Assembly: GCA_964443885.1 (NCBI GenBank)
Contig: CAYUES010000002.1
Coordinates: 1-48,586, forward strand
Direction: 5' to 3'
DNA length: 48,586 bases
Origin: an uncultured Pseudomonadales bacterium
Lineage (GTDB): Bacteria > Patescibacteriota > Microgenomatia > UBA1400 > PJMF01
In this document: in pieces, positions 1 through 48,586 of the stretch
Layout of the letters: every line of letters starts with the position of its first letter
How positions within the stretch are numbered: the first letter of the stretch is position 1
Position numbers and translations under genes: made by a program
The notes under the pieces: generated by a model
Database searches by the model: none
Seen by the model: the letters and a program-made list of their open reading frames with translations, nothing else
Told to the model about the DNA's origin: nothing

Positions 1-1285
1 CTGGATAAAAAGTGCTCTGAAAATCATTTGGTGACATCACAGAAGTTGGCAGCGCTGCTAATTGGCTTCGCAACATCGGCACCCATGAAGCATGATAGCG
101 GAAAAGATCTGGCCCATTATCTGAGTTCAGAGCATTCTGCAGACGCACCCGATAATCCTGGTGTGACTGCTTACTATACTTGATAGTTACATTAGGATTT
201 TTTGATTCGTAATCTTGAATAACTGAAGCCATCGTCTCGCTTGGTTCCCATAGTCCCCAGTACTCGAGAGTTACTTTGGCACCACCAGTTGTAGGCTGAC
301 TAGTTGTTCCTGTTCCGGTCGTTCCAGTTCCTCCTGGGTTAGCAGTTGAACCGGCGGAGTTGCCTCCCGTTGGAGTAGTACTAACACTCGTTGTTCCCGA
401 ACCTCCCAAACCTAAGAAGCGAAATGCCACGAAACCCAAAATTAAAAGTAACAGAACGCCACCACCTATAAATGGTAAAAATTTCATGAATGATTTCTTT
501 GGCTGTGCAAACTGAGGATCTTGAGGGTTTTGTGGATTCTTTGCTCCTTGTGGAGTAGCAGTCATCGTTGGGGCTGGCGCTAGCTTTCCAGCTCCCCCAC
601 CCATAGGGTTAGGTCCTTGAGCCGAAGCAGCAGCTCCTGAAGGCAAACGATTACTAGCCATTGAAGAAAGCGCCGTTAAAGTTTGTGGTGGTTGCTGAAT
701 TCGGACAGGTTGTTGTGGCGCACCAGGTGCAGAACTTTGAGTTGGTGCAGCCGGCGGCATTGCAGTGGCTGGCGGAACTGGCATACCAGCTCGAGCTTGA
801 GGTGCAGTTGGATTAGTCGGCATACCTGGAGCTGGACGAGGTGGCTGTGCTGGTGCTGGTTGACCAGTCGGGGCTGATGGTCTTTGCTGTGCGGCTGGAA
901 CAGATTGATTTTGTACTGGAGGAGTAGCTGGTCTAGGAGCTTGGGCGCCAGCACTTTGTGAAGGTGATGGGACTGGTTGGCCAGTCGGAGCGGCTGGTCT
1001 TTGTTGCGCTGCTGAAGTAGGTGGTGTGGCTGGACGAGGTGGCTGTGCTGGAGAACTGGTAGGTAAAGTAGGTCTAGTTGGCGAGGGCGCACCAGGTGCA
1101 GCTGCGCTCATTGGTGGAGTCGGTACTGTAGGTTTACTTTGTTGATTCTGTTGAGCTTGTTGTGTTTGCGGTGGCATTCCAGGAGTAGCTGATGATCGTG
1201 CAGGAGTAGATGCAGGTGCTTGATTTTGACCACTTGCAGCGGGTTTTACAGGAGGAGTAGCAGGTTTTGGTAATGGCGCGGGCAT
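1..1285 (-). CDS. ABC-type extracellular solute-binding protein (family-1-like). The 5' end is complete and the 3' end lies beyond the window. It has a long Pro/Gln/Ala-rich N-terminal region and one TM helix.
   Basis: Absent from the supplied ORF track because it has no in-window stop. Hand check: the frame with plus-strand triplets at 2-4, 5-7 and so on has no tta/cta/tca from 2 to 1282. The ATG is at 1285-1283 and an in-frame stop lies just upstream. Translation begins MPAPLPKPATPP. The TM helix is FLPFIGGGVLLLLILGFVAF. It is followed by KVTLEYWGLWEPSETMASVIQDYESKNPNVTIKYSKQSHQDYRVRLQNALNSDNGPDLFRYHASW, the usual N-lobe pattern of sugar-type SBPs. Confidence 0.6.
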   Translation of the reverse strand, partial: MPAPLPKPATPPVKPAASGQNQAPASTPARSSATPGMPPQTQQAQQNQQSKPTVPTPPMSAAAPGAPSPTRPTLPTSSPAQPPRPATPPTSAAQQRPAAPTGQPVPSPSQSAGAQAPRPATPPVQNQSVPAAQQRPSAPTGQPAPAQPPRPAPGMPTNPTAPQARAGMPVPPATAMPPAAPTQSSAPGAPQQPVRIQQPPQTLTALSSMASNRLPSGAAASAQGPNPMGGGAGKLAPAPTMTATPQGAKNPQNPQDPQFAQPKKSFMKFLPFIGGGVLLLLILGFVAFRFLGLGGSGTTSVSTTPTGGNSAGSTANPGGTGTTGTGTTSQPTTGGAKVTLEYWGLWEPSETMASVIQDYESKNPNVTIKYSKQSHQDYRVRLQNALNSDNGPDLFRYHASWVPMLRSQLAALPTSVMSPNDFQSTFYP

Positions 1286-1394
1286 AAGTCAATCTTTACA
1301 TTACTGCTGGAACGATAGCGGTAATTCTGACACAATACAGCTACTACTTGTTGATTTCTTTCACTTACTACATGATATCACAACAAGTACCAGT

Positions 1395-3197
1395 ATGTCG
1401 GTTACTAACAAGTATTTTACTATTTTTTTCCCCAAAACTGCAAAGGCAACTCTGTATTCATTTGCTGCAGCTGGTTTTAGTTGTCTTATCGCTGGTATTT
1501 TACTCCTTCTTTACTTCCATGCCAAATCCCATTTACCGATGAATACTACTATTGGAGGTATTGACGTTGGCAACATGACGGCAAACGAAGCCAAAACCGT
1601 TTTAGAGAAAGAGTTTTCTAACCCACCTGAGCAGACAGTCTTGCTTCGGGTAGACGATATTACGGTGGCTTCCAGTTCATCAGAGCTTAAGGCTAAGTAT
1701 GATATTGATGGAGAAATCCTCCCCTTACTTGGCGTGCCTCGAGCGGATCACACTCGTACCAAATTACTTTTTGTCTTGCGTCGGTACTTTACCAATCATC
1801 AAAAAACACTCGACATTACGTATGACCCTGCTGCCGTGACCCAGTTTTTAGAAATCATGCAGAGCAAGGTGGATATTGCGAGTAAACCACCACAGATCCA
1901 ACTAGCTACTAGCAACAATCCAGCAACACTGACTGTTTTCCCCGGTGAAATGGGTCGCGCCATAGATACGGAAGAAACCAGAGCCTTAATTTCTCAAACG
2001 TACCGCTCTGGCCAGTATGAATTGCTAGCTCCAGTGGCCAGTACTGGCGCAGTATTGAGTGAGGTAGCGATTCCAGTCGCTGTGGATCGTGGTAAAAAAT
2101 TGGTTGGTAAATCAATTAGTTTCACCAGAGAAGGCATTCCATTTAGCGTTGGAGATACGGAGCTCGTGAGTTACTTGGTGATTCCAGAAGGAGTCGCGAA
2201 ACAACCTATTATAGATAGTTTGGAACGTTGGGAAACTCAGGTTAATCGCCCACCACAAGAACCTGAGTTTGAGTACGATGCAACGACACTGGCTGTTACA
2301 AAGTTTGTGCCACCACGTAATGGCTTAACATTAGATCGTGAAAAAACTGCCGACCTAATTACACAAGCTATTCAAGAGTTTGAGACCACAACTGATCCTG
2401 AGAAAAAAACTGTTGAGCAACCACTCCCTCTTGCTGAACAACCACCGCAAACAGCTCTCGCTGACCTCAATGACTTGGGCATCAAAGAACGGATTGGCTT
2501 TGGTGAAAGTTACTACGCGCACTCAATTCCCAATCGTATCTATAATGTAGCTCTTGCCACAAAACGCGTCTCGATGACGATCGTAAAGCCTGGCGAAGAG
2601 TACTCATTCAATAAACGAATTGGTGATGTTTCTGCTAGCACTGGCTATAAATCAGCCTATGTAATTCAAGGCAATCGTACGGTGCTGGGCGATGGCGGCG
2701 GCGTTTGTCAGGTGAGTACAACCTTGTTCCGTGCTGTTTTAAATGCCGGCTTAGATGTAACGCGCCGACTTCCTCATAGTTACCGGGTCAGTTACTACGA
2801 ACTCGATACCAAACCAGGCATTGATGCGACAGTTTATTCAGGTGAGACAGACTTTAGATTTCGTAACGACACCGATCAACACCTACTAGTGTATGGTGAA
2901 GCGGACAGCAAAAACTTATACATGTTCTTTGAGATTTACGGTATGTCTGATGGTCGAACTACCGAGATCGTGGACCACAAAACTTGGAACTTCCGCCCTG
3001 CTCCTCCCGCGCAGTACATTCCCGATCCGTCACTTCCACCTGGCAAAACAGTCCAAGTAGACTGGGCAGCCGCAGGAATTAGCGCTAGCTTCAAACATGT
3101 TATAAAAGATAAAGATGGCCAAGTTGTGAGCGAAAACACCTATACTTCCAACTACCGCCCTTGGTCTGCTAAGTATTTGCAAGGTGTGGCACAATAA
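1395..3197 (+). CDS. VanW family protein, membrane-anchored
   Basis: 600-aa ORF with an N-terminal TM helix (AAAGFSCLIAGILLLLYF). The VanW core motif reads GDGGGVCQVSTTLFRAVLNAGLDVTRRLPHSYRVSYYE...GIDATVY...DFRFRND. Confidence 0.8.
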   Translation: MSVTNKYFTIFFPKTAKATLYSFAAAGFSCLIAGILLLLYFHAKSHLPMNTTIGGIDVGNMTANEAKTVLEKEFSNPPEQTVLLRVDDITVASSSSELKAKYDIDGEILPLLGVPRADHTRTKLLFVLRRYFTNHQKTLDITYDPAAVTQFLEIMQSKVDIASKPPQIQLATSNNPATLTVFPGEMGRAIDTEETRALISQTYRSGQYELLAPVASTGAVLSEVAIPVAVDRGKKLVGKSISFTREGIPFSVGDTELVSYLVIPEGVAKQPIIDSLERWETQVNRPPQEPEFEYDATTLAVTKFVPPRNGLTLDREKTADLITQAIQEFETTTDPEKKTVEQPLPLAEQPPQTALADLNDLGIKERIGFGESYYAHSIPNRIYNVALATKRVSMTIVKPGEEYSFNKRIGDVSASTGYKSAYVIQGNRTVLGDGGGVCQVSTTLFRAVLNAGLDVTRRLPHSYRVSYYELDTKPGIDATVYSGETDFRFRNDTDQHLLVYGEADSKNLYMFFEIYGMSDGRTTEIVDHKTWNFRPAPPAQYIPDPSLPPGKTVQVDWAAAGISASFKHVIKDKDGQVVSENTYTSNYRPWSAKYLQGVAQ

Positions 3198-4470
3198 TTT
3201 ACAAAAAAACGCTGCTTCAATTTACAATATTAGATCTGCCAGGGCAAAACCACAAACAAACAGTTGTACGTATTTGAGCTATACTCAAACTATCGTGCGG
3301 TACAAACCACCCTCATTCTTTACTACATTCACCACATTTGTACTGTTGTTGATTTTTGTCGGAACTTTACTGATTGCGCCGTTCTTCGCCACCATCGCAT
3401 CTGCCAATAATTCTGCTGTAAAAATCATCTGCAAAAATAAGGCCGACTGCGAACAAGTCGGGGGTGCTACTCCGTTTTTTACTGCTGAAAACATGGTCCC
3501 TGGTCAGTCTGTTCAGAAATCTGTCCAAGTTCACAACCAACGTAAAAATGAAGGTTGTACCATTAAAATTAGAGGCACAGAAACTGCCAATGAACTCGAA
3601 CAAAACCTGAAGAACCAGCTTGTTTTGAACGTGCTCTATAACAGCCAAAAACTTGTCAGTTATGATCTAGCAACAGTACTTTCGACAACAACACCTTTGC
3701 CAATTGACACCCTCAACGCACAAACCAGTCGCGACTATGACTGGCAACTATACTTCAAAGACTCTGCACATAATTCGTATCAAGGCAGTAAAATTAACTT
3801 CGATTTACACCTGATCTTTACCTGTGATCCAAGTACGACAGAGCCAATTCCAACCCCGACACTCACGCCCTCACCTTCAGCCACTCCTCTGCCCGACTGT
3901 ACAATCAAACCACCGACTGAGAAACCAATCGTCACTATTGCTTCGCAAAAAAACCCAACCACGCTTTCAGTACAGTGGACGAGCGTTCCCACAGCTACCA
4001 ACTACAAACTTAGCTTCGCCACAACCGATACTAGTCGCCGCTACGAAAATACAAGCCTTGGAAACACTCAGCAACATTCAGTAACTGGTCTGCATCCACA
4101 AAAGGATTATTTTTTTGTAATTACTCCTTATCACTCTTGTGCTGCAGGGCCGTCATCAGATCCAGTCTTTATGAATCGAGATCCCACGCAAACGAAGCCT
4201 GTCGATGCCACAGATCAGCTTGAAGGTAGTGACAAAACCTCCCTAGATCCCCCTGGACAAGTACTTGGAGCACAGATCATTGCCACAGAGGGTGCTGACA
4301 TTAATCTTGACTCATCGGATAATAAACGATCTCTAGTTGGGCAGTTTTCGATACTTACTGGCGATGCCATCAATGCATCTGGGGTAGGTTTTACTGCGTT
4401 TTTGATTGCTGTAATAGTTCTTTTCATGCTTTTTAGATACAAAAAGATGCACAAAAAACCCACTTCCTGA
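3184..4470 (+). CDS. Cell-anchored TasA/camelysin-like protein with a Pro/Thr linker, an FN3 domain and a C-terminal TM anchor. The start codon is uncertain.
   Basis: No ATG lies near the 5' end. In-frame alternative starts are GTG 3184, TTG 3274 and GTG 3295. There is an N-terminal hydrophobic segment, FVLLLIFVGTLLIAPFFATIASA. Camelysin-like strands are present: FFTAENMVPGQSVQKSVQVHNQ and YQGSKINFDLHLIFTC. A PT-rich linker (TTEPIPTPTLTPSPSATPLP) is followed by an FN3-like stretch, LSVQWTSVPTATNYKLSF...VTGLHPQKDYFFVITPY. The C-terminus is GFTAFLIAVIVLFMLF followed by RYKKMHKK. Confidence 0.6.
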   Translation: MWHNNLQKNAASIYNIRSARAKPQTNSCTYLSYTQTIVRYKPPSFFTTFTTFVLLLIFVGTLLIAPFFATIASANNSAVKIICKNKADCEQVGGATPFFTAENMVPGQSVQKSVQVHNQRKNEGCTIKIRGTETANELEQNLKNQLVLNVLYNSQKLVSYDLATVLSTTTPLPIDTLNAQTSRDYDWQLYFKDSAHNSYQGSKINFDLHLIFTCDPSTTEPIPTPTLTPSPSATPLPDCTIKPPTEKPIVTIASQKNPTTLSVQWTSVPTATNYKLSFATTDTSRRYENTSLGNTQQHSVTGLHPQKDYFFVITPYHSCAAGPSSDPVFMNRDPTQTKPVDATDQLEGSDKTSLDPPGQVLGAQIIATEGADINLDSSDNKRSLVGQFSILTGDAINASGVGFTAFLIAVIVLFMLFRYKKMHKKPTS

Positions 4471-4717
4471 TCGCAATTGATAGCATTTATAGATGATTGT
4501 ATCCACTTGACGGCACCTTCCTTTATTCAGTATTGTTATTAGTGAAGCAATAATTTCATAATTATTACTAGAGCATACTGCGATTTATGACGTCACAAAT
4601 TATGAAAAATTAATTGATGGATCGTAATAATAAGTAGCTACTGGCCTGCAGAGATATATAGAGTGCGCAGAAAAACAACTGAATAAATAATAATATAAAC
4701 ACAGAAAGGTTTATACA

Positions 4718-5353
4718 ATGAAGAAAAAAGTCCTGCTCTTTTTAGTAGTGATTGGTGTATTTGTTGGTGGAGGCTACGCGCTAACCCAAGCTCTCTTCTC
4801 GGATACCGAGACCTCAGCGAGTAACACTATTGCTGCTGGAACTTTAGATATGACAGTTGATGGCGAGAACGGCACTGCCTTCGATAGTATTGCCGTCGAA
4901 AACGTCGGCGCAACAGGCACAGACAGTGGTGAAAAAGAATGGACGATCCGAAATGCCGGAACAGTTCCAGGCACACTTTCGTTTGGTGTCAACAGTGTGA
5001 CCAACACCGAAAATGGCTGTAATGAGCCAGAGCTCGTCACTGAGCCTGCTTGTGAAGCTGACAACGAAGGTGAACTTGGTGCCGCAACCACCGCTATCGT
5101 CAAGATTGATACCGACAGCGATGGCGACTATGACGAAGAAGATGCAATTGCGACTACTACGCTCGCAACTGCAAATCAAGGCGTCTTTGCTTCAAGTTGG
5201 ACTACCAACGCTGGTGTTGTTACTATCCCAGCCGGTGAAACAAAGAAAGTTAAGATGTTCTGGTCAAATGACCCAACTGCTTATGGCAATGAAATTCAAA
5301 GTGATGCCTTAGCATTTGAGGTTCAATTCAACCTGACCCAGGTAACTCCGTAA
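4718..5353 (+). CDS. TasA/camelysin-family secreted protein with a SipW-dependent-type signal peptide (candidate major fibre subunit)
   Basis: The N-terminus MKKKVLLFLVVIGVFVGGGYALTQALFSDTETSASNTIAAGTLDMTV is the classic SipW-cognate signal and mature start. The C-terminal strand is GNEIQSDALAFEVQFNLTQV. A GAAAGG Shine-Dalgarno-like motif lies 8 nt upstream and an intrinsic terminator follows the gene. Confidence 0.8.
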   Translation: MKKKVLLFLVVIGVFVGGGYALTQALFSDTETSASNTIAAGTLDMTVDGENGTAFDSIAVENVGATGTDSGEKEWTIRNAGTVPGTLSFGVNSVTNTENGCNEPELVTEPACEADNEGELGAATTAIVKIDTDSDGDYDEEDAIATTTLATANQGVFASSWTTNAGVVTIPAGETKKVKMFWSNDPTAYGNEIQSDALAFEVQFNLTQVTP

Positions 5354-5390
5354 GTATGAATACGGACGCGATTTAACAATGGACAGTCGT

Positions 5391-5420
5391 ACGGAGGGTG
5401 CAAACCCTCCGTATTGTTTT
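5391..5420 (+). terminator. Rho-independent terminator after the TasA-like gene
   Basis: acggaggg-tgcaaa-ccctccgt forms a perfect 8-bp GC-rich stem and is followed by attgtttt. Confidence 0.6.
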
Positions 5421-5471
5421 GCCACAGTAAATAAACTTACTAAGTAATCGCAGAACAAACTATTACAGCAT

Positions 5472-5981
5472 ATGCAGATACTTCTCAAAACTCTCTCTAT
5501 ACTATTTTGGACTGGCTACGGAGCCTTTATTATCCTCAGCTTTGTTATCAGCGCATCGAGTAGCAAACGTTCCAACCTACCGTTTCAAAGTTTTATTGTC
5601 CAAACAGCTTCAATGGAGCCCACCATCATGACTGGTGATGTCATCTTCATCAAACCACAAGAAAAGTACGCGTTACAAGACATCATTACCTTTACAAATG
5701 ATGAGAATCAGACAATTACCCATCGCATTATCGCAAGTAATGTTAGTACTGATAAAACTACGTTCACAACCCAAGGTGACAACAATACAACAGAAGATCC
5801 CAAACAAGTTGCAACTCAGCAAATTTTAGGAAAGTTTCAAGCCAAGATTCCAAAAGCTGGCTATGTACTGGTAAATGCTCAAAAGCCAACCAACCTCTTT
5901 TTACTCATCGCCATTCCGCTTGCTGTAATCATTGGCGGTGAAGTATTTAAGAAAAAAGACGAAAAACATGCTCAGAAATAA
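5472..5981 (+). CDS. Signal peptidase I, SipW/archaeal-ER type (S26B), copy 1
   Basis: 169 aa with N- and C-terminal TM helices. Catalytic-box motifs are QTASMEPTIMTGDVIFI, TITHRI and TQGDNNTTEDP. Confidence 0.85.
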   Translation: MQILLKTLSILFWTGYGAFIILSFVISASSSKRSNLPFQSFIVQTASMEPTIMTGDVIFIKPQEKYALQDIITFTNDENQTITHRIIASNVSTDKTTFTTQGDNNTTEDPKQVATQQILGKFQAKIPKAGYVLVNAQKPTNLFLLIAIPLAVIIGGEVFKKKDEKHAQK

Positions 5982-5983
5982 TT

Positions 5984-6565
5984 GTGAGAAAACAAGCGAC
6001 TCTCGGACTACTCGTTAAATCTCTGCTATTTATGATGGCTGTTTTTGCTGCGTATTCACAGTTCACCGATGCCGATCTCTTTGACCAAGAAGGCGTTTCT
6101 GGCAACTCATTTGTAGCCACCACTTTGGACTTCTCTACTCTGGATACCGCCAACCAAACCAACAAGACCTTGTTTTTTTCAGTCAACGGCATGGTGCCAA
6201 CAGGCTTCCAGATTGAGTCTGTCCGTCTTAAAAACTCAGGTAACCTCGAATTTCCGTACTCTGTCAGCGTTGCACAAACGGCTGGCTCTGCCCCACTCTG
6301 CCAGAACTTGGATCTGGTTGTGCTGCAGGAATGGACCCCAATTTATACGGGGAAGTTACTCGAGTTGCAGCTTGCAGGTGAACTTGCAGCACAAGAAAAC
6401 TGGGAAGACTTGGTGTTTGTGGTCAAGTTTAATAACACTGACGGCGCGCTCAAAAACCAGACCTGCTCGTTTATCTTCACGTTTACTACTGCCCTGACTG
6501 GCAACTCTTTTTCTGATACGGAAACTCTGGAAAATACCATTAGTACCGGAGCGTGGGCCGAGTAA
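5984..6565 (+). CDS. TasA/camelysin-like secreted protein (short paralogue, candidate minor subunit)
   Basis: The GTG start lies 2 nt after the sipW-like stop, suggesting translational coupling. The signal peptide plus AYSQFTDADLFDQEGVSGNSFVATTLDFS resembles the SipW-cognate pattern. FFSVNGMVPTGFQIESVRLKNSGNLEF matches the FF..NMVPG strand of the 3184 protein. Confidence 0.65.
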   Translation: MRKQATLGLLVKSLLFMMAVFAAYSQFTDADLFDQEGVSGNSFVATTLDFSTLDTANQTNKTLFFSVNGMVPTGFQIESVRLKNSGNLEFPYSVSVAQTAGSAPLCQNLDLVVLQEWTPIYTGKLLELQLAGELAAQENWEDLVFVVKFNNTDGALKNQTCSFIFTFTTALTGNSFSDTETLENTISTGAWAE

Positions 6566-6664
6566 AGAGTCGACGCAAGTTTGATGAAGTCTTGTGTAGC
6601 TTTGCAACGGCAGTATATGAGAAAATGAAAAGCGCAGCAACATTGAAGAAGTCGGAACTACTGT

Positions 6665-7312
6665 ATGTTAAAAAACTTGGGAATTCTAAAGAGTTTATTT
6701 TTGCTATCGCTCGTAGGGGTAATTGGTTTTATGGCTACCCAAGCGCTGTTTATTGATCGGGAAACCTCACAGGAGAGTAGTTTCGTCGTCGGAACTCTCG
6801 ATATGACCGTTGGTGGACCAGGCAGTGAACAAGCCGAAAGCATCCAAGTAAACGGCGTTGGCGCCCAGAATCTTGTATCGGGCGGCAAGTCTTGGACAAT
6901 TAATAATGTCGGTAGCTTACCGGGTAAGTTTTCATTTGAACTACAAAACATCAAAAATATTGAAAACGGCTGCAATGAACCAGAATCCCTCGAGGACACC
7001 AGTTGCGGCACCCCTGGAGATGGCCAAGGTGAGTTGGGCGCCGTAATCTTAACCACTATCAAAGTTACAGAGCCCAATCAAGCTGAACGAACGATTTTTT
7101 CTAGTAATTTAAGTACTGAAAATGCCGATGAGTACCAAACCTTTTGGAAGAACAATGCTGGCACTGTCACAATCCCGGCTGGCAAAAGTTTGATCCTCAC
7201 TATGGAGTGGTCGACTCAAAACAGTCAGTTTGGCAATGAAGTCCAGAGTGACAGCGTACTGTTTGATTTAGTATTCAATCTCAATCAAGTTTTACCAGGA
7301 CAAAATAACTAA
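6665..7312 (+). CDS. TasA/camelysin-family secreted protein, paralogue of 4718..5353
   Basis: The N-terminus is ...LVGVIGFMATQALFIDRETSQESSFVVGTLDMTV. It shares ENGCNEPE-x6-C, GELGA, NNAGTVTIPAG and GNEVQSDSVLFDLVFNLNQV blocks with the 4718 protein. Confidence 0.8.
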   Translation: MLKNLGILKSLFLLSLVGVIGFMATQALFIDRETSQESSFVVGTLDMTVGGPGSEQAESIQVNGVGAQNLVSGGKSWTINNVGSLPGKFSFELQNIKNIENGCNEPESLEDTSCGTPGDGQGELGAVILTTIKVTEPNQAERTIFSSNLSTENADEYQTFWKNNAGTVTIPAGKSLILTMEWSTQNSQFGNEVQSDSVLFDLVFNLNQVLPGQNN

Positions 7313-7376
7313 GGAGCTACTAGGCCAGGAACATACGCGAAACCGAGTTGTACTCTTGAACTGAGAAGCCACAATC

Positions 7377-7907
7377 ATGCCAACTGCCGCTGGGATTAAA
7401 ACATTCTTTTTTTACGTACTGATCACAGCTTTTTTTGCATTTCTCAGTTATCAACTAGTGTTGTGGTTTCGCCAGAATGTTTCTTGGCGCAGCTACGTCG
7501 TTCAGTCAGGTTCGATGGAACCAAGTATCATGACTGGCGACATGATCATCATCAAAAAGCAGGAAAAATACCAGAAAGCTGACGTCATTACCTTCAAAGA
7601 TGACAACGAACGAACGGTCACCCACCGGGTTACCGAGGTGGGTACGAGTCAGCCAATTACCTTGACGACCAAAGGTGATGCCAACGAAACCGCTGATGCT
7701 GGCACCATTAAACTCGAGCAAGTGATCGGCAAAGTCGTCTACGTCATTCCAAAGTTTGGGTATGTGGTGCAGTTTATCAAGACTCCTTGGGGATTTATCT
7801 TGACGATTTTGGTACCAGCTATTCTGATTTTGTATGATGAATCGAAGTCTGTTTGGGCAGACTCACAAGGTGGCCGCAAAGGCAGGAGACGGCGAATTGA
7901 GCAGTAA
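7377..7907 (+). CDS. Signal peptidase I, SipW/archaeal-ER type (S26B), copy 2
   Basis: 176 aa. Motifs are QSGSMEPSIMTGDMIII, TVTHRV and TKGDANETAD. There are terminal TM helices and a basic C-terminal tail. Confidence 0.85.
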   Translation: MPTAAGIKTFFFYVLITAFFAFLSYQLVLWFRQNVSWRSYVVQSGSMEPSIMTGDMIIIKKQEKYQKADVITFKDDNERTVTHRVTEVGTSQPITLTTKGDANETADAGTIKLEQVIGKVVYVIPKFGYVVQFIKTPWGFILTILVPAILILYDESKSVWADSQGGRKGRRRRIEQ

Positions 7908-7937
7908 GTTCTATTTGAATAGCTATCGTTCGAACGC

Positions 7938-8690
7938 TTATTTCTTATTTTTTAAGTAGTCACCCATACCCTCAACTGCGCGCAAGATTTCCAGTGGCAC
8001 GGCAAAGACGACCGTATTTGATTGATCTGAACTAATGTCATTGATCGAGTTGAGGGTGCGCAAGTGCAACGCACCCGGAGTTTGTGCCATCGTTGCAGCT
8101 GCTTGAGCCAAGTTTTGTGCAGCAATAACTTCACCTTCAGAGTTAATGATAGTGGCACGCTTTTCGCGCTCTGCTTCAGCGGTTTTTGCCATTGTCCGAA
8201 CCATACTTTCTGGCAACTCAATGTCTTTGAGCTCGACGGTCTCGACTGTGACACCCCACTGCTCTGTTGCCACGTCTACGATCTGCAAGATTTGAGCAGC
8301 AATTTTTTCTCGGTTTGAAAGGAGTTCATCTAGGGTTGCTTCGCCCGCAATCCGACGCATCGTGGTTTGCGCCAGTTGTGAGACCGCCCAGATTACATTT
8401 TCCACTTCATTAATAGCGCTCGCCGCATCGATAATCTTGAAGTAAATCACTGCATTCATCTTGCAGGAAACGTTGTCTTTGGTGATCGTTTCTTGTTTTG
8501 GCACGTCCATTGCTCGAGTACGGATATCCACTTTAGTCATGCTTTGAAAGATTGGCAGGACAACTCTCCAGCCTGGACCGACGATCCCGGTGAAGCGCCC
8601 CATCGTGTACATGACGCCGCGCTCGTATTGGTTGACCTGGCGTAGGGAAATAAGAATGATAAAAACGATAATTCCAAGGAAGATTAGCAT
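7938..8690 (-). CDS. SPFH/band-7 (stomatin/slipin-like) membrane protein
   Basis: 250 aa with an N-terminal TM helix. It reads QYERGVMYTMGRF...GPGW..VLPIFQ...VDIRT, with an Ala/Glu-rich coiled C-terminal half typical of SPFH proteins. Confidence 0.85.
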   Translation of the reverse strand: MLIFLGIIVFIILISLRQVNQYERGVMYTMGRFTGIVGPGWRVVLPIFQSMTKVDIRTRAMDVPKQETITKDNVSCKMNAVIYFKIIDAASAINEVENVIWAVSQLAQTTMRRIAGEATLDELLSNREKIAAQILQIVDVATEQWGVTVETVELKDIELPESMVRTMAKTAEAEREKRATIINSEGEVIAAQNLAQAAATMAQTPGALHLRTLNSINDISSDQSNTVVFAVPLEILRAVEGMGDYLKNKK

Positions 8691-8698
8691 ATAGTTGC

Positions 8699-8704
8699 AT
8701 TGTA
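8699..8704 (-). promoter_or_regulatory. -10 box TACAAT, 8 nt upstream of the SPFH ATG (leaderless-type)
   Basis: The minus strand reads AGTACAAT-GCAACTAT-ATG, with no Shine-Dalgarno sequence. Confidence 0.4.
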
Positions 8705-8733
8705 CTACAAACTATATTAATAAAAAGAGAATA

Positions 8734-9852
8734 TCAAAAAAATATTCCCTTAATTTTCTTAATGAGTGCGTCAACTCTAGCTCGATTAGTTGAAGTGTGA
8801 GACAAACTATACGCTCTTACTTTAATTTCCTCAAGAATTTCCTCTAAACTTTTTGTAGATTTGTCATCAAAATTTGAGTAATCAACTGCCCGAGAATACT
8901 CCCAAAGATCAGTAATTTGATTCGAACGAATAATCTTAACACCAGTGTGTTGAAGTTTGTACAATTGCCTTCGAATATCTTCAGATACAGGTGTTATCAT
9001 AGTATTTTTGGGGACAAAATGACCTGATTTAGTAATAAAATCTTTCAATACTATGGCAGTTAATCTACCCACAAATTTAATCACCATTAGAACTTCATTC
9101 GACTCATTAATCACCACCATAAACTTTCCAGAATCTAAGCTTTCTATGATTCGCTGTTCAGCATCTGAACAAAAATAGAAACCCTTTGAATCCAACTCAA
9201 AACTTGCAGCAGTATCTTCAGTAGTAAAACTCATTCTACGAATAACGTCTGAAGATTTTAATGCTGGTAACTTTGTTAAGATAATTGCCGTCTGAATTCC
9301 CAAACCAGGATATTTTAAGAGAAGAGTTGAAAGTAAAGAAAAAAATGCATGTTCATAAATATCGTCTGGCAAATCTTCTTCCGAGTCAGAGAATGATTCT
9401 GCTAGGTGCCGGGTATCATTTGCAAATATATAGTTTAAAACTTCCTTTTTTGAATATTGATCTCCAGGCCCTTCAAAAAAATCAGTAAATTGTGCAAAAA
9501 GTTCAGAAAATTCTTCTTGATGTAACAAAGATAAAAAAGAATACAGTTTCTTTTCCATTGAAATTGTTAATAATGTTAGCACTACAAATGACTCTTGCTG
9601 AGGAATAACACTATCGACACTCATGAGGCAGGCAAGACACCATTCGAGGGAATTACATCTGTCTATATAATCTGAATCGTCTTCATAAGGTGCTTGGTAA
9701 TCCCAGTTTTGAATGAGCCCTTTAATTAATAAATCAATTAAATGCAAATCTCTATTAAGAGAGTCTTGCATTGCTGGTAAGCATGTTTGTAATCTTTGTA
9801 GCTCACCTCTCATTATCAGCACAAAAGGTGATGCTTTCTCTTGATCTGTCAT
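8734..9852 (-). CDS. Hypothetical protein (orphan, AT-rich gene)
   Basis: 372-aa uninterrupted ORF with no recognisable motif, TM helix or signal peptide. It is visibly more AT-rich than its neighbours. Confidence 0.5.
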   Translation of the reverse strand: MTDQEKASPFVLIMRGELQRLQTCLPAMQDSLNRDLHLIDLLIKGLIQNWDYQAPYEDDSDYIDRCNSLEWCLACLMSVDSVIPQQESFVVLTLLTISMEKKLYSFLSLLHQEEFSELFAQFTDFFEGPGDQYSKKEVLNYIFANDTRHLAESFSDSEEDLPDDIYEHAFFSLLSTLLLKYPGLGIQTAIILTKLPALKSSDVIRRMSFTTEDTAASFELDSKGFYFCSDAEQRIIESLDSGKFMVVINESNEVLMVIKFVGRLTAIVLKDFITKSGHFVPKNTMITPVSEDIRRQLYKLQHTGVKIIRSNQITDLWEYSRAVDYSNFDDKSTKSLEEILEEIKVRAYSLSHTSTNRARVDALIKKIKGIFF

Positions 9853-9864
9853 AACTTTGCCAGG

Positions 9865-9873
9865 ATTATACCA
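9865..9873 (-). promoter_or_regulatory. Extended -10 TGGTATAAT for the 8734..9852 gene
   Basis: The minus strand reads CTGGTATAAT, then 12 nt, then the ATG at 9852. It sits back-to-back with the valS -10 box. Confidence 0.4.
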
Positions 9874-9900
9874 GTTTCACGAACCCACTCTACCAGACAG

Positions 9901-9909
9901 TGGTATAAT
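9901..9909 (+). promoter_or_regulatory. Extended -10 TGGTATAAT, 6 nt upstream of the valS ATG (leaderless-type)
   Basis: TGGTATAAT-tttctc-ATG(9916), with no Shine-Dalgarno sequence. Confidence 0.5.
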
Positions 9910-9915
9910 TTTCTC

Positions 9916-12351
9916 ATGGAATCACGCTACGATCACGTACAAGCTGAAAATGAAATGTATGCCATTTGGGAAGAAACCGATGCGTTTAATCCTGATTCAG
10001 CAAGCAATCTAGCGCGCCAGAACGCAACTAAGCAAGGAAACGAAGACGATTCGAAACAACCCAGCAACGCTTTTTCAATCATCATGCCGCCACCAAATGC
10101 TAACGATCCGTTGCACATTGGTCACGCAATGTTTGTATCTTTAGAAGATATCATGACTCGCTTTCATCGGATGAACGGTGATAAAACAGTCTGGATTCCG
10201 GGCACCGATCACGCTGGTATCGAAACTCAATTCGTCTACGAAAAGAAACTCAAGAAGCAAGGCAAGTCTCGCTTTGACTTTGATCGCCAAACATTGTTCA
10301 ACGACATCATGACGTATGTAAAAGAAAACTCTGATGTAGCTGTCAATCAAATCAAAAAACTGGGTGCTTCAGCAGACTGGAGTCGCTTTACCTTTACGCT
10401 CGACCTAGATGTGGTGACGTTTGTGACCGATACGTTCAAAAAACTCGCTGACGATGATCTGGTCTACCGAGACCTCCAACTCGTCAACTTCTGTGTGAAC
10501 TGTGGTACTTCTTTTTCAGATCTTGAAGTCAATCACGTTGACCAGACTTCCCCACTCTACTACGTTCGCTACCGCCTGGCAGATAACCCTAGTGAGTACA
10601 TTACACTCGCCACCACCCGCCCCGAGCCGCTCTGGGCTGACACCCACTTGGCTGTTCATCCTGACAACAAGAAAACCAAACACTTAATCGGCAAAAAGGT
10701 TTTGAATCCTTTGACTGATGCTGCAATGGAAATTATTGCTGATGAGTTTGTCGATCCCGAGTTTGGAACTGGAATTGTAAAACTGACGCCGGCTCATGAC
10801 TTTGATGACTTTGCAGTTGCCAAAAAGCATGACTTACCAATTATTATTGCCGTTGACCGACGTGGCAAAATGATGGCTGGAGCGGGCAAATATGCTGGTC
10901 TGAGTAGTAAGGCTGCCCGTGAAGCAGTCGTTGCTGATCTCCAAGCCAAAACCTCAGCAGAATATCCTGATGGATTGATTGAAAAGATTGATACAAACTA
11001 TCAAAATCGAATCGGCACTTGCTACCGCTGCGGCCGCGTGCTGGAGCCACTCCCTCTGCCTCAATTCTTTATCAAAGTAAATGAAAACAAGAAAAGTTTG
11101 ACTAAAGTTGCGCTCAAAGCACTCGATGATGGCAAAACGATCGTCCATGGTGCTGGACGTGAGAAGATCTTGCGCCACTGGCTAGAAAACCTCAAAGACT
11201 GGAACATTAGTCGCCAAATCGTCTGGGGAATTCGTATTCCCGTCTGGTATGAGGTAACTGGTCATGAAGATAAAATTACTGTTTCATTTTTGAATCCAGT
11301 TCAAGTGCTGGAACAAGGAACCCTGGCTGATCTCCTCGAGAAGTACTCGATTGAAGAAATCGAGACTGGCCTCCAACAGCTCTTTGCAGATCACTCAGTC
11401 CCCTACTCTATTTCGATTGAAAAGCCGACTGGAAACAAAGTAGATTCCGTCCAAGCTAACACTGACTCCACTCACAACAGTAAAAACGAAAAAAAGACGA
11501 ATCTAGCAGCCAAAAATGAAATGTTATATCTACCTGAAACGGACACCTTCGACACGTGGTTTTCTTCTGCTCAGTGGCCAGTTGTGACACTTAAGACGAA
11601 TAAATCAAGCGATTTTAAGGACTTCTATCCTACGACTGTTATGGAAACTGGCTACGACATTCTGCCATTCTGGGTGATGCGGATGATGTTGATGGGAATT
11701 TACATAACTGGCGAGACCCCGTTCAAAGAAGTCTATCTGCATGGCCTCGTCCGCGACGCCAAAGGTCAAAAAATGAGTAAGAGCAAAGGTAACGTGATTA
11801 ACCCGCTTGAAGTCGTCGAAAAGTTTGGTGCTGACGCACTTCGTATGGCACTCGTGATCCGCTCTACTCCGGGATTAGACAAATCAGTCAGTGAGCAGGA
11901 CTTTAAAGCGATGCGCAATTTCTCAAATAAAATCTGGAACGCTGCCCGCTTTATTTCTCTCCAGGATGAAAACCCCGATCATGAAGTTTCAGCCGAAATG
12001 GCAGAGACTAGTGAGCTCGGCACCGCGCCAGAAGACGTAGTTTTCCTCGAAAAACTAGCTACCATCGCCGCTGAAGTCACCAAACACTTGACTGAGCGCA
12101 AAATTGGCCTCGCTGCCGACGTTCTCTACAACGAGTTCTGGCACTGGTTCTGTGATGAGTGTATTGAGAAGCAAAAACAAGGCAAGATCTCGATGAAAGT
12201 CTTGCAAGAAGGCCTCCATACGTTCTTACACCTTCTCCATCCGTTTATGCCGTTTGTAACTGAAAAAATCTGGCAAGAACTGCGCACGACCGACGACTCT
12301 TTGCCTGAACAACTGATTACTGCCCCTTGGCCACACAACGCAACGAACTGA
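9916..12351 (+). CDS. valS: Valine--tRNA ligase
   Basis: The class I HIGH motif is PPPNANDPLHIGHA and the KMSKS motif is KMSKSKGN. The editing and anticodon-binding regions are ValRS-like (TTRPEPLWADT, WNISRQIVWG). The start is moved from the track's 9841 to ATG 9916 (MESRYDHVQAENEMY...) because of the adjacent -10 box. Confidence 0.93.
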   Translation: MESRYDHVQAENEMYAIWEETDAFNPDSASNLARQNATKQGNEDDSKQPSNAFSIIMPPPNANDPLHIGHAMFVSLEDIMTRFHRMNGDKTVWIPGTDHAGIETQFVYEKKLKKQGKSRFDFDRQTLFNDIMTYVKENSDVAVNQIKKLGASADWSRFTFTLDLDVVTFVTDTFKKLADDDLVYRDLQLVNFCVNCGTSFSDLEVNHVDQTSPLYYVRYRLADNPSEYITLATTRPEPLWADTHLAVHPDNKKTKHLIGKKVLNPLTDAAMEIIADEFVDPEFGTGIVKLTPAHDFDDFAVAKKHDLPIIIAVDRRGKMMAGAGKYAGLSSKAAREAVVADLQAKTSAEYPDGLIEKIDTNYQNRIGTCYRCGRVLEPLPLPQFFIKVNENKKSLTKVALKALDDGKTIVHGAGREKILRHWLENLKDWNISRQIVWGIRIPVWYEVTGHEDKITVSFLNPVQVLEQGTLADLLEKYSIEEIETGLQQLFADHSVPYSISIEKPTGNKVDSVQANTDSTHNSKNEKKTNLAAKNEMLYLPETDTFDTWFSSAQWPVVTLKTNKSSDFKDFYPTTVMETGYDILPFWVMRMMLMGIYITGETPFKEVYLHGLVRDAKGQKMSKSKGNVINPLEVVEKFGADALRMALVIRSTPGLDKSVSEQDFKAMRNFSNKIWNAARFISLQDENPDHEVSAEMAETSELGTAPEDVVFLEKLATIAAEVTKHLTERKIGLAADVLYNEFWHWFCDECIEKQKQGKISMKVLQEGLHTFLHLLHPFMPFVTEKIWQELRTTDDSLPEQLITAPWPHNATN

Positions 12352-12408
12352 GTAGAGGCTGAAGCAAAACAATCAACGAAGCCCCTACCATTCTGGTTTT
12401 ACACCACC

Positions 12409-12414
12409 TATAAT
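12409..12414 (+). promoter_or_regulatory. -10 box TATAAT, 8 nt upstream of the ATG at 12423
   Basis: TATAAT-ctattgct-ATG. Confidence 0.4.
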
Positions 12415-12422
12415 CTATTGCT

Positions 12423-12860
12423 ATGTCTCTTGTTGTGATTCGCGTTCGTTTACTTTATTATCTAGGAATTTTTGCCCTGGATGTACTGGGCGTGTACCTC
12501 AACCACATCAAGCCGTTTCTCTGGAGCTTGGCAGTTGTTGCCCTTTTATTTGTCGGGATGGCACATAGTTTTGTCTCAACTGTCGCCCAAGTCAAACTCG
12601 AACAGATCAGCAGCGTCAGTCTGTCCGGCAAAATCCCCCACTCTGCGGAGTTATTTACACGATCTCAACTAGAGGAAAAACTCAGCAAGTATCAAGAGCT
12701 ACTCACCCAACAACCCAATCATCGCGACGTGTTAGTCAATATTTCACTGCTCCAAAAAGCGCTCTACAACCAAAAAGAGGCATATATTTACTGGGAATCT
12801 GCCCGCAAGCTCGATCCCAACAACCAGACTTTTTCAACCAATACCCAACAACCTGAATAA
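12423..12860 (+). CDS. Small membrane protein with a TPR-like C-terminus
   Basis: 145 aa with two N-terminal hydrophobic helices. The C-terminal stretch HRDVLVNISLLQKALYNQKEAYIYWESARKLDPNN looks like a TPR repeat. Confidence 0.5.
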   Translation: MSLVVIRVRLLYYLGIFALDVLGVYLNHIKPFLWSLAVVALLFVGMAHSFVSTVAQVKLEQISSVSLSGKIPHSAELFTRSQLEEKLSKYQELLTQQPNHRDVLVNISLLQKALYNQKEAYIYWESARKLDPNNQTFSTNTQQPE

Positions 12861-12867
12861 AAGCACG

Positions 12868-13044
12868 CTACTCTTCAGTATAAAACTCCACCCGTTTGCA
12901 GTTAGGACATCTCCAGGCAAGCATTCGATTTCCCATCTTAATCAAAGGCTTTGTCCACCAGTTATTAGGCCAATTTTCTATCCAAAATCCTGCAGCAGTA
13001 ACTATCCCCTTCCCCATTTCAACTTCGCATTTAGAACATTTCAT
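12868..13044 (-). CDS. Small zinc-ribbon protein (58 aa), not in the ORF track
   Basis: Hand translation: MKCSKCEVEMGKGIVTAAGFWIENWPNNWWTKPLIKMGNRMLAWRCPNCKRVEFYTEE*. It has CxxC ... CxxC pairs. A strong AAGGAG Shine-Dalgarno sequence lies 5 nt upstream of the ATG. Confidence 0.55.
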   Translation of the reverse strand: MKCSKCEVEMGKGIVTAAGFWIENWPNNWWTKPLIKMGNRMLAWRCPNCKRVEFYTEE

Positions 13045-13092
13045 ATAACTCCTTATATCCAGTGAATTGTAAAGTAAAACTCCCTGAATATC

Positions 13093-13121
13093 AAAAAAGC
13101 CCCCTGTTTCCAGAGGGCTTT
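13093..13121 (-). terminator. Rho-independent terminator downstream of rplY/ctc
   Basis: The minus strand reads aagccctctg-gaaa-cagggggctt, then TTTTTT. The stem is 9 bp with one mismatch. Confidence 0.6.
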
Positions 13122-13164
13122 CAAATTCGTATATTAGAAGAATACTTACTACACTTTAAAGTGA

Positions 13165-13842
13165 CTACTCTTTCTTCTCTTCAGCAGCAGCTTCACCTTC
13201 AGCAGCTGGTGTAGCATCGGTAGCGGCGCCTTCAGCACCTTCTACTGCCTCGACTGGAGCTTCTTCGACTTCTTCTTTGACTTCTTGAACCAGCACGATT
13301 GGTGCTTCCATCTCTTCTTCACTCAAGAGAACCGTAATTTTATCGCGATCAAACTTGAGGTCAGCAATACCGAGTGTCTGCCCTACTTCAGTCAAACCAG
13401 AGATATCGATCTCGAAAACATCAGGTAAGTCAGCTGGCAATGCTTCGATTTCAAGCATATTGCGAGTAAGAATTGCGTTTGCATCGGCCACTTCAAACTC
13501 ACCGACTGTCTCGATTGCGATTTCGGCAGTAACCTTCACCTTGAGGTTAACACGTTTAAAAGAAACGTGAAGTGCTTGACCACGAACACTGTCGTACTGC
13601 ACTTCATCGATCAAAGCTGGAATCTGCTTGTCCTCACCTACTTGGAGATAAATGAGTGTCGTATCACCATGTTCAGCAACTAATTTATTGAACACAGCTA
13701 AGTTTAACTCGACTTGTTCAGACTCTTCACCTTGACCATAGACATTGCCGGGAACTATACCAGATTGACGTAGTTGTTTAGTTTTTTTACCAGAAAGTAC
13801 TCTTGGACTCACGTGCAGAATAGTGTTTTGTGACTTTGTCAT
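13165..13842 (-). CDS. rplY: 50S ribosomal protein L25 / general stress protein Ctc
   Basis: 225 aa. It reads LRQSGIVPGNVYG...IPALIDEVQYD.V....HVSF and has an acidic Ala/Glu-rich C-terminal tail typical of the long Ctc form. Confidence 0.88.
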   Translation of the reverse strand: MTKSQNTILHVSPRVLSGKKTKQLRQSGIVPGNVYGQGEESEQVELNLAVFNKLVAEHGDTTLIYLQVGEDKQIPALIDEVQYDSVRGQALHVSFKRVNLKVKVTAEIAIETVGEFEVADANAILTRNMLEIEALPADLPDVFEIDISGLTEVGQTLGIADLKFDRDKITVLLSEEEMEAPIVLVQEVKEEVEEAPVEAVEGAEGAATDATPAAEGEAAAEEKKE

Positions 13843-13938
13843 AGGCTGTTATACATAAAAAATATGTATTTTTTATGTAATATTTCTTCAATTTAGTATG
13901 AATTACTGATACAAGGGATATAGTATACCAATATTTTT

Positions 13939-16900
13939 TTATTTTGCTTGAGTAAATTTCACCCCAAACAGGCCGGTTTCATCATTATTTCTAGTGAAAA
14001 CAACGCCGTCAGCGTCGACTGTTGCTTGAGGAGCGATCAGTTGTGGTTGCAAATTATCAGCCGGTAATATTCTCAAAAGGTATGGTGTATCACCATTTCC
14101 AGGTTGTTCATTATTAAAGAAGATGTACGAGAAGGCATCACCAGTAGGGGAGTGGGGCACAGAGTACTTCAAAGCGACTTGTTTACTAGACTTTATCGGA
14201 ACTTCGATCTGAGCACTTACTACCGACTTGCCATTTTCTTGAGCGACCGAGACTTGAGAAGCTGGTAGTTTTATACCGCCAACCTCGATACCAGAAATGA
14301 CGGCGGTTGTTGGAACGTAAAAACGTATGTAATTTTTATAGGCACCTTTTGGCCAGGCATCGAGTTGAGCAATGTTTTCATAAGAAATTATATGTGTATG
14401 GTCTGCTTGAGTAGGGGAGACTACCACAGTGTGATCAACACTACGTTTTAAGTAGTAATTAGCTTTATTGACGCCGACATTGGCTTCAACTTGCATAAAG
14501 TGGTCAACAAAACACTGATCACCCGAGAACTCAGGTGGGCAGCGAGGAACTTGTAAACTACCAGACCAACCCAAGTTCTGTAGCAGTTGTTGTTCATCAC
14601 TATTGGCAAATGAAACTAACATTGCTTTTGACTGTGTATTTGCTTGAAAAGCAGAGAGCAGAGGAGCGACTTTATCACCTGGCAAAGCAATGATTTTCTC
14701 GAGTAATTTTGAAAACAACACTTTACGGTAATCGTGATTTTTCTCGGTTTCAACCAAGACAACTTCCGAGTGAAACTCCAGACGTTCAAGTAGGTTTTTG
14801 TGAGTAATGACTTCATTATAATCTGGAAGTTCTAGCGGGCCAGTTGCTTCCAAAATGCGCTGTAAGCCATATAAATCAACAGTCACCACGCCGTCGATGG
14901 TGGTATTCAGCCCTTTTTCCAAGAACCACTTGATCGTAGCTGAACTGGTTGGAAAGTCAGGACTCCAGTTGGCGTTATAAAATGCAAAGGATTTTTCCCC
15001 AGTAGCTAGAGCAATATCTGCTGGAGCAGCCACTTCACCAGGGATTTTTTTATCCAGCTCATAACTGGTGTAGAGACTGTGATCTACCAAGTAGCCATTT
15101 TCAAACGTCAGAATCGCCACTGCATCCATAAAACCACCGGTTGGGCGGAGTTCTTGATTATTCTGCAGAATGAAGGCATACGTACGTTTTCCTTCTAATC
15201 CAAAGAGAGAAGGGAGGAGTGGGGCGAGTTGTTGCGTAATCGCAGCGCGTTTTTGGAGTGTTTCCAGATTAGATCTGTATGACTTTAGGATTTTTTCACT
15301 AGCGTCACCTTCTTCAAAAGATATTTTGTCCAATGATTCTTCAACTGCTACAGCTGCTTCATAGGTTGTGAGCGTTTCAGCGTTCATGTTTTGGGCTAGT
15401 TCACTGAGATTACCAGTACTTGATCCTACAATCACGGCGAAGAGGTTTTTCAGCGTTTGAGAATCTTGTGAGGAATGGAGGACGTCGACATGACTACTAA
15501 CTTCCACTAGGCGAGCCGCTTCATCTACTTGAGGGAGTTCAAAAACAGCTTGATATCCAGCTACTTGGGTCGAAACTATTTGTGTCAAGAATGCTACTCT
15601 GCTTAATTGGCTTGCTGATACTTCACTTGGTGTAGAAGCCAAAACCGTCATTACTTGGCTTTTTAAGAGTGAGGTAGTTGTCATGAAGATCACCGTTAAA
15701 AGCAGAACTAAGCCCCCCATGCTGATGAAGGTCAGCCCGCCGTAGAAGAGAGTTGTCTTCTTTTTAGACTTTTTAGTCAATGTTTTGCGCGTTTTTGCCA
15801 AGGAGGTGACGCGCTCGTTCTTACTTTCCACCCTAGAGTGCGTAAAAATGCGTTGAATTTCCGATGAGACATTAAACTCTTCTGGAGCAGCTTCTTTAAT
15901 TAGTTCTTCCCAGGCAGCGGTGGTGTTTTTTATAGAATCATCTTCAGGTAATTGTGTGGAAGTTTCTTGGATCGTAACTTCAGTAATCGTCGTTTCAGTG
16001 AGCTGTCGTTTCTGGGCAGGAACTTCAGGTGGTGATTGCCAAAAATCGGGTTGTATTGGTTTTTGAAGCTCGAGTTCGGTAGGAGTTTCTTCAAGAATCG
16101 AGTAACTTACCGAAGGTGTTTCCCAGTACTCAGTACTTGGTTCATTTTCCGCAGTAGTTTCGATGTAAAACGAAACATTTTCAGGATTGAAAAATGGCTC
16201 CATTTCTGGTGAAGGCAGCTGTCTGGAGTACCAAAGGGCTGTGCTTTCTTCGTCTTCTAAAACATCGACGTCCGCCACTGAGAATGGGATCGTTGGCAAC
16301 TCGGCAGCTTCAACTCGCTGTAGTCCTACTTGAGAAAAATAGTAGTTTTCATACTGGCGAATTACTTTCTCTAAAATTGAGTTAGAAAACCGAGTTCGCC
16401 CCTTTATCGAAACACTAGATCGATGCGGGTGCAATATTTGAGCTACCGCTTTTTGGCAGAAAGCGGGCAAAGTATGTGAGGTGATTAGGATGTTCGGGGC
16501 AAAAATAAACCCGCGCTGAATCGATTGGCAACACAAATCAAAAATACTAACTTTCCCGGGTGGCAAGAGCACATCTTGACCAAAAATAAACGAGGACTGC
16601 GGTAAAACTTCGTTACAAAGAGCAATCAGATTTTGTTGAGATCGTTGATACTGCGACAAGTACGGAACTTCACCTTCAACTTGTTCTTCACAGCCACTTA
16701 TTACGGGTATAACAATATATAATTTAGATTGATAATTCTGCAAATTTTCAAGTAGGGAGGTAATTTGTTCGGTGTAATGAGCTGGTGAAAGACATATAAC
16801 AATTTTGTACGCAGTTTCTAAGTAGGCTTGCGATTCGGGCAAAGGAAGATCAAATGGCGTGGCCGTCACAACCTCCAGGCCTTTTTCGGCACAGCTTTGC

Positions 16901-17013
16901 GCAACATATTGCGTAAAAGATCCAACAGTATCCACTAAAACTACGGTGGGTATTTCTTCAAAAAATTCGGTGGTGAGCTGATTCGAAAGCATACAATCCT
17001 TAAGCCCTACCAT
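13939..17013 (-). CDS. DUF4012 domain-containing large membrane protein
   Basis: 1024 aa with a central TM helix (LFYGGLTFISMGGLVLLLTVIFM). The DUF4012 signature is KRTYAFILQNNQELRPTGGFMDAVAILTFENGYL. An alternative start is ATG 16992, which has an AAGGA Shine-Dalgarno sequence. Confidence 0.75.
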   Translation of the reverse strand: MVGLKDCMLSNQLTTEFFEEIPTVVLVDTVGSFTQYVAQSCAEKGLEVVTATPFDLPLPESQAYLETAYKIVICLSPAHYTEQITSLLENLQNYQSKLYIVIPVISGCEEQVEGEVPYLSQYQRSQQNLIALCNEVLPQSSFIFGQDVLLPPGKVSIFDLCCQSIQRGFIFAPNILITSHTLPAFCQKAVAQILHPHRSSVSIKGRTRFSNSILEKVIRQYENYYFSQVGLQRVEAAELPTIPFSVADVDVLEDEESTALWYSRQLPSPEMEPFFNPENVSFYIETTAENEPSTEYWETPSVSYSILEETPTELELQKPIQPDFWQSPPEVPAQKRQLTETTITEVTIQETSTQLPEDDSIKNTTAAWEELIKEAAPEEFNVSSEIQRIFTHSRVESKNERVTSLAKTRKTLTKKSKKKTTLFYGGLTFISMGGLVLLLTVIFMTTTSLLKSQVMTVLASTPSEVSASQLSRVAFLTQIVSTQVAGYQAVFELPQVDEAARLVEVSSHVDVLHSSQDSQTLKNLFAVIVGSSTGNLSELAQNMNAETLTTYEAAVAVEESLDKISFEEGDASEKILKSYRSNLETLQKRAAITQQLAPLLPSLFGLEGKRTYAFILQNNQELRPTGGFMDAVAILTFENGYLVDHSLYTSYELDKKIPGEVAAPADIALATGEKSFAFYNANWSPDFPTSSATIKWFLEKGLNTTIDGVVTVDLYGLQRILEATGPLELPDYNEVITHKNLLERLEFHSEVVLVETEKNHDYRKVLFSKLLEKIIALPGDKVAPLLSAFQANTQSKAMLVSFANSDEQQLLQNLGWSGSLQVPRCPPEFSGDQCFVDHFMQVEANVGVNKANYYLKRSVDHTVVVSPTQADHTHIISYENIAQLDAWPKGAYKNYIRFYVPTTAVISGIEVGGIKLPASQVSVAQENGKSVVSAQIEVPIKSSKQVALKYSVPHSPTGDAFSYIFFNNEQPGNGDTPYLLRILPADNLQPQLIAPQATVDADGVVFTRNNDETGLFGVKFTQAK

Positions 17014-17092
17014 TGTATGGAAGTTTTAAAAGAACGTACAGAAGGGGAGTTACGTGGTTTACTCTACGAACGTACTAATGGACTCTAAAAAC

Positions 17093-17506
17093 TTAGAGTG
17101 CGGCATCCAGCGCTTGATTGACCAACGCATCGGCAGCAGCGTTTTGCTCTCGTGGGATATGAATAACTTGATAAGGACAGGGCAGAGTAGCCAAGCTCAT
17201 CCAGGCTTTTTTAGCAAACTCCAACATCCGTGGCTCTTTGACTTTCCAGTTTTTATTGAGTTGTTCAACAACGAGCTTGGAGTCCAGCTTCCAGGTGATT
17301 TTTTCGATATCGAGGGTGGCTTGTGCAGCAGAAAGCCATTCAAGTGAAAGCAAAATTGCTTGGTACTCGGCTTCATTATTCGTCGCAATACCAATTGTCT
17401 TACCAACTTCATGAATAGTTTCTTGACCACTTAGCACCACCACGCCGACCGCTGCTTGACCAGGATTGCCACGAGAACCACCATCAGTGAAAATTTCGAT
17501 ATGCAT
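17093..17506 (-). CDS. rnhA: Ribonuclease HI
   Basis: IFTDGGSRGNPGQAAVGVV...ATNNEAEYQAILLSLEWL...IPREQNAAADALVN carries the DEDD-type RNase H motifs. Confidence 0.85.
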   Translation of the reverse strand: MHIEIFTDGGSRGNPGQAAVGVVVLSGQETIHEVGKTIGIATNNEAEYQAILLSLEWLSAAQATLDIEKITWKLDSKLVVEQLNKNWKVKEPRMLEFAKKAWMSLATLPCPYQVIHIPREQNAAADALVNQALDAAL

Positions 17507-17507
17507 A

Positions 17508-17972
17508 CTATTCTGCTTTTAAGCGAATACTTAAGCGGCGATCTTTACCATCACCCTCAGAGATACTTTCGAGTCTGTCAGCATCTGGAAGTTCACCCAA
17601 AGTTGAGTGAATGATAAATCGCTCGTGGGCTGGCAAGTATGACTGGAAGTAGTACGACTGACCACTTTCCAGGACACGCATTGCCGCATTTTGAGTCAGT
17701 TCTTTAAGTTTTTCTTCGCGCTCTTGACGATAGTTGTTGATGTTTAAGAGCACTTTCTTTTCGGGATACTCGGCAGCAAAAATAATTCTAACAATCCGTT
17801 GGATTGACTCTAGCGTTTCGCCATGAAAACCTATAAAACGACCAGAGTCTTCTTCTGGTAAATTCAGTGTTACCAAGATACTCTCTTCGGTGTCTTCAAT
17901 CTGGACGTCCAGGATTTCTGGATCGACGCCACAGTGTTCACAGAGTTGTTTTACAAAAATATCAATTGTCAT
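17508..17972 (-). CDS. jag: Jag/KhpB-type RNA-binding protein (KH + R3H)
   Basis: 154 aa. GRFIGFHGETLESIQ is KH-like and PAHERFIIHSTL is R3H-like. The position after yidC is conserved. Confidence 0.75.
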   Translation of the reverse strand: MTIDIFVKQLCEHCGVDPEILDVQIEDTEESILVTLNLPEEDSGRFIGFHGETLESIQRIVRIIFAAEYPEKKVLLNINNYRQEREEKLKELTQNAAMRVLESGQSYYFQSYLPAHERFIIHSTLGELPDADRLESISEGDGKDRRLSIRLKAE

Positions 17973-17984
17973 ATAGACCTTTCT

Positions 17985-18770
17985 TTACGTTGATTTGGTT
18001 GAAATCATATTTTTCAACCGTCCCAGATAGAGGGTAATACCACCCCATCCAGATACATGCCACTGTTGACCAATACTAAACAGCGTTGTTACCACCCAAT
18101 AGAGTGATAGTCCGGCTGGAAATTGAAGCGCTAGTATACCAATCATTACTGGCATTATGAAGATCATTTGCTGCTGCATGGTTTGAGCCATTTCTGCAAA
18201 GTCTTCTTCCTTTTTGTTTTCTTCTTGTACCTTTTTCTTTTTGCTTTCATTTGGAACGGCATCGACTTTTTCAGCACCCGGCGCAATCATTAACGAAAGG
18301 AACAGTTGGGTCAGACCAGCCAAGACCGGCAAAACATAGGTTGGATCGGGATTATTCAAACTCAAGCCCAAGAAGGTGGTATCGATCGTGACGCCATTCA
18401 CTTCTGGGGTACTCAAGAAATTAATCAGAACGTGGTAGAGAACATACGTCACCGCAATTTGGGCAATTTGTGGAATACAGCCAGCAAGAGGATTGATGTT
18501 GTACTTTTTGTAGAGCTCCATTTGAGCAGCTTGCATCGCTTTGTTGTCGCCTTTGTGTTTTTTCTTGAGTTTAGAAATTTCTGGCTGCAACTTTTTAATG
18601 TTGTTCATTGCTTTAAGAGAAGAGAGTGTCAGTGGGAAAATAAGCACCCGTACTAAGATCGTAAAAACAATCAGTGCAATACCGAGACTACCTAGCTGCT
18701 GATAGAGGAAAAAGATAACATTAAAGATTGCGCTTGAGATAACCTGCATAATTCCTTTTTTTAGTAACAC
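17985..18770 (-). CDS. yidC: Membrane protein insertase YidC (short monoderm type)
   Basis: Motifs are PLTLSSLKAMNNIKKLQPEISKLKKKHKGD...MELYKKYNINPLAGCIPQIAQI and FPAGLSLYWVVTTLFSIGQQ. Confidence 0.9.
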   Translation of the reverse strand: MLLKKGIMQVISSAIFNVIFFLYQQLGSLGIALIVFTILVRVLIFPLTLSSLKAMNNIKKLQPEISKLKKKHKGDNKAMQAAQMELYKKYNINPLAGCIPQIAQIAVTYVLYHVLINFLSTPEVNGVTIDTTFLGLSLNNPDPTYVLPVLAGLTQLFLSLMIAPGAEKVDAVPNESKKKKVQEENKKEEDFAEMAQTMQQQMIFIMPVMIGILALQFPAGLSLYWVVTTLFSIGQQWHVSGWGGITLYLGRLKNMISTKST

Positions 18771-18955
18771 GTCATTATACGTGAAAAACCTAAGATTGTT
18801 CCTCTCAAAATTCCGTGCTTTTTTATTGATAGTACCAAGTACTCACTACAAGTCGGTGTGTGCTTACAAACACTAATGGCAGAACCAAACAGTGAAGTCA
18901 AAAATGTTTGGCGAACTGCTCGAGTAAAACTAACGATCCACCAGATTATTTTCAT
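18761..18955 (-). CDS. yidD: Membrane protein insertion efficiency factor YidD
   Basis: 64 aa with CKHTPTCSEYLVLSIKKHGILRGTILGFSRIMTC. The gene lies between rnpA and yidC. Confidence 0.8.
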   Translation of the reverse strand: MKIIWWIVSFTRAVRQTFLTSLFGSAISVCKHTPTCSEYLVLSIKKHGILRGTILGFSRIMTCY

Positions 18956-19008
18956 GGTTGCTTTCGATTATACAGCGTGTAGTTTTAGCAAACGTGCGTC
19001 GATCTCAC

Positions 19009-19362
19009 CTATGCTGTCTTACTACTCGAAGCAGTCTTCTTTTGTGCTAGCTGCTGAACCAGCTGTTCTAGCTGTTTTTCCACCATCTCTGCAGAAAGAG
19101 GTCGTTGGACAATTAGCACCACCGATTGGTTCAAGGGTGCAATTCTTGCGAACTGTGCTTCGAGGTGTGTATACACCAAGCGCTTGGTAGCGTTGCGACC
19201 AGTTGCTAGCTTCACCACTCGTTTGGGGACAATCACAACACAACGAGAACTAGTTGTTTGTTCTCGGGTAAAGATCGTAAACGGCCCACTCTGTGATCTT
19301 CGAGCTTCGTCAAAGAAACTAGGCAGGGAGCGCAGAGTAAGTTTATATTTTTGAGGAAACAT
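19009..19362 (-). CDS. rnpA: Ribonuclease P protein component
   Basis: 117-aa basic protein immediately downstream of rpmH, with VIVPKRVVKLATGRNATKRLV (RNR-like motif). Confidence 0.8.
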   Translation of the reverse strand: MFPQKYKLTLRSLPSFFDEARRSQSGPFTIFTREQTTSSRCVVIVPKRVVKLATGRNATKRLVYTHLEAQFARIAPLNQSVVLIVQRPLSAEMVEKQLEQLVQQLAQKKTASSSKTA

Positions 19363-19367
19363 CTGAA

Positions 19368-19505
19368 TTACACAGCAAGTTTTTTGCGGCCTTTTTGGCG
19401 GCGACGTCGTAAGACGTTACGTCCACCAACTGTTCTCATGCGTTGTAAAAACCCATGCGTACGAGCCCGTTTCTTCTTTTTTGGATTCCATGTTCGTTTT
19501 GGCAT
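19368..19505 (-). CDS. rpmH: 50S ribosomal protein L34 (not in the ORF track, 45 aa)
   Basis: Hand translation: [45 protein letters not shown]. Confidence 0.92.
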
Positions 19506-19528
19506 AACAAGTTCGGTATTATATCAGA

Positions 19529-20638
19529 CTAAGTACTAACACGGAATGGCATAACTATATATCTAAAGCCAGGAAGCTCTTTTGATTGAAATAGCGCAGG
19601 TTTTAAGCTATCGTTCATCCCCATCCAGACTTCGGTTTGCTTGGCAGCTTGCAAAAAGTCGAGCAGATACTTGGCTTTAAACGCAATCACCCCACCTGGG
19701 CCAGTAATCTTAGCGGATGGCACTTCACCTGAGAAGTTTCCTAAAGTGGCAGAAGATGCTTTGATGACTACTTTTTCTGGAGACACTTCAAACTGAACAA
19801 TGTTAGAAGTATCTCTTGAGTAAATGGTGGCTCGTTTAACTTGTTCTAATAACTCATCGCTTGGAATAAGAACTTCACTAGCAAAACTGGCCGGAATAAT
19901 TTTTTCGTATGGAGGATATTCACCCCCCAGAACACGAGCGTAAATTTCAATACTATCGAACGAGATAAACACTTGCTTCAAGCTCTCTGAGACTGTGAAA
20001 ACAACTGTTTCAGACTGTAACTGAGCACTGATCCGACAGACCTCACTCAACGCCTTTGCGGGCAGGATGAACTCCATCGGTTTCTGGTCGGTTTCTGGTT
20101 TGAAGTCACAGACTGAAAGTCTAAATCCATCGGTAGCAACGACTCTAGTATTTTGTTCAGTCAGGATAAAGAGTGCCCCGGTCAAGAGTGGACGCGCTTG
20201 ATCTGCTGAAGTACTAAACAAAACCATCTGAGCAACTGCTTCAAGAACTTTTTTATGAATCTGGGCGACTTCACCAGTCACTTGGGGGAACTGTGGATAC
20301 TCACTGCAGTCCTGGCATTGGAGAGAGAAGTTGGTGTGAGCGGTTTTAATAGTGAGGGTCGTGGCGTCAAAACTGAGTTGCACTTCACCAGCTGGTAGAG
20401 AACCAATGATTTCTCTAAACTCTTTTCCTGGGACTGCAATCATTCCCGGTTTTTCTATTTGAGCTGCAATGGTGGCTTTGACTCCAAAGTACAAGTCTGT
20501 TGCGCCCAACGTACAAATGTTGTCGCTGACGGTTATGAGGATCGATGAAAGTATCGGTAACTGAGGTTTTGCAGGAATTGCCTTTTGTAGGTAATTAAGT
20601 GCATGTTGTAAATTTTCTTGTAGAACGACGATCTGCAT
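19529..20638 (-). CDS. dnaN: DNA polymerase III beta subunit (sliding clamp)
   Basis: 369 aa directly downstream of dnaA. It has a three-domain beta-clamp pattern (LQ.AL..L.KAIP.KPQLPILSSILI ... ATDGFRLS ... MPFRV). Confidence 0.9.
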   Translation of the reverse strand: MQIVVLQENLQHALNYLQKAIPAKPQLPILSSILITVSDNICTLGATDLYFGVKATIAAQIEKPGMIAVPGKEFREIIGSLPAGEVQLSFDATTLTIKTAHTNFSLQCQDCSEYPQFPQVTGEVAQIHKKVLEAVAQMVLFSTSADQARPLLTGALFILTEQNTRVVATDGFRLSVCDFKPETDQKPMEFILPAKALSEVCRISAQLQSETVVFTVSESLKQVFISFDSIEIYARVLGGEYPPYEKIIPASFASEVLIPSDELLEQVKRATIYSRDTSNIVQFEVSPEKVVIKASSATLGNFSGEVPSAKITGPGGVIAFKAKYLLDFLQAAKQTEVWMGMNDSLKPALFQSKELPGFRYIVMPFRVST

Positions 20639-20908
20639 ACTACAGTATTATATATAAATTAGTTGTAGTAATAGTAGGTAAACGGGATTTCGTTGAAAAA
20701 GCGGGTGTTTTAATCTGGTAATTGGTATGTGGGTAGAGTGTTGAAAGACGCCGCCCCGGTTTGTTGAAAAGCTCTGTGGATTACGGTGTACATCTCTGTG
20801 GAAAGCTCAAAGTTGTTAACAATCGCCGATTTTTGTTCACACACTATGCTAGTAGTTTTTGACACTTTGTACACATAGTTTTCCACGGTTGTGAATAACT
20901 ATGGCCAT
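20639..20908. other. Putative oriC element: cluster of DnaA-box-like sites plus an AT-rich stretch in the dnaA-dnaN spacer
   Basis: Each 9-mer is within 1-2 mismatches of TTATCCACA. They are 20775-20783 (TAATCCACA, rc), 20797-20805 (CTTTCCACA, rc), 20833-20841 TTGTTCACA, 20867-20875 TTGTACACA, 20879-20887 TTTTCCACG and 20890-20898 (TTATTCACA, rc). The AT-rich stretch at 20641-20680 reads tacagtattatatataaattagttgtagtaatagtagg. Confidence 0.55.
20647..20652 (-). promoter_or_regulatory. -10 box TATAAT, 8 nt upstream of the dnaN ATG
   Basis: The minus strand reads TATATAAT-ACTGTAGT-ATG. Confidence 0.4.
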
Positions 20909-22702
20909 TTACTTCGAAATCGCGGTAAGTGTCATCTGAAGTGCCGAGACGTCTTGGCGTAAATCGTCATTAAGAATTATTTCCTTTTCGATCTTTCTGA
21001 CAGCGTGTAAAACACTGGTGTGGTCGCGACTGGCAAACCAACGGCCAATTTCAGTCAATGGTAGTGAAAGCTCTTTTTTGAGTAGATACATCGCAATATG
21101 ACGCGCTGTAACAAGGTTTTTCAAACGACTCGAACCCTTTAGTGAGGACTGTTTGACGTGATAGTGATTGGCAACGGTTTTGAGGACGTCACCAGGCGAA
21201 ACTTTAATCCGTGGCCGCTTGACTTCAACCTCAACCTGGAGGATTTCTTCGATCAATTCTTGGTTCAATTCCTTCTTTTTGAGCTCAATTTCCGAGCGAA
21301 TACTGGTGATAATGCCTTCGATTTTGCGGGCACTATCGACTTTGGAAGCAACTATTTTGGCCAAATCGATAGTGATTGGAATTTGTTGCGCCTTGGCTTT
21401 GACCAAGACAATCGCGGTCCGCAGTTCAAACGAAGGTTGTTGAATATCGATCATTAAACCAGCCTCAAACCGAGATCGAAGTCTGTCTTCCAAAAGGGTG
21501 ATTTCATGGGGTGGCCGATCCGAAGTTAAGACGATTTGACTAAACTGTTTGGTGAGTGCATTGAAGGTATGAAAAAACTCTTCCTGGACCGCATTTTTGC
21601 CCGCAATGAACTGAATATCGTCGATCAGTAGCACATTGGCAGTGCGATATCGTTCTTTGAAGTGACTGGCTTTCTTAGTCTGGATAGCGTGGACGATGTC
21701 ATTTGTAAACTCTTCGCCAGTACAGTAGATGATCTTGGCGTTTGGATTGGCGCGCAAGATGTTATGACCAATCGCGTGCATCAAGTGGGTTTTGCCGACA
21801 CCCACCCCGCCATAGAAAAAGAGGGGATTGTAGGACTGGCCAGGTCTGTTGGAGACAGCGGTGGCGGCGGCGTGTGCCATTTCGTTGGTAGTAGAAACTG
21901 CAAAGGTGGCAAAAATGTAGTCGGTGCGCAGGCCAATCCCGCGCGCCTGCATCTGGTAACGTTCTTCTGCGGCATTGAGGATATTACTTTCAGAAAATAA
22001 ATCCTCCACTCGTGGTGACTGAGAACTTGGGTTTGCCCGTCCAGGCATTGGCGCCGCAAATGAAGTCATGTTTTGAGCCATCTCGTTGAGCGCCTGCTGG
22101 TTGCCACCGTTGGGGCGGCTCAGATTGGAGTCGCTAGAAGTTGGGTTTGAAGTTTGATTGGTGTTTTGGCTGGAGTTGGAACTAGAGTCGCGCTGGTTAG
22201 AACCCTGTGAGCGCATCACCTCACCACTGCCGTCAGTAAAGTTCTTGAGCGAAAAGCCTTCGAAGTTATTTTGTGATTGCGGTTGCTGCTGCTGCTCTTC
22301 TGGCAAATTCGAATTTTTGTTATAAGTATTTGCAGGTTGGCTTGAGGATTGGCCAAGTTGTGGCTGCATGACGTGGGCGAACCCCAACGGCTCTTTGTAG
22401 CGACTCGGCTTTGATTTGTGTGGATCGCCGACTTGATACTGAACTTCGCAGGTACGTTGTAAAACGGTGTCCAAGGCCTGCTTTACCTGGATATGAAGGT
22501 TCTTTTTTAGGTTTGTAGAGTGAAACGCAGTCGGACTAGTAATCGTGACGACCGCCCGCGCGTCATCGGGAAACCCAATCTCGGTAATTGGATTAGAAAG
22601 AATCCAGGTGTTGTAGACAGCAGGGCTCATGTTTTGCTGCAAAAGCCCACAATATTGTTGCCAAATCACTGAAACTTCTTGATGGGTGAGTGGTGTCTGC
22701 AT
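20909..22702 (-). CDS. dnaA: Chromosomal replication initiator DnaA, with a long Q/S/N-rich domain II linker
   Basis: The AAA+ Walker A motif is GGVGVGKTHL and Walker B is LLIDDIQF. The C-terminal DNA-binding domain is ARHIAMYLLKKELSLPLTEIGRWFASRDHTSVLHAVRKIE. The track start at 22720 is a TTG, so ATG 22702 (MQTPLTHQE) is preferred. Confidence 0.93.
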   Translation of the reverse strand: MQTPLTHQEVSVIWQQYCGLLQQNMSPAVYNTWILSNPITEIGFPDDARAVVTITSPTAFHSTNLKKNLHIQVKQALDTVLQRTCEVQYQVGDPHKSKPSRYKEPLGFAHVMQPQLGQSSSQPANTYNKNSNLPEEQQQQPQSQNNFEGFSLKNFTDGSGEVMRSQGSNQRDSSSNSSQNTNQTSNPTSSDSNLSRPNGGNQQALNEMAQNMTSFAAPMPGRANPSSQSPRVEDLFSESNILNAAEERYQMQARGIGLRTDYIFATFAVSTTNEMAHAAATAVSNRPGQSYNPLFFYGGVGVGKTHLMHAIGHNILRANPNAKIIYCTGEEFTNDIVHAIQTKKASHFKERYRTANVLLIDDIQFIAGKNAVQEEFFHTFNALTKQFSQIVLTSDRPPHEITLLEDRLRSRFEAGLMIDIQQPSFELRTAIVLVKAKAQQIPITIDLAKIVASKVDSARKIEGIITSIRSEIELKKKELNQELIEEILQVEVEVKRPRIKVSPGDVLKTVANHYHVKQSSLKGSSRLKNLVTARHIAMYLLKKELSLPLTEIGRWFASRDHTSVLHAVRKIEKEIILNDDLRQDVSALQMTLTAISK

Positions 22703-22813
22703 ACGTAAACTCCAGGCCAAAGCCTGTTTTAATCAATAAAAACTGATACAGAAAATAATAGTAAGGCACTGTAGTTATACACAGTGTTTTGCACACAATG
22801 CAAGCAGGAAAAG

Positions 22814-24985
22814 TTACTGTTGGACGATTCGGCTCGGTGGTTTGTAGTTATCAATTGAATCGGGTGTATAGGTGCGTCGTTCAGAATCTGCCAACGATTG
22901 GGTTGATCCAGGAACATTATTTGCTGCAGCAGGTTGTCCTGGAGTTGTTGGTGGTGCCGTGCCTAAGCCAGTTGGCGTTGCTTGATTGGTAGTTCCTGGT
23001 GTTTGTTGCTGTAAGCGCTGTTGTAATTGTGGCTGTCCACTCGGCATGCCAGGACGGGGTTGCGCAGTCTGTGGAGTTGCTCCTGGGCGTTGATTATAGC
23101 CAGAAGGTTGTGGCGGTTGGGCTTTTTGTAAGGCAGCATCAGCTTTAGCTTTTTCGGCAACTTTATTGCGACGGAAGACTTCTTCCGGATTAGTGGTGAT
23201 GAGCCCATGTTCTTCTTCACTCGCCACAACGCGCAGCGCCACGTGATTTTGTCCCGCAAAGAAAATTCCCTCTCCAACGTCAGCAGTCACGAGTAGTTGT
23301 CGTTCACCTTGAGAAAGATAAAATGTTTCGGCCAGAACTGGAATCGAAGCAGTTGATTGTTTCATCAAAAATTGAATTGAAGCGTTAGTCACGATTGCTT
23401 TTCCATAATCGGTATGCAAAAAGTCTTCAACGTCTTGGGTAATCGTGGTGATTCCTAAGTAGTACTTACGAGCGCGCTTGACCATCGAGAAAATAAACGA
23501 AGCAGAATCAGGATGCTTCATGAAGTACCAGGCCTCGTCGATAACCAAAATACGTTTTTTGAGATCTTTACGAATTCTAGTCCAGATAAAGTCCAAAATG
23601 ATGTACATGGCGATTGGCCGCATTTCATCTTCCATTTCTTTGACAGAAAAGACGGTCAGTTGGCTTTTGATATCGATGTTTGATTTTTGGTCGAAAATTC
23701 CGCGGAACGAACCAGTGATAAATTTTTCTAATCGAGCAGAAATGTCATCGGCGTCGTGATTTTCCATACCAATCAAGGCTTTGTAGACGTCTTCCATCAG
23801 CGGTGGTTCATTAACTTGGGTAGCTGGATCTGGCGTAATGCCCTTGGCTTTGTAAGCAGCCACCAGTGCGCGGTCGAGGAGTGCATCTTGTTGTGGAGTC
23901 ATCGTACCAAGCATTACTTTGAGCAAGCCGTGGAGTGAAATAATCTTTTGGCCAAGTTCGTTTTCACCTTCTTCGTATAAGTTGGCCAAGTCAAATGGAT
24001 TGATTTTGGTATCAGAGCCAAAGGTAAAGTTGATGTACTCACCACCAGCTGCCACAGTCAGATCTTCGTACTCATGCTCAGGATCCATGACGATCACTTC
24101 AGCCCCAAACATCATTTGGCGCAACACTTCGAGTTTAACGGTATACGATTTACCAGCACCAGACTTGGCAAAGATCACCATATTGGCATTTTCCATCTTG
24201 AAGCGGTCGAAGATCACCAGCGAGTCGTTGTGCTCATTAATGCCGTAGACGATACCGGTTTCCATGGTCAGTTCAGAAGAAGTAAACGGAAAGGTTGTCG
24301 CGAGCGAAGTGGTGTCCATGTTGCGCGTGACGAGGAGTTTGTCGGTGCCCATTGGCAGTGTCGTTTTGAAGCCTTCGTCCATCTGGAGAGTCGCTTTTTT
24401 GGAAACAATCAAGAGTGCTCCCAGTGTCGATTGAATACTCTTGGTAATCCGATCGAGTTCTTCTTTGTCTTTGGCTTGAATCGTAATGTACAACCCAAAC
24501 TGGAAAAACCGCTCCGAGCCTTTGGCTAGTTCTTCACGAATAAAGCGGGCATCTTCGAGCTTCACTTCAGTATTAATGTTAGAAATCTTGCCCGAGCGCA
24601 AATCTGACTGAATTTCAGCTTCCATTTCTGTAATCTTGCGCTTCAAGTTATCCAAGATCTCGGCTGAATCAACAGGAAAAACAAACATTGAAGTGGTAAT
24701 TTGGTGCGGATAGTTGATGAGTGGTGCCAACCAGTTGGCTGGTACGGTGCGGGGATAGCCGGCGATAAAAAGGGTGCGGGTGTAGGTCGAGTTTATTTTT
24801 TGATACGTAAAGTCAACTTCGATCGCTTCGGGCGCAATAATATCTTGGATCGTGACGAGACCGCGTGAAAACTGTTGGAGTTTTTCGAGGTTTTTTTGTT
24901 CTTGAACTTGCTCAGGAGTGAGCCCAGAATCTTTCTTTTTCTTGCCAAACGGTAAAGCTGGTAGGAGTGATGATAAATCAGGCAT
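22814..24985 (-). CDS. VirB4/TrbE/PrgJ-like type IV secretion ATPase with a Pro/Gln-rich C-terminal tail
   Basis: 723 aa. Walker A is AKSGAGKSYT and Walker B is RILVIDEAWYFM. The N-terminal region has a VirB4-type layout (IQDIIAPEAIEVDF...TRTLFIAGYPRTV). The last ~110 aa are low-complexity P/Q/T. Confidence 0.85.
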   Translation of the reverse strand: MPDLSSLLPALPFGKKKKDSGLTPEQVQEQKNLEKLQQFSRGLVTIQDIIAPEAIEVDFTYQKINSTYTRTLFIAGYPRTVPANWLAPLINYPHQITTSMFVFPVDSAEILDNLKRKITEMEAEIQSDLRSGKISNINTEVKLEDARFIREELAKGSERFFQFGLYITIQAKDKEELDRITKSIQSTLGALLIVSKKATLQMDEGFKTTLPMGTDKLLVTRNMDTTSLATTFPFTSSELTMETGIVYGINEHNDSLVIFDRFKMENANMVIFAKSGAGKSYTVKLEVLRQMMFGAEVIVMDPEHEYEDLTVAAGGEYINFTFGSDTKINPFDLANLYEEGENELGQKIISLHGLLKVMLGTMTPQQDALLDRALVAAYKAKGITPDPATQVNEPPLMEDVYKALIGMENHDADDISARLEKFITGSFRGIFDQKSNIDIKSQLTVFSVKEMEDEMRPIAMYIILDFIWTRIRKDLKKRILVIDEAWYFMKHPDSASFIFSMVKRARKYYLGITTITQDVEDFLHTDYGKAIVTNASIQFLMKQSTASIPVLAETFYLSQGERQLLVTADVGEGIFFAGQNHVALRVVASEEEHGLITTNPEEVFRRNKVAEKAKADAALQKAQPPQPSGYNQRPGATPQTAQPRPGMPSGQPQLQQRLQQQTPGTTNQATPTGLGTAPPTTPGQPAAANNVPGSTQSLADSERRTYTPDSIDNYKPPSRIVQQ

Positions 24986-24992
24986 TATTTGT

Positions 24993-24998
24993 ATTGTA
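24993..24998 (-). promoter_or_regulatory. -10 box TACAAT, 7 nt upstream of the VirB4-like ATG (leaderless-type)
   Basis: The minus strand reads AGTACAAT-ACAAATA-ATG. Confidence 0.45.
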
Positions 24999-25028
24999 CT
25001 GGTATTTTACCTCAGAGTAAAAGTGTGA

Positions 25029-25388
25029 TTAAAAACCGAGCGTCCTTCGAAAGATGTTAGTGTTTCTATTTACGGGCGCGCCATGTTTGTTTTTCTTTAA
25101 ATTTGTGGGTGAAAGTAGAATTTCAAAACGATTCGTTCTTCGAGTAGAAATTAAATCACCATCTAAATCATTGGCGCGGCGAGTCATCAATGAACTCATC
25201 CAAATAAAAACTAAAATGAAGATAGCGACGTTAAAGACAAGATACTCAGTTAAAAAGTATAATGGAAAAATTTCTGTAAAAGGCAATAAAAAGAGAATCA
25301 TCAATCCAATTCCAAACCAGTACTCTTGCCGACCAATTCTGCCAGAGTACAAACTTGAAAAAACTGATCGAGAAGGTGCTTCCTTCAT
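25029..25388 (-). CDS. DUF805-family small membrane protein
   Basis: 119 aa. GRIGRQEYWFGIGLMILF is the DUF805 hallmark, followed by further TM helices. Confidence 0.65.
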   Translation of the reverse strand: MKEAPSRSVFSSLYSGRIGRQEYWFGIGLMILFLLPFTEIFPLYFLTEYLVFNVAIFILVFIWMSSLMTRRANDLDGDLISTRRTNRFEILLSPTNLKKNKHGAPVNRNTNIFRRTLGF

Positions 25389-25428
25389 AAGTATCTAAAT
25401 AGTACTACCAAATTTTATTTGTAAGAGT

Positions 25429-26808
25429 TTAAATTTCTGGAAGTGGTGGTAAATCTGATGCAGGATCATTTTTTAATGCGGGGTTAATTTCACTCGTTGC
25501 TGTAGCTGGTTCAGTGGACAGAGACTGCAGTGTTGCATCCAACTCTTTTTGAATATCTGCTTCAGAAGGGGCTGGTGGAGCTGCTGATTCAGGTGGCATA
25601 GGCGGCATAGACGGAGTAACAGCGGGGGAAAAGCTAGGTGGTGCTACGGGAGCAACGGGCTCTGGTGGAGCTTCATAAGCAGCTGGAGGCGGAGTGGGAG
25701 GTGGTGCTTGTTGATAAACAGGAGTTTGCGCTACGGGTGGTTCGGGTACGGTATCAACTGCAGGCAGTGGACTGGAGTTACTAAGCTCACTTACTGTTTC
25801 TGGAGCAGCAATATGAATCTCGGGCACGGGCATTGTTTCAAAAGTATTATTTTCTACCGCTACAGTTTGGGTGTAGCTGGGTTCTGGTGGAGCCATATCT
25901 TGTTGCGGTGCTACGGGTGGTTCGGGTACGGTATCAACTGCAGGCAGTGGACTGGAGTTACTAAGCTCACTTACTGTTTCTGGAGCAGCAATATGAATCT
26001 CGGGCACGGGCATTGTTTCAAAAGTATTATTTTCTACCGCTACAGTTTGGGTGTAGCTGGGTTCTGGTGGAGCCATATCTTGTTGCGGTGCTACGGGTGG
26101 TTGAGTAGGAGCAGTATTCATAAATGTTTCCTGTATGCTTGCCTTAACAAGCGGTGTTGAGTAACTTGTACTTTCGCCAATTTGTTGGCCCTCGACTGCT
26201 TCTGGATTATAGCGAATATAGAAAAGTTGAATGATTTCTTGGGTGCTTAGCTGTCTGGAATACAAGCCAATCCGAGCAAACTGCGCAATCAAGTGATCAC
26301 GTTTCGGATCAAGAAGGTTTTGTGCTTTCTCAATAATCAGTGAACGCTCTACGGTGCTAATATCGAATTCTTTACTACCAGGTAAAATACTGGAAGTAGC
26401 CAAGAAACCCATTTCCAAAGCACTGGCGGGGATAACTACATAAAACTTTTTATCCAAAACATTGCGTTCATGAATCAAATTGCCCACAAACTCACGATAC
26501 ATGCGAATACGACGACGCAGTGTTTCTGTTTCAGCAATCAACTCTTGTTCTTGCAGAACTTTCAAGTAGGAAGTAACGTCTTTAGTCTGGGAGTGAATAA
26601 TAATTTGAACGGTGTAGTTGAGGGAGTTCAAGAGCCCTGCATATGCATACATAATCGCATCTTGCTCTTCTTCTGCTAGCAGTCCAAAGTTCATCGCATC
26701 AACGGTTAAGATCGTCGAAACAGTTCCATTCTTCATGATTACAAAGTTGTTTGTAATATCGTAGATATCCAGAAACTGCTGGGTGGTTGATTGGATAATA
26801 TCAGACAT
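25429..26808 (-). CDS. T4SS-associated protein: N-terminal domain resembling the non-ATPase N-domain of VirB4, a duplicated 60-aa unit and a Pro-rich tail
   Basis: 459 aa. The N-terminus TQQFLDIYDITNNFVIMKNGTVSTILTVDAMNFGLLAEEEQDAIMYAYAGLLNSLNYTVQIIIHSQ follows the VirB4 N-domain logic. No P-loop is present. Two identical 60-aa repeats are followed by a PPPTPPPAAYEAPPEP... tail. Confidence 0.55.
   Translation of the reverse strand: MSDIIQSTTQQFLDIYDITNNFVIMKNGTVSTILTVDAMNFGLLAEEEQDAIMYAYAGLLNSLNYTVQIIIHSQTKDVTSYLKVLQEQELIAETETLRRRIRMYREFVGNLIHERNVLDKKFYVVIPASALEMGFLATSSILPGSKEFDISTVERSLIIEKAQNLLDPKRDHLIAQFARIGLYSRQLSTQEIIQLFYIRYNPEAVEGQQIGESTSYSTPLVKASIQETFMNTAPTQPPVAPQQDMAPPEPSYTQTVAVENNTFETMPVPEIHIAAPETVSELSNSSPLPAVDTVPEPPVAPQQDMAPPEPSYTQTVAVENNTFETMPVPEIHIAAPETVSELSNSSPLPAVDTVPEPPVAQTPVYQQAPPPTPPPAAYEAPPEPVAPVAPPSFSPAVTPSMPPMPPESAAPPAPSEADIQKELDATLQSLSTEPATATSEINPALKNDPASDLPPLPEI
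25730..26102. repeat. Perfect 180-bp tandem direct duplication (2.07 copies) inside the 25429..26808 CDS
   Basis: 25741-25920 and 25921-26100 are identical base for base in the printed sequence. Identity extends 11 nt to the left and 2 nt to the right. Confidence 0.95.
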
Positions 26809-26814
26809 ATACGT

Positions 26815-26820
26815 ATTTTA
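26815..26820 (-). promoter_or_regulatory. -10 box TAAAAT, 6 nt upstream of the ATG at 26808 (leaderless-type)
   Basis: The minus strand reads GTAAAAT-ACGTAT-ATG. Confidence 0.4.
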
Positions 26821-26871
26821 CTCTCACTATGTATGGTACTGGCTTTTCTGCCTTGTCGCAAGCAGCCCAGT

Positions 26872-28065
26872 CTAATTACTTCGCACCTCAATTGGCTCTA
26901 CAATTTTGCCGGTTAATGTAATGGTTAATGGATGAAATTTAAAAGGATCTTTTTCAACTTCAACAATATAACTACCACTTTCAAGTGGCGTTGTAATGAA
27001 GAATTGACCTAACGCATTACTTTTCACTGCTCGAAGGACGTGTCCATCACTGGTTTTGATTTCAATAATTGCGCCGGGAATCAGCTCATCTTTGGGTGTG
27101 AGAATCATTCCCACCAGCTTATTGGGCGCAGTTGGCTTGCTTGGGAAGGGCAGAGCCGCATTAAATTGAGCGTCTTCTGAATTGGAGAAAGAATCACTCT
27201 TTGGTCCAGTTTGTTCAACAAAAGCGCGCTCTTGCGGAGTAATACTTTGTTGATGGACTAACGCTGCTACTTCTTCGACATCAATTCTATTGTCAACAGT
27301 AACCGGAGCATTCTCTGGGATCGACAGTCCTTGCGCAACCTCATTAGTATTAAGATAGGCATCTTTTTTATTTGTTTCGGTATGTTTATGCTCGGGATCA
27401 ATCACGTACGTTGAGTCCAGACTCTCTAAACCACCCAATGCATTACTGGCAATGCGTTCTTGTAGCACCGGATCCTCAGCAATCGTAGTTTGGCGCATGC
27501 TCCGAACCCGCACGGTAAGATTGGGTTTTTCTTTACTTTCGAGTTGCGGCTCAATTCTGAACTCTTGGACAACTTGGGTTTGAAAAATGTCTAAAATTGA
27601 AGACATACGCAGTCGCTCCTCTGGAGAAAAATCACTGTCATCTCCTTCTGGATTGGTAGAAGAAATAAACTCTTTTATCCGTTGTCGACGAGCTGGACTA
27701 AGATCGAGTTCTTGCAAGTCCAGAGTGTTTGCTTGATCACCTTTGAATAAAAAAGCAGGTGGAATGTTGTAGGCACGTTTCCAGAAAAACTGAGTTGGTT
27801 TATAGAGAATACCAATAAATGTAGAAATCCAGTGACTTAATGGACGTTCTTCAATTGGGATAAAAGCTGCCGCAAAGCCACCACCAGCAAACACAATCAT
27901 CAGCGGCCACTTCAATAGACCAATCAAGTTGGTTTGATAAATAGCTAAAGCAATTATTACGCCAACGGCCGCTTCGCCAAACTGCTTCAACGTCATACTA
28001 CCCACAATATGAAAGCGGTAGTTAGTAATGTCTTGGGGTATTGGATGTTCTTTCATGGTGGGCAA
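26872..28065 (-). CDS. PrgI/VirB3-like T4SS membrane protein fused to a long extension ending in a carboxypeptidase-regulatory-like beta-sandwich
   Basis: The N-terminus IPQDITNYRFHIVGSMTLKQFGEAAVGVIIALAIY plus a second TM helix (LMIVFAGGGFAAAFIPI..RPL) matches the PrgI-family pattern. The C-terminus is GMILTPKDELIPGAIIEIKTSDGHVLRAVKSNALGQFFITTPLESGSYIVEVEK. Confidence 0.6.
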   Translation of the reverse strand: MPTMKEHPIPQDITNYRFHIVGSMTLKQFGEAAVGVIIALAIYQTNLIGLLKWPLMIVFAGGGFAAAFIPIEERPLSHWISTFIGILYKPTQFFWKRAYNIPPAFLFKGDQANTLDLQELDLSPARRQRIKEFISSTNPEGDDSDFSPEERLRMSSILDIFQTQVVQEFRIEPQLESKEKPNLTVRVRSMRQTTIAEDPVLQERIASNALGGLESLDSTYVIDPEHKHTETNKKDAYLNTNEVAQGLSIPENAPVTVDNRIDVEEVAALVHQQSITPQERAFVEQTGPKSDSFSNSEDAQFNAALPFPSKPTAPNKLVGMILTPKDELIPGAIIEIKTSDGHVLRAVKSNALGQFFITTPLESGSYIVEVEKDPFKFHPLTITLTGKIVEPIEVRSN

Positions 28066-28101
28066 GGCCGAAGAATCAGGCTATTTCTAAGTAATAGTTT
28101 A

Positions 28102-29097
28102 TCATGGTTGCGGTTCTTGTGTCTGGACAGCTGGAGTGATTATTTCTGCAAAAAATTCCTGGTCCGCAGTATTTTTTAGTTGTCCGGCAAATCGATAGTA
28201 GGGAACAATTAGTTTTGTATCCGGGCTAACCCGATACTCAATAGTAACGGTATGCAAAGATCCTGACTGGATAGTATCCAGAGCTTCTGATTCAAAACCT
28301 TGATAGTGTGAACTAATAATCGTTGCCCGATCGTCATTAATGTTAGCTATGGCTTGAGGAATCGTCAATGTTTTAATCCTGCCAGAAACCGTTGGCGTTA
28401 GAAAAAATGGCTGAAAGACTGCTTTTTGTAGTTGGTTATCAGCATTAATCGTAATAGTTACTGGGTAGAGAACAGACCGTTCTAAGAGAACTGGATAGCC
28501 TTCTAAAGAATACCCAAACGGGATTTCCATAAGTCCCGCATCTGAAGCCTCGACGATATCACCATGCACATCTGCTTCACGGTATACAATTTTATTGGTG
28601 AGAATTTGTAAATTATTTTCTGGAAAAACTGAATTGAGAAACTCGGTGGCGACTTGTTGCGCGCGGAGACTGTCTACCAACTTACCAGTGGGCAGTGGTA
28701 CGAGTGTGGAGAGCTCATAGCTGCCGGTAGCTTCAATTACCTGAAGTGCGTAGGATGGACTCATCCACAAAGTAGGAACTTCAGGATGGAGTTGGAGGTT
28801 GTAGCGTTCAATAATTTTTTGCTTGGTACTGCGATCTTCAAAATCAAACGGCGCAAAGTTTTCAGCCGTGGCTACTGCCAACTCATTGGGTATCGAAGGC
28901 GCATTCCCAATAAACGTTATTGCCTCAAAACTTGAAAGGGTCCCTTTATAGTTTGTTTCCAAGGTGGGTTGGAGTGCAACTTGAGTGGGTGTTAGTAATC
29001 TAAACAAATAGCCTGCTCCTAATAAAACTGCCGCAATAATCAAGGTTACTCGAAACCATTGAACGGTAGCTTGTTTTGTTTGTTCTGCTTCTTGCAT
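28102..29097 (-). CDS. Membrane-anchored extracytoplasmic protein of the T4SS-like operon (function unknown)
   Basis: Start chosen at ATG 29097 (MQEAEQTK...). An AAGAGGA Shine-Dalgarno sequence lies 7 nt upstream, directly after the upstream stop. There is a single TM helix, VTLIIAAVLLGAGYLF. Confidence 0.5.
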   Translation of the reverse strand: MQEAEQTKQATVQWFRVTLIIAAVLLGAGYLFRLLTPTQVALQPTLETNYKGTLSSFEAITFIGNAPSIPNELAVATAENFAPFDFEDRSTKQKIIERYNLQLHPEVPTLWMSPSYALQVIEATGSYELSTLVPLPTGKLVDSLRAQQVATEFLNSVFPENNLQILTNKIVYREADVHGDIVEASDAGLMEIPFGYSLEGYPVLLERSVLYPVTITINADNQLQKAVFQPFFLTPTVSGRIKTLTIPQAIANINDDRATIISSHYQGFESEALDTIQSGSLHTVTIEYRVSPDTKLIVPYYRFAGQLKNTADQEFFAEIITPAVQTQEPQP

Positions 29098-29108
29098 AAT
29101 AAATCCTC

Positions 29109-29441
29109 TTACGGTCTTCCACAACTTCTGGTTGGTGTGCCTACATTTGCTGTAAAGCCATTTGGAACGATATTGCGAATACCCAAACCAGGATCATCAG
29201 GAGCATTTCGTTGATTTATTAATTCATAGTGTAAGTGGGGACCAGTACTATTGCCAGTACTTCCTACATAGCCAATTACCTCTCCAGCGGCCGCGCCCAC
29301 GCCACTTTTACCTTTAAACTTCGGTGCTACGCCACTTAAATGAGCAAAGAAAACGGTATGCTTAGTCGCATCTCCGGGTATTTGAAACTCCAAAGCCATC
29401 AAGTTTCCATACCCGGTGGTGTCCCAACCGCGATCCAGGAA
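29109..29441 (-). CDS. Second half of an M23 (LytM) peptidase domain, in a different reading frame from the 1568-aa ORF (frameshifted continuation)
   Basis: The frame of track ORF 29109..29576 encodes GWDTTGYGNLMALEF...FFAHLS...GEVIGYVGSTGNSTGPHLHYELI, which are the M23 GYGN and HxH motifs. The matching HxxxD motif lies at the end of the 29362..34068 ORF. Confidence 0.6.
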   Translation of the reverse strand, partial: FLDRGWDTTGYGNLMALEFQIPGDATKHTVFFAHLSGVAPKFKGKSGVGAAAGEVIGYVGSTGNSTGPHLHYELINQRNAPDDPGLGIRNIVPNGFTANVGTPTRSCGRP

Positions 29442-32400
29442 ATGGTGCATAAATCGGTGTTCCAATTGGGGCGCCAATATCCCAAGCATCGGTTTTAGCA
29501 TGAGTTGGAATGCCAACATGAAACGGCCGAGTGGTAACAACACCAGTTGTAGGCCAGCAACCAATTTTTGGTTCACCCACCATCACACTGGCCGAGGCAT
29601 TGAAGGTTTGATTACTTTCTAAAACATTTCCCGACGCATCCATCACATCAAAGGTAACCGTGAAGGTATTCGTAATAAACGCATTTTGGAAGCCGTTACC
29701 GATTGAAACGGTATACACCATTGGTGCACTGGCAGCTTGGAGTGGATCAAGAGGAATTTGCGTAATATCAAACGTAGATTGTAGTTGGGTTGTCGCATCA
29801 CCAAAACTAGAAAACTGATCAGTGGCTTCAGTAATCTTGAGAGAGTAGCCAGGCTTGGGGGTAATCACAATCGTATAGGTAATATCTGTTGCGGTGTTGT
29901 TACGAATTTCATTGGGTACCGCACCTTTATCAGCTGTTTTAGTAACAGTCACATACTTGGAAGTTGCTTGTTGCCCCGCAGCAGTATAGCTTTGTCCGGT
30001 GGCGGGCTTGGTCGGAAGGGGAACTAAGAATGATCCAGCAATAACGACAATCGTAAGAATGGTTAAGATGAAAATTGGCGCAAGTGCGAAGAGTGGTGCT
30101 ACCAAGCCAATTGCAGCTGTAGAAAGCAAGCCAAACCCTGTGGACGCAGTGGCGGTTGTAGAGGCTGGAGAAGAGAAGACGCTACTGCCGCCGCTTGAAG
30201 CATTGTTTGAGGGAGTGCCACCCGTGGTAGTACTCTGCGCCGCCGTTGGGGCAGTTTGTGGTGGTGGTGAAGTAGCAGCGTCCGTGGCAGCAGCTTCCGC
30301 TTGACCCTCCGCGGCTTGCTGGGCAGCTGCTGAGTTAGTCGGCGAGGTAGCTTGTGCGTTGGCTGCACGCATATCACTCATGCTTGAGTAGCCACTAGCA
30401 GGATTTTCAGAGCCAGTAAAACCAAAAGGATTGGGAGGAACTCTGGTTGGCAACCAGTTTGCCCATGGCATCACCGCACTCGCTCCGAGGGCGAGCGGCA
30501 TTCCCATCAGGAGTCCTAGTGGACCACCTAGCATAAACGAAGCCGCCATGGTAATGAGTCCTGCGGCATTACCGAATGCGTAGAGGAAGACTGATGCTGC
30601 CATACTGGCGGCAGTACTGCCACCAATGATAAGGATTTGCCGCAACTGGCGATTTTGTGCTGCAAACTTTAAAACCTCGAGGGCTTTTACGGTCCAGCCA
30701 ACAGGTCCTGAAGCAGCAGCTACGCCCAGGCTAGCGGCGGCGCTTGCAGCCCCTGTGCTTGTAATAGAACTCAAGATTTTGTTTTTAACTGCCCCAGAAG
30801 CCATTTGCTTTAATGCATCAACTCGATTTGAAGAAGGAATAGCAGTATTTGCTCTACTAGACCCAGATACATTCGGATCTTCTTCAACAAATTGCTCTGT
30901 TTGAAAGGCGGGTTCAGCTAATCCAGCTTGTATCACTGAGTTGTTTAAGGCTTCGGTTGCTGGAGCATCCAAAACCATTGCCTCATCTGCAGCAGCAGCT
31001 GCTTGAATAAGTATGTTCTCAAGCTCTGCAACTTCGACTGCCATTTGTGCGGCAATTTGTGTTTTTTCTGCTTGGGTAAATGCTAAAAAGTTGGCTAAGG
31101 CAATTCTATTTTCCAAGCGTTTTGCGGCGACAGCTTGCTCATAGAACTTACTAGTCGGCGTCGGTTGAGATGCTGTCAACTCTCTTTGTTTACCAAAGTC
31201 GAGGATTTTGTAGTTGCCACGGTCAGCGGCGATAGTGAGCTCGTCGATATCTCCAGTAAACCCTAAAAACTGAACCTGAACTGGTAGTAAATTTTTGTCG
31301 ATTAATGGGTCGGTATTTTTGCTTTGTAATCGATTGCGCAAACTTACATCAAATGGAATGTCAGCGTAGATATAAAAGGCCGCTCGTTGTTCGACGGTTA
31401 GCGGAGCCCACCCGCTATTAGCAACTAGCTTCAGTGTATCAATCTTTGCTCTTAATTTTCTTCCATTAAGTGCAGATGCAGTTTGCTCAGTGCCCTCTTC
31501 GGAAATAGTCTTTGCCATGTCTCCAACTGGCGAGACGTGTTTTGCTAAGCTAGCTATATCGGTGGGAATTTCTTTTGGCGCGGGTAAGAAACCAGTCGTG
31601 ATTGCTCCGTCAGCAGGTGCGAGATTACTTGCCCGCACTCGAGCATAGTTGATTAAAATTTCTCTGACTGTTTGATGATTTTGAGAGTTAACTTCATTAG
31701 TGGGTAAGTCAAACATCAAGCCCAGTAAGCGCGTATCAAGCTTTTCCACCATGTTGGTGGTGCCTTCTGGACCAAACGTGAGAAGTAGTGAGTCAAGAAT
31801 ATCGCTAGTTTTCTTGAGTACAACCGGAGAATCATCTTTGAGTTCAGTACGCAGCTGATCTATAAACAAACTCTGTGCATCAACGTGTTTGATGTCTTCC
31901 AAGATGAACCTAATTTGGCCTTCATCGTATGAAATTTTATAGTGAGACGTGTTTTTAAGTGTAGTTTCCAAACCTTGTTGTTCTGAAGTCAAACCTTTTT
32001 TCTGATAGTAGATCAGTACTTCACCGTAGAACTGGCTGAGTTCGCGTTTAAATGCGGGATCAGCATTCAACGATTTAGTAATTTGCTCAAAAACCTGAGC
32101 ACGTTTTGCGGGGTCAGTGTAGAGTTCCAAAAGTTCTTGATTGGAAAGTTGTAGAAAATAAGCATAGATCTTTGCTTCCAATAGCTGCTCAGCTTCTAAG
32201 TATTCTTTTTCCAATACGGAATCAGTCGTTACTAGACTTGCATCAATGTTGTGTGAGGTGAAAAATTCATAGTTGGCATTTTCCAAAGCCCAAGCTGTTT
32301 CAACCTCAATTCGCTCGACACGATTAATGATCGGTATTGTATTGGCTACTCTGTAGGCTTGATACCCAGGAGTTGCCTGCATTCGCAGTGAGAGATTTTT

Positions 32401-34068
32401 AATATGACGAATCAAACTGCTCGGTGACTTAGAAAGTTTGTGTAGTTCCTGTGGTGATAAATTACTCAAGTACTCAATGGTTGCGGTGTTAACTTGCTCA
32501 AATAACTGTGGCGGAATTGTGTTGTTGCGCAGTGACTCTTCAGGGAAAAGCTGCGCCATCGTACCCCAAATAACATGCCCAACTTGCTTGGGGAGGACTG
32601 CTTGCTCGTTGGTTGAGAGTGCTTGCCCCGCCGCACCAGCAGCTGTGTATGCACCCATCACTCGCTGCATATCTGCAGCGGTTGGCATGATCGGTGGAGT
32701 TACAAATTCAGCAGCAGTGAGCTCGGCAGGTTCACCAGCTACTTGATCAGTCTGAACTTCAGAACTGGGTTGTTGCTGTGGTTGTTCGCTCTTTACTTGC
32801 TGATCAGCGTCTTGCTGCAATGGACCGAATTTCTGACTAAGTTGTTTTGCCCATGTACTTAATTTTGCATGAGCAGGGGAGAGTTCTGGGTTTTTTGTAA
32901 CAGTAAGAATATAGTTGTTGACAACCGCGATGGTTCTTTCTGCATCTTCAGTTAGTTGAGACTGTATTAAAAAATCGATGTTCCCTTCAAATAATTCTTG
33001 ATATCGCAGCAAAAATCCATTTTCAGCATGCGCAAAAAGACGATTGAGTAGTTTGTAATACAGTTTTTCACGCCCTACAAGCGAGCCAGCTCCAGATGTA
33101 AAGCCAGATACTAATTGTATTAGTTCTCGTTCAGAAAGTTCAGAAACTAGTACATCAAGTTCACTACGAATTATTGAAAGTAATTCTTCGTGTATTGCTT
33201 GCAACTCCGGAGGAAATGCACTTAGTTGTAGTTTCGATTGATTAAATAATAAATCGACTAAATTTACTTTTGCAAAGTAAAAAACGAACTCCTTTTGTTT
33301 TTGAAGTTCTAGGCGAGTCTTAGAGTCACGTAAATCTACCCAATCATCATCTTCATCAGCTACTTCTGGTTCGGACTCTTCATCCTGTGAGTCTGACGAA
33401 GAGTCTCCCGCTATAGGTGCAACCTTGGCTGTGGAAGTATCAGAAGGAATTGTACTCGGGTTATTTTCTGCAATTACTGCTTTATTTCCACTAGTCTCCC
33501 AAGCAGCAAAAGCTAATTGAATGTTTTCAATTAGTTTTTCAATTTCGATGACTTCATATTGAAGTTTATCTTGTGAAATGAGCGCTTCATCACCGGTACT
33601 TCCCCACTCGCGTAACTTAAGTGCGGGATCATATTCTGAGTGATACTCAGTTAAATAGGCCGTGGGGTAGTACTCTTGCAACTTAGTTGCAATTCCAATT
33701 AAAATGGCAACAAAGTCTACAAAAAACAAATACGTACTTTGCTTGCCTTTTACTGCTTCGTCACTGGGCTGGCCGTCATACGTTTCAAGTGTTTGATCGG
33801 TAATACTTAGTGCCGCAGTACGTTCTTGAAACCGTAAAATTACTTTTTGATTACGATGGAGTTTGAGAATTCGGTTTGCTTCGGTTTTTTCTCTGGCATC
33901 AATCAATGCATAAAAGACAGACTCGAGATACTCGAGTTCACTGGGTCCGTAAAAACCAAGCTGTTTGATGTTCGAAAGTTTAACGGGGTGTAGGTCTTGA
34001 TTGGTTGTTAGACCACTCTGATAAACCACCGTTTGCTGGTTTTCTGCTGGTTTCGTCTCGTCTGCCAT
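29362..34068 (-). CDS. Giant T4SS-associated membrane protein (about 1060-aa cytoplasmic region, TM bundle, S/T/A-rich linker, Ig-like module, start of an M23 peptidase domain)
   Basis: 1568-aa ORF. The TM-rich block is GWTVKALEVLKFAAQNRQLRQILIIGGSTAASMAASVFLYAFGNAAGLITMAASFMLGGPLGLLMG. A second TM is LVAPLFALAPIFILTILTIVVIAGSF. The C-terminus is IPTHAKTDAWDIGAPIGTPIYAPFPG, the first half of an M23 domain with the HxxxD motif. Confidence 0.7.
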   Translation of the reverse strand: MADETKPAENQQTVVYQSGLTTNQDLHPVKLSNIKQLGFYGPSELEYLESVFYALIDAREKTEANRILKLHRNQKVILRFQERTAALSITDQTLETYDGQPSDEAVKGKQSTYLFFVDFVAILIGIATKLQEYYPTAYLTEYHSEYDPALKLREWGSTGDEALISQDKLQYEVIEIEKLIENIQLAFAAWETSGNKAVIAENNPSTIPSDTSTAKVAPIAGDSSSDSQDEESEPEVADEDDDWVDLRDSKTRLELQKQKEFVFYFAKVNLVDLLFNQSKLQLSAFPPELQAIHEELLSIIRSELDVLVSELSERELIQLVSGFTSGAGSLVGREKLYYKLLNRLFAHAENGFLLRYQELFEGNIDFLIQSQLTEDAERTIAVVNNYILTVTKNPELSPAHAKLSTWAKQLSQKFGPLQQDADQQVKSEQPQQQPSSEVQTDQVAGEPAELTAAEFVTPPIMPTAADMQRVMGAYTAAGAAGQALSTNEQAVLPKQVGHVIWGTMAQLFPEESLRNNTIPPQLFEQVNTATIEYLSNLSPQELHKLSKSPSSLIRHIKNLSLRMQATPGYQAYRVANTIPIINRVERIEVETAWALENANYEFFTSHNIDASLVTTDSVLEKEYLEAEQLLEAKIYAYFLQLSNQELLELYTDPAKRAQVFEQITKSLNADPAFKRELSQFYGEVLIYYQKKGLTSEQQGLETTLKNTSHYKISYDEGQIRFILEDIKHVDAQSLFIDQLRTELKDDSPVVLKKTSDILDSLLLTFGPEGTTNMVEKLDTRLLGLMFDLPTNEVNSQNHQTVREILINYARVRASNLAPADGAITTGFLPAPKEIPTDIASLAKHVSPVGDMAKTISEEGTEQTASALNGRKLRAKIDTLKLVANSGWAPLTVEQRAAFYIYADIPFDVSLRNRLQSKNTDPLIDKNLLPVQVQFLGFTGDIDELTIAADRGNYKILDFGKQRELTASQPTPTSKFYEQAVAAKRLENRIALANFLAFTQAEKTQIAAQMAVEVAELENILIQAAAAADEAMVLDAPATEALNNSVIQAGLAEPAFQTEQFVEEDPNVSGSSRANTAIPSSNRVDALKQMASGAVKNKILSSITSTGAASAAASLGVAAASGPVGWTVKALEVLKFAAQNRQLRQILIIGGSTAASMAASVFLYAFGNAAGLITMAASFMLGGPLGLLMGMPLALGASAVMPWANWLPTRVPPNPFGFTGSENPASGYSSMSDMRAANAQATSPTNSAAAQQAAEGQAEAAATDAATSPPPQTAPTAAQSTTTGGTPSNNASSGGSSVFSSPASTTATASTGFGLLSTAAIGLVAPLFALAPIFILTILTIVVIAGSFLVPLPTKPATGQSYTAAGQQATSKYVTVTKTADKGAVPNEIRNNTATDITYTIVITPKPGYSLKITEATDQFSSFGDATTQLQSTFDITQIPLDPLQAASAPMVYTVSIGNGFQNAFITNTFTVTFDVMDASGNVLESNQTFNASASVMVGEPKIGCWPTTGVVTTRPFHVGIPTHAKTDAWDIGAPIGTPIYAPFPGSRLGHHRVWKLDGFGVSNTRRCD

Positions 34069-34075
34069 GGAATTA

Positions 34076-34081
34076 ATTATA
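34076..34081 (-). promoter_or_regulatory. -10 box TATAAT, 7 nt upstream of the giant gene's ATG (leaderless-type)
   Basis: The minus strand reads GGTATAAT-TAATTCC-ATG(34068). Confidence 0.5.
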
Positions 34082-34143
34082 CCTGGTTCTCTGCTTTTGT
34101 GGGGCAGGGAAGTACTGGTGCAACCGGGTAAATTATGGGTGTT

Positions 34144-35148
34144 CTATTCGAGCTGTCGTGAAGTATTTAATTGAGATGCTTTATAAATTGCAAAAAGCAA
34201 GAGCAGTGCCGCCAAAATTTGAGTTGGAGCTAAAAATGATTTATACACAAAGGCATCGATCGCCACGGCTAACATCGGAAAGACCAGCTCGACGATGGTT
34301 GCTACTTTTGCTTGTGTTATTTGTAGTCCTTTGTAGTAAATATAGACAGCAACCATACCCGTAGAAAGGGCAATTATTGCGAAGCGAGCAAGTTGGGAAG
34401 CGGTAATTGCGAAGATAGTATCGAACTCAGTAAACATGAAGATTGCAATAAAAGAAAAAATTGTAGTCAGGAAAAAACGCAACCCAGTTGCCATTTCAGT
34501 GGAGTGCTCTTTCAAGAGGAGTTTTGAGAGCGCAGTTGAACTTCCCCAAGCAACAGCAGCGCCTAAGGCATAGAGTGCAGCAATAACAGTGCCATCACCA
34601 GTTGCAAAACTGACAAAACCATTTTTAAAGGTGACAAAAAAAGCAGCTACTATGGCAAGTCCAGCCCACTTAATGTAGGTACTAGTGACTTTTTCTTTCA
34701 AAAGTGCGACTGCAGCCGTGGTTGCAAAAATTGGTTGCAGTTTTTGGAGTAAGTACACGACACTAAATGAAATAAAGTTGACCTTAGTAAGTGCAGTCGT
34801 AAACCATAGTGTTCCAAGTAGTCCACTAAATAATGCAATTAAAGAGGCGATAATCAAACTCCTTTTTGTAAATTTTTCTGTACCGAATCTTTTCCATAAG
34901 ACAGGCAGTAGCATGATGCTACCAATTAAGTGCTCGTAGAAAACGATAATGATTGGTGATAGCGTGAAAAGAGAGCGGCGCAAAATGCCATCAAGTGCCC
35001 AAAGAATGGCCGCACTACCAACTAATGCCGGCCCTTTGAGAGATGTCTTGGGTGTGTCTTGAGTTTGGACTTTCTTCAGTGCGTTCAAGAAGTTAGGGGT
35101 AGTAGAAATACTTTGTTTTATTATTTTAGTAGCACTTTTTTTGGACAT
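34144..35148 (-). CDS. EamA/DMT-family transporter
   Basis: 334 aa with about 10 TM helices in two EamA-like halves (ILWALDGILRR..., AAVAWGSSTALSKLLL). Confidence 0.8.
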   Translation of the reverse strand: MSKKSATKIIKQSISTTPNFLNALKKVQTQDTPKTSLKGPALVGSAAILWALDGILRRSLFTLSPIIIVFYEHLIGSIMLLPVLWKRFGTEKFTKRSLIIASLIALFSGLLGTLWFTTALTKVNFISFSVVYLLQKLQPIFATTAAVALLKEKVTSTYIKWAGLAIVAAFFVTFKNGFVSFATGDGTVIAALYALGAAVAWGSSTALSKLLLKEHSTEMATGLRFFLTTIFSFIAIFMFTEFDTIFAITASQLARFAIIALSTGMVAVYIYYKGLQITQAKVATIVELVFPMLAVAIDAFVYKSFLAPTQILAALLLLFAIYKASQLNTSRQLE

Positions 35149-35159
35149 TACTTCTTTCG

Positions 35160-35534
35160 CTATTCTGTTGCTCTGACGGCTGCAATATCCTTTTGTAGCT
35201 GGAGTTGCAGTTCTTCTAGTGACGAGAAGTCTAACACAGGTCTGATGAATTTGACGAGGGAGAATTGTATTTGCTCCCCATAAATTTCTGTATCGAAGTC
35301 TAAGACAAAGATTTCTAAGACATTATGTGTTTCATTTTTAACAAGTCTTGGGCCAAAGTAGAGGGCTCCCAAAAATCGTTCTTTTTTAATAAAAACCTCC
35401 GCAGCATAGACGCCGGGCTTTGTTTGAGGATTGATGACCAGGGGGTCGAGATTTAGTGTGGGGAAGTTAATAGTTCTGCCGGTCTTGTCTCCGTGGAGGA
35501 CTACGGTAGTATATAACTCAGGATAGCTTTTCAT
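35160..35534 (-). CDS. Riboflavin kinase (monofunctional, RibF C-terminal-domain type)
   Basis: 124 aa reading GDKTGRTINFPTLNL...KPGVYA...GALYFGPR...LEIFVLDFDTEIYGEQIQFSLVKFIRPVLDFSSLEELQLQLQKD. Confidence 0.75.
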   Translation of the reverse strand: MKSYPELYTTVVLHGDKTGRTINFPTLNLDPLVINPQTKPGVYAAEVFIKKERFLGALYFGPRLVKNETHNVLEIFVLDFDTEIYGEQIQFSLVKFIRPVLDFSSLEELQLQLQKDIAAVRATE

Positions 35535-35553
35535 CTCAATAATTTCTTAAAAA

Positions 35554-36798
35554 CTATGGCGTGACTTGCTGTGGTATTTTCAACTCGTTTCGCTGACTCT
35601 CAGTTAAGCTAGTATACATTTTGCTAACGAGTTCCTTTTCTAATGTAATATGATCGGCATCTAAAAATGTGGTTGATCCGAAAGATTCGGTTCCTTTTGG
35701 AGCAAAGATCTTTTCTAAATGCTCCGGGCGACACTGTTTGAGAATTGTAAATAAATAGCCTTTATCAGTAGCGTCTTCGAAGTACTTATTGCAAGTTCTT
35801 GAGTCCATAGCCTTCAACATGCCATCCATTGCATCATATTCGTTTGCTGCAAATATATCACCCAACTCTCGAAGATTCACCCCCATTCGTAATAAAAGTG
35901 GCCCTGAAATGTTTTTCTTAGCAAAACCTTCTACAAGGTAGTTTATATTCTGAGTGCCTAGTAGTGCATCAGACATGACAGTTATAAAAACCAAGCTCCA
36001 AATATCTTTTTCTTTAACGACAATTTGTTTTTTATCCGCAGTTCCAGGCTCAGACATTGTAACAACCAAACCCTCATCAGTTCGTTTGAGATCATCAATA
36101 GTCGCATTTTCAGGTACTGCTTGCTCAACCTCAGAACTTTCAAGCGCAGCCTCAGTAGCAACAGCAATATCGGCTAGTTTTTGCTCACGCTCTGTCCAAG
36201 ATTTTAAACTCTCTATAGCAGATTTTTCTTCAGGGTGATTTTCAAGAAATACCTCAACTTCTTGACCTCGTTGTTCAATAGTTTCAAGTACCAAGTGCAA
36301 ATAAGTTGGAGAAACTGCTTCACCCAGCAGAATCATTCTCTCAATAGCAACAGCTTCTTGTATAAGCTGTTCAGTATCTAAATGTTGCACTCGTTCAGTA
36401 TTATATAGTTCTCCGGCAACTTGATCAGCAATAACCCGAGCTCGGAGTTCGTCGGAGGTAGACTGAGCAGTTGTAATCTGATTCTCAGCAGGCGGTGGCG
36501 TTTGATCATTTGCATCAACGGCAATCAATAAAGCTGCCGCTTCTGCAGGATCCATTGCCATAAAGGGATTGCCATCAGGTTGAGCTGCAGCTAAATCATC
36601 ATGTTTTTTGTCTAATACGTATTCAAGAGTAAAACCAGTCAAAGTTCCATACTCTTGTAAGAATGCTTGAAATCTTTCTTCAGGAGATCTAGTATCAGTA
36701 GCAACTTCCTGGGAAGATTGCTCTGGAGCAGATACAGTAGTAACTTCTTGTTGATTGGGTTGTGGTTCATCTTGCATTAAGGTCTGTTGTTCATTCAT
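35554..36798 (-). CDS. Hypothetical acidic protein (orphan)
   Basis: 414-aa ORF with no TM helix, signal peptide or recognisable motif. It is tightly spaced with the downstream riboflavin kinase and EamA genes, so the three are probably one operon. Confidence 0.5.
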   Translation of the reverse strand: MNEQQTLMQDEPQPNQQEVTTVSAPEQSSQEVATDTRSPEERFQAFLQEYGTLTGFTLEYVLDKKHDDLAAAQPDGNPFMAMDPAEAAALLIAVDANDQTPPPAENQITTAQSTSDELRARVIADQVAGELYNTERVQHLDTEQLIQEAVAIERMILLGEAVSPTYLHLVLETIEQRGQEVEVFLENHPEEKSAIESLKSWTEREQKLADIAVATEAALESSEVEQAVPENATIDDLKRTDEGLVVTMSEPGTADKKQIVVKEKDIWSLVFITVMSDALLGTQNINYLVEGFAKKNISGPLLLRMGVNLRELGDIFAANEYDAMDGMLKAMDSRTCNKYFEDATDKGYLFTILKQCRPEHLEKIFAPKGTESFGSTTFLDADHITLEKELVSKMYTSLTESQRNELKIPQQVTP

Positions 36799-36893
36799 AC
36801 TTACTAATCTTTCATACTTTAGTAAAAAAGTATACAGTTATTATATAAAGTAATAGATTGTGTTGAGAGATTCTTTTTTAAGAGGAAAAGTAG

Positions 36894-36899
36894 TATAAT
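36894..36899 (+). promoter_or_regulatory. -10 box TATAAT, 8 nt upstream of the ATG at 36908 (leaderless-type)
   Basis: TAGTATAAT-tccgctgt-ATG. Confidence 0.45.
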
Positions 36900-36907
36900 T
36901 CCGCTGT

Positions 36908-39900
36908 ATGGCAGGTCCAGAAAACAATCCAAATCCTAATAATCAAGATCGGCGTGTGAATCAAGCTCGTCCTTTTGATGCTACTCAAGTTGCTTCGTAT
37001 ATTCAAGAAATAGGTTCTGGTCTAGATGCAGCTGCACAGGCTCTGGAGGTTGGTAATCATGGCGCGGCTCAAGAAGCCTTAGATAGAGCAATGGATCTGT
37101 TTAATTGGGTTAGAGTTAATTATGGAGTTACTAACCCAGGCGAAAGAATAGCAATTCCAGGTAACTATTTAGTAAATCGCGAAAGTATTATCCTAAAAAT
37201 CAAGGCAGCGAAACTTAAAGAAGAAGCACAAATTCGAACAGTAATTACTGCATTGGAACAAGGAAATCAACAGGATATCCAAGATTTGATAATTTACTAT
37301 CGTGATACTAATAATCAACAAGGTTTGCTAAATTTGATATTGGCAGTGCCAAACAACAGCAGAAATACTGTAAATAGTATCCTTATTTCTTTAGGAATGG
37401 CTGCTCCAGGGCTAGAACAAGCGGAGCCTGAGGTAGAAGCTCCAAGAGGTATGGAATTCGATGCTGCCCTACAAGAGTTAGCAACTTTCTTAGCTAATCT
37501 AGATGATGAAAGAACGCTGCGTGGTGATGCTGCTGTAAACCTAGATTTAGATGCATACATTGTGAGAATGCGTGAGTCCCTTGGCAATTGGTCTCCTGAG
37601 CAACGACGAGAAATACTAAATATAGTACGCCAAATCCGGAATGCTTTAGCACAGCCTTTAACAGCAGAAGTGCCTACAAGAAGGCAGCCAGAAGTTCAAG
37701 GAAATCAAGAAATAACGCAGTTAGAACCATTCGTACAACTTCAAAATCAAATAACAGAATATACAAGACTTCTTGACGAATCAGCCAGATCTAGTAATTT
37801 AGCTAATTTTGATCCTCGTAGAGATAGAACTCCAACAGCTGCAAATCCTGATGAACAGCTTCCTGCGGAAATACCACTTGCCGAACTACAACGTCAGCTA
37901 CAGTTCTGCATCAAAATATTACCTGAGCGAAGTGCTGATATCTTACTCAATGCTCAAATCCAAAAACTGCAAGATACCCTATTTGCTAAGGCTAAAAATA
38001 CTGTTAATAGAATGAAGAAACATGCTGAAAATATTGATAAAAATGCGCACGATGAGTGGATCGCTTCATCAGAAAATGTTCAATTTGCATCTAATGTCAC
38101 TGCTCTTGAAGAAGCAACTTTAGATGACTCAACTTTAGATGCAGATATAACTGCGTTGCAAAATCTTAGCACAGAAATTACTGCAGCAGATCGTGCACTA
38201 CCTCCTCAGCTCTCTTTAGCAGAGAGAACTCAATTAGCAGATCAGTTTGAAGATGAAGATTTTGACTTTTTAAGTCAAAATCAAAGAAAAACATTTACGG
38301 TACTTCAGCAACGTATAGAGAAAGAAATTGCTCGCAGGAATGCGCGTAAAGGGGAATTAACTTCCAGAACAGATCGTGAATTGGAATTCAGGAACAAAAT
38401 CGATGACGTTAATACAAAATTGGCAATTGCTAAAGAAGCTGCTTTTAGCATTGATACGGAAACAGATCAAGTTACAATTTCATTTAAACCCGTCAGAGAT
38501 TCCTTAAGGGAACTTGAGGGCTTATTATTACCAGGCTTAGAAGCTGAGCTAAACGAGATCAGACGCAATATAGACACTGGTGAATTTTATCAACGTAGTA
38601 AAGCATTTTTTGCTGCTCATGAATCCATTGAAAGCATAGAAAAAGGTGCCTCCGCTGTTTCTGCTGATGCGGAAAAGGTTATTAAAAATAGAATTTTTGT
38701 TGTTATGGAGGGTTTAATTGCCAGTATGAAACAATATGGTAGTCCAGAAGCAATAGTCAAAGAGCATGAGCAACATTTGAAAGTTTTGAAAGAACAAAAT
38801 GGTGCTTGGTTATCAGTTTCTTTCATCTGGGGTGATGGTGGCAAGGCGGAATTTTTATATGGCAATGAGCAAGGCTCAAGAAAAATTACACCACATTATA
38901 ATACCTCAGATCATGGTATGACTGGTGGAACTGTTCGAGATTTAATTAATGGCGGTACGGAACTTAAGGGGTTGCCAGGCTGTAATGCTCTTTTACATCA
39001 GAGAAGAAGATATGTTAGGAAAGATGTCGCGCGAGCTATTGGAACGACAGTATTGGAAGATGGAGATGTTACACAAAGCACCGTACCTGGTAACTCTGAA
39101 GTTGTGGCTGTAGATTATCCTGAAACTGCGGGCGCGTGGATTTATGACGTACTAGATCAATATTTTGAAATGACAAAGTCTGATTTTGATGGAGGATTTT
39201 TACCGATTAGTGATAAAACAGCTACTCCTGGTGGTAAGAACTTTGAACCAAGTAGCTCTGCCTTTGAGACAGTTACTAAGAACGGCATGACTATAGAGAT
39301 AGCACGAAACGTACTGATTATGGATATAGTTGATCCCGATACAGGTGTAGTAGCTCACGAGCGGTATGTTGTGCCTAAGTCTGTGGTAGAGGGAGGCAAG
39401 GATGCAACTTCAATCATACATAAAAATCACAACGCAGTAATCGATTATATTCTTAACCTCGAAACTCAAAGAGCGGCAAAGCTTGGACTGTCAAAACCTC
39501 GATTTGATAGAAACTTTGTTAGAAGAACTTTCCGCGCATACTTATTATCTACTTGGAATCATTTTGCTTTAGCCTCTTCTACGGTAGAAGGTCTCTCCTG
39601 TACGAATACGTATGCTCACTTATGGCCGCAGTATGCTGTTAAAGAACGTGACCAAGGTGTAGCAAGGTACAATCCACTTTCTACTGTGTTTATCTTTGGT
39701 TATAAGAATTTTTCACCATGGCAATTATTTGGAAAAAATATTGCTACTGAAGTGGAAAAAGTTTTACGTTCTAATGATGCTTATGACGATTATGAATATC
39801 TGCTGCACTCCTTTATTAGTTTGGCTGATACTTCTACCCGGCCAAAGAAAAAACATCAAACGGTTTTTTCTCCACCACTGCGTATTATATCCGCAGGTGA

Positions 39901-40546
39901 AGTTCCAGTTCAAGGTCGTATGAAGTCAATGCGATTTGGGGAGCAAAATGATGGTCGAATTTTAACATTAGATGATGTAAAAGATATTTATGGCAATCGA
40001 TTATATCCAGTAATGGATCTAGAGAGAGTTGGTCAATACTTTGCGACATTTAGTGGTTTTGGTAAAAATGCACTGACTGTTGTTGATAAAGTATTAATGA
40101 CTGATATTAAGGCTTGGGATAGTAGCACCCTGCTGACTGAGCTGCGTAAAGATGCGAAGTATGCTGGTATTTTCTTCCCAGTTGTTGGTAAAGAAATTGA
40201 AGAAAAAGGTGGTGAAAAAATTATTCTGCACCATAAAGACTCAAAGGGTAATCATGAGGAGACAACTGTCTTTTTAGATTTCATGGATAGATTTGCTAGT
40301 TACATTGTGCTGTTAAAGGCACTGATGTTGGTAATGCCCGCTCAATTCTATGAAGGTGGCTCTAAGAGCTTACATTCAGTTGAATCGTACTTACAGAGTG
40401 AACGAGGGCGTAATGTTATTAGTGAGCACACACAACATGTTATCTACAAAATCATTGAGAAACTGTTTGGTGCCAAAGTCTTCCGCCGCGAACTAGGTGA
40501 AGAAATACTCAAAGAGTTTTCCAAGTTTGCTCAGTTCCAAGTTTAA
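36908..40546 (+). CDS. Large hypothetical protein (1212 aa, orphan; the N-terminal half looks helical or coiled-coil)
   Basis: Uninterrupted 3.6-kb ORF with no TM helix, signal peptide or recognisable catalytic motif. A terminator hairpin lies downstream. Confidence 0.6.
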   Translation: MAGPENNPNPNNQDRRVNQARPFDATQVASYIQEIGSGLDAAAQALEVGNHGAAQEALDRAMDLFNWVRVNYGVTNPGERIAIPGNYLVNRESIILKIKAAKLKEEAQIRTVITALEQGNQQDIQDLIIYYRDTNNQQGLLNLILAVPNNSRNTVNSILISLGMAAPGLEQAEPEVEAPRGMEFDAALQELATFLANLDDERTLRGDAAVNLDLDAYIVRMRESLGNWSPEQRREILNIVRQIRNALAQPLTAEVPTRRQPEVQGNQEITQLEPFVQLQNQITEYTRLLDESARSSNLANFDPRRDRTPTAANPDEQLPAEIPLAELQRQLQFCIKILPERSADILLNAQIQKLQDTLFAKAKNTVNRMKKHAENIDKNAHDEWIASSENVQFASNVTALEEATLDDSTLDADITALQNLSTEITAADRALPPQLSLAERTQLADQFEDEDFDFLSQNQRKTFTVLQQRIEKEIARRNARKGELTSRTDRELEFRNKIDDVNTKLAIAKEAAFSIDTETDQVTISFKPVRDSLRELEGLLLPGLEAELNEIRRNIDTGEFYQRSKAFFAAHESIESIEKGASAVSADAEKVIKNRIFVVMEGLIASMKQYGSPEAIVKEHEQHLKVLKEQNGAWLSVSFIWGDGGKAEFLYGNEQGSRKITPHYNTSDHGMTGGTVRDLINGGTELKGLPGCNALLHQRRRYVRKDVARAIGTTVLEDGDVTQSTVPGNSEVVAVDYPETAGAWIYDVLDQYFEMTKSDFDGGFLPISDKTATPGGKNFEPSSSAFETVTKNGMTIEIARNVLIMDIVDPDTGVVAHERYVVPKSVVEGGKDATSIIHKNHNAVIDYILNLETQRAAKLGLSKPRFDRNFVRRTFRAYLLSTWNHFALASSTVEGLSCTNTYAHLWPQYAVKERDQGVARYNPLSTVFIFGYKNFSPWQLFGKNIATEVEKVLRSNDAYDDYEYLLHSFISLADTSTRPKKKHQTVFSPPLRIISAGEVPVQGRMKSMRFGEQNDGRILTLDDVKDIYGNRLYPVMDLERVGQYFATFSGFGKNALTVVDKVLMTDIKAWDSSTLLTELRKDAKYAGIFFPVVGKEIEEKGGEKIILHHKDSKGNHEETTVFLDFMDRFASYIVLLKALMLVMPAQFYEGGSKSLHSVESYLQSERGRNVISEHTQHVIYKIIEKLFGAKVFRRELGEEILKEFSKFAQFQV

Positions 40547-40599
40547 ATATTCCCATTTATCTATCGTGGTATACATGGAATACCCCTGATTTGTTGTAC

Positions 40600-40630
40600 A
40601 AAAAAACTGAATGGGGTTGCATTCAGTTTT
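40600..40630. terminator. Bidirectional intrinsic terminator between convergent genes
   Basis: aaactgaatg-gggttg-cattcagttt forms a perfect 10-bp stem, flanked by an A-run on the left and a T-run on the right. Confidence 0.6.
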
Positions 40631-40672
40631 AAAGGAGTTAGTTCTAAATAACTTTAATGATAAATTCCTAGT

Positions 40673-42535
40673 CTAGCCGTAGCCAGTTCGTTTAGTAACA
40701 TCTGGAGCTGGGGTATTACTGACATTTTCACCGGTCTCAGCTTTCTGAGCGTCAGCATAGCCCTCCATACCTTTTCCAAGTTCATTAGTTTGGCGATTAG
40801 CTTCTCTAAATTCAAACTTGGCAATTTGATCACCAAATAAGTATCTTGTAGCAGCTTGTGCTGATTGATTGATCGCTGTTTTTCCAACTTTCATAGCAAA
40901 TCCTGGAGCGCGAGGTACTACTACTGGAGCGAGGGCACCCGCAATTGCGCCTCTTCTTATGCCTTCTCCAACTGGTCTACCAGTGAGTGCATTAAATCCT
41001 CCGTACATCATACCACCAATACCGCCACCTGTCGCCATAGCAGCTCCAGTAGTTAAGTTGCGGCCATTAATAAGTCCAGATCCTGGCACAGCCTTGTCAC
41101 CTCTCCATCCAGATTGTAGGCCTTTCCAAGCAAATCCAGCGAGCATTGAGCCGAGTCCACCATCACCAGCGCCAGCTGCTTTCTTAACTTCTTTGACGAT
41201 GTCTGGTAATCCTAAGATAATTGCCAAGCCCAAGAGGGGGCCGATTAGGTTCGCAGCACTGCCATTGCCCAACAAGAAGGGTGGCATAAATCCACCTTCA
41301 GCACCACCAGATACTGTGACACTGCTGCCAGCTTGACCAGTAAACTCAATGTAAATAATGAGCATCAATAATACTGTCGGGAAGGCGAGTAGGTTGCCGA
41401 TAATACCTTTGAGCCAAGGCCAAAACACGTCTTTGCCAGGAATTGCACCAAACATAAGGATCAATGGACTAGCTACCACGTACAAAATAATTGCCGCGTA
41501 TGACTTCAATAACTCGAAGAAAAGTCTAACTGCACCAATCAAAACAGCAACCGTCAGTACCATCGTTAGTGTTAAACCACCAATAATGCCAGTTAAGTAG
41601 GTTCCAATGTTTGCAGAATCAGCTGCAGCTTCCAGAATTTCTGTTACCAAGTTGATATTCATACCAGCAGCGCCAGTACTCATATTAGCCTTAAAAAGGA
41701 AGCCAATTAAGTTTAAGATACTAAAGTTAATGATGTTGCCGCCAGTAAGCGTGTCGCCAGACATAAGGTTGAAACTAATGCCATCAAACAATCCAATAAT
41801 TAAGAACATTAATACATACATCATGTCGATCATGAAGCCAGCAATTGCATAGGAAAAGGTAACAAGAATCAAACTAATTATTACTGACGGAATGGCTTGT
41901 TGCGCAGTAACAGCTGCCTGTCCACCCAAGCGTTTACGTAACATGATCATAAAGCCAATTACTACGAAAATAATAATAAAGAAGAAGTAGGCAACATTGC
42001 GGAAGACTTTCCAAAGATTAAGAATTGGATCAAGTGAAGCAAAGCCCAATCCTTGTGCATAGGCAGGCTGGACAAATCCAGCTGTGTTGATGACATCGGC
42101 CACATAGGTGCCGGTGTGAGCGGCGGGATGTTCGTACATAAAAGCACTCAAATTAAGCACACCCGCGAAGATGCCACCTGATCTGCCACTGTCTGATCCT
42201 TCAGGTGTTGCGCCACCACTCCCACTAGGATCTGGAACTGCACCCCCGCCACCGCCAGGAGTACCTTGTTCACCATAGGCGATATCCATCGCCCATTCCA
42301 TGGCAGCAAAACGTGTAGTGTATTTAACTAAACATTCCAAAGAAGGAGTATCACAGTTTTTAGTTGCTTCTCGGTATTGATCAAACTCAGTTTGAGAAAA
42401 TCGGTAGCTATAGCCATTGGAGTCGGTAGTGGTAAATGTATCATCAGCCGGATCTGCTGGGCTCGTTTGTGCAGCTACAACAGAAGTACTCAGAATGAAA
42501 AAAGAAAGCACTAGGAGTACAACCCGTTTGAACAT
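40673..42535 (-). CDS. VirB6/TrbL-like polytopic T4SS membrane protein with a signal peptide and a Gly-rich C-terminal region
   Basis: Start chosen at ATG 42535 (MFKRVVLLVLSFFILSTSVVAAQ). There are at least 6 TM helices (for example VAYFFFIIIFVVIGFMIML and IISLILVTFSYAIAGFMIDMMYVLMFLIIGLF). The C-terminus is Gly-rich. The assignment rests on architecture and context only. Confidence 0.5.
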   Translation of the reverse strand: MFKRVVLLVLSFFILSTSVVAAQTSPADPADDTFTTTDSNGYSYRFSQTEFDQYREATKNCDTPSLECLVKYTTRFAAMEWAMDIAYGEQGTPGGGGGAVPDPSGSGGATPEGSDSGRSGGIFAGVLNLSAFMYEHPAAHTGTYVADVINTAGFVQPAYAQGLGFASLDPILNLWKVFRNVAYFFFIIIFVVIGFMIMLRKRLGGQAAVTAQQAIPSVIISLILVTFSYAIAGFMIDMMYVLMFLIIGLFDGISFNLMSGDTLTGGNIINFSILNLIGFLFKANMSTGAAGMNINLVTEILEAAADSANIGTYLTGIIGGLTLTMVLTVAVLIGAVRLFFELLKSYAAIILYVVASPLILMFGAIPGKDVFWPWLKGIIGNLLAFPTVLLMLIIYIEFTGQAGSSVTVSGGAEGGFMPPFLLGNGSAANLIGPLLGLAIILGLPDIVKEVKKAAGAGDGGLGSMLAGFAWKGLQSGWRGDKAVPGSGLINGRNLTTGAAMATGGGIGGMMYGGFNALTGRPVGEGIRRGAIAGALAPVVVPRAPGFAMKVGKTAINQSAQAATRYLFGDQIAKFEFREANRQTNELGKGMEGYADAQKAETGENVSNTPAPDVTKRTGYG

Positions 42536-42542
42536 GGTATAT

Positions 42543-42548
42543 AGTATA
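42543..42548 (-). promoter_or_regulatory. -10 box TATACT (TGGTATACT), 7 nt upstream of the ATG at 42535 (leaderless-type)
   Basis: The minus strand reads TTGGTATACT-ATATACC-ATG. Confidence 0.45.
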
Positions 42549-42684
42549 CCAAAACTCTGACATAAAGGGTAAAGTAAGTAGTTGATTTTGAGCAAAAAAA
42601 TATTTTGAATATAGACAACGATTAGTATAGTGTGATAACAAATAGTAATACTTATATTGTTTGCGCGTATGCGGAATTACTTAT

Positions 42685-43605
42685 ATGATTGATGATAACC
42701 TTTCAAGTCAGGTACAACACTTAGTTGATTCTGCGACAACAATTTTTATTATTTTTCCGAGTATTGCATCGGCTGATCACTTGGCAGTGGCGGCAAGTTT
42801 ATACCTGAGTCTCGTGCGTGCACAAAAATCAGTCGGCCTTGTTACCACAGATACAGCCGCAGTTCTGCAAAACGAGGGGAGTACTATTATCGGACTTGAA
42901 AACACCCAACAAGACTTGGGAAATCAAAACTTGAGTATTAGTTTTCCGTACTCGCCGGATCAAGTTGACAAAGTTAGTTATCATGTTGGCGAAGAAACAA
43001 ACAGATTTTTTCTCTCGATCAAGCCAAAAACCGGTTTTCCACCGCTTGATGCCAGCAATGTTGAGTTTTCCTACACCGGCGCATCAGCGGATCTAGTGTT
43101 TCTAATTGGAGTAAAAGATTTAGAAAGTTTAGAGCAATTATACTTTGGTTATGAACAACTGTATCAAGACACGCCAAGTATTTCGGTAAATTCGTACGCG
43201 ACATCTTTTGGCACAGTTAAGATTGATAGTGGCAGTGCGAGTTCCAGTAGCGAAGTGATTGCTCAATTGTTGCCAATCCTAAGTTTGCCAATTGAAAGCG
43301 ATACCGCCACCAACTTACTGTATGGAATTGAATCTAGCACAAAAAATCTCTCTTCACCTACGACTTCAGCAGAAACTTTTGAAGCAGTAGCCCAGTTGTT
43401 GCGAGCTGGTGCCCGTCGAAGTTTCAAACGCAGCTCTGCAGAACCACACCCAAAAGAAGCCTTCAAAGAGTCAATCGTCCATGAAGTTCCAGAATCTGAA
43501 GCTACAAAACGAAAAAATGGCAAAGCTAAAACACCAAAACTAGAAAGTTCCAAAAAAGATTCGATGCTGCCACCAGCAGACTTTACGCCAACAAAGCGAA
43601 TTTAA
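42685..43605 (+). CDS. Hypothetical protein, possibly a degenerate DHH-family-like fold
   Basis: ATTIFIIFPSIASADHLAVAASLYLSLVRAQKSVGLV and ADLVFLIGVKDLESLEQL resemble NrnA-type motif I/III positions, but the canonical DHH/DxD residues are not evident. The track start at 42661 is a TTG. Confidence 0.35.
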   Translation: MIDDNLSSQVQHLVDSATTIFIIFPSIASADHLAVAASLYLSLVRAQKSVGLVTTDTAAVLQNEGSTIIGLENTQQDLGNQNLSISFPYSPDQVDKVSYHVGEETNRFFLSIKPKTGFPPLDASNVEFSYTGASADLVFLIGVKDLESLEQLYFGYEQLYQDTPSISVNSYATSFGTVKIDSGSASSSSEVIAQLLPILSLPIESDTATNLLYGIESSTKNLSSPTTSAETFEAVAQLLRAGARRSFKRSSAEPHPKEAFKESIVHEVPESEATKRKNGKAKTPKLESSKKDSMLPPADFTPTKRI

Positions 43606-43610
43606 TTTTT

Positions 43611-46600
43611 CTAAGAATCAGTACAAGCAGGATATGGGTAGCCCACTGGAGGTGCTACTGGATCTTTACCTGCTGTTTCGAGTAATTTGCGCCATAGTCT
43701 CCAGACATAGTCAGCTTGAGGAGTGTGCGCATTCCAGATTTGTCCATATTGATTGTCACCACGTTGGGCAAATGCTCTAATGAATTGGCTTTCGTTATCG
43801 TAGTAGCGTTGAGCGCCAGTCCACAATAGTAATCGGCAAGCCGAGTCTGCCGCCGCCGCAATATTTGTTGGTGTAGAAAAATCAAGGCCTACAGTCGTAA
43901 AGGTGGGAGGTTGATGCGTAATACATTGGTTTACGCCTGTAGCATTGCCTCGAGTCCAAGTATTCCAGGCGCCCGGCGTGAACTGGAATACACCAAGAGC
44001 GCCCACCGCATTTGGTGTCGTATGGTTTGTATATGACTGACTTTCTGAGTGGGCAGTGGCCAGGACCATCCAAGGATCGCAGCCATGCCTCTGAGAAGCG
44101 GCCGTGATTGCATTCCAAAGTTCTTGAGATGGAGGATTAAAAACCACATTATTTCCACTCCAGTAGGGGATCTGGAAACTAGAGATGTCTGTGAAGTCAG
44201 CCGAGATATTGGCACCCACACCCACTTGTGCAACGGAAGCACCACCACATGCATCAAGCAAGAAGTCTTCGGTGCTGTCACAGTTTTCAAGATACTTATG
44301 CGTTAAACTCTGAGCGCGTTGCAGCGCCAATTGGATTGTGTACATCCAGTAGCCAAGTTTTGCTCCCAAGACACCAGCGGGGCTAGGCTCCTGATCAGTA
44401 CCAAAACTAAAGCCAAAGGTTTTATTTACACACTCAAAATCAGTATATGGTGTGCCAGTACCATCGATCTTGGTAACTTCTTTACAGTCATATTTATCTT
44501 CAAAAGTGTGACTAGCCTCACCGCCTGTAAAAATAACTTTGTCATCTTTTATTTCAAACTGTTGATATGCCATAGATTTTTCTTTTAAGTCAGCAATCTG
44601 ATTACTGCTAAAGAACGTTCCTGACATTACCGCCTCGACGGTCTTTAGGTCATATCCAGCGGGATACACTATAAAATGCTTGACGGTACGTGCTGGCTCA
44701 GAGTTACCAAATGCACCCCGATTTCCATCTACGACGTGAAAGACCGACTTCAAACCCCAGTGTTCACCACCTTGTTTATTGTTGTTTGTGTCCGAATACA
44801 TCGGATTAAGGGCAGAGTCAGCGCCAGAATCTGGCACAATGTGTGTTTGGTCGGTGAATAAGTTTTCCAAAAGTGTGACGCCCCAGTCAGCTCTAAAAAC
44901 ACGACCCGGATCATCGAGTGGATCAAGTTGCGCTGGATCATAGATGTAGTCAGCTTGTTCAAAAGCGTCTTCATCATCACAGTTGAGCGTGAATAGTTGC
45001 TCGCGTTGCGCACCACTCAGTTCATCTTTCTGAGCTTCGGTTAAAGCGCCATTTTCTTCTTCAACCATAGCTTGGGCATTAATTAAATCAACCAAGGCCC
45101 AAGTGAGTGGATCTTTACATTGTTGTGCACCTACGCCAGGTTGTGAGCCTACATTGCCAATTTGACACTCAATTTCCATTGAGTTGTCATCTTGCGGAAC
45201 CGTTGCCACGTATCGACCAGCCGTTAATAGGCGTTGTCGTGCTTCATCACCTCGCTCATCCATTTCTTGTTTAATGTGCGAAGGAATCAAGACATCACGA
45301 GTTACCATTGCTGGATCATTGAAGTCCGTGTGACCACTCTCAGGCTCACCAGCGATCGTGCCTTTATTGGTGACAATGTCTGGAATTTTAAAGGCAGTAA
45401 CGATCACCACGTGTGGCGGATCTGGTGCTTCACCAAGTTCTCCACGGTGCGGATGCTGGAACAAATTGAGCATTGAGTCAGTCAATGGCACTCGAGTTCT
45501 AATCGTGGTCACTAAAAATGCCAAGCGGTATGAGTTTTCAACCTGGAGTGGTAAACCCAACATCCCACGGCGGAACTCAGAGTCAGGGCTAGATACAATG
45601 CGAGTACAGGTTTCTTGATGCTCGATTGAGCCACTTGAATAGCTTTTATACTGGTCAAGTAACGCTTTCACGGTCATCGAAGTATTTGGAACCTCTGTTT
45701 CATATAAAGCACAAGCACTTGGATCGGCAAGTTTGTTGCACATTTCCTGACGTTGCAGGAGTGAAATTGCCGACTGCACACACCGTTGATTGCTGGTTAA
45801 CAGCGAATTAACAGCACCCGAGCGCATTTCTGCTAGGTTGTAGTTGTCCGTGGCAGGCTCTTTATATCCAAAGTAATCTTCAAGTGAACGTTTGAGTTGT
45901 GGTAGCCGATTATTATCTCGCAGAATTGGAATCAGTGCTTCACGATAATCCACACTCAAAAGAGAAACAACGCGTTCAGAGAGCGGATTGGGACCAATAC
46001 TGCCATCCGCACCCGGAATCCCAATACCTCCTAAAACACCACCCTCGCCACCTGGGCTGTTACAACCACGGCTACCGCAGCGCAAGTAGTCACGCATCGC
46101 TTCTGCGCCTGCTTGATTTAGCACAATATCAAAACCAGGTGCCGCGCAGCGTGCTTCATAGCCTTGTCGTACTAAGTCATCACGAATAATATCCTTGTTC
46201 TTTGGCTCGATGCCTTTAATGGGGTGAATATAGTATTTATCAAAATCATAGGGAATAGTTTGATAGTTGATGCTGGTGGTTGGATCAGTGCCATCGGCAT
46301 TGAGACGAGCAGGGGCTTCACCAACGTAGAACATTTGACCTCTCGCTCCAGCTTGGGCTGCTGCCTCAAGTGACAGTGCTTTTTCGGCCGGATTATAGTA
46401 GTGAGCTGAGCTCATATTGATGCCGGAATCAGAGTTAGTAAAGTCAAAGTGAGACTGTCCTTCATGTTGCGGCCCAGGACTGTCACACATCGTCGTGTTT
46501 TCACTGGCTTTTTGGCCAAAGCCTACACGTTCACCAGGAAACATTCGAGCAATGGCTGCACCCAAGTTTTTATAGTCTTCAATAATGGTTGCATCACCGC

Positions 46601-47270
46601 GACAGTGAATTTCATTAGCTACTTCCACACCCCAGAAGGAAGGGTGATCTTTTTCGTTTGCGACTCCCGCAGCATGAGCATAAAACTCATTACTGCTATT
46701 TCGAGCATTGATGGCATCAAGTGTTTCTTTAAACCAACCAGAACCAACCTTTGAAGGAAGACCAGGACTGCCATTACTGTAGTCACCAATCGCTACCAGT
46801 AGTTGGACTCCAGTTCCATTTGCAGCATCGAGTGCTTTGGTAACTCCTTGAGGTCCACCGGCTTTTGCAAAAATACGAACCACTGTTACTCCACATGAAT
46901 CGTGTAACCACTTGAAGTGTGCAGCAATTTTAGTGCCATCATGAGCAGCGCCACCAACATCCCACATATTTACACCGACAAACTTGCCGCTAACGGCTGA
47001 CTTTTCTTTTAAAACTTTGCAAATAGCTTCACCATCGGGTGTGCCTTGAAAGAACGCATACGGATCACTCGCAAAAATTTGGCTGTTTCCTTTGTTTCCT
47101 GAGTATTGCCAAACGATGTATCCTTCTGCACCAGCCGCAAAGAAGTCATCAATTTCTTGCGCCAAACTTTCAGCGGCAGATTGAGCAAGCACTCGGGGAT
47201 GAATAACACTCAGACCAACTATAAAAATTAAGCAGAAAAACAACAACCTGATGAACTTCAGTTTCCACAT
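43611..47270 (-). CDS. Large secreted multi-domain cell-wall/glycan hydrolase: N-terminal TIM-barrel glycosidase-like region and C-terminal SLT lytic transglycosylase domain
   Basis: The signal peptide is MWKLKFIRLLFFCLIFIVGLSVIHPRVLAQS. FWGVEVANEIHC is a clan GH-A-like NE motif (weak evidence). The C-terminus is CDPWMVLATAHSESQSY...GALGVFQFTPGAWNTW, with the SLT E-S and GLMQ-like motifs. Confidence 0.65.
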   Translation of the reverse strand: MWKLKFIRLLFFCLIFIVGLSVIHPRVLAQSAAESLAQEIDDFFAAGAEGYIVWQYSGNKGNSQIFASDPYAFFQGTPDGEAICKVLKEKSAVSGKFVGVNMWDVGGAAHDGTKIAAHFKWLHDSCGVTVVRIFAKAGGPQGVTKALDAANGTGVQLLVAIGDYSNGSPGLPSKVGSGWFKETLDAINARNSSNEFYAHAAGVANEKDHPSFWGVEVANEIHCRGDATIIEDYKNLGAAIARMFPGERVGFGQKASENTTMCDSPGPQHEGQSHFDFTNSDSGINMSSAHYYNPAEKALSLEAAAQAGARGQMFYVGEAPARLNADGTDPTTSINYQTIPYDFDKYYIHPIKGIEPKNKDIIRDDLVRQGYEARCAAPGFDIVLNQAGAEAMRDYLRCGSRGCNSPGGEGGVLGGIGIPGADGSIGPNPLSERVVSLLSVDYREALIPILRDNNRLPQLKRSLEDYFGYKEPATDNYNLAEMRSGAVNSLLTSNQRCVQSAISLLQRQEMCNKLADPSACALYETEVPNTSMTVKALLDQYKSYSSGSIEHQETCTRIVSSPDSEFRRGMLGLPLQVENSYRLAFLVTTIRTRVPLTDSMLNLFQHPHRGELGEAPDPPHVVIVTAFKIPDIVTNKGTIAGEPESGHTDFNDPAMVTRDVLIPSHIKQEMDERGDEARQRLLTAGRYVATVPQDDNSMEIECQIGNVGSQPGVGAQQCKDPLTWALVDLINAQAMVEEENGALTEAQKDELSGAQREQLFTLNCDDEDAFEQADYIYDPAQLDPLDDPGRVFRADWGVTLLENLFTDQTHIVPDSGADSALNPMYSDTNNNKQGGEHWGLKSVFHVVDGNRGAFGNSEPARTVKHFIVYPAGYDLKTVEAVMSGTFFSSNQIADLKEKSMAYQQFEIKDDKVIFTGGEASHTFEDKYDCKEVTKIDGTGTPYTDFECVNKTFGFSFGTDQEPSPAGVLGAKLGYWMYTIQLALQRAQSLTHKYLENCDSTEDFLLDACGGASVAQVGVGANISADFTDISSFQIPYWSGNNVVFNPPSQELWNAITAASQRHGCDPWMVLATAHSESQSYTNHTTPNAVGALGVFQFTPGAWNTWTRGNATGVNQCITHQPPTFTTVGLDFSTPTNIAAAADSACRLLLWTGAQRYYDNESQFIRAFAQRGDNQYGQIWNAHTPQADYVWRLWRKLLETAGKDPVAPPVGYPYPACTDS

Positions 47271-47277
47271 ACCTTGT

Positions 47278-47283
47278 ATTATA
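47278..47283 (-). promoter_or_regulatory. -10 box TATAAT, 7 nt upstream of the ATG at 47270 (leaderless-type)
   Basis: The minus strand reads GGTATAAT-ACAAGGT-ATG. Confidence 0.45.
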
Positions 47284-47354
47284 CCTAATTGCTCTCACAA
47301 GACGGACAGCAGTTTATGGCAATTTAATCTGATAGAAAAGCTTAAATTAAGAGA

Positions 47355-47837
47355 TTATTGTGGTCCAGAAGGTTGTTGTGGATAGGTGTCACCTGGCAAA
47401 CCTCGATTACTACCGGGAATAACGATTTTTGTAATGTCATCAATGCCAGTGAAGTTTGCCAGCAGATTTAGCACAATAAAACCACTTAAAGTAACAATTA
47501 TTCCGATGATCATGAATAGAAAGGTGTTTTTGGCAGTCTCGGTACCTTTTGTATTACCACCAGATACTAAGTAGCGGAATGAAGCCACGATCAACATCAC
47601 AAACCCTGCTAAGCCAATTAGTGTAATAATGACAGTGAAAATATTTGCGAGTAAACACTGTATGCCTTGCAGAGTTGCTACGTCAGATGCATTAGTGCCA
47701 GGGAGTCCAACACAGACGCCAGACCATTCTTGGGTCTGAGCATAGACAGGAGTAATCAGTGTTGAAAATAATGCCACTGCAAATATACAGCCACGGATAA
47801 AAGAAGTAAGTGTAGATGAAAGAGATCTGCGTTTCAT
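47355..47837 (-). CDS. TrbC/VirB2-like T4SS pilin, copy 1
   Basis: Start chosen at ATG 47837 (MKRRSLSS...). The signal peptide ends ...TPVYAQT. Two hydrophobic helices (IFTVIITLIGLAGFVMLIVASF and FLFMIIGIIVTLSGFIVLNLL) are separated by the short polar loop RYLVSGGNTKGTETAKN. Confidence 0.65.
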   Translation of the reverse strand: MKRRSLSSTLTSFIRGCIFAVALFSTLITPVYAQTQEWSGVCVGLPGTNASDVATLQGIQCLLANIFTVIITLIGLAGFVMLIVASFRYLVSGGNTKGTETAKNTFLFMIIGIIVTLSGFIVLNLLANFTGIDDITKIVIPGSNRGLPGDTYPQQPSGPQ

Positions 47838-47845
47838 AACGATAT

Positions 47846-47851
47846 AGTATA
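47846..47851 (-). promoter_or_regulatory. -10 box TATACT, 8 nt upstream of the ATG at 47837 (leaderless-type)
   Basis: The minus strand reads GCTATACT-ATATCGTT-ATG. Confidence 0.4.
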
Positions 47852-47868
47852 GCTGAATTAGCTCTTTT

Positions 47869-48408
47869 TTATGGATTAATTCGTTTAATACTCCAGAAAA
47901 TTTCATTAAATGATTCAAATCCCAGAATGTATGCGACCAGTTGAGCGGTGGCATACGCGGCAGAAAGAACGAGTATTCCAACTATTGCCGAGATAATTCT
48001 TTGACGTGCCGCATCAATTTTGCCTTTATCGCCACCAGATGTAATCCACTGTAAGCCAGCCATAATCAGGTTGAAGAAAACGAGCAGCAAGGCTAGTACA
48101 ATCACGATTTGTAAAATAAAGTTTATTAATGATCCAATATCTTTTATATAGCCTGTTGATGGTCTAACTGGAGTAAACAAACCACCGGAATCAGTAGCTG
48201 CGTTTGTAGTTGCCGTTTGAGCAGAAATTGTTGAAGTTGGATCAACTTCACGATATGTTGTTGTTCCATCTTCTTCAGTAGTACTGAGGTAGTAGGCGTC
48301 ACCACTTTTAACAAGTTTTAAGCCACTGGCTGAAACAGTTGGTATGTTGAGTGCGAACAAACAAAAAACAACAAAGAGAGCGGTGAAGAGTGATTTTTTG
48401 TATGACAT
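47869..48408 (-). CDS. TrbC/VirB2-like T4SS pilin, copy 2 (longer mature N-terminal region)
   Basis: Start chosen at ATG 48408 (MSYKKSLFTALFVVFCLFALNIPTVSAS). Two C-terminal helices (ILQIVIVLALLLVFFNLIMAGL and IISAIVGILVLSAAYATAQLV) flank the loop QWITSGGDKGKIDAARQR. TGTATAAT lies 21 nt upstream. Confidence 0.6.
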   Translation of the reverse strand: MSYKKSLFTALFVVFCLFALNIPTVSASGLKLVKSGDAYYLSTTEEDGTTTYREVDPTSTISAQTATTNAATDSGGLFTPVRPSTGYIKDIGSLINFILQIVIVLALLLVFFNLIMAGLQWITSGGDKGKIDAARQRIISAIVGILVLSAAYATAQLVAYILGFESFNEIFWSIKRINP

Positions 48409-48481
48409 ACAATTTACTTGATTATTTTTATTATACAACAGATCCGAATCGATAAATATTAGCCAATACTGCGTAGCCACC

Positions 48482-48509
48482 AAAAACCCCCTGTTAAACA
48501 GGGGGTTTT
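48482..48509 (-). terminator. Intrinsic terminator of a minus-strand unit lying mostly beyond the window end
   Basis: aaaaccccctg-ttaaa-cagggggtttt forms a perfect 11-bp stem. On the minus strand it is followed by a T-run. Confidence 0.55.
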
Positions 48510-48586
48510 CAATTTCTTGTGAAATTACGGTATTAGTTACTAATCCGTTGAATACTACTGAATGCACTGTTGAAGTTTTCGAATCC

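Follow-up and report, generated by a model that had tools for sequence, protein, structure and literature searches.

The locus at positions 3184-7907 of the window, the 48,586-nucleotide stretch of DNA analysed here, raises the question of whether a CPR-type cell bears a fibre related to TasA and, if so, how such a fibre would be started, extended and held on the cell. An ORF check recovered six co-directional ORFs on the + strand, in the order and at the positions assigned to them in a preliminary description made from the letters alone. As judged from sequence, four of the products belong to the TasA superfamily and two are signal peptidases of the archaeal/ER type (Table 1). The earlier reading of a CPR-type genome with a locus for SipW and TasA-like proteins was borne out by matches of subunit A to PF12389 and of both peptidases to TIGR02228. 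Sequence, predicted models and analogy together suggest that the locus encodes a TasA-superfamily filament borne on the cell surface of a member of the Patescibacteria (Microgenomates-type) and assembled through donor-strand exchange, a conclusion we consider somewhat more probable than its opposite. In the best model, the short protein would be a self-complemented starter or tip, A and B the shaft and the anchor a membrane terminator, a layout that would parallel TapA/TasA and the haloarchaeal tafi.

Gene products of the locus

Table 1. Features of the locus (nt, positions in the window; aa, residues of the protein concerned).
Feature	nt	aa	Strand	Basis or remark
Anchor-like gene	3184..4470, likely true start GTG 3295		+	ORF, fn3, TM, homologues
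Anchor signal/h-region		45-74	+	ends AxA
Anchor TasA-like domain without donor strand	3406-3828	~75-215	+	hhalign
Anchor P/T-rich linker		216-248	+	
Anchor fn3 domain		253-329	+	28.5 bits, cut-off 25
Anchor C-terminal hydrophobic TM helix	4381-4434	400-417	+	then basic tail RYKKMHKK
Subunit A, presumed major shaft subunit	4718..5353		+	PF12389, AF2, Foldseek
Subunit A predicted donor strand LFSDTETSASNTIAAGTLDMTV	4793-4858	26-47	+	after SipW-type signal peptide
Subunit A family-specific ENGCNEPE..C loop	5009-5053		+	
Subunit A last core strand	5285-5344		+	
Terminator-like or attenuator hairpin TTGTTTTG	5389..5414		+	11-bp stem, 6 GC, about -21 kcal/mol, weak T tail
SipW1, archaeal/ER-type (S26B) signal peptidase I	5472..5981		+	TIGR02228; Ser47, His84, Asp103
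Short subunit, proposed self-complemented starter/tip	5984..6565		+	hhalign, AF2; SipW-type signal, minimal TasA-like core
Short N-terminal donor-like strand	6062-6136	27-51	+	
Short extra C-terminal donor-mimic strand FSDTETLENTISTGAWAE	6509-6562	176-193	+	
Subunit B, paralogue of A	6665..7312		+	42% identity
Subunit B own donor strand	6746-6811		+	ENGCNEPE..C loop likewise in B
SipW2, second S26B signal peptidase	7377..7907		+	TIGR02228; Ser46, His83, Asp101

The identification of two S26B peptidases held. SipW1 and SipW2 scored 95.6 and 103.1 bits, respectively, against TIGR02228 (archaeal-type signal peptidase I; cut-off 51.85) and were 43% identical to one another; SipW1 had N- and C-terminal TM segments. 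On alignment, both had the Ser of an SMEP, the His of a THR and the Asp of a GDN motif, with Ser/His (plus Asp) in place of the bacterial Ser/Lys dyad. These residues, which we take to be catalytic from published mutagenesis of SipW, were kept in all 72 first-copy orthologues and in 51-52 of 54 second copies. Assignment to the Bacillus SipW equivalog NF046067 was rejected (94.3 and 102.3 bits, cut-off 190), and the two enzymes are probably SipW-like in their working while falling outside that equivalog.

Subunit A matched PF12389 (camelysin/TasA, Peptidase_M73) with 30.4 bits against a gathering score of 22.5, over profile positions 19-192 of 196, and was the only one of the four non-peptidase proteins to pass this cut-off. 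Subunit B reached 18.1 bits, under the gathering score; its 42% identity to A over the full length agreed with the earlier reading of the two as paralogues. Structures were predicted as monomers (AF2) and compared by Foldseek. In the comparison with TasA that had been proposed, TasA structures headed the list for the model of A (pLDDT 81), the top three matches being TasA 5OF2 and 5OF1 and the fibre 8AUR (prob 1.00, TM about 0.45), with about 13% identity to TasA in the structural alignment. A and B were shown to be TasA-fold proteins. Homologues of A numbered 115, and the named ones were Patescibacteria.

The N-termini previously quoted for A and B, LFSDTETSASNTIAAGTLDMTV and LFIDRETSQESSFVVGTLDMTV, were both present and resembled those cognate to SipW. 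Against TIGR04088 (SipW-cognate signal, N-terminal region) A scored 14.0 bits (E 0.04, cut-off 19) and B gave no match; the motif A-[LFY]-F-x-D-x-E...N..F..GTLD was visibly conserved among 60 homologues. As described, A and B also shared the terminal strand GNEIQSD...F..FNL.QV and an ENGCNEPE-x6-C loop, in which each cysteine (C101 and C112) was conserved at 90% or more across 60 homologues. Conservation of the subunits in this set was highest in the donor-strand motif and in the last strand of the core.

The short protein and the N-terminal domain of the anchor were placed in the superfamily through profile-profile comparison with deeper alignments (hhalign) only, at 89-97%. The short protein aligned with the major family at 94.7% (E 6e-8) over its residues 7-169, so that residues 170-193 are extra; it matched no Pfam family even at E 10, and searches of Pfam and NCBIfam gave nothing beyond a weak match to TIGR04088. 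The anchor domain aligned with the short family at 96.6% (E 6e-10) and with the major family at 88.9% (E 2e-6), both alignments starting past the donor strand, and did not match PF12389 in Pfam even at E 10. At the level of sequence profiles, both were shown to be divergent homologues of the TasA-like domain. The assignment of all four non-peptidase proteins to the TasA superfamily was thereby upheld, with Pfam and Foldseek speaking for A, and two of the features on which the preliminary description had staked its reading, a TasA-like fold and a conserved Ser/His pair in the peptidases, were found. The short protein was rejected as a homologue of TapA, having no TapA family match and being homologous instead to the TasA-like subunit.

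The P/T linker, FN3 domain, C-terminal TM helix and basic tail ascribed to the first gene were all found, and give the build of a membrane anchor. An ORF does begin at 3184, but the true start is most likely GTG 3295, as the called protein P0136 has 391 aa and homologues align from this codon. The GTG start of the short gene, described as coupled to SipW1, lies 2 nt past the SipW1 stop, and the spacing was conserved (median gap 2 nt across 69 loci).

Proposed assembly and anchoring

In TasA, the donor strand comprises mature residues 28-38, immediately after the SipW site, and runs antiparallel to the last core strand, A230-N220 (PMC9674648; PMC10151520). In the mechanism proposed here, the proteins would be exported by Sec; no twin-arginine motif is visible in their N-termini (MKKKVLLFLVV..., MRKQATLGLLV..., MLKNLGILKS...). 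SipW1 and/or SipW2 would cleave at small-residue sites, after TQA in A and B and after TDA in the short protein, to free N-termini (LFSDTE..., DLFDQE...) that would be the counterparts of the TasA donor strand. The acceptor groove of the short protein would be filled in cis by its own extra C-terminal strand, hairpinned onto the last core strand at the site where the donor strand pairs in TasA. With the groove self-filled, its N-terminal donor strand would be permanently free and could enter the first A subunit, starting the chain as TapA does for TasA, and the short protein would remain as a cap at the distal end. Subunit A would then polymerise head to tail, B serving either as a further subunit of the shaft or as an adaptor. 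The anchor, with a groove and no donor strand, would take the last donor strand and terminate the chain, which its fn3 stalk, TM helix and basic tail would keep on the membrane. The hairpin after gene A would yield an excess of A transcript relative to the accessory genes. On a bolder and less probable reading, the product would be a cell-anchored, base-grown pilus, not of type IV, with two dedicated SipW peptidases cleaving at the membrane. Such pili would then occur widely among CPR bacteria of the Microgenomates type, and would be candidates for an organelle with which these cells attach to hosts or surfaces.

Related loci (n=79) were retrieved with a tasA-like profile, and the named ones were all from Patescibacteria, mostly Microgenomates-type. 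The conserved core, present in about 74 of the 79, consisted of tasA-like, sipW and short genes, and most of these loci had a second sipW as well (54 of 74); in 74 of the 79 loci retrieved with this profile the short gene was beside the tasA-like gene. The locus had been described as a duplicated cassette, and A and B are indeed paralogous and sipW is present twice, but subunit B was confined to about 16 of the 79 loci, the closest ones, all in the window's subclade, and the anchor occurred in about 15, sometimes downstream. Given this distribution of the anchor, anchoring is not general to the family.

The fibre could instead be released into a matrix as in Bacillus subtilis, A and B being nucleated by the short protein, with the anchor a separate surface protein that shares the domain and tethers nothing. 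TasA itself makes matrix fibres (PMC9674648), the anchor is missing from about 64 of the 79 related loci while their core operon is intact, and a gap of 247 nt separates it from gene A. However, in 11 loci of the window's subclade the anchor gene is directly upstream on the same strand, the tafi are arranged alike (PMC11821415), and the N-terminal domain of the anchor is homologous to the subunits yet lacks a donor strand, as would be expected of a protein that terminates the chain. A released, untethered fibre is considered unlikely, and an anchored filament is preferred.

The C-terminal strand of the short protein

What was called the short subunit is a small TasA-like protein, as first described, but it is also near-universal (74/79 loci) and has a C-terminal strand, resembling a donor strand, that the earlier reading missed. 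In the AF2 model this strand (176-188) began 4 residues past the last core strand and lay in blocks with a mean pLDDT of 74 and 89; the N-terminal strand regions of the AF2 models had a pLDDT of 41-55, with 41-51 for that of the short protein. The best Foldseek matches of the short model were generic β-sandwiches (TM 0.3-0.45), with TasA absent from the top 50, and the matches included the engineered self-complemented chaperone-usher pilins 6FM5, 6S09 and 3F84.

The C-terminal strand shared 4.7 of 15 positions with the donor strand of the major subunit from the same locus, versus 1.4 of 15 for a control block, and this locus-specificity was reached in 0 of 5000 permutations. Two aligned positions in the major donor strand and in the N- and C-terminal strands of the short protein were D..E throughout in 19 loci and A..R throughout in 21, with mixed states in one locus only; because the switch from D..E to A..R coincides with a single deep division between clades, few independent events of co-variation are represented. 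An HMM built family-wide on the major donor strand gave no match to the C-terminus of the short protein at a threshold of E 0.01, and TIGR04088 matched it with an E of 0.09 only. Among the 150 best representatives, 42 had 86-809 further residues after the module, leaving the strand internal, and a lamin-tail domain was present in all 10 longer relatives tested. In such relatives, the short module with its lamin-tail and other domains may be a tip adhesin, of which the module would be the foot.

By analogy, we infer a functional likeness of the short protein to TapA, both having a donor-like N-terminus and a complete fold. We tentatively propose that it is a natural, permanently self-complemented TasA-superfamily domain, a chaperone-free initiator and distal cap that sets the polarity of the chain; taken jointly with a base-grown, anchored pilus of a kind other than type IV, this proposal is rated as rather less than evenly probable.

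Alternatively, the strand may be used in trans, which would make the short protein a two-armed adaptor, chaperone or cross-linker that gives away both strands and is not self-capped. Resemblance to the major donor strand and co-variation with it would be expected too of a strand that binds the groove of the major subunit, and when AlphaFold models a monomer, strands capable of exchange tend to be placed back in cis. Nevertheless, the spacing of only four residues favours a hairpin, insertion into another subunit would be awkward for a strand that is internal and followed by large domains in many relatives, and the two ends of the short protein agree with each other even in locus L033, where the major subunit differs. 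Use in trans appears distinctly improbable, and self-complementation is retained as the working model. Pfam and NCBI name the family after the M73 metallopeptidases, but it is very doubtful that these proteins stay monomeric, whether secreted or on the surface (as camelysin-like proteases or adhesins), and that a signal peptidase of their own is simply what their export requires, since HExxH or another metalloprotease motif is absent from the locus sequences, the best-conserved segments correspond to the TasA fibre interface (PMC10151520), and a conserved, putatively self-capped partner and a hairpin that would give excess A fit a polymer.

Comparison with known fibres and pili

The preliminary description knew of no such fibre characterised on a CPR cell. 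TasA homologues in Patescibacteria had already been recorded in a survey (PMC9245690), and relatives in NCBI and JGI are already named SipW-dependent-signal, TasA-family or M73 proteins. The type of system is known; what stands of the claim is that the layout with two peptidases, a likely self-capped starter and a membrane anchor is undescribed in these uncultured bacteria.

The likeness to B. subtilis tapA-sipW-tasA extends to 1) a jelly-roll/β-sandwich subunit with an N-terminal donor strand right after a SipW-type signal peptide, 2) a dedicated ER/archaeal-type signal peptidase in the operon and 3) a minor partner whose fold is complete in itself and whose donor-like N-terminus, here presumably, starts the fibre. 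The locus differs in gene order, in its two peptidases and CPR host, in a starter that would be a TasA-like domain shut by an extra C-terminal strand rather than the Ig domain of TapA, in the membrane-anchored TasA-like putative terminator with fn3, and in the cysteine-stapled ENGCNEPE loop of A and B.

For the haloarchaeal tafi, a TafC tip, TafE adaptor, TafA shaft, TafF membrane anchor and TafD peptidase have been proposed (PMC11821415). The likeness is one of layout and covers the proposed four-part logic, an anchor that would take the last donor strand with a subunit-like N-terminal region and cross the membrane with its C-terminal part, a peptidase of the S26 family in the locus and tip proteins with extra domains. 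The tafi-like combination of a membrane anchor with a subunit-like N-terminal domain and an S26 peptidase was found in the window's subclade only. In contrast to the present locus, tafi subunits have Tat signal peptides, and TafD, with four TM segments, has TafG as a partner; the self-capping C-terminal strand proposed here is undescribed for tafi.

Archaeal AbpA bundling pili and AbpX have the jelly-roll donor-strand complementation proposed here, and a TIGR02228-type peptidase adjoins abpX, although that enzyme has ten TM helices. Moving the donor strand of this TasA-superfamily protein to the C-terminus gave an engineered self-complemented monomer, sc-AbpX (bioRxiv 10.64898/2026.01.04.697558). 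The artificial construct has no free N-terminal donor strand, whereas the short protein keeps both strands.

Chaperone-usher pili (Fim/Pap) also assemble by donor-strand exchange from specialised tip, shaft and terminator subunits, as is proposed here. Their proteins and machinery are unrelated, this locus encodes neither chaperone nor usher, the cell is monoderm, and the proposed polarity is the opposite, with a tip that lacks an open groove and a base that lacks a donor strand. In pap, an mRNA hairpin past the major pilin gene gives excess pilin. The strong terminator noted earlier after A alone was confirmed as a strong hairpin, in the window with a weak T tract, and this held across related loci; no comparable hairpin was found 3' of the other locus genes, and terminator-like sites as a class were not enriched in the region (8 found, 7.7 expected). 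Of 57 related loci, 75% had a hairpin of -15 kcal/mol or stronger at the corresponding position; for the remaining tandem intergenic regions the figure was 16% (Mann-Whitney p 4e-14). The conserved hairpin typically had a strength of roughly -20 kcal/mol, and its stem sequences varied between lineages.

Genes of the putative fibre locus

The preliminary description had placed six consecutive plus-strand genes at the locus, and the ORF listing returned all six with identical coordinates, separated in order by gaps of 247, 118, 2, 99 and 64 nt. The motifs quoted for the subunits were likewise found in the sequence.

Features of the putative fibre locus and of the remainder of the window
Feature	Position	Strand	Remark
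Overlapping ORFs	676-1092	both	highly repetitive H/Q/L-rich translations
VanW / PG_binding_4 / G5-like protein	1395-3197	+	600 aa, directly upstream of anchor
Anchor ORF	3184-4470	+	428 aa
Subunit A ORF	4718-5353	+	211 aa
ENGCNEPE insertion, A	5009-5053
Hairpin	5389-5414	+	11-bp stem
SipW1 ORF	5472-5981	+	169 aa
Short ORF	5984-6565	+	193 aa, GTG start
Subunit B ORF	6665-7312	+	215 aa
ENGCNEPE insertion, B	6962-7006
SipW2 ORF	7377-7907	+	176 aa
SPFH/Band 7 protein	7938-8690	-	converges on SipW2
DUF4012 protein	13939-17013	-	1024 aa
DnaA gene	20909-22720	-	Bac_DnaA 219 bits
VirB4/TraG-type P-loop ATPase	22814-24985	-
Very large ORF	29362-34068	-	no Pfam match
Very large ORF	36908-40546	+	no Pfam match
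Very large ORF	43611-47270	-	no Pfam match

Subunit A is a member of the TasA/camelysin family. It scored 30.4 bits against Pfam PF12389 (camelysin/TasA), above the gathering score of 22.5, with nearly the entire profile covered. The three best PDB matches of an AlphaFold2 model of A (60 homologues, mean pLDDT 81) were the TasA monomer (5OF2 and 5OF1) and the TasA fibre (8AUR), each with a probability of 1.00 at a TM-score of only about 0.45 and an identity of about 13%. Sequence searches of the PDB with the profiles of A and of the short subunit gave no match at E values up to 10. Subunit B scored 18.1 bits against PF12389, under the gathering score, and was 42% identical to A over its full length. 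A word-indexed search returned 115 homologues of A, the named ones being Pacebacteria, Woesebacteria, Shapirobacteria or "Patescibacteria group", some of which were already labelled "SipW-dependent-type signal peptide-containing protein", "TasA family protein" or "M73 family metallopeptidase". The last of these readings was rejected, no metalloprotease motif being seen in the sequences.

The A/B family carries a specific insertion, N-x-ENGCNEPE...C...GELG, in which N, E and G are invariant and two cysteines nearly so; both cysteines of the ENGCNEPE-x6-C loop were at least 90% conserved in the alignment of 60 homologues. The insertion was helical in the AF2 model and missing from the short and anchor domains, where hhalign opened a gap, and could represent a loop stapled by a disulfide, a site for metal or a contact between fibres.

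Two S26B-type signal peptidases had been claimed, and both products exceeded the 51.85-bit cut-off of the NCBIfam archaeal-type signal peptidase I model TIGR02228 (SipW1, 95.6 bits; SipW2, 103.1 bits) and contained the SMEP serine, the THR histidine and the GDN aspartate. With the Bacillus SipW model NF046067 the scores were 94 and 102 bits, well under the equivalog cut-off of 190, which assigns SipW1 and SipW2, as judged from sequence, to the archaeal-type S26B family and outside the Bacillus SipW equivalog. The two peptidases were 43% identical to each other. The Ser/His/Asp residues were retained in 72 of 72 first copies and in 51-52 of 54 second copies at related loci, so that both positions look active; loss of the Ser/His pair, named in the preliminary description as refuting evidence, was not seen. 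The two sipW positions formed concordant nearest-neighbour classes (67/68 and 44/50), and copies from the same locus shared only about 31% identity. As to why there are two peptidases, our guess would be one for each kind of N-terminus (A[LFY]F.. vs TDAD..).

The first gene had been called anchor-like, and the P/T linker, the fn3 domain (28.5 bits, cut-off 25), the C-terminal hydrophobic helix and the basic tail were all borne out, but its start at 3184 is probably too far upstream. The database protein has 391 aa and homologues align from GTG 3295, which is therefore the probable start; it also abolishes the overlap with the VanW-like gene. A same-strand ORF of 580-600 aa likewise precedes the anchor at two related loci (L001 and L004). 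The fn3 domain, membrane helix and basic tail would put the anchor in the membrane with its TasA-like domain outside. In hhalign comparisons this domain aligned to the subunits only past the donor strand, the N-terminal strand that in TasA fibres completes a sheet of the next subunit, and a cysteine-containing segment, IICKNKADCE, stood where the subunits have the donor motif. Since the alignment starts past the donor strand, the anchor would have a groove and nothing to donate, the build of a chain terminator.

TasA kinship and the C-terminal strand of the short subunit

A Pfam scan of the short subunit and of the isolated anchor N-domain found nothing at E values up to 10, and profile-profile comparisons from shallow alignments gave a probability of only 58% for short (20 sequences) and less than 1% for the anchor (4 sequences). 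When the alignments were rebuilt from 79 related loci (73 short, 73 major or A-type, and 12 anchor sequences), the probabilities were 89-97%. Short matched the major family at 94.7% (E 6e-8, short residues 7-169 on major residues 2-206), and the anchor N-domain matched short at 96.6% (E 6e-10) and the major family at 88.9% (E 2e-6). Foldseek searches with the short model returned generic beta-sandwiches with low TM-scores, TasA not being among the top 50. The description of four TasA-like proteins is therefore supported, by the fold in the case of A, by close paralogy in that of B and by profile-level homology in those of short and the anchor.

In the TasA fibre the donor strand, mature residues 28-38 directly after the SipW site, completes the sheet of the next subunit, no subunit being able to free its donor strand before its groove has been filled, and TapA, whose N-terminal AFHDI mimics the AFNDI of TasA, is the proposed supplier of the first strand (PMC9674648). 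Solid-state NMR placed the TasA donor strand, D31-S41, antiparallel to the last core strand, A230-N220, and TapA already possesses a complete Ig fold, so that TapA should act at initiation only (PMC10151520).

Several observations, absent from the preliminary description, point to an additional strand of donor type at the C-terminus of short, 1) in an all-vs-all BLAST of the six proteins, the C-terminal segment FSDTETLENTISTGAWAE matched the N-terminal region of A, LFSDTETSASNTIAAGTLDM, with 62% identity over 21 residues, 2) the NCBIfam SipW-cognate model TIGR04088 touched short residues 175-191 weakly (E 0.09), 3) the segment was kept in 20 of 20 close homologues and, as the less strict pattern G-[FI]-x-[DA]-x-[ER]-..-N-..-SG-x-W at the extreme C-terminus, was found across the 74 short proteins, and 4) the alignment of short to the major family stopped at short residue 169, facing the last core strand of A, and residues 170-193 are thus an addition. 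The AlphaFold model of short (pLDDT 77) had a strand at residues 176-188, four residues past the strand at 160-171 and falling in blocks that average pLDDT 74 and 89; for the donor-like stretches at the N-termini of A and short the pLDDT was 41-55. A donor-strand HMM of the major family, run against every ORF of the loci after masking of the genuine N-termini, did not detect the short C-termini at E values of 0.01 or less, and the resemblance accordingly rests on the weak TIGR04088 match and on a fixed-register permutation test.

In that test, 15 positions of the major donor strand were compared with the C-terminal strand of short from the same locus. The mean was 4.74 identities, compared with 3.68 when loci were shuffled, and the observed value was reached in 0 of 5000 permutations, or in 4 of 5000 when shuffling was confined to loci of the same state, phylogeny being ignored in both cases. 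A control block of short gave 1.43 identities without a locus effect. Two aligned positions in the N-terminus of the major subunit and in both ends of short were D..E throughout at 19 loci and A..R throughout at 21, a switch that tracks one deep split and hence represents few independent co-variation events. Only one locus, L033, mixes the two states. Its major donor strand is of the A..R type and both short strands are of the D..E/D..N type, and the two ends of short there track one another more closely than either tracks the major subunit. Recognition by SipW was considered as the cause of the co-variation and could constrain the two N-terminal motifs; it fails for the C-terminal strand of short, which is far from any membrane h-region.

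The model predicts that the extra strand hairpins onto the last core strand in the donor-strand position. From the TasA pairing, a strand folded back in this way would take the place of the incoming donor strand and run in the same direction. The Foldseek matches of the short model included, at low scores, the engineered self-complemented pilins CsuA/B (6FM5), C-terminally extended FimA (6S09) and CfaB fusions (3F84). The protein sc-AbpX, whose donor strand was relocated to the C-terminus via a loop of four glycines, gave crystals of a self-complemented monomer (bioRxiv 10.64898/2026.01.04.697558) and is an artificial counterpart of the arrangement predicted for short, which would in turn be the natural counterpart of such constructs.

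The short-family profile was run with HMMER over the full set of 1.84 billion representatives and gave 628 matches at E values of 1e-3 or less, 254 of them at 1e-10 or less. Among the best 150 were 42 proteins of 281-1077 aa, in most of which the short module is N-terminal and is followed by 86-809 more residues. At least 27 of these long forms retain the motif G[FL]xDxExxxNxxxxGxW where the module ends, now an internal position, indicating that the strand belongs to the module and is no loose tail. A lamin-tail domain (PF00932) followed the module in 10 of 10 long forms scanned, some of which also had fn3. The short module serves these larger proteins as an N-terminal foot, which is what one would expect of a tip subunit, and the short protein of the window is the minimal form without a passenger domain. 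The window locus has no lamin-tail domain. At L055 and L065-L074, related loci of one subclade, lamin-tail proteins with a signal peptide and a C-terminal membrane helix are encoded directly upstream of the tasA-like gene. A 1172-aa ORF at another locus (L075, 1920-5438, plus strand) matches the SipW profile and has fn3, Big_13-like and lamin-tail domains, perhaps through fusion or a run-through of several genes.

Conservation of the operon and of the intergenic hairpin

The 79 loci were obtained by scanning one genome per GTDB species, and the ORFs called were sorted by HMMs of the four protein types. Informative titles named Microgenomates, Pacebacteria, Woesebacteria, Shapirobacteria, Roizmanbacteria, Levybacteria, Moranbacteria and Saccharibacteria. 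Many operon contigs, including L001 and L003, were deposited as Methylococcaceae, Limisphaerales or TPA_asm uncultured Gammaproteobacteria/Pseudomonadales; these are probably mis-binned or default-labelled MAGs, and an epibiont could conceivably have been binned together with its host.

The order tasA-like, sipW, short was found at about 74 of the 79 loci, and a second sipW followed the short gene at 54. Subunit B lay between short and sipW2 at only about 16 loci, those nearest to the window, and an anchor-like gene was present at about 15, directly upstream at 11 and downstream or farther off at the rest. The locus had been read as a duplicated cassette. The two peptidases and the paralogy of A and B stand, but the distribution across the 79 loci shows an old four-gene core, to which B and the anchor were added in the lineage of the window, and not a simple tandem duplication of subunit plus peptidase. 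None of the recurrent neighbour families (f1-f7 and f11) was TasA-like or present at more than 13 loci.

A strong terminator-like hairpin had been noted only after A, and this gap was indeed the sole one of its kind at the locus, its position being kept across loci. The hairpin was the strongest terminator-like site between 1 and 10 kb in the window, where such sites as a class were not enriched (8 observed, 7.7 expected). Of 57 gaps downstream of the first tasA-like gene, 75% contained a hairpin of -15 kcal/mol or below (median -21.4), compared with 16% of the tandem intergenic regions elsewhere (n = 187, median -6.5; Mann-Whitney p 4e-14). No comparable hairpin was seen after sipW or short, either in the window or at related loci. 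The stems differ between lineages, so it is the structure and not the sequence that is conserved, and an Rfam scan of the window found no RNA family. The hairpin, with its weak T-tract, may terminate, attenuate or stabilise the upstream transcript, and any of these roles would give more A than accessory proteins.

Proposed assembly and surroundings of the locus

In the assembly that we propose, the proteins would be exported by Sec and cleaved past TQA in A and B and past TDA in short. Closed in cis, short would have its N-terminal strand permanently free; this strand would enter the first A subunit, whose own donor strand would thereby be released. A, together with B as a second shaft or adaptor subunit, would then be added one by one until the donor-less anchor accepted the last strand and tied the fibre to the membrane. 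More speculatively, since the donor strand stays membrane-tethered until SipW cuts, it could be this cut that passes the growing fibre on to the next subunit, and the fibre would then grow from its base.

The scheme works like that of TapA and TasA, except that short is not in the TapA family and would supply the first donor strand by another route. It also works like the model for tafi, in which TafF is given the same terminator and membrane role as the anchor and TafC is a tip subunit comparable to the long short-module proteins; tafi is Tat-dependent, and the window system is not a member. Most parts belong to families already known, and tafi has a similar proposed architecture, so that the system extends existing biology and introduces no new principle. 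A survey has already reported PF12389 proteins in Patescibacteria (PMC9245690). Our literature search found neither the operon nor the short subunit described, nor any TasA-type fibre reported from CPR bacteria, and the experimentally studied CPR surface appendages that it returned were type IV pili. To our knowledge, no Microgenomates have been cultured. The main interest lies in the predicted, naturally self-capped starter and in a candidate second type of appendage, built in the order starter or tip, shaft and membrane terminator, in these uncultured bacteria.

Elsewhere, the DnaA gene lies about 13 kb from the fibre locus and the cumulative GC skew has its minimum near 12-14 kb; the region of the replication origin is probably included in the window. 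The VirB4/TraG-type ATPase and the adjoining very large ORFs (1212-1568 aa) may belong to a monoderm-type type IV secretion system, such as is reported for Patescibacteria (PMC12102498). The overlapping ORFs near the start of the window suggest a low-complexity or repeat region.

Follow-up and report, generated by a model that had tools for sequence, protein, structure and literature searches.

The locus described here raises two questions: whether a T4SS-like gene cluster that lies beside dnaA belongs to a conjugative element or to the chromosome, and whether that cluster is the complete system. The initial annotation described six co-directional genes and a frameshifted continuation at positions 22814–34068 of the window (the whole 48.6-kb stretch of DNA that was analysed). 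The same seven ORFs, co-directional and all on the minus strand, were recovered with matching coordinates. The genes assigned to the module therefore stand, but its confinement to 22814–34068 does not: this cluster is only half of a T4SS, and the remainder is encoded at 40673–48586, 6.6–14.5 kb farther along the same strand. A transporter, a flavokinase and two large orphan genes separate the two parts.

The locus is very probably a chromosomal patescibacterial T4SS of monoderm MPF-FATA descent, concerned with contact-dependent movement of macromolecules between epibiont and host rather than with transfer of a mobile element. Its components, whose identities are direct observations on the window, are listed below with the basis of each assignment.

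20909–22720, minus strand: dnaA (TIGR00362, 432 bits)
22814–24985, minus strand: VirB4-type ATPase, 723 aa, CD1110/MPF-FATA type (NCBIfam, Pfam, motifs)
25029–25388, minus strand: small DUF805-like protein with two TM segments, 119 aa (borderline profile score, TM prediction)
25429–26808, minus strand: TrsD-like protein, 459 aa, homologous to the VirB4 N-terminal domain but encoded on its own (NCBIfam)
26872–28065, minus strand: PrgI/VirB3-like protein with two TM segments, 397 aa, C-terminal CarboxypepD_reg-like beta-sandwich (Pfam)
28102–29124, minus strand: bitopic 340-aa membrane protein, YycH-like multi-domain extracytoplasmic part (AF2 model and Foldseek)
29109–34068, minus strand: giant membrane protein with C-terminal M23 endopeptidase (Pfam M23, TM prediction)
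40673–42595, minus strand: polytopic membrane protein, 640 aa, in VirB6 position (TM prediction, synteny)
42661–43605, plus strand: conserved 314-aa protein (position between the 640-aa and 1219-aa genes)
43611–47270, minus strand: 1219-aa secreted or anchored protein, weak C-terminal SLT-like motif (TM/signal prediction, motif)
47355–47837, minus strand: VirB2-like T4SS pilin paralogue 1, signal peptide and two TM segments (PF18895)
47869–48408, minus strand: VirB2-like T4SS pilin paralogue 2 (PF18895, E 1.5e-3, below cutoff)

Components of the core module

The assignment of a bona fide VirB4 ATPase, put to profile search, is upheld by a match to NCBIfam conju_CD1110 of 377 bits (curated cutoff 325) and by the presence in the sequence of both Walker motifs, AKSGAGKS (A) and VIDEAW (B). 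Pfam P-loop_TraG matches with an E value of 6.6e-22, and AAA_10 and CagE_TrbE_VirB match too. Alignment with PrgJ of pCF10 (24% identity, E 6e-38) extends over PrgJ residues 222–772; the protein lacks the customary N-terminal domain of ~220 aa, and its C-terminal tail is rich in Pro and Gln. The best 80 VirB4 relatives, from species-level genomes, are 68–88% identical and are found in metagenome bins recorded as Patescibacteria, Pacebacteria, Woesebacteria or Microgenomates, record titles that were apparently mislabelled being set aside.

A separate, ATPase-less protein had been likened to the N-terminal domain of VirB4, and this resemblance is confirmed by matches to NCBIfam TrsD (E 2.5e-6) and to positions 103–236 of VirB4_plasma, the model for mycoplasma VirB4 (E 8.6e-7). 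The matches are kept across 30 orthologues (TrsD in 29, VirB4_plasma in all 30). The protein carries a long Pro-rich C-terminal tail with an exact 180-nt tandem duplication at 25730–26089. The PrgI/VirB3-like assignment also survives profile searching. Against Pfam PrgI the 397-aa protein reaches 23.4 bits at full length, under the cutoff, and its N-terminal 110 aa alone attain that cutoff exactly (27.0 bits); each of 30 orthologues has a PrgI match (best E 2.4e-9), and 29 have a match to CarboxypepD_reg. A TM hairpin is predicted at residues 33–65.

The 119-aa protein was reported as a DUF805 membrane protein. Two TM segments are indeed predicted, whereas the DUF805 score of 24.9 bits falls just under the cutoff of 25.7 and is borderline. 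Its gene, between trsD and virB4, is present only in the window and in contig L001 from the same organism, the sole other contig found, which spans the end of the DUF805-like gene to dnaN. It is absent from the other related loci in which TrsD adjoins VirB4, and is a lineage-specific insertion. Run SRR15237806 contains an identical virB4–dnaA contig.

The protein encoded at 28102, as proposed, is membrane-anchored and extracytoplasmic, being single-pass with an extracytoplasmic part in the model. The VirB8/NTF2-like fold considered for it was not borne out; the predicted structure resembles YycH-like proteins instead. There is no Pfam or PDB sequence match to this protein, even with a 41-sequence profile, and three word-indexed protein searches yielded nine sequences altogether. 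The AF2 model from a nine-sequence alignment has a pLDDT of 76.8 and a pTM of 0.65; a first model, from a seven-sequence alignment, reached a pLDDT of 49.6 and its fold search was disregarded. Foldseek comparison with the PDB gave 5coz (E 2e-7), YycH 9a5d_B (4e-6) and YycH 2fgt (8.5e-5), with no VirB8, TcpC or PrgL structure among the matches. Comparison of the family alignment with single TcpC and PrgL sequences by hhalign was also negative, in a test that is without power here, as even the PrgI family against PrgI failed.

In common with YycH, the Bacillus subtilis WalK regulator (2fgt, 9a5d), and with 5coz, the model has an N-terminal TM helix followed by extramembrane helix-plus-sheet domains. 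It differs from YycH in having no sequence similarity to it, no WalK/WalR genes nearby and a T4SS operon as its setting. In 44 of 81 related loci the gene is conserved at this position. No VirB8-like protein was found, and the 340-aa YycH-fold protein occupies the place where one might be expected.

The giant protein was described as a 1568-aa membrane protein ending in an M23 domain. The domain is present, but it is split over two frames, and its HxH part lies outside the 1568-aa ORF. A frameshift near 29433 divides the gene into ORFs 29362–34068 (1568 aa), with the zinc motif HxxxD, and 29109–29576 (155 aa, +1 frame), with GYGN...HLH. M23 matches the 155-aa ORF with an E value of 3.2e-10; after the frames are joined the match is 52.6 bits and covers profile positions 4–93 of 96. 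The order along the protein is an N-terminal soluble region of ~1100 aa, three TM segments (predicted at residues 1145–1188 and 1326–1344), an extracytoplasmic region and M23. Of the relatives, 24 have an M23 match, always with the domain in a single open frame; the 19 of these that are not clipped by a contig end are 1111–1629 aa long. An exact-product look-up of the 1568-aa ORF returned no record, and the frameshift is not covered by an independent assembly. Thus at least one component may lack activity here, or the frameshift may be an assembly error.

A frameshifted M23 hydrolase gene and a foreign DUF805-like gene inserted between trsD and virB4 are features that a decaying, non-functional remnant of an integrated conjugative element might show, as is the lack of relaxase, coupling protein and integrase (see below). 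Such a remnant is nevertheless highly improbable. Every other gene is intact, the identity of VirB4 over its best 80 relatives is as high as given above, synteny is strongly conserved, the hydrolase ORF is uninterrupted in 24/24 relatives with an M23 match, and a cultivated relative cannot do without its homologous system (PMC10633639).

Second part of the locus

The 640-aa protein has a predicted signal peptide and at least six predicted TM segments, and belongs to a family of 3263 representative clusters. Profile, BLASTP and tblastn searches revealed no sequence link to VirB6, TrbL, PrgH or TcpH, BLASTP against TcpH giving nothing; hhalign of the family against a single PrgH was negative, in a test that lacked power. 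Homologues were located in 38 metagenome loci, each 12 kb or longer. Pilin genes lie upstream in 30 of these, and downstream genes include PrgI (17/38), TrsD (10/38) and VirB4 (8/38). By topology and synteny, with no sequence or fold match, the protein is a candidate for the channel in the VirB6 position. VirB6 is scarce in the Microgenomates-type class according to the 2025 survey (PMC12102498).

The 314-aa gene, on the opposite strand, adjoins a homologue of the 640-aa gene in 19 of the 38 loci; its product has no Pfam match. The 1219-aa protein has a predicted N-terminal signal or TM segment, and against Pfam SLT its motif AHSES...GVFQF reaches 13 bits (E 0.075), under the cutoff. In 13/38 loci a homologue is flanked by the pilins and the 640-aa gene. 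This weak motif and the synteny suggest a possible VirB1-like role for the protein, as a second cell-wall hydrolase. PDB sequence searches with the giant protein, a 1212-aa protein, the 1219-aa protein and profiles of the 340-aa and 640-aa proteins gave no match.

Pilin paralogue 1 scores 24.4 bits on PF18895 T4SS_pilin (E 3e-5), below the cutoff of 26.6. All 44 members of the pilin family match PF18895, with a best E value of 4.3e-15. The arrays of relatives contain up to seven paralogues, and the array here probably runs on past the end of the window.

Synteny at dnaA and absence of conjugation genes

The claim that the module abuts dnaA was confirmed: 93 bp separate the virB4 stop from the dnaA start, and virB4 and dnaA are likewise neighbours in 77 of 81 related patescibacterial loci. 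The recurring order is M23 giant, p340, PrgI, TrsD, VirB4, dnaA, dnaN, yidC, jag, rnhA, DUF4012. VirB4 is present in 81 of these loci, DnaA in 77, TrsD in 75 and PrgI in 71; TrsD adjoins virB4 in 75/81. A comparison of synteny in related genomes had been proposed; synteny of the locus with dnaA, dnaN, yidC, jag and rnhA is kept in up to 77/81 loci, and this conservation beside dnaA is a direct observation. Gene order conserved in up to 81 related loci indicates that this chromosomal system is inherited vertically and is not an ICE. The cluster at 22814–34068 is of the kind carried beside dnaA by most ultrasmall Patescibacteria.

The 270-bp spacer between dnaA and dnaN (20639–20908) contains eight DnaA-box-like 9-mers, against ~1 expected per 300 bp, and is the densest such cluster in the window; it is a candidate oriC. 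GC skew was rejected as an origin marker, as it merely tracks gene orientation. The GC content of the module is that of its surroundings. Promoter and terminator scans gave counts lower than the shuffled expectation.

The absence of a coupling ATPase, relaxase, integrase and flanking repeats from the 48.6 kb, as first described, is borne out by three approaches. Pfam scans of all large ORFs in the window were negative for coupling proteins, relaxases and integrases; tblastn with PcfC, TcpA, TcpB, PcfG, TcpM and the Tn916 integrase found nothing in the window; and no att-like flanking repeats were found, repeats being present at chance level only. The absence of these three gene types from the window is likewise a direct observation, and by tblastn none was found in 160 related loci (2.36 Mb) either. 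On the conserved synteny and the missing relaxase, coupling protein, integrase and att repeats, the ICE reading was rejected. The earlier conclusion that this is a chromosomal machine and not a conventional conjugative element is thus retained.

The machinery does derive from monoderm conjugation systems, and the inspection covered 48.6 kb of the genome; a relaxase and a coupling protein encoded elsewhere could therefore make this a functional conjugation system, transferring chromosome or element. VirD4-like genes are reported in 2,918 patescibacterial genomes, mostly distant from virB4 (PMC12102498). Since the survey places such genes in the majority of patescibacterial genomes and at a distance from virB4, one is likely to be present elsewhere in this genome too. 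The survey detected relaxases, however, in only 103 of 3,035 patescibacterial genomes, and in Southlakia epibionticum the distant VirD4 homologue is dispensable while the T4SS genes are essential (PMC12102498). With the locus fixed next to dnaA in dozens of species, and with the window and the 160 related loci devoid of relaxase and coupling protein, conjugation is a very unlikely function.

Comparison with known systems and proposed function

The closest published systems are those of the Patescibacteria. In S. epibionticum ML1, the T4SS (SEML1_0006-0019) is essential for epibiotic growth, includes pilins and has no recognizable coupling protein or relaxase (Wang et al., 2023; PMC10633639). 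A phylum-wide survey placed the patescibacterial VirB4 clade within MPF-FATA and reported TrsD, PrgI and VirB2 near virB4, rarity of relaxases, and proximity to dnaA/dnaN in Microgenomatia (Quiñonero-Coronel et al., 2025; PMC12102498). The absence of relaxase, dnaA proximity, TrsD, PrgI, pilin arrays and MPF-FATA ancestry were thus already published in 2023–2025. The module is accordingly not novel, its main points being in PMC12102498 and the essentiality in an epibiont in PMC10633639.

The window shares with S. epibionticum and the surveyed clade a chromosomal, dnaA-proximal, monoderm-type T4SS with VirB4, TrsD, PrgI/VirB3, cell-wall hydrolases and a divergent VirB2-like pilin array, in a cluster without relaxase or coupling protein. 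S. epibionticum belongs to the Saccharibacteria, whereas the lineage here is Microgenomates/Pacebacteria-like. The locus here also differs in being divided in two by the transporter, flavokinase and two large orphan genes; in its hydrolase, a 1650-aa membrane protein with M23 and a frameshifted gene; in the beta-sandwich extension of PrgI; in a VirB6-position protein without detectable VirB6 similarity; and in the YycH-like single-pass protein at the possible place of a VirB8-like one.

Among conjugation systems, the Trs system of pGO1/pSK41 and the Tra system of pIP501 (the MPF-FATA subclass with TrsD/TraD) likewise have a separate TrsD/TraD protein adjoining the VirB4 ATPase and a monoderm architecture with no outer-membrane core. 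Unlike the window, they are plasmid-borne, have a relaxase, a VirD4-type coupling protein and oriT, and have no VirB2 pilins. The Prg/Pcf system of pCF10 and CTn2 share with the window a CD1110-family VirB4 and a PrgI-family gene two genes upstream of virB4 with trsD between them, or three genes upstream here because of the DUF805-like insert. As with PrgK in pCF10, the operon encodes a large cell-wall hydrolase, of M23 rather than lysozyme/CHAP chemistry. In contrast to pCF10 and CTn2, VirB4 is split here, its N-domain being supplied by TrsD. No homologue of PrgH, PrgL, PrgK, PcfC or PcfG was detectable by tblastn.

Function is suggested by these genes and by cultivated relatives, the experiments having been carried out in Saccharibacteria, not Microgenomatia. 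The system itself descends from monoderm conjugation machinery of the MPF-FATA class, in a Microgenomates/Pacebacteria-like genome. The genes at 22814–34068 encode a cytoplasmic-membrane core, consisting of a split VirB4 motor (TrsD N-domain and ATPase core), a PrgI/VirB3-like anchor, the YycH-like single-pass protein and the giant M23 protein. Those at 40673–48586 add the polytopic channel candidate, the large secreted protein that bears the SLT-like motif and the array of VirB2-like pilins. The system would most likely assemble a pilus or channel that spans the monoderm envelope, with the membrane-tethered M23 endopeptidase presumably opening the wall of the epibiont itself or that of the host. 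Macromolecules would then pass between epibiont and host cell by contact, and not by way of mobile-element transfer.

The direction of such traffic bears on another explanation, that of an import machine like archaeal Ced or Helicobacter ComB, which would take up host DNA, RNA or nucleotides. Patescibacteria are without nucleotide synthesis, no coupling protein is present, and a 2026 preprint on a cultivated relative describes cells that feed on host RNA, with tubular structures that are possible T4SS pili. VirB4 has weak matches to CedB (57 bits) and CedD (24 bits), the former being far under the cutoff of 700 bits, and no further component of either Ced or ComB came to light. Cells of S. epibionticum that lost ComEC were no longer competent but stayed viable, so that published work does not tie the essentiality of the T4SS to DNA uptake through ComEC. 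An import machine of this sort is therefore unlikely.

There is also a small chance that the Microgenomates-type T4SS is a distinct subtype, in which non-homologous proteins have taken VirB6, VirB8 and VirB1 roles and which extracts or exchanges host macromolecules such as RNA. The role-fillers would be the 640-aa family, the YycH-fold single-pass protein and the ~1650-aa M23 membrane protein. The ~1100-aa cytoplasmic region of the giant protein could be a substrate receptor that replaces the coupling protein, with the two giant orphan proteins encoded within the locus as potential cargo.

As a chromosomal T4SS of the patescibacterial type, the window introduces no new principle, but it is a clean Microgenomates-type example with a full parts list. 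It also offers small leads in the candidate VirB6, the YycH-fold protein at the possible VirB8 place and the fusion of PrgI to a surface beta-sandwich domain. This kind of T4SS is believed to play a central part in how these ultrasmall bacteria live on other cells.

The virB4 gene run

Seven co-directional minus-strand ORFs, separated by gaps of 36–63 nt or overlapping, look like an operon and correspond to the run with a frameshifted continuation described in the initial annotation.

22814-34068 (-): VirB4 ATPase (723 aa), DUF805-like protein (119 aa), TrsD-like protein (459 aa), PrgI-like protein (397 aa), 340-aa protein, and giant M23 protein (1568 aa) completed in the +1 frame
25029-25388 (-): DUF805-like gene, two transmembrane (TM) segments, between trsD and virB4; in the window and in L001, a contig from the same organism, and not in other related loci

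On the NCBIfam model conju_CD1110, with its cutoff of 325 bits, the VirB4 ATPase reaches 377 bits; it also matches Pfam P-loop_TraG, AAA_10 and CagE_TrbE_VirB. Both Walker motifs can be read in the sequence (A, AKSGAGKS; B, VIDEAW), and the description of the protein as a bona fide VirB4 holds. It aligns with pCF10 PrgJ (24 % identity, E 6e-38) over PrgJ residues 222-772 only, and thus lacks the usual VirB4 N-terminal domain. The 459-aa protein, proposed earlier to resemble that domain, matches TrsD/TraD and positions 103-236 of the mycoplasma VirB4 model, as do 29/30 and 30/30 of its orthologues, respectively. This indicates that the VirB4 N-terminal domain is encoded by this separate, TrsD-like gene. 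The Pro-rich C-terminal tail of the gene contains an exact 180-nt tandem duplication (25730-26089; two copies, 100 % identical), either a recent event or an assembly artefact.

The PrgI/VirB3-like assignment is also upheld. Pfam PrgI gives 23.4 bits over the full 397 aa and 27.0 bits, equal to the cutoff, over the first 110 aa; all 30 orthologues examined match PrgI, and 29/30 have a C-terminal CarboxypepD_reg-like beta-sandwich. The 119-aa protein has two TM segments and a borderline DUF805 score of 24.9 bits, below the 25.7 cutoff. Its restriction to one organism marks it as a recent arrival between trsD and virB4.

A TM helix is found at the N-terminus of the 340-aa protein; sequence searches of Pfam and PDB, even with a 41-sequence profile, gave no match. 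An initial AF2 model was unusable (pLDDT 49.6); a second model, built on nine sequences, has pLDDT 76.8 and pTM 0.65. Foldseek searches of PDB with the model returned 5coz (E 2e-7) and the YycH entries 9a5d_B (4e-6) and 2fgt (8.5e-5), and no VirB8, TcpC, PrgL or TraM structure. The predicted fold is YycH-like, and the VirB8/NTF2-like fold previously suggested is not supported.

The N-terminal part of the giant protein, approximately 1100 residues, is predicted to be soluble; predicted TM segments follow at 1145-1188 and 1326-1344, and the C-terminus would be extracytoplasmic. Its ORF carries only the initial part of the M23 domain (H-AKT-D, GTPIYAPFPG); the remainder (GYGN...HLH) lies in the +1 frame, in ORF 29109-29576. 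With the frames joined at approximately 29433, where there is no homopolymer run, the domain is near full-length (52.6 bits, profile positions 4-93 of 96). An M23 match was obtained in 24 related loci, and each of them has the domain in a single open frame; the 19 proteins that no contig end truncates measure 1111-1629 aa. This indicates that the frameshift is peculiar to the present assembly or strain. A search for an independent assembly covering the site found none, and the frameshift may be either an assembly error or a pseudogene. Decay of the locus as a whole into a remnant is unlikely.

Additional components at 40673-48586

Further T4SS components, on the same strand, extend the system beyond the 22814-34068 limits initially assigned to it.

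40673-48586 (-): 640-aa membrane protein, 1219-aa secreted protein and two pilins, the second at 47869-48408
42661-43605 (+): 314-aa protein, adjoining the 640-aa gene in 19/38 related loci
35554-40546: orphan ORFs of 414 aa (-) and 1212 aa (+), between the T4SS halves, almost without counterparts in related loci

The 640-aa protein, with a predicted signal peptide and at least six TM segments, belongs to a family of 3263 representative clusters with no sequence link to VirB6, TrbL, PrgH or TcpH. Among independent metagenome loci 12 kb or longer (n = 38), pilin genes precede its gene in 30, and PrgI (17/38), TrsD (10/38) and VirB4 (8/38) follow it; some compact loci contain all of these within approximately 11–14 kb. 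This arrangement places the gene at the VirB6 position.

The 1219-aa protein has a C-terminal SLT-like motif, below cutoff (13 bits, E 0.075). The two small proteins match PF18895 T4SS_pilin (E 3e-5 and 1.5e-3), as do all 44 sampled members of their family (best E 4.3e-15). Because only 48408-48586 of the window follows the second pilin gene, the array probably extends outside it. Pilin arrays of relatives (L085, L086, L102, L116) contain up to seven paralogues.

In this lineage, an EamA transporter and a flavokinase gene accompany the two orphans between the halves. Neither orphan has a Pfam match, nor the 1212-aa protein a PDB sequence match; they could be unrelated insertions, or cargo specific to the lineage.

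Chromosomal position and inheritance

The virB4 stop lies 93 bp from the dnaA start, and dnaN, rnpA, yidC, jag and rnhA follow. The 270-bp dnaA–dnaN spacer (20639-20908) contains eight DnaA-box-like 9-mers, against approximately one expected per 300 bp, the densest in the window, and is its best oriC candidate; 'origin-adjacent' is therefore a reasonable label for the module. GC skew was rejected as an origin signal, as it merely tracks gene orientation. If oriC is in the spacer, dnaA and the entire T4SS operon (22814-36798) are transcribed toward the origin, head-on to the fork.

Other features of this region include a low-complexity Gln/Asn/Ser-rich linker of approximately 150 aa between the N-terminal and ATPase domains of DnaA (20909-22720, 603 aa). 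A 1024-aa DUF4012 membrane protein (13939-17013), in the same long co-directional block, lies 3' of rnhA in 58/81 related loci. At 4718-7907, two camelysin/TasA-like (Peptidase_M73) genes, two SipW-like S26 signal peptidase genes and an unassigned 193-aa ORF in a row suggest a TasA/SipW-type surface-fibre module.

A scan of species-representative genomes gave a best 80 loci, with VirB4 at 68–88 % identity. Their records name Patescibacteria, Pacebacteria, Woesebacteria or Microgenomates bins (one 'Candidatus Pacebacteria' record is placed in phylum Minisyncoccota by NCBI), save titles that look mislabelled. Many related MAGs (L003, L004, L008, L059 and others) are titled Pseudomonadales, Limisphaerales or TM6; in gene content and synteny they agree with patescibacterial loci, so these titles are probably wrong. 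The kept order is M23 giant, 340-aa protein, PrgI, TrsD, VirB4, dnaA, dnaN, yidC, jag, rnhA and DUF4012. Across 81 loci, VirB4 is present in 81, DnaA in 77, TrsD in 75, PrgI in 71, DnaN in 70, the 340-aa protein in 44 and the giant protein in 40, with virB4–dnaA–dnaN on one strand in most. The locus is therefore chromosomal and vertically inherited, and not a mobile element; the initial annotation had likewise argued against a conventional conjugative element.

The reported lack of conjugation genes from the window is likewise confirmed. Pfam scans of every large ORF found no VirD4, TraG or FtsK-type coupling protein, relaxase or integrase family. Searches by tblastn with pCF10 PcfC/PcfG, pCW3 TcpA/TcpB/TcpM and Tn916 integrase gave no match, either in the window or across the 2.36 Mb of 160 related loci; the positive control, PrgJ, matched 89 sequences. 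Flanking repeats are short and at chance level, and the GC content of the module is unremarkable. In a survey of 3,035 genomes, only 103 had relaxases, and VirD4 homologues were mostly far from virB4 (Quiñonero-Coronel et al., 2025; PMC12102498). Conjugation with genes encoded elsewhere is unlikely.

Published systems and a possible function

The same survey nested a Patescibacteria VirB4 clade in MPF-FATA, with TrsD the commonest VirB4 partner, PrgI/VirB3 and VirB2 arrays near virB4, dnaA/dnaN/rnpA as frequent neighbours, and scarce detection of VirB6 and VirB8 in Microgenomatia. In Southlakia epibionticum, a T4SS cluster (SEML1_0006-0019) that resembles Gram-positive conjugative systems, without recognizable coupling or relaxase proteins, is essential for epibiotic growth, as are its pilins (Wang et al., 2023; PMC10633639). 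According to a 2025 review (PMC12857230), patescibacterial systems are among the latest to have joined the T4SS superfamily. The present locus is real, well conserved and was rightly interpreted initially; it is also already known, and its reading restates these publications. Only the wider boundaries, the VirB6-position family, the YycH-like fold and the frameshift are new.

The present analysis shows the parts list, topology, conserved chromosomal position and absence of conjugation-specific genes from the window. In the mechanism that we propose, TrsD, VirB4 and PrgI would form a membrane motor and the 640-aa protein a channel; the M23 protein, possibly with an SLT-type hydrolase, would open the cell wall, and the pilins would form an external filament touching the host. 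A 2026 preprint describes tubular structures, possibly T4SS pili, in a cultivated relative feeding on host RNA. The leading alternative reading is that the machine imports nucleic acids from the host. On the proposed mechanism, the machine would serve exchange of protein or nucleic acid with the host, and not self-mobilization.

Follow-up and report, generated by a model that had tools for sequence, protein, structure and literature searches.

The end of the window (the whole 48,586-nt stretch of DNA that was analysed) carries genes for small pilin-like proteins, a giant secreted hydrolase and a polytopic membrane protein, which raises the question of which secretion machine they serve, what that machine builds at the cell surface and which protein takes the place of VirB6. 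A sequence-only reading had described five open reading frames here as a distal T4SS module, and all five are present on the strands and at the positions where it had placed them (Table 1). In particular, an independent gene call in a protein database yields an identical 620-aa product (P0001), and orthologues of both pilins and of the plus-strand protein begin at the start methionines that had been chosen.

Table 1. Features of the T4SS locus and its surroundings, in window coordinates.
Feature	Position	Strand	Evidence or remark
Third VirB2-like pilin gene, 3′ end (17 codons + TAA)	48533..48586	-	runs off window
Intrinsic-terminator-like hairpin between pilin 3 and pilin 2	48483..48509	-	12-bp stem, then T-run
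Extended -10 box TGTATAAT	48430..48437	-	ends 21 nt upstream of pilin 2 ATG
Pilin 2 (predicted), 179 aa	47869..48408	-	PF18895, E 8.8e-4
-10 box TATACT, leaderless-type	47846..47851	-	ends 8 nt upstream of pilin 1 ATG
Pilin 1 (predicted), 160 aa	47355..47837	-	PF18895, E 3e-5
-10 box TATAAT	47278..47283	-	ends 7 nt upstream of hydrolase ATG
Sec-secreted modular envelope hydrolase, 1219 aa	43611..47270	-	signal peptide, residues 1-29, VLA/Q
GH5 (clan GH-A) glycoside hydrolase domain, residues about 30-340	46251..47183	-	profile match to GH5 mannanases
Conserved Cys-rich middle, residues about 341-1030, fold unknown	44181..46250	-	HMM coverage in 67/68 orthologous ORFs
C-terminal SLT (GH23-type lytic transglycosylase), residues about 1050-1200	43671..44123	-	PF01464 in domain relatives
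DHH-fold protein, 306 aa, cytoplasmic	42685..43605	+	profile match to RecJ-like and NrnA structures
-10 box TATACT	42543..42548	-	ends 7 nt upstream of 620-aa protein ATG
Polytopic membrane protein, 620 aa, probable diverged VirB6 equivalent	40673..42535	-	Foldseek and synteny
PrgI/VirB3-like protein	26872..28065	-	PF12666, E 9e-5; downstream of 620-aa gene in relatives
TrsD-like protein (resembles VirB4 N-terminus)	25429..26808	-	NF041427, E 2.5e-6
VirB4 ATPase	22814..24985	-	PF19044, E 6.6e-22; PF03135, E 3e-5
dnaA	20909-22720		adjoins VirB4 gene

The assignment to a T4SS was correct, and the module makes up the pilin-proximal end of a single chromosomal T4SS locus of 26 kb beside dnaA (window 22.8-48.6 kb). 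The genes follow the order pilin array, hydrolase, divergent DHH gene, 620-aa gene and then the VirB3-like, TrsD-like and VirB4 genes, an order that is fixed across the related genomes examined. Across a synteny set of 80 species-level genomes, with denominators that differ per feature, the hydrolase is present in 59/61 loci and at least two pilins in 55/55, and 38/54 have T4SS genes no more than 10 kb downstream. The locus is a typical member of the known chromosomal T4SS kind of ultrasmall Patescibacteria, a Patescibacteria-specific system related to monoderm (MPF_FATA) conjugation machines, and its host belongs to the Microgenomatia (Pacebacteria/Woesebacteria-like). The literature on these systems describes their location near dnaA, their pilin arrays and an apparent lack of VirB6 in Microgenomatia (PMC12102498, PMC10633639, PMC12857230). 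Like the systems of Quinonero-Coronel et al. 2025 (PMC12102498) and Southlakia epibionticum SEML1_0006-0019 (Wang et al. 2023, PMC10633639), the window locus is chromosomal and close to dnaA/dnaN, encodes VirB4, TrsD, a PrgI/VirB3-like protein and a sequence-divergent PF18895 VirB2-like pilin array, and has neither a relaxase nor a nearby coupling protein. It differs as the Microgenomatia version, whose cassette after the pilin array consists of a modular secreted giant, a predicted dead DHH protein and the 620-aa polytopic protein; none of these three has a T4SS-profile match in Pfam or NCBIfam.

The VirB4 of the window type derives from monoderm conjugation systems (PMC12102498), as would be expected if the module were the remnant of an integrated conjugative element and not a resident chromosomal system. 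That origin is highly improbable: none of the large window ORFs matched a relaxase, coupling protein or integrase in Pfam scans, base composition is uniform across the window, the locus is a neighbour of dnaA and is interspersed with housekeeping genes, and its order is kept in the 80 species-level genomes, with the family of the 620-aa protein present in 370 GTDB species.

Sequence comparison establishes that the small genes close a multi-gene array of predicted VirB2-like pilins. PF18895 (T4SS_pilin, VirB2-like) is matched by 32/32 array-family members and by both complete window pilins, whose scores (24.4 and 19.7 bits) lie below the Pfam gathering threshold of 26.6 bits; further, pilin 1 matches NF045849 (pilin-like conjugal transfer protein) with an E-value of 0.006. 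The architecture proposed from the sequence, in which an SGGN/SGGD loop links two hydrophobic helices behind a signal-peptide-like N-terminus, is borne out. Pilin 2 has a signal peptide (cleavage about VSA27/S), two TM helices and an SGGDKGK loop; pilin 1 has a signal peptide (VYA33/Q), two TM helices, an SGGNTKG loop and a conserved Cys42/Cys61 pair. The mature N-termini, formerly put at about 40 and 105 residues, were re-estimated by a heuristic reading of the sequence at about 28 (pilin 1, after VYA33) and about 63 (pilin 2, after VSA27) residues before the first hydrophobic helix. In the array-family alignment the TM-loop-TM core is conserved and the termini are variable, which establishes a predicted plan of Sec signal peptide, variable exposed N-terminus and conserved core.

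The individual array positions are also recognisable. Pilin 1 invariably occupies the array position next to the hydrolase and shares 56-76% identity with its positional orthologues versus 24% with pilin 2, which has its own orthologues (L007:743-1294, 68% identity; L010:3950-4471, 62%). At the window edge, the minus strand translates to GFENFNSAFSSIQRISN followed by a stop, the last 17 residues of a third paralogue, which resembles pilin 2 and L010:3401-3817 at their C-termini; the array is cut there. The nearest relatives carry 8-11 pilin genes at the matching position, and by that comparison the array most likely comprises about ten predicted pilin genes, at least three of them in the window. 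The proposal of two pilins in a major and minor role is therefore based on an artefact of the window edge, as the array holds at least three.

The same reading had called a pilus unexpected in a monoderm-type T4SS; pilin arrays of monoderm-type Patescibacteria T4SSs were published in 2023-2025 (PMC10633639, PMC12102498, PMC12857230), so this feature is already known. Compared with the VirB2/TrbC pilins (PF04956) of Gram-negative T4SSs, the window proteins share the signal peptide, two hydrophobic helices, short basic loop and location in a T4SS locus; they differ in belonging to another Pfam family, in forming many tandem paralogues with long variable N-termini, and in sitting in a single-membrane cell, where the filament is a predicted one. 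The family is defined by sequence only, and a search for direct similarity of the window pilins to canonical VirB2 or to pilins of solved pili found none, both of which would fit proteins that form no extracellular filament and stay membrane-bound as small bitopic channel subunits or as a pool with another role. This is unlikely, given that the signal peptide, paired TM helices and basic loop are the VirB2 design, that variation falls in the termini predicted to be exposed, and that the equivalent array of Southlakia epibionticum is essential and has been interpreted as pilins (PMC10633639).

The claim that each minus-strand gene has its own -10 box is supported by TATAAT-like hexamers upstream of all four ATGs. 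Across the whole window, such hexamers end 6-8 nt upstream in 10 of 26 ATG-start genes versus 0.28 expected, and this excess points to largely leaderless transcripts; a generic promoter scan, taken alone, gave a signal not above chance. Three of the four minus-strand genes would be expressed as leaderless mRNAs from their own promoters.

As had been recognised, the giant is a secreted protein with an SLT domain, although a GH5 domain at its N-terminus was overlooked and the conserved part of the protein is neither enzyme domain. In particular, PF01464 is matched by 23/27 relatives of the SLT domain (best E 8e-10), all PDB matches of its profile are lytic transglycosylases (3bkh, E 2e-4), and its top BFVD structural match is an SLT protein (probability 0.98), with E1076 in an HSES motif as the predicted catalytic Glu. 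For GH5, a profile built from 15 homologues matches GH5 mannanases (3ziz, E 4.4e-10) in an alignment that includes the ANE motif, PF00150 is matched by 6/15 homologues, and catalysis is predicted to involve N219-E220 (acid/base), H290/Y292 and E318 (nucleophile). Across the 80 related genomes it is the middle of about 650 aa that is conserved and the enzymatic ends that vary: HMM positions about 330-1000 are covered in 67/68 orthologous ORFs and have no Pfam or PDB match, GH5 is detected in about 9-15/68 orthologues and SLT of the window type in 9/61, with SLT_3 in one relative and an Exo_endo_phos domain in another. Because GH5 and SLT occur in a minority of orthologues, the giant protein's shared function may be a non-enzymatic one. 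Similar to the T4SS wall hydrolases of the VirB1, PrgK and TraG types, an SLT-type lytic transglycosylase here forms part of a large multidomain protein of a T4SS locus; however, its partner is a GH5 glycosidase and not a CHAP/NlpC-P60 peptidase, and orthologues can do without the enzyme domains but keep the 650-aa core.

In the window protein, the enzyme would open peptidoglycan (SLT) and surface polysaccharide (GH5) so that the apparatus reaches its target, in the bacterium's own wall or, more likely, in that of the host cell. It is a real possibility, if not the favoured one, that the giant is instead a polymorphic secreted effector or a nutritional enzyme against host surface glycans, not of the VirB1 type and adjacent to the T4SS for co-regulation only. 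Such a role would suit the species-to-species differences in its ends, its own Sec signal peptide and promoter, and the presence in relatives of a second large protein (Peptidase_M23 signal), closer to virB4, that could be the wall-opening enzyme. The gene's constant place after the last pilin gene and before the DHH gene (59/61 loci) and the conserved core, which suggests an apparatus-linked structural role, argue against this alternative.

The plus-strand gene is no interloper but a fixed cassette member, adjacent and divergent in 67/72 related loci. Profile comparison with RecJ-like and NrnA structures (8ioo, E 8.8e-6) establishes a DHH fold that has lost, by alignment, its catalytic DHH motif (NSY in its place), and the protein is predicted to be catalytically dead. 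Its similarity to the DHH/DHHA1 phosphoesterases (NrnA, RecJ-like, GdpP) is at fold level and spans the second half of the DHH domain; it differs from them in also lacking the motif II Asp and in having a basic disordered tail, ending in a conserved PPxD(Y/F)TP motif, in place of DHHA1.

The 620-aa protein had been taken as VirB6/TrbL-like by architecture, and this is a probable reading, not a proven one: profile tests assign it to no family, neither VirB6/TrbL nor a transporter, and only a weak but specific structural match and strong gene context favour the reading. It consists of a signal peptide, an acidic ectodomain (conserved C61/C68), about six long hydrophobic helices (residues 174-448) and a basic tail whose Gly-rich character was confirmed (20% Gly in residues 449-620). 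Its family has at least 655 members, carries no Pfam annotation and has all its matches in Patescibacteria/Microgenomates. Searches of Pfam/NCBIfam with the protein and 32 relatives (E up to 1) and a PDB sequence search with the protein gave no match, and hhalign of the family against two VirB6 profiles, also with a 104-sequence query, gave probabilities below 1%. In a Foldseek search of its model, the best 8 of 350,542 PDB chains were all R388 TrwI/VirB6, which is one protein in several chains, at a level not significant alone (E 0.07, TM 0.37, model pLDDT 62.8).

The failure of every sequence and profile test against VirB6/TrbL/PrgH, the sub-threshold structural match, a size about twice that of classical VirB6, and the presence of both a cleavable signal peptide and an ectodomain of 150 aa would all fit a lineage-specific membrane protein unrelated to VirB6, such as a pilin-assembly platform, an anchor of the secreted giant or a transporter. 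This origin is rather doubtful, since transporter and other families also have no match, the VirB6 chains are the only structural neighbours above noise, and in dozens of genomes the gene invariably has the pilin array on one side and, downstream, the VirB3/TrsD/VirB4 genes on the other. Moreover, it encodes the sole unassigned locus protein with at least five TM segments, leaving no other VirB6 candidate, and VirB6 proteins extended by extra hydrophilic domains are known (PMC12857230). With VirB6/TrbL (PF04610), for example TrwI of R388 (PDB 7o3v, 8rt9), it shares a polytopic build of long, mostly hydrophobic helices and a T4SS-locus gene beside pilin genes; besides its length, signal peptide and undetectable sequence or profile similarity, it differs in the disulfide-containing ectodomain and the 170-aa basic tail. 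Published profile searches in Microgenomatia describe VirB6 as "scarce" and linkage of VirB1 to virB4 as rare (PMC12102498), and the 620-aa protein is probably this diverged VirB6. As a functional, and probably evolutionary, VirB6 equivalent, it would extract pilins from the membrane and provide the channel or pilus base above VirB3/VirB4.

Overall, there is good reason to read the module as the pilin-proximal end of a Patescibacteria T4SS that combines a VirB6-equivalent 620-aa protein, a wall-opening giant, leaderless transcripts and non-conjugative host contact. Host contact is preferred over conjugation because the window has no relaxase or coupling protein, and the T4SS would thus serve contact with the host in an epibiotic lifestyle.

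An ORF check of the window found all five open reading frames named in the sequence-only reading, at the coordinates listed in the table. The window is chromosomal, carrying dnaA, dnaN, yidC, jag, leuS and the gene for ribosomal protein L25, and its base composition is even throughout. The genes for a VirB4 ATPase and for TrsD-like and PrgI-like proteins lie beside dnaA, on the minus strand like the pilin, hydrolase and 620-aa genes, which places the region at 40673-48567 at the distal end of a T4SS locus that starts there. The earlier identification of a T4SS-type module thus holds, while its standing as a distinct module does not, as it is part of a single 26-kb locus (22.8-48.6 kb). When the large ORFs of the window were scanned with Pfam, no relaxase, coupling protein or integrase turned up near this T4SS, which by this measure does not qualify as a conjugative element (ICE or plasmid). 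Across the window and 80 related loci, the gene order is fixed: a pilin array, a modular secreted hydrolase, a predicted dead DHH protein and a polytopic membrane protein.

Positions of features in the window and, where a locus is named, in loci of related genomes
Feature	Position	Strand	Remark
Two camelysin/TasA-like (Peptidase_M73) genes	4718-7907	+	amid two S26-type signal peptidase genes
VirB4 ATPase	22814-24985	-	adjoins dnaA
TrsD-like protein	25429-26808	-	in VirB4 cluster beside dnaA
PrgI/VirB3-like protein	26872-28065	-	in VirB4 cluster beside dnaA
1568-aa protein	29362-34068	-	several TM segments
EamA transporter and riboflavin kinase genes	34144-35534	-	inside T4SS locus
1212-aa protein	36908-40546	+	between 620-aa gene and remaining locus
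620-aa polytopic membrane protein	40673-42535	-	
TATAAT-like -10 hexamer	42543-42548		620-aa gene
DHH protein	42685-43605	+	306 aa
Hydrolase	43611-47270	-	1219 aa
TATAAT-like -10 hexamer	47278-47283		hydrolase
Pilin 1	47355-47837	-	160 aa
TATAAT-like -10 hexamer	47846-47851		pilin 1
Pilin 2	47869-48408	-	179 aa
Larger pilin-like pair (example)	L070:4183-6173		ORFs ~290-400 codons
Larger pilin-like pair (example)	L082:4140-5904		ORFs ~290-400 codons

The EamA and riboflavin kinase pair is also found in the T4SS locus of several relatives (L005, L007, L009, L017 and L019). Relatives of the 1568-aa protein show a weak Peptidase_M23 signal, and this protein may be the wall-opening enzyme nearest virB4. 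The 1212-aa protein has no signal peptide, and a PDB search with it gave no match; the gene at its position in four relatives shows 14-35% identity, in contrast to 47-66% for their 620-aa proteins, by which measure it is fast-evolving. Elsewhere on the window, the layout of the Peptidase_M73 and S26 signal peptidase genes recalls TasA-SipW fibre systems. Further, public contigs with this Patescibacteria locus are often titled Pseudomonadales, Methylococcaceae, Limisphaerales or TM6 (L017, L019, L021, L070 and many more), probably as a result of taxonomic mislabelling or bin contamination.

The two window pilins match PF18895 (T4SS_pilin, VirB2-like) with E-values of 3e-5 and 8.8e-4, at 24.4 and 19.7 bits, slightly under the 26.6-bit cut-off of that model. 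When small genes were taken from the equivalent position in four relatives, an array family of 32 sequences was obtained, and all 32 aligned members match PF18895 at E <= 0.01 (best 7.2e-12). Hydropathy and alignment bear out the signal peptide, two hydrophobic helices and short basic loop first seen in the window pilins, and the 32 members share one layout: a signal peptide, a variable N-terminus, a TM helix, a loop of the type W-I-T-S-G-G-D-K-G-K, a second TM helix and a variable tail. Because the members form one alignable family that matches PF18895 throughout, the assignment of these small proteins to this VirB2-like family is sound, and they may polymerise into an extracellular filament; a VirB4-type T4SS partner lies in the pilins' own locus, with synteny in relatives. 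The canonical TrbC/VirB2 model (PF04956) is matched by one of the 32 members (E 0.008), and hhalign of the family against TrwL, taken as a canonical VirB2, gave a probability of 0.6%, a value that is uninformative with a single sequence on one side. A profile search of PDB sequences with the array family returned no pilin, so likeness to VirB2 and to the pilins of solved pili is undetectable there.

The proposal of two distinct pilins, however, does not survive. The window's final 54 bases code for the C-terminal end of one more paralogue, the third (GFENFNSAFSSIQRISN, then stop), and the closest relatives with sufficient upstream sequence have 8-11 pilin genes each; the apparent pair is thus an artefact of the window edge. 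Between the end of pilin 3 and pilin 2 there is a strong terminator hairpin, followed by an extended -10 box. Positional orthologues are 56-76% identical for pilin 1 and 62-68% for pilin 2, whereas paralogues are ~24-46% identical, indicating that the array is old and that every position has been retained, which argues for distinct roles of its members rather than recent amplification. A distant subclade (L061-L096) has exactly two larger pilin-like genes 5' of the hydrolase, as opposed to 5-11 small ones. In relatives, a divergent gene for an ECF-type sigma factor (Sigma70_r2/r4_2) lies directly 5' of the pilin array (L003:866-1390, L010:1-94); it is a possible dedicated regulator of the array, its equivalent site being outside the window. 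Cleavage is predicted between Ala and Gln (VYA/Q, VLA/Q or VAA/Q) in pilin 1, the hydrolase, the 620-aa protein and most pilin paralogues, whose mature forms would begin with Gln. An N-terminal Gln is able to form pyroglutamate.

The attribution of a separate -10 box to each minus-strand gene is also upheld: TATAAT-like hexamers end 7, 7 and 8 nt 5' of the starts of the hydrolase, 620-aa and pilin 1 genes, and the extended -10 box precedes pilin 2. Such hexamers likewise precede dnaN (19529-20638), virB4 and the gene of the 1568-aa protein. In a position-specific analysis, 10 of the window's 26 ATG-start genes have a hexamer ending 6-8 nt before the ATG, compared to 0.28 expected; a generic sigma-70 scan was not above chance, and no Shine-Dalgarno sequence is evident. 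The close spacing points to a promoter for each gene and to transcripts that would for the most part be leaderless, a type that seems widespread in this genome.

As single queries, the 1219-aa hydrolase and the 620-aa protein returned nothing from Pfam, NCBIfam or the PDB, and profiles of homologues were more informative for the hydrolase. A profile of its N-terminal 300 residues, built from 15 homologues, matches PDB entry 3ziz (E 4.4e-10) and ~17 more GH5 mannanases or endoglucanases among 19 PDB matches; PF00150 is matched by 6 of these 15 homologues and by the window protein alone at E 0.12. A218-N219-E220 aligns to the ANE acid/base motif of 3ziz, and E318, within FYVGEAP, is nearly invariant among homologues and, from its position, would be the nucleophile. 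The N-terminus is accordingly a predicted GH5 (clan GH-A) glycosidase of the mannanase/endoglucanase type.

A lytic transglycosylase (SLT) signature, HSES...GALGVFQF, lies within the C-terminal 190 residues. The initial signal was weak: the window domain alone matches PF01464 at E 0.05, and a profile of 7 close orthologues found no PDB match. The domain was detected firmly once 76 distant copies had been gathered: a scan of 1.84 billion representative proteins placed it in 76 clusters with many architectures, and 23 of 27 diverse relatives match PF01464 (best E 8.1e-10). All 26 PDB matches of the resulting profile (E <= 10; best 1.9e-4) are lytic transglycosylases, related lysins or resuscitation-promoting factors, including phiKZ gp144, MltC, EmtA, T7 gp16 and Slt70. 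As to a lysozyme-like fold, the top BFVD neighbour of the SLT model, whose confidence is only moderate, is a viral SLT protein (probability 0.98, E 0.075, TM 0.46), and Foldseek against the PDB gave no match. Together, the Pfam and PDB profile matches confirm the SLT domain that had been read from the sequence. E1076 (HSE1076S) is nearly invariant in the family, aligns to the ES of phiKZ gp144 and is the predicted catalytic residue; a G-x-x-Q motif follows it. Among 68 orthologous ORFs, the conserved part of the hydrolase is its Cys-rich middle of ~650 residues, for which model and PDB searches found no recognisable fold; a Foldseek search with an AlphaFold model of residues 345-1219 gave no PDB fold match. 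GH5 and the present SLT type occur in a minority of orthologues, with SLT_3 or an endonuclease/phosphatase domain elsewhere. We would describe the hydrolase as a conserved core to which exchangeable, predicted envelope-degrading ends are attached.

The plus-strand gene between the hydrolase and the 620-aa gene belongs to the cassette, because 67 of 72 related loci have it at this site and in this divergent orientation. A profile of 5 well-aligning orthologues matches 8ioo (E 8.8e-6), NrnA, TM1595 and other DHH proteins, the likeness being to the DHH domain of RecJ-like and NrnA enzymes. NSY stands where the DHH motif would be, Gly replaces the motif II Asp, and instead of a DHHA1 domain there is a basic low-complexity tail that closes with a conserved PPxD(Y/F)TP; the product is, by these substitutions, a catalytically dead DHH-fold protein. 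Neither a signal peptide nor a TM segment is predicted for it, and a role as nucleotide-binding regulator, chaperone or secretion substrate is speculative.

The 620-aa protein consists of a signal peptide, an acidic ectodomain of 150 residues in which one Cys pair is invariant, ~6 long hydrophobic segments (residues 174-448) that give it the at least five helices of a polytopic protein, and a basic Gly-rich tail. Its family comprises at least 655 clusters and is present in at least 370 GTDB species, its members being all Patescibacteria of the Microgenomates group (Pacebacteria, Woesebacteria), and is without annotation. One database source names a relative, database protein P0053, "phage tail tape measure protein". 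We trace this label to the Gly-rich tail and reject it in view of the gene context and of the polytopic core.

The proposed VirB6/TrbL identity is favoured by architecture and by position in the T4SS cluster, but not by sequence similarity. The protein and 32 relatives show no match to VirB6/TrbL (PF04610) at Pfam E <= 1 or in NCBIfam, and no match to other families in Pfam, NCBIfam or PDB sequences. When hhalign was run against two VirB6 profiles built from relatives of TrwI, the VirB6 of R388, probabilities were 0.9%, 0.4% and 0.5%, thus below 1% even with a query of 104 sequences; the 0.2% obtained for PrgH, a VirB6-type reference, is uninformative, as are all comparisons with a single sequence on one side (TrwI, PrgH, TrwL, TrwN and the database protein P0133). 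Three points favour the VirB6 reading. First, in a Foldseek search of 350,542 PDB chains, the best 8 matches of the 620-aa model (pLDDT 62.8) are all TrwI/VirB6 of R388 and the next is ten-fold worse, although they are effectively one protein and lie below significance (E 0.07-0.47, TM 0.33-0.39). Second, it is the sole unassigned protein of the locus with at least five TM segments. Third, its gene directly follows the pilin-hydrolase-DHH block in every related locus, has the pilin array on one side and the u340-prgI-trsD-virB4 genes on the other (u340 being a gene of those loci), and in 38 of 54 loci has same-strand T4SS genes (the 1568-aa giant, u340, PrgI-like, TrsD-like or VirB4) at most 10 kb downstream. 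The 620-aa protein is therefore fairly likely to be a functional equivalent of VirB6, with true homology to VirB6 being somewhat less so. Quinonero-Coronel et al. (2025, PMC12102498) found VirB6 homologues to be scarce in Microgenomatia and suggested extreme sequence divergence as the cause; the 620-aa family is an obvious candidate.

The sequence-only reading held a pilus to be unexpected in a monoderm-type T4SS, a feature already published for Patescibacteria. Wang et al. (2023, PMC10633639) reported that the T4SS and its pilin series are essential in a Saccharibacterium. In the single Patescibacterium where this system has been studied genetically, epibiotic growth depends on T4SS genes, among them those of the pilin array. 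Quinonero-Coronel et al. (2025, PMC12102498) described an MPF_FATA-related VirB4 clade, its site near dnaA, the absence of a relaxase, and pilin arrays with 2-11 members, particularly frequent in Microgenomatia, and a 2025 review (PMC12857230) highlighted the pilus-making potential of the Patescibacteria T4SS as unique among monoderms. The earlier observation is thus largely confirmed and its interpretation partly supported. The additions made here are incremental: a fixed four-part Microgenomatia cassette, a candidate VirB6, a modular secreted enzyme and a predicted dead DHH protein.

A joint reading, which we offer tentatively as plausible though somewhat short of probable, is that the 620-aa family is the extremely diverged VirB6 missing from Microgenomatia, and that a monoderm T4SS with a pilus, used to break through the envelope of the host, may have the 650-aa core and the dead DHH protein as obligatory components not recognised before, or as its dedicated substrate. 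The overall picture of the system's nature is unchanged by these findings. The list of T4SS subunits in the large class Microgenomatia is incomplete, and the cassette supplies concrete candidates, namely for VirB6 and for accessory parts, with wall-degrading domains as interchangeable ends on a conserved core. These candidates can be used to annotate thousands of "hypothetical" proteins, and to choose targets once a member of the Microgenomatia is cultured.
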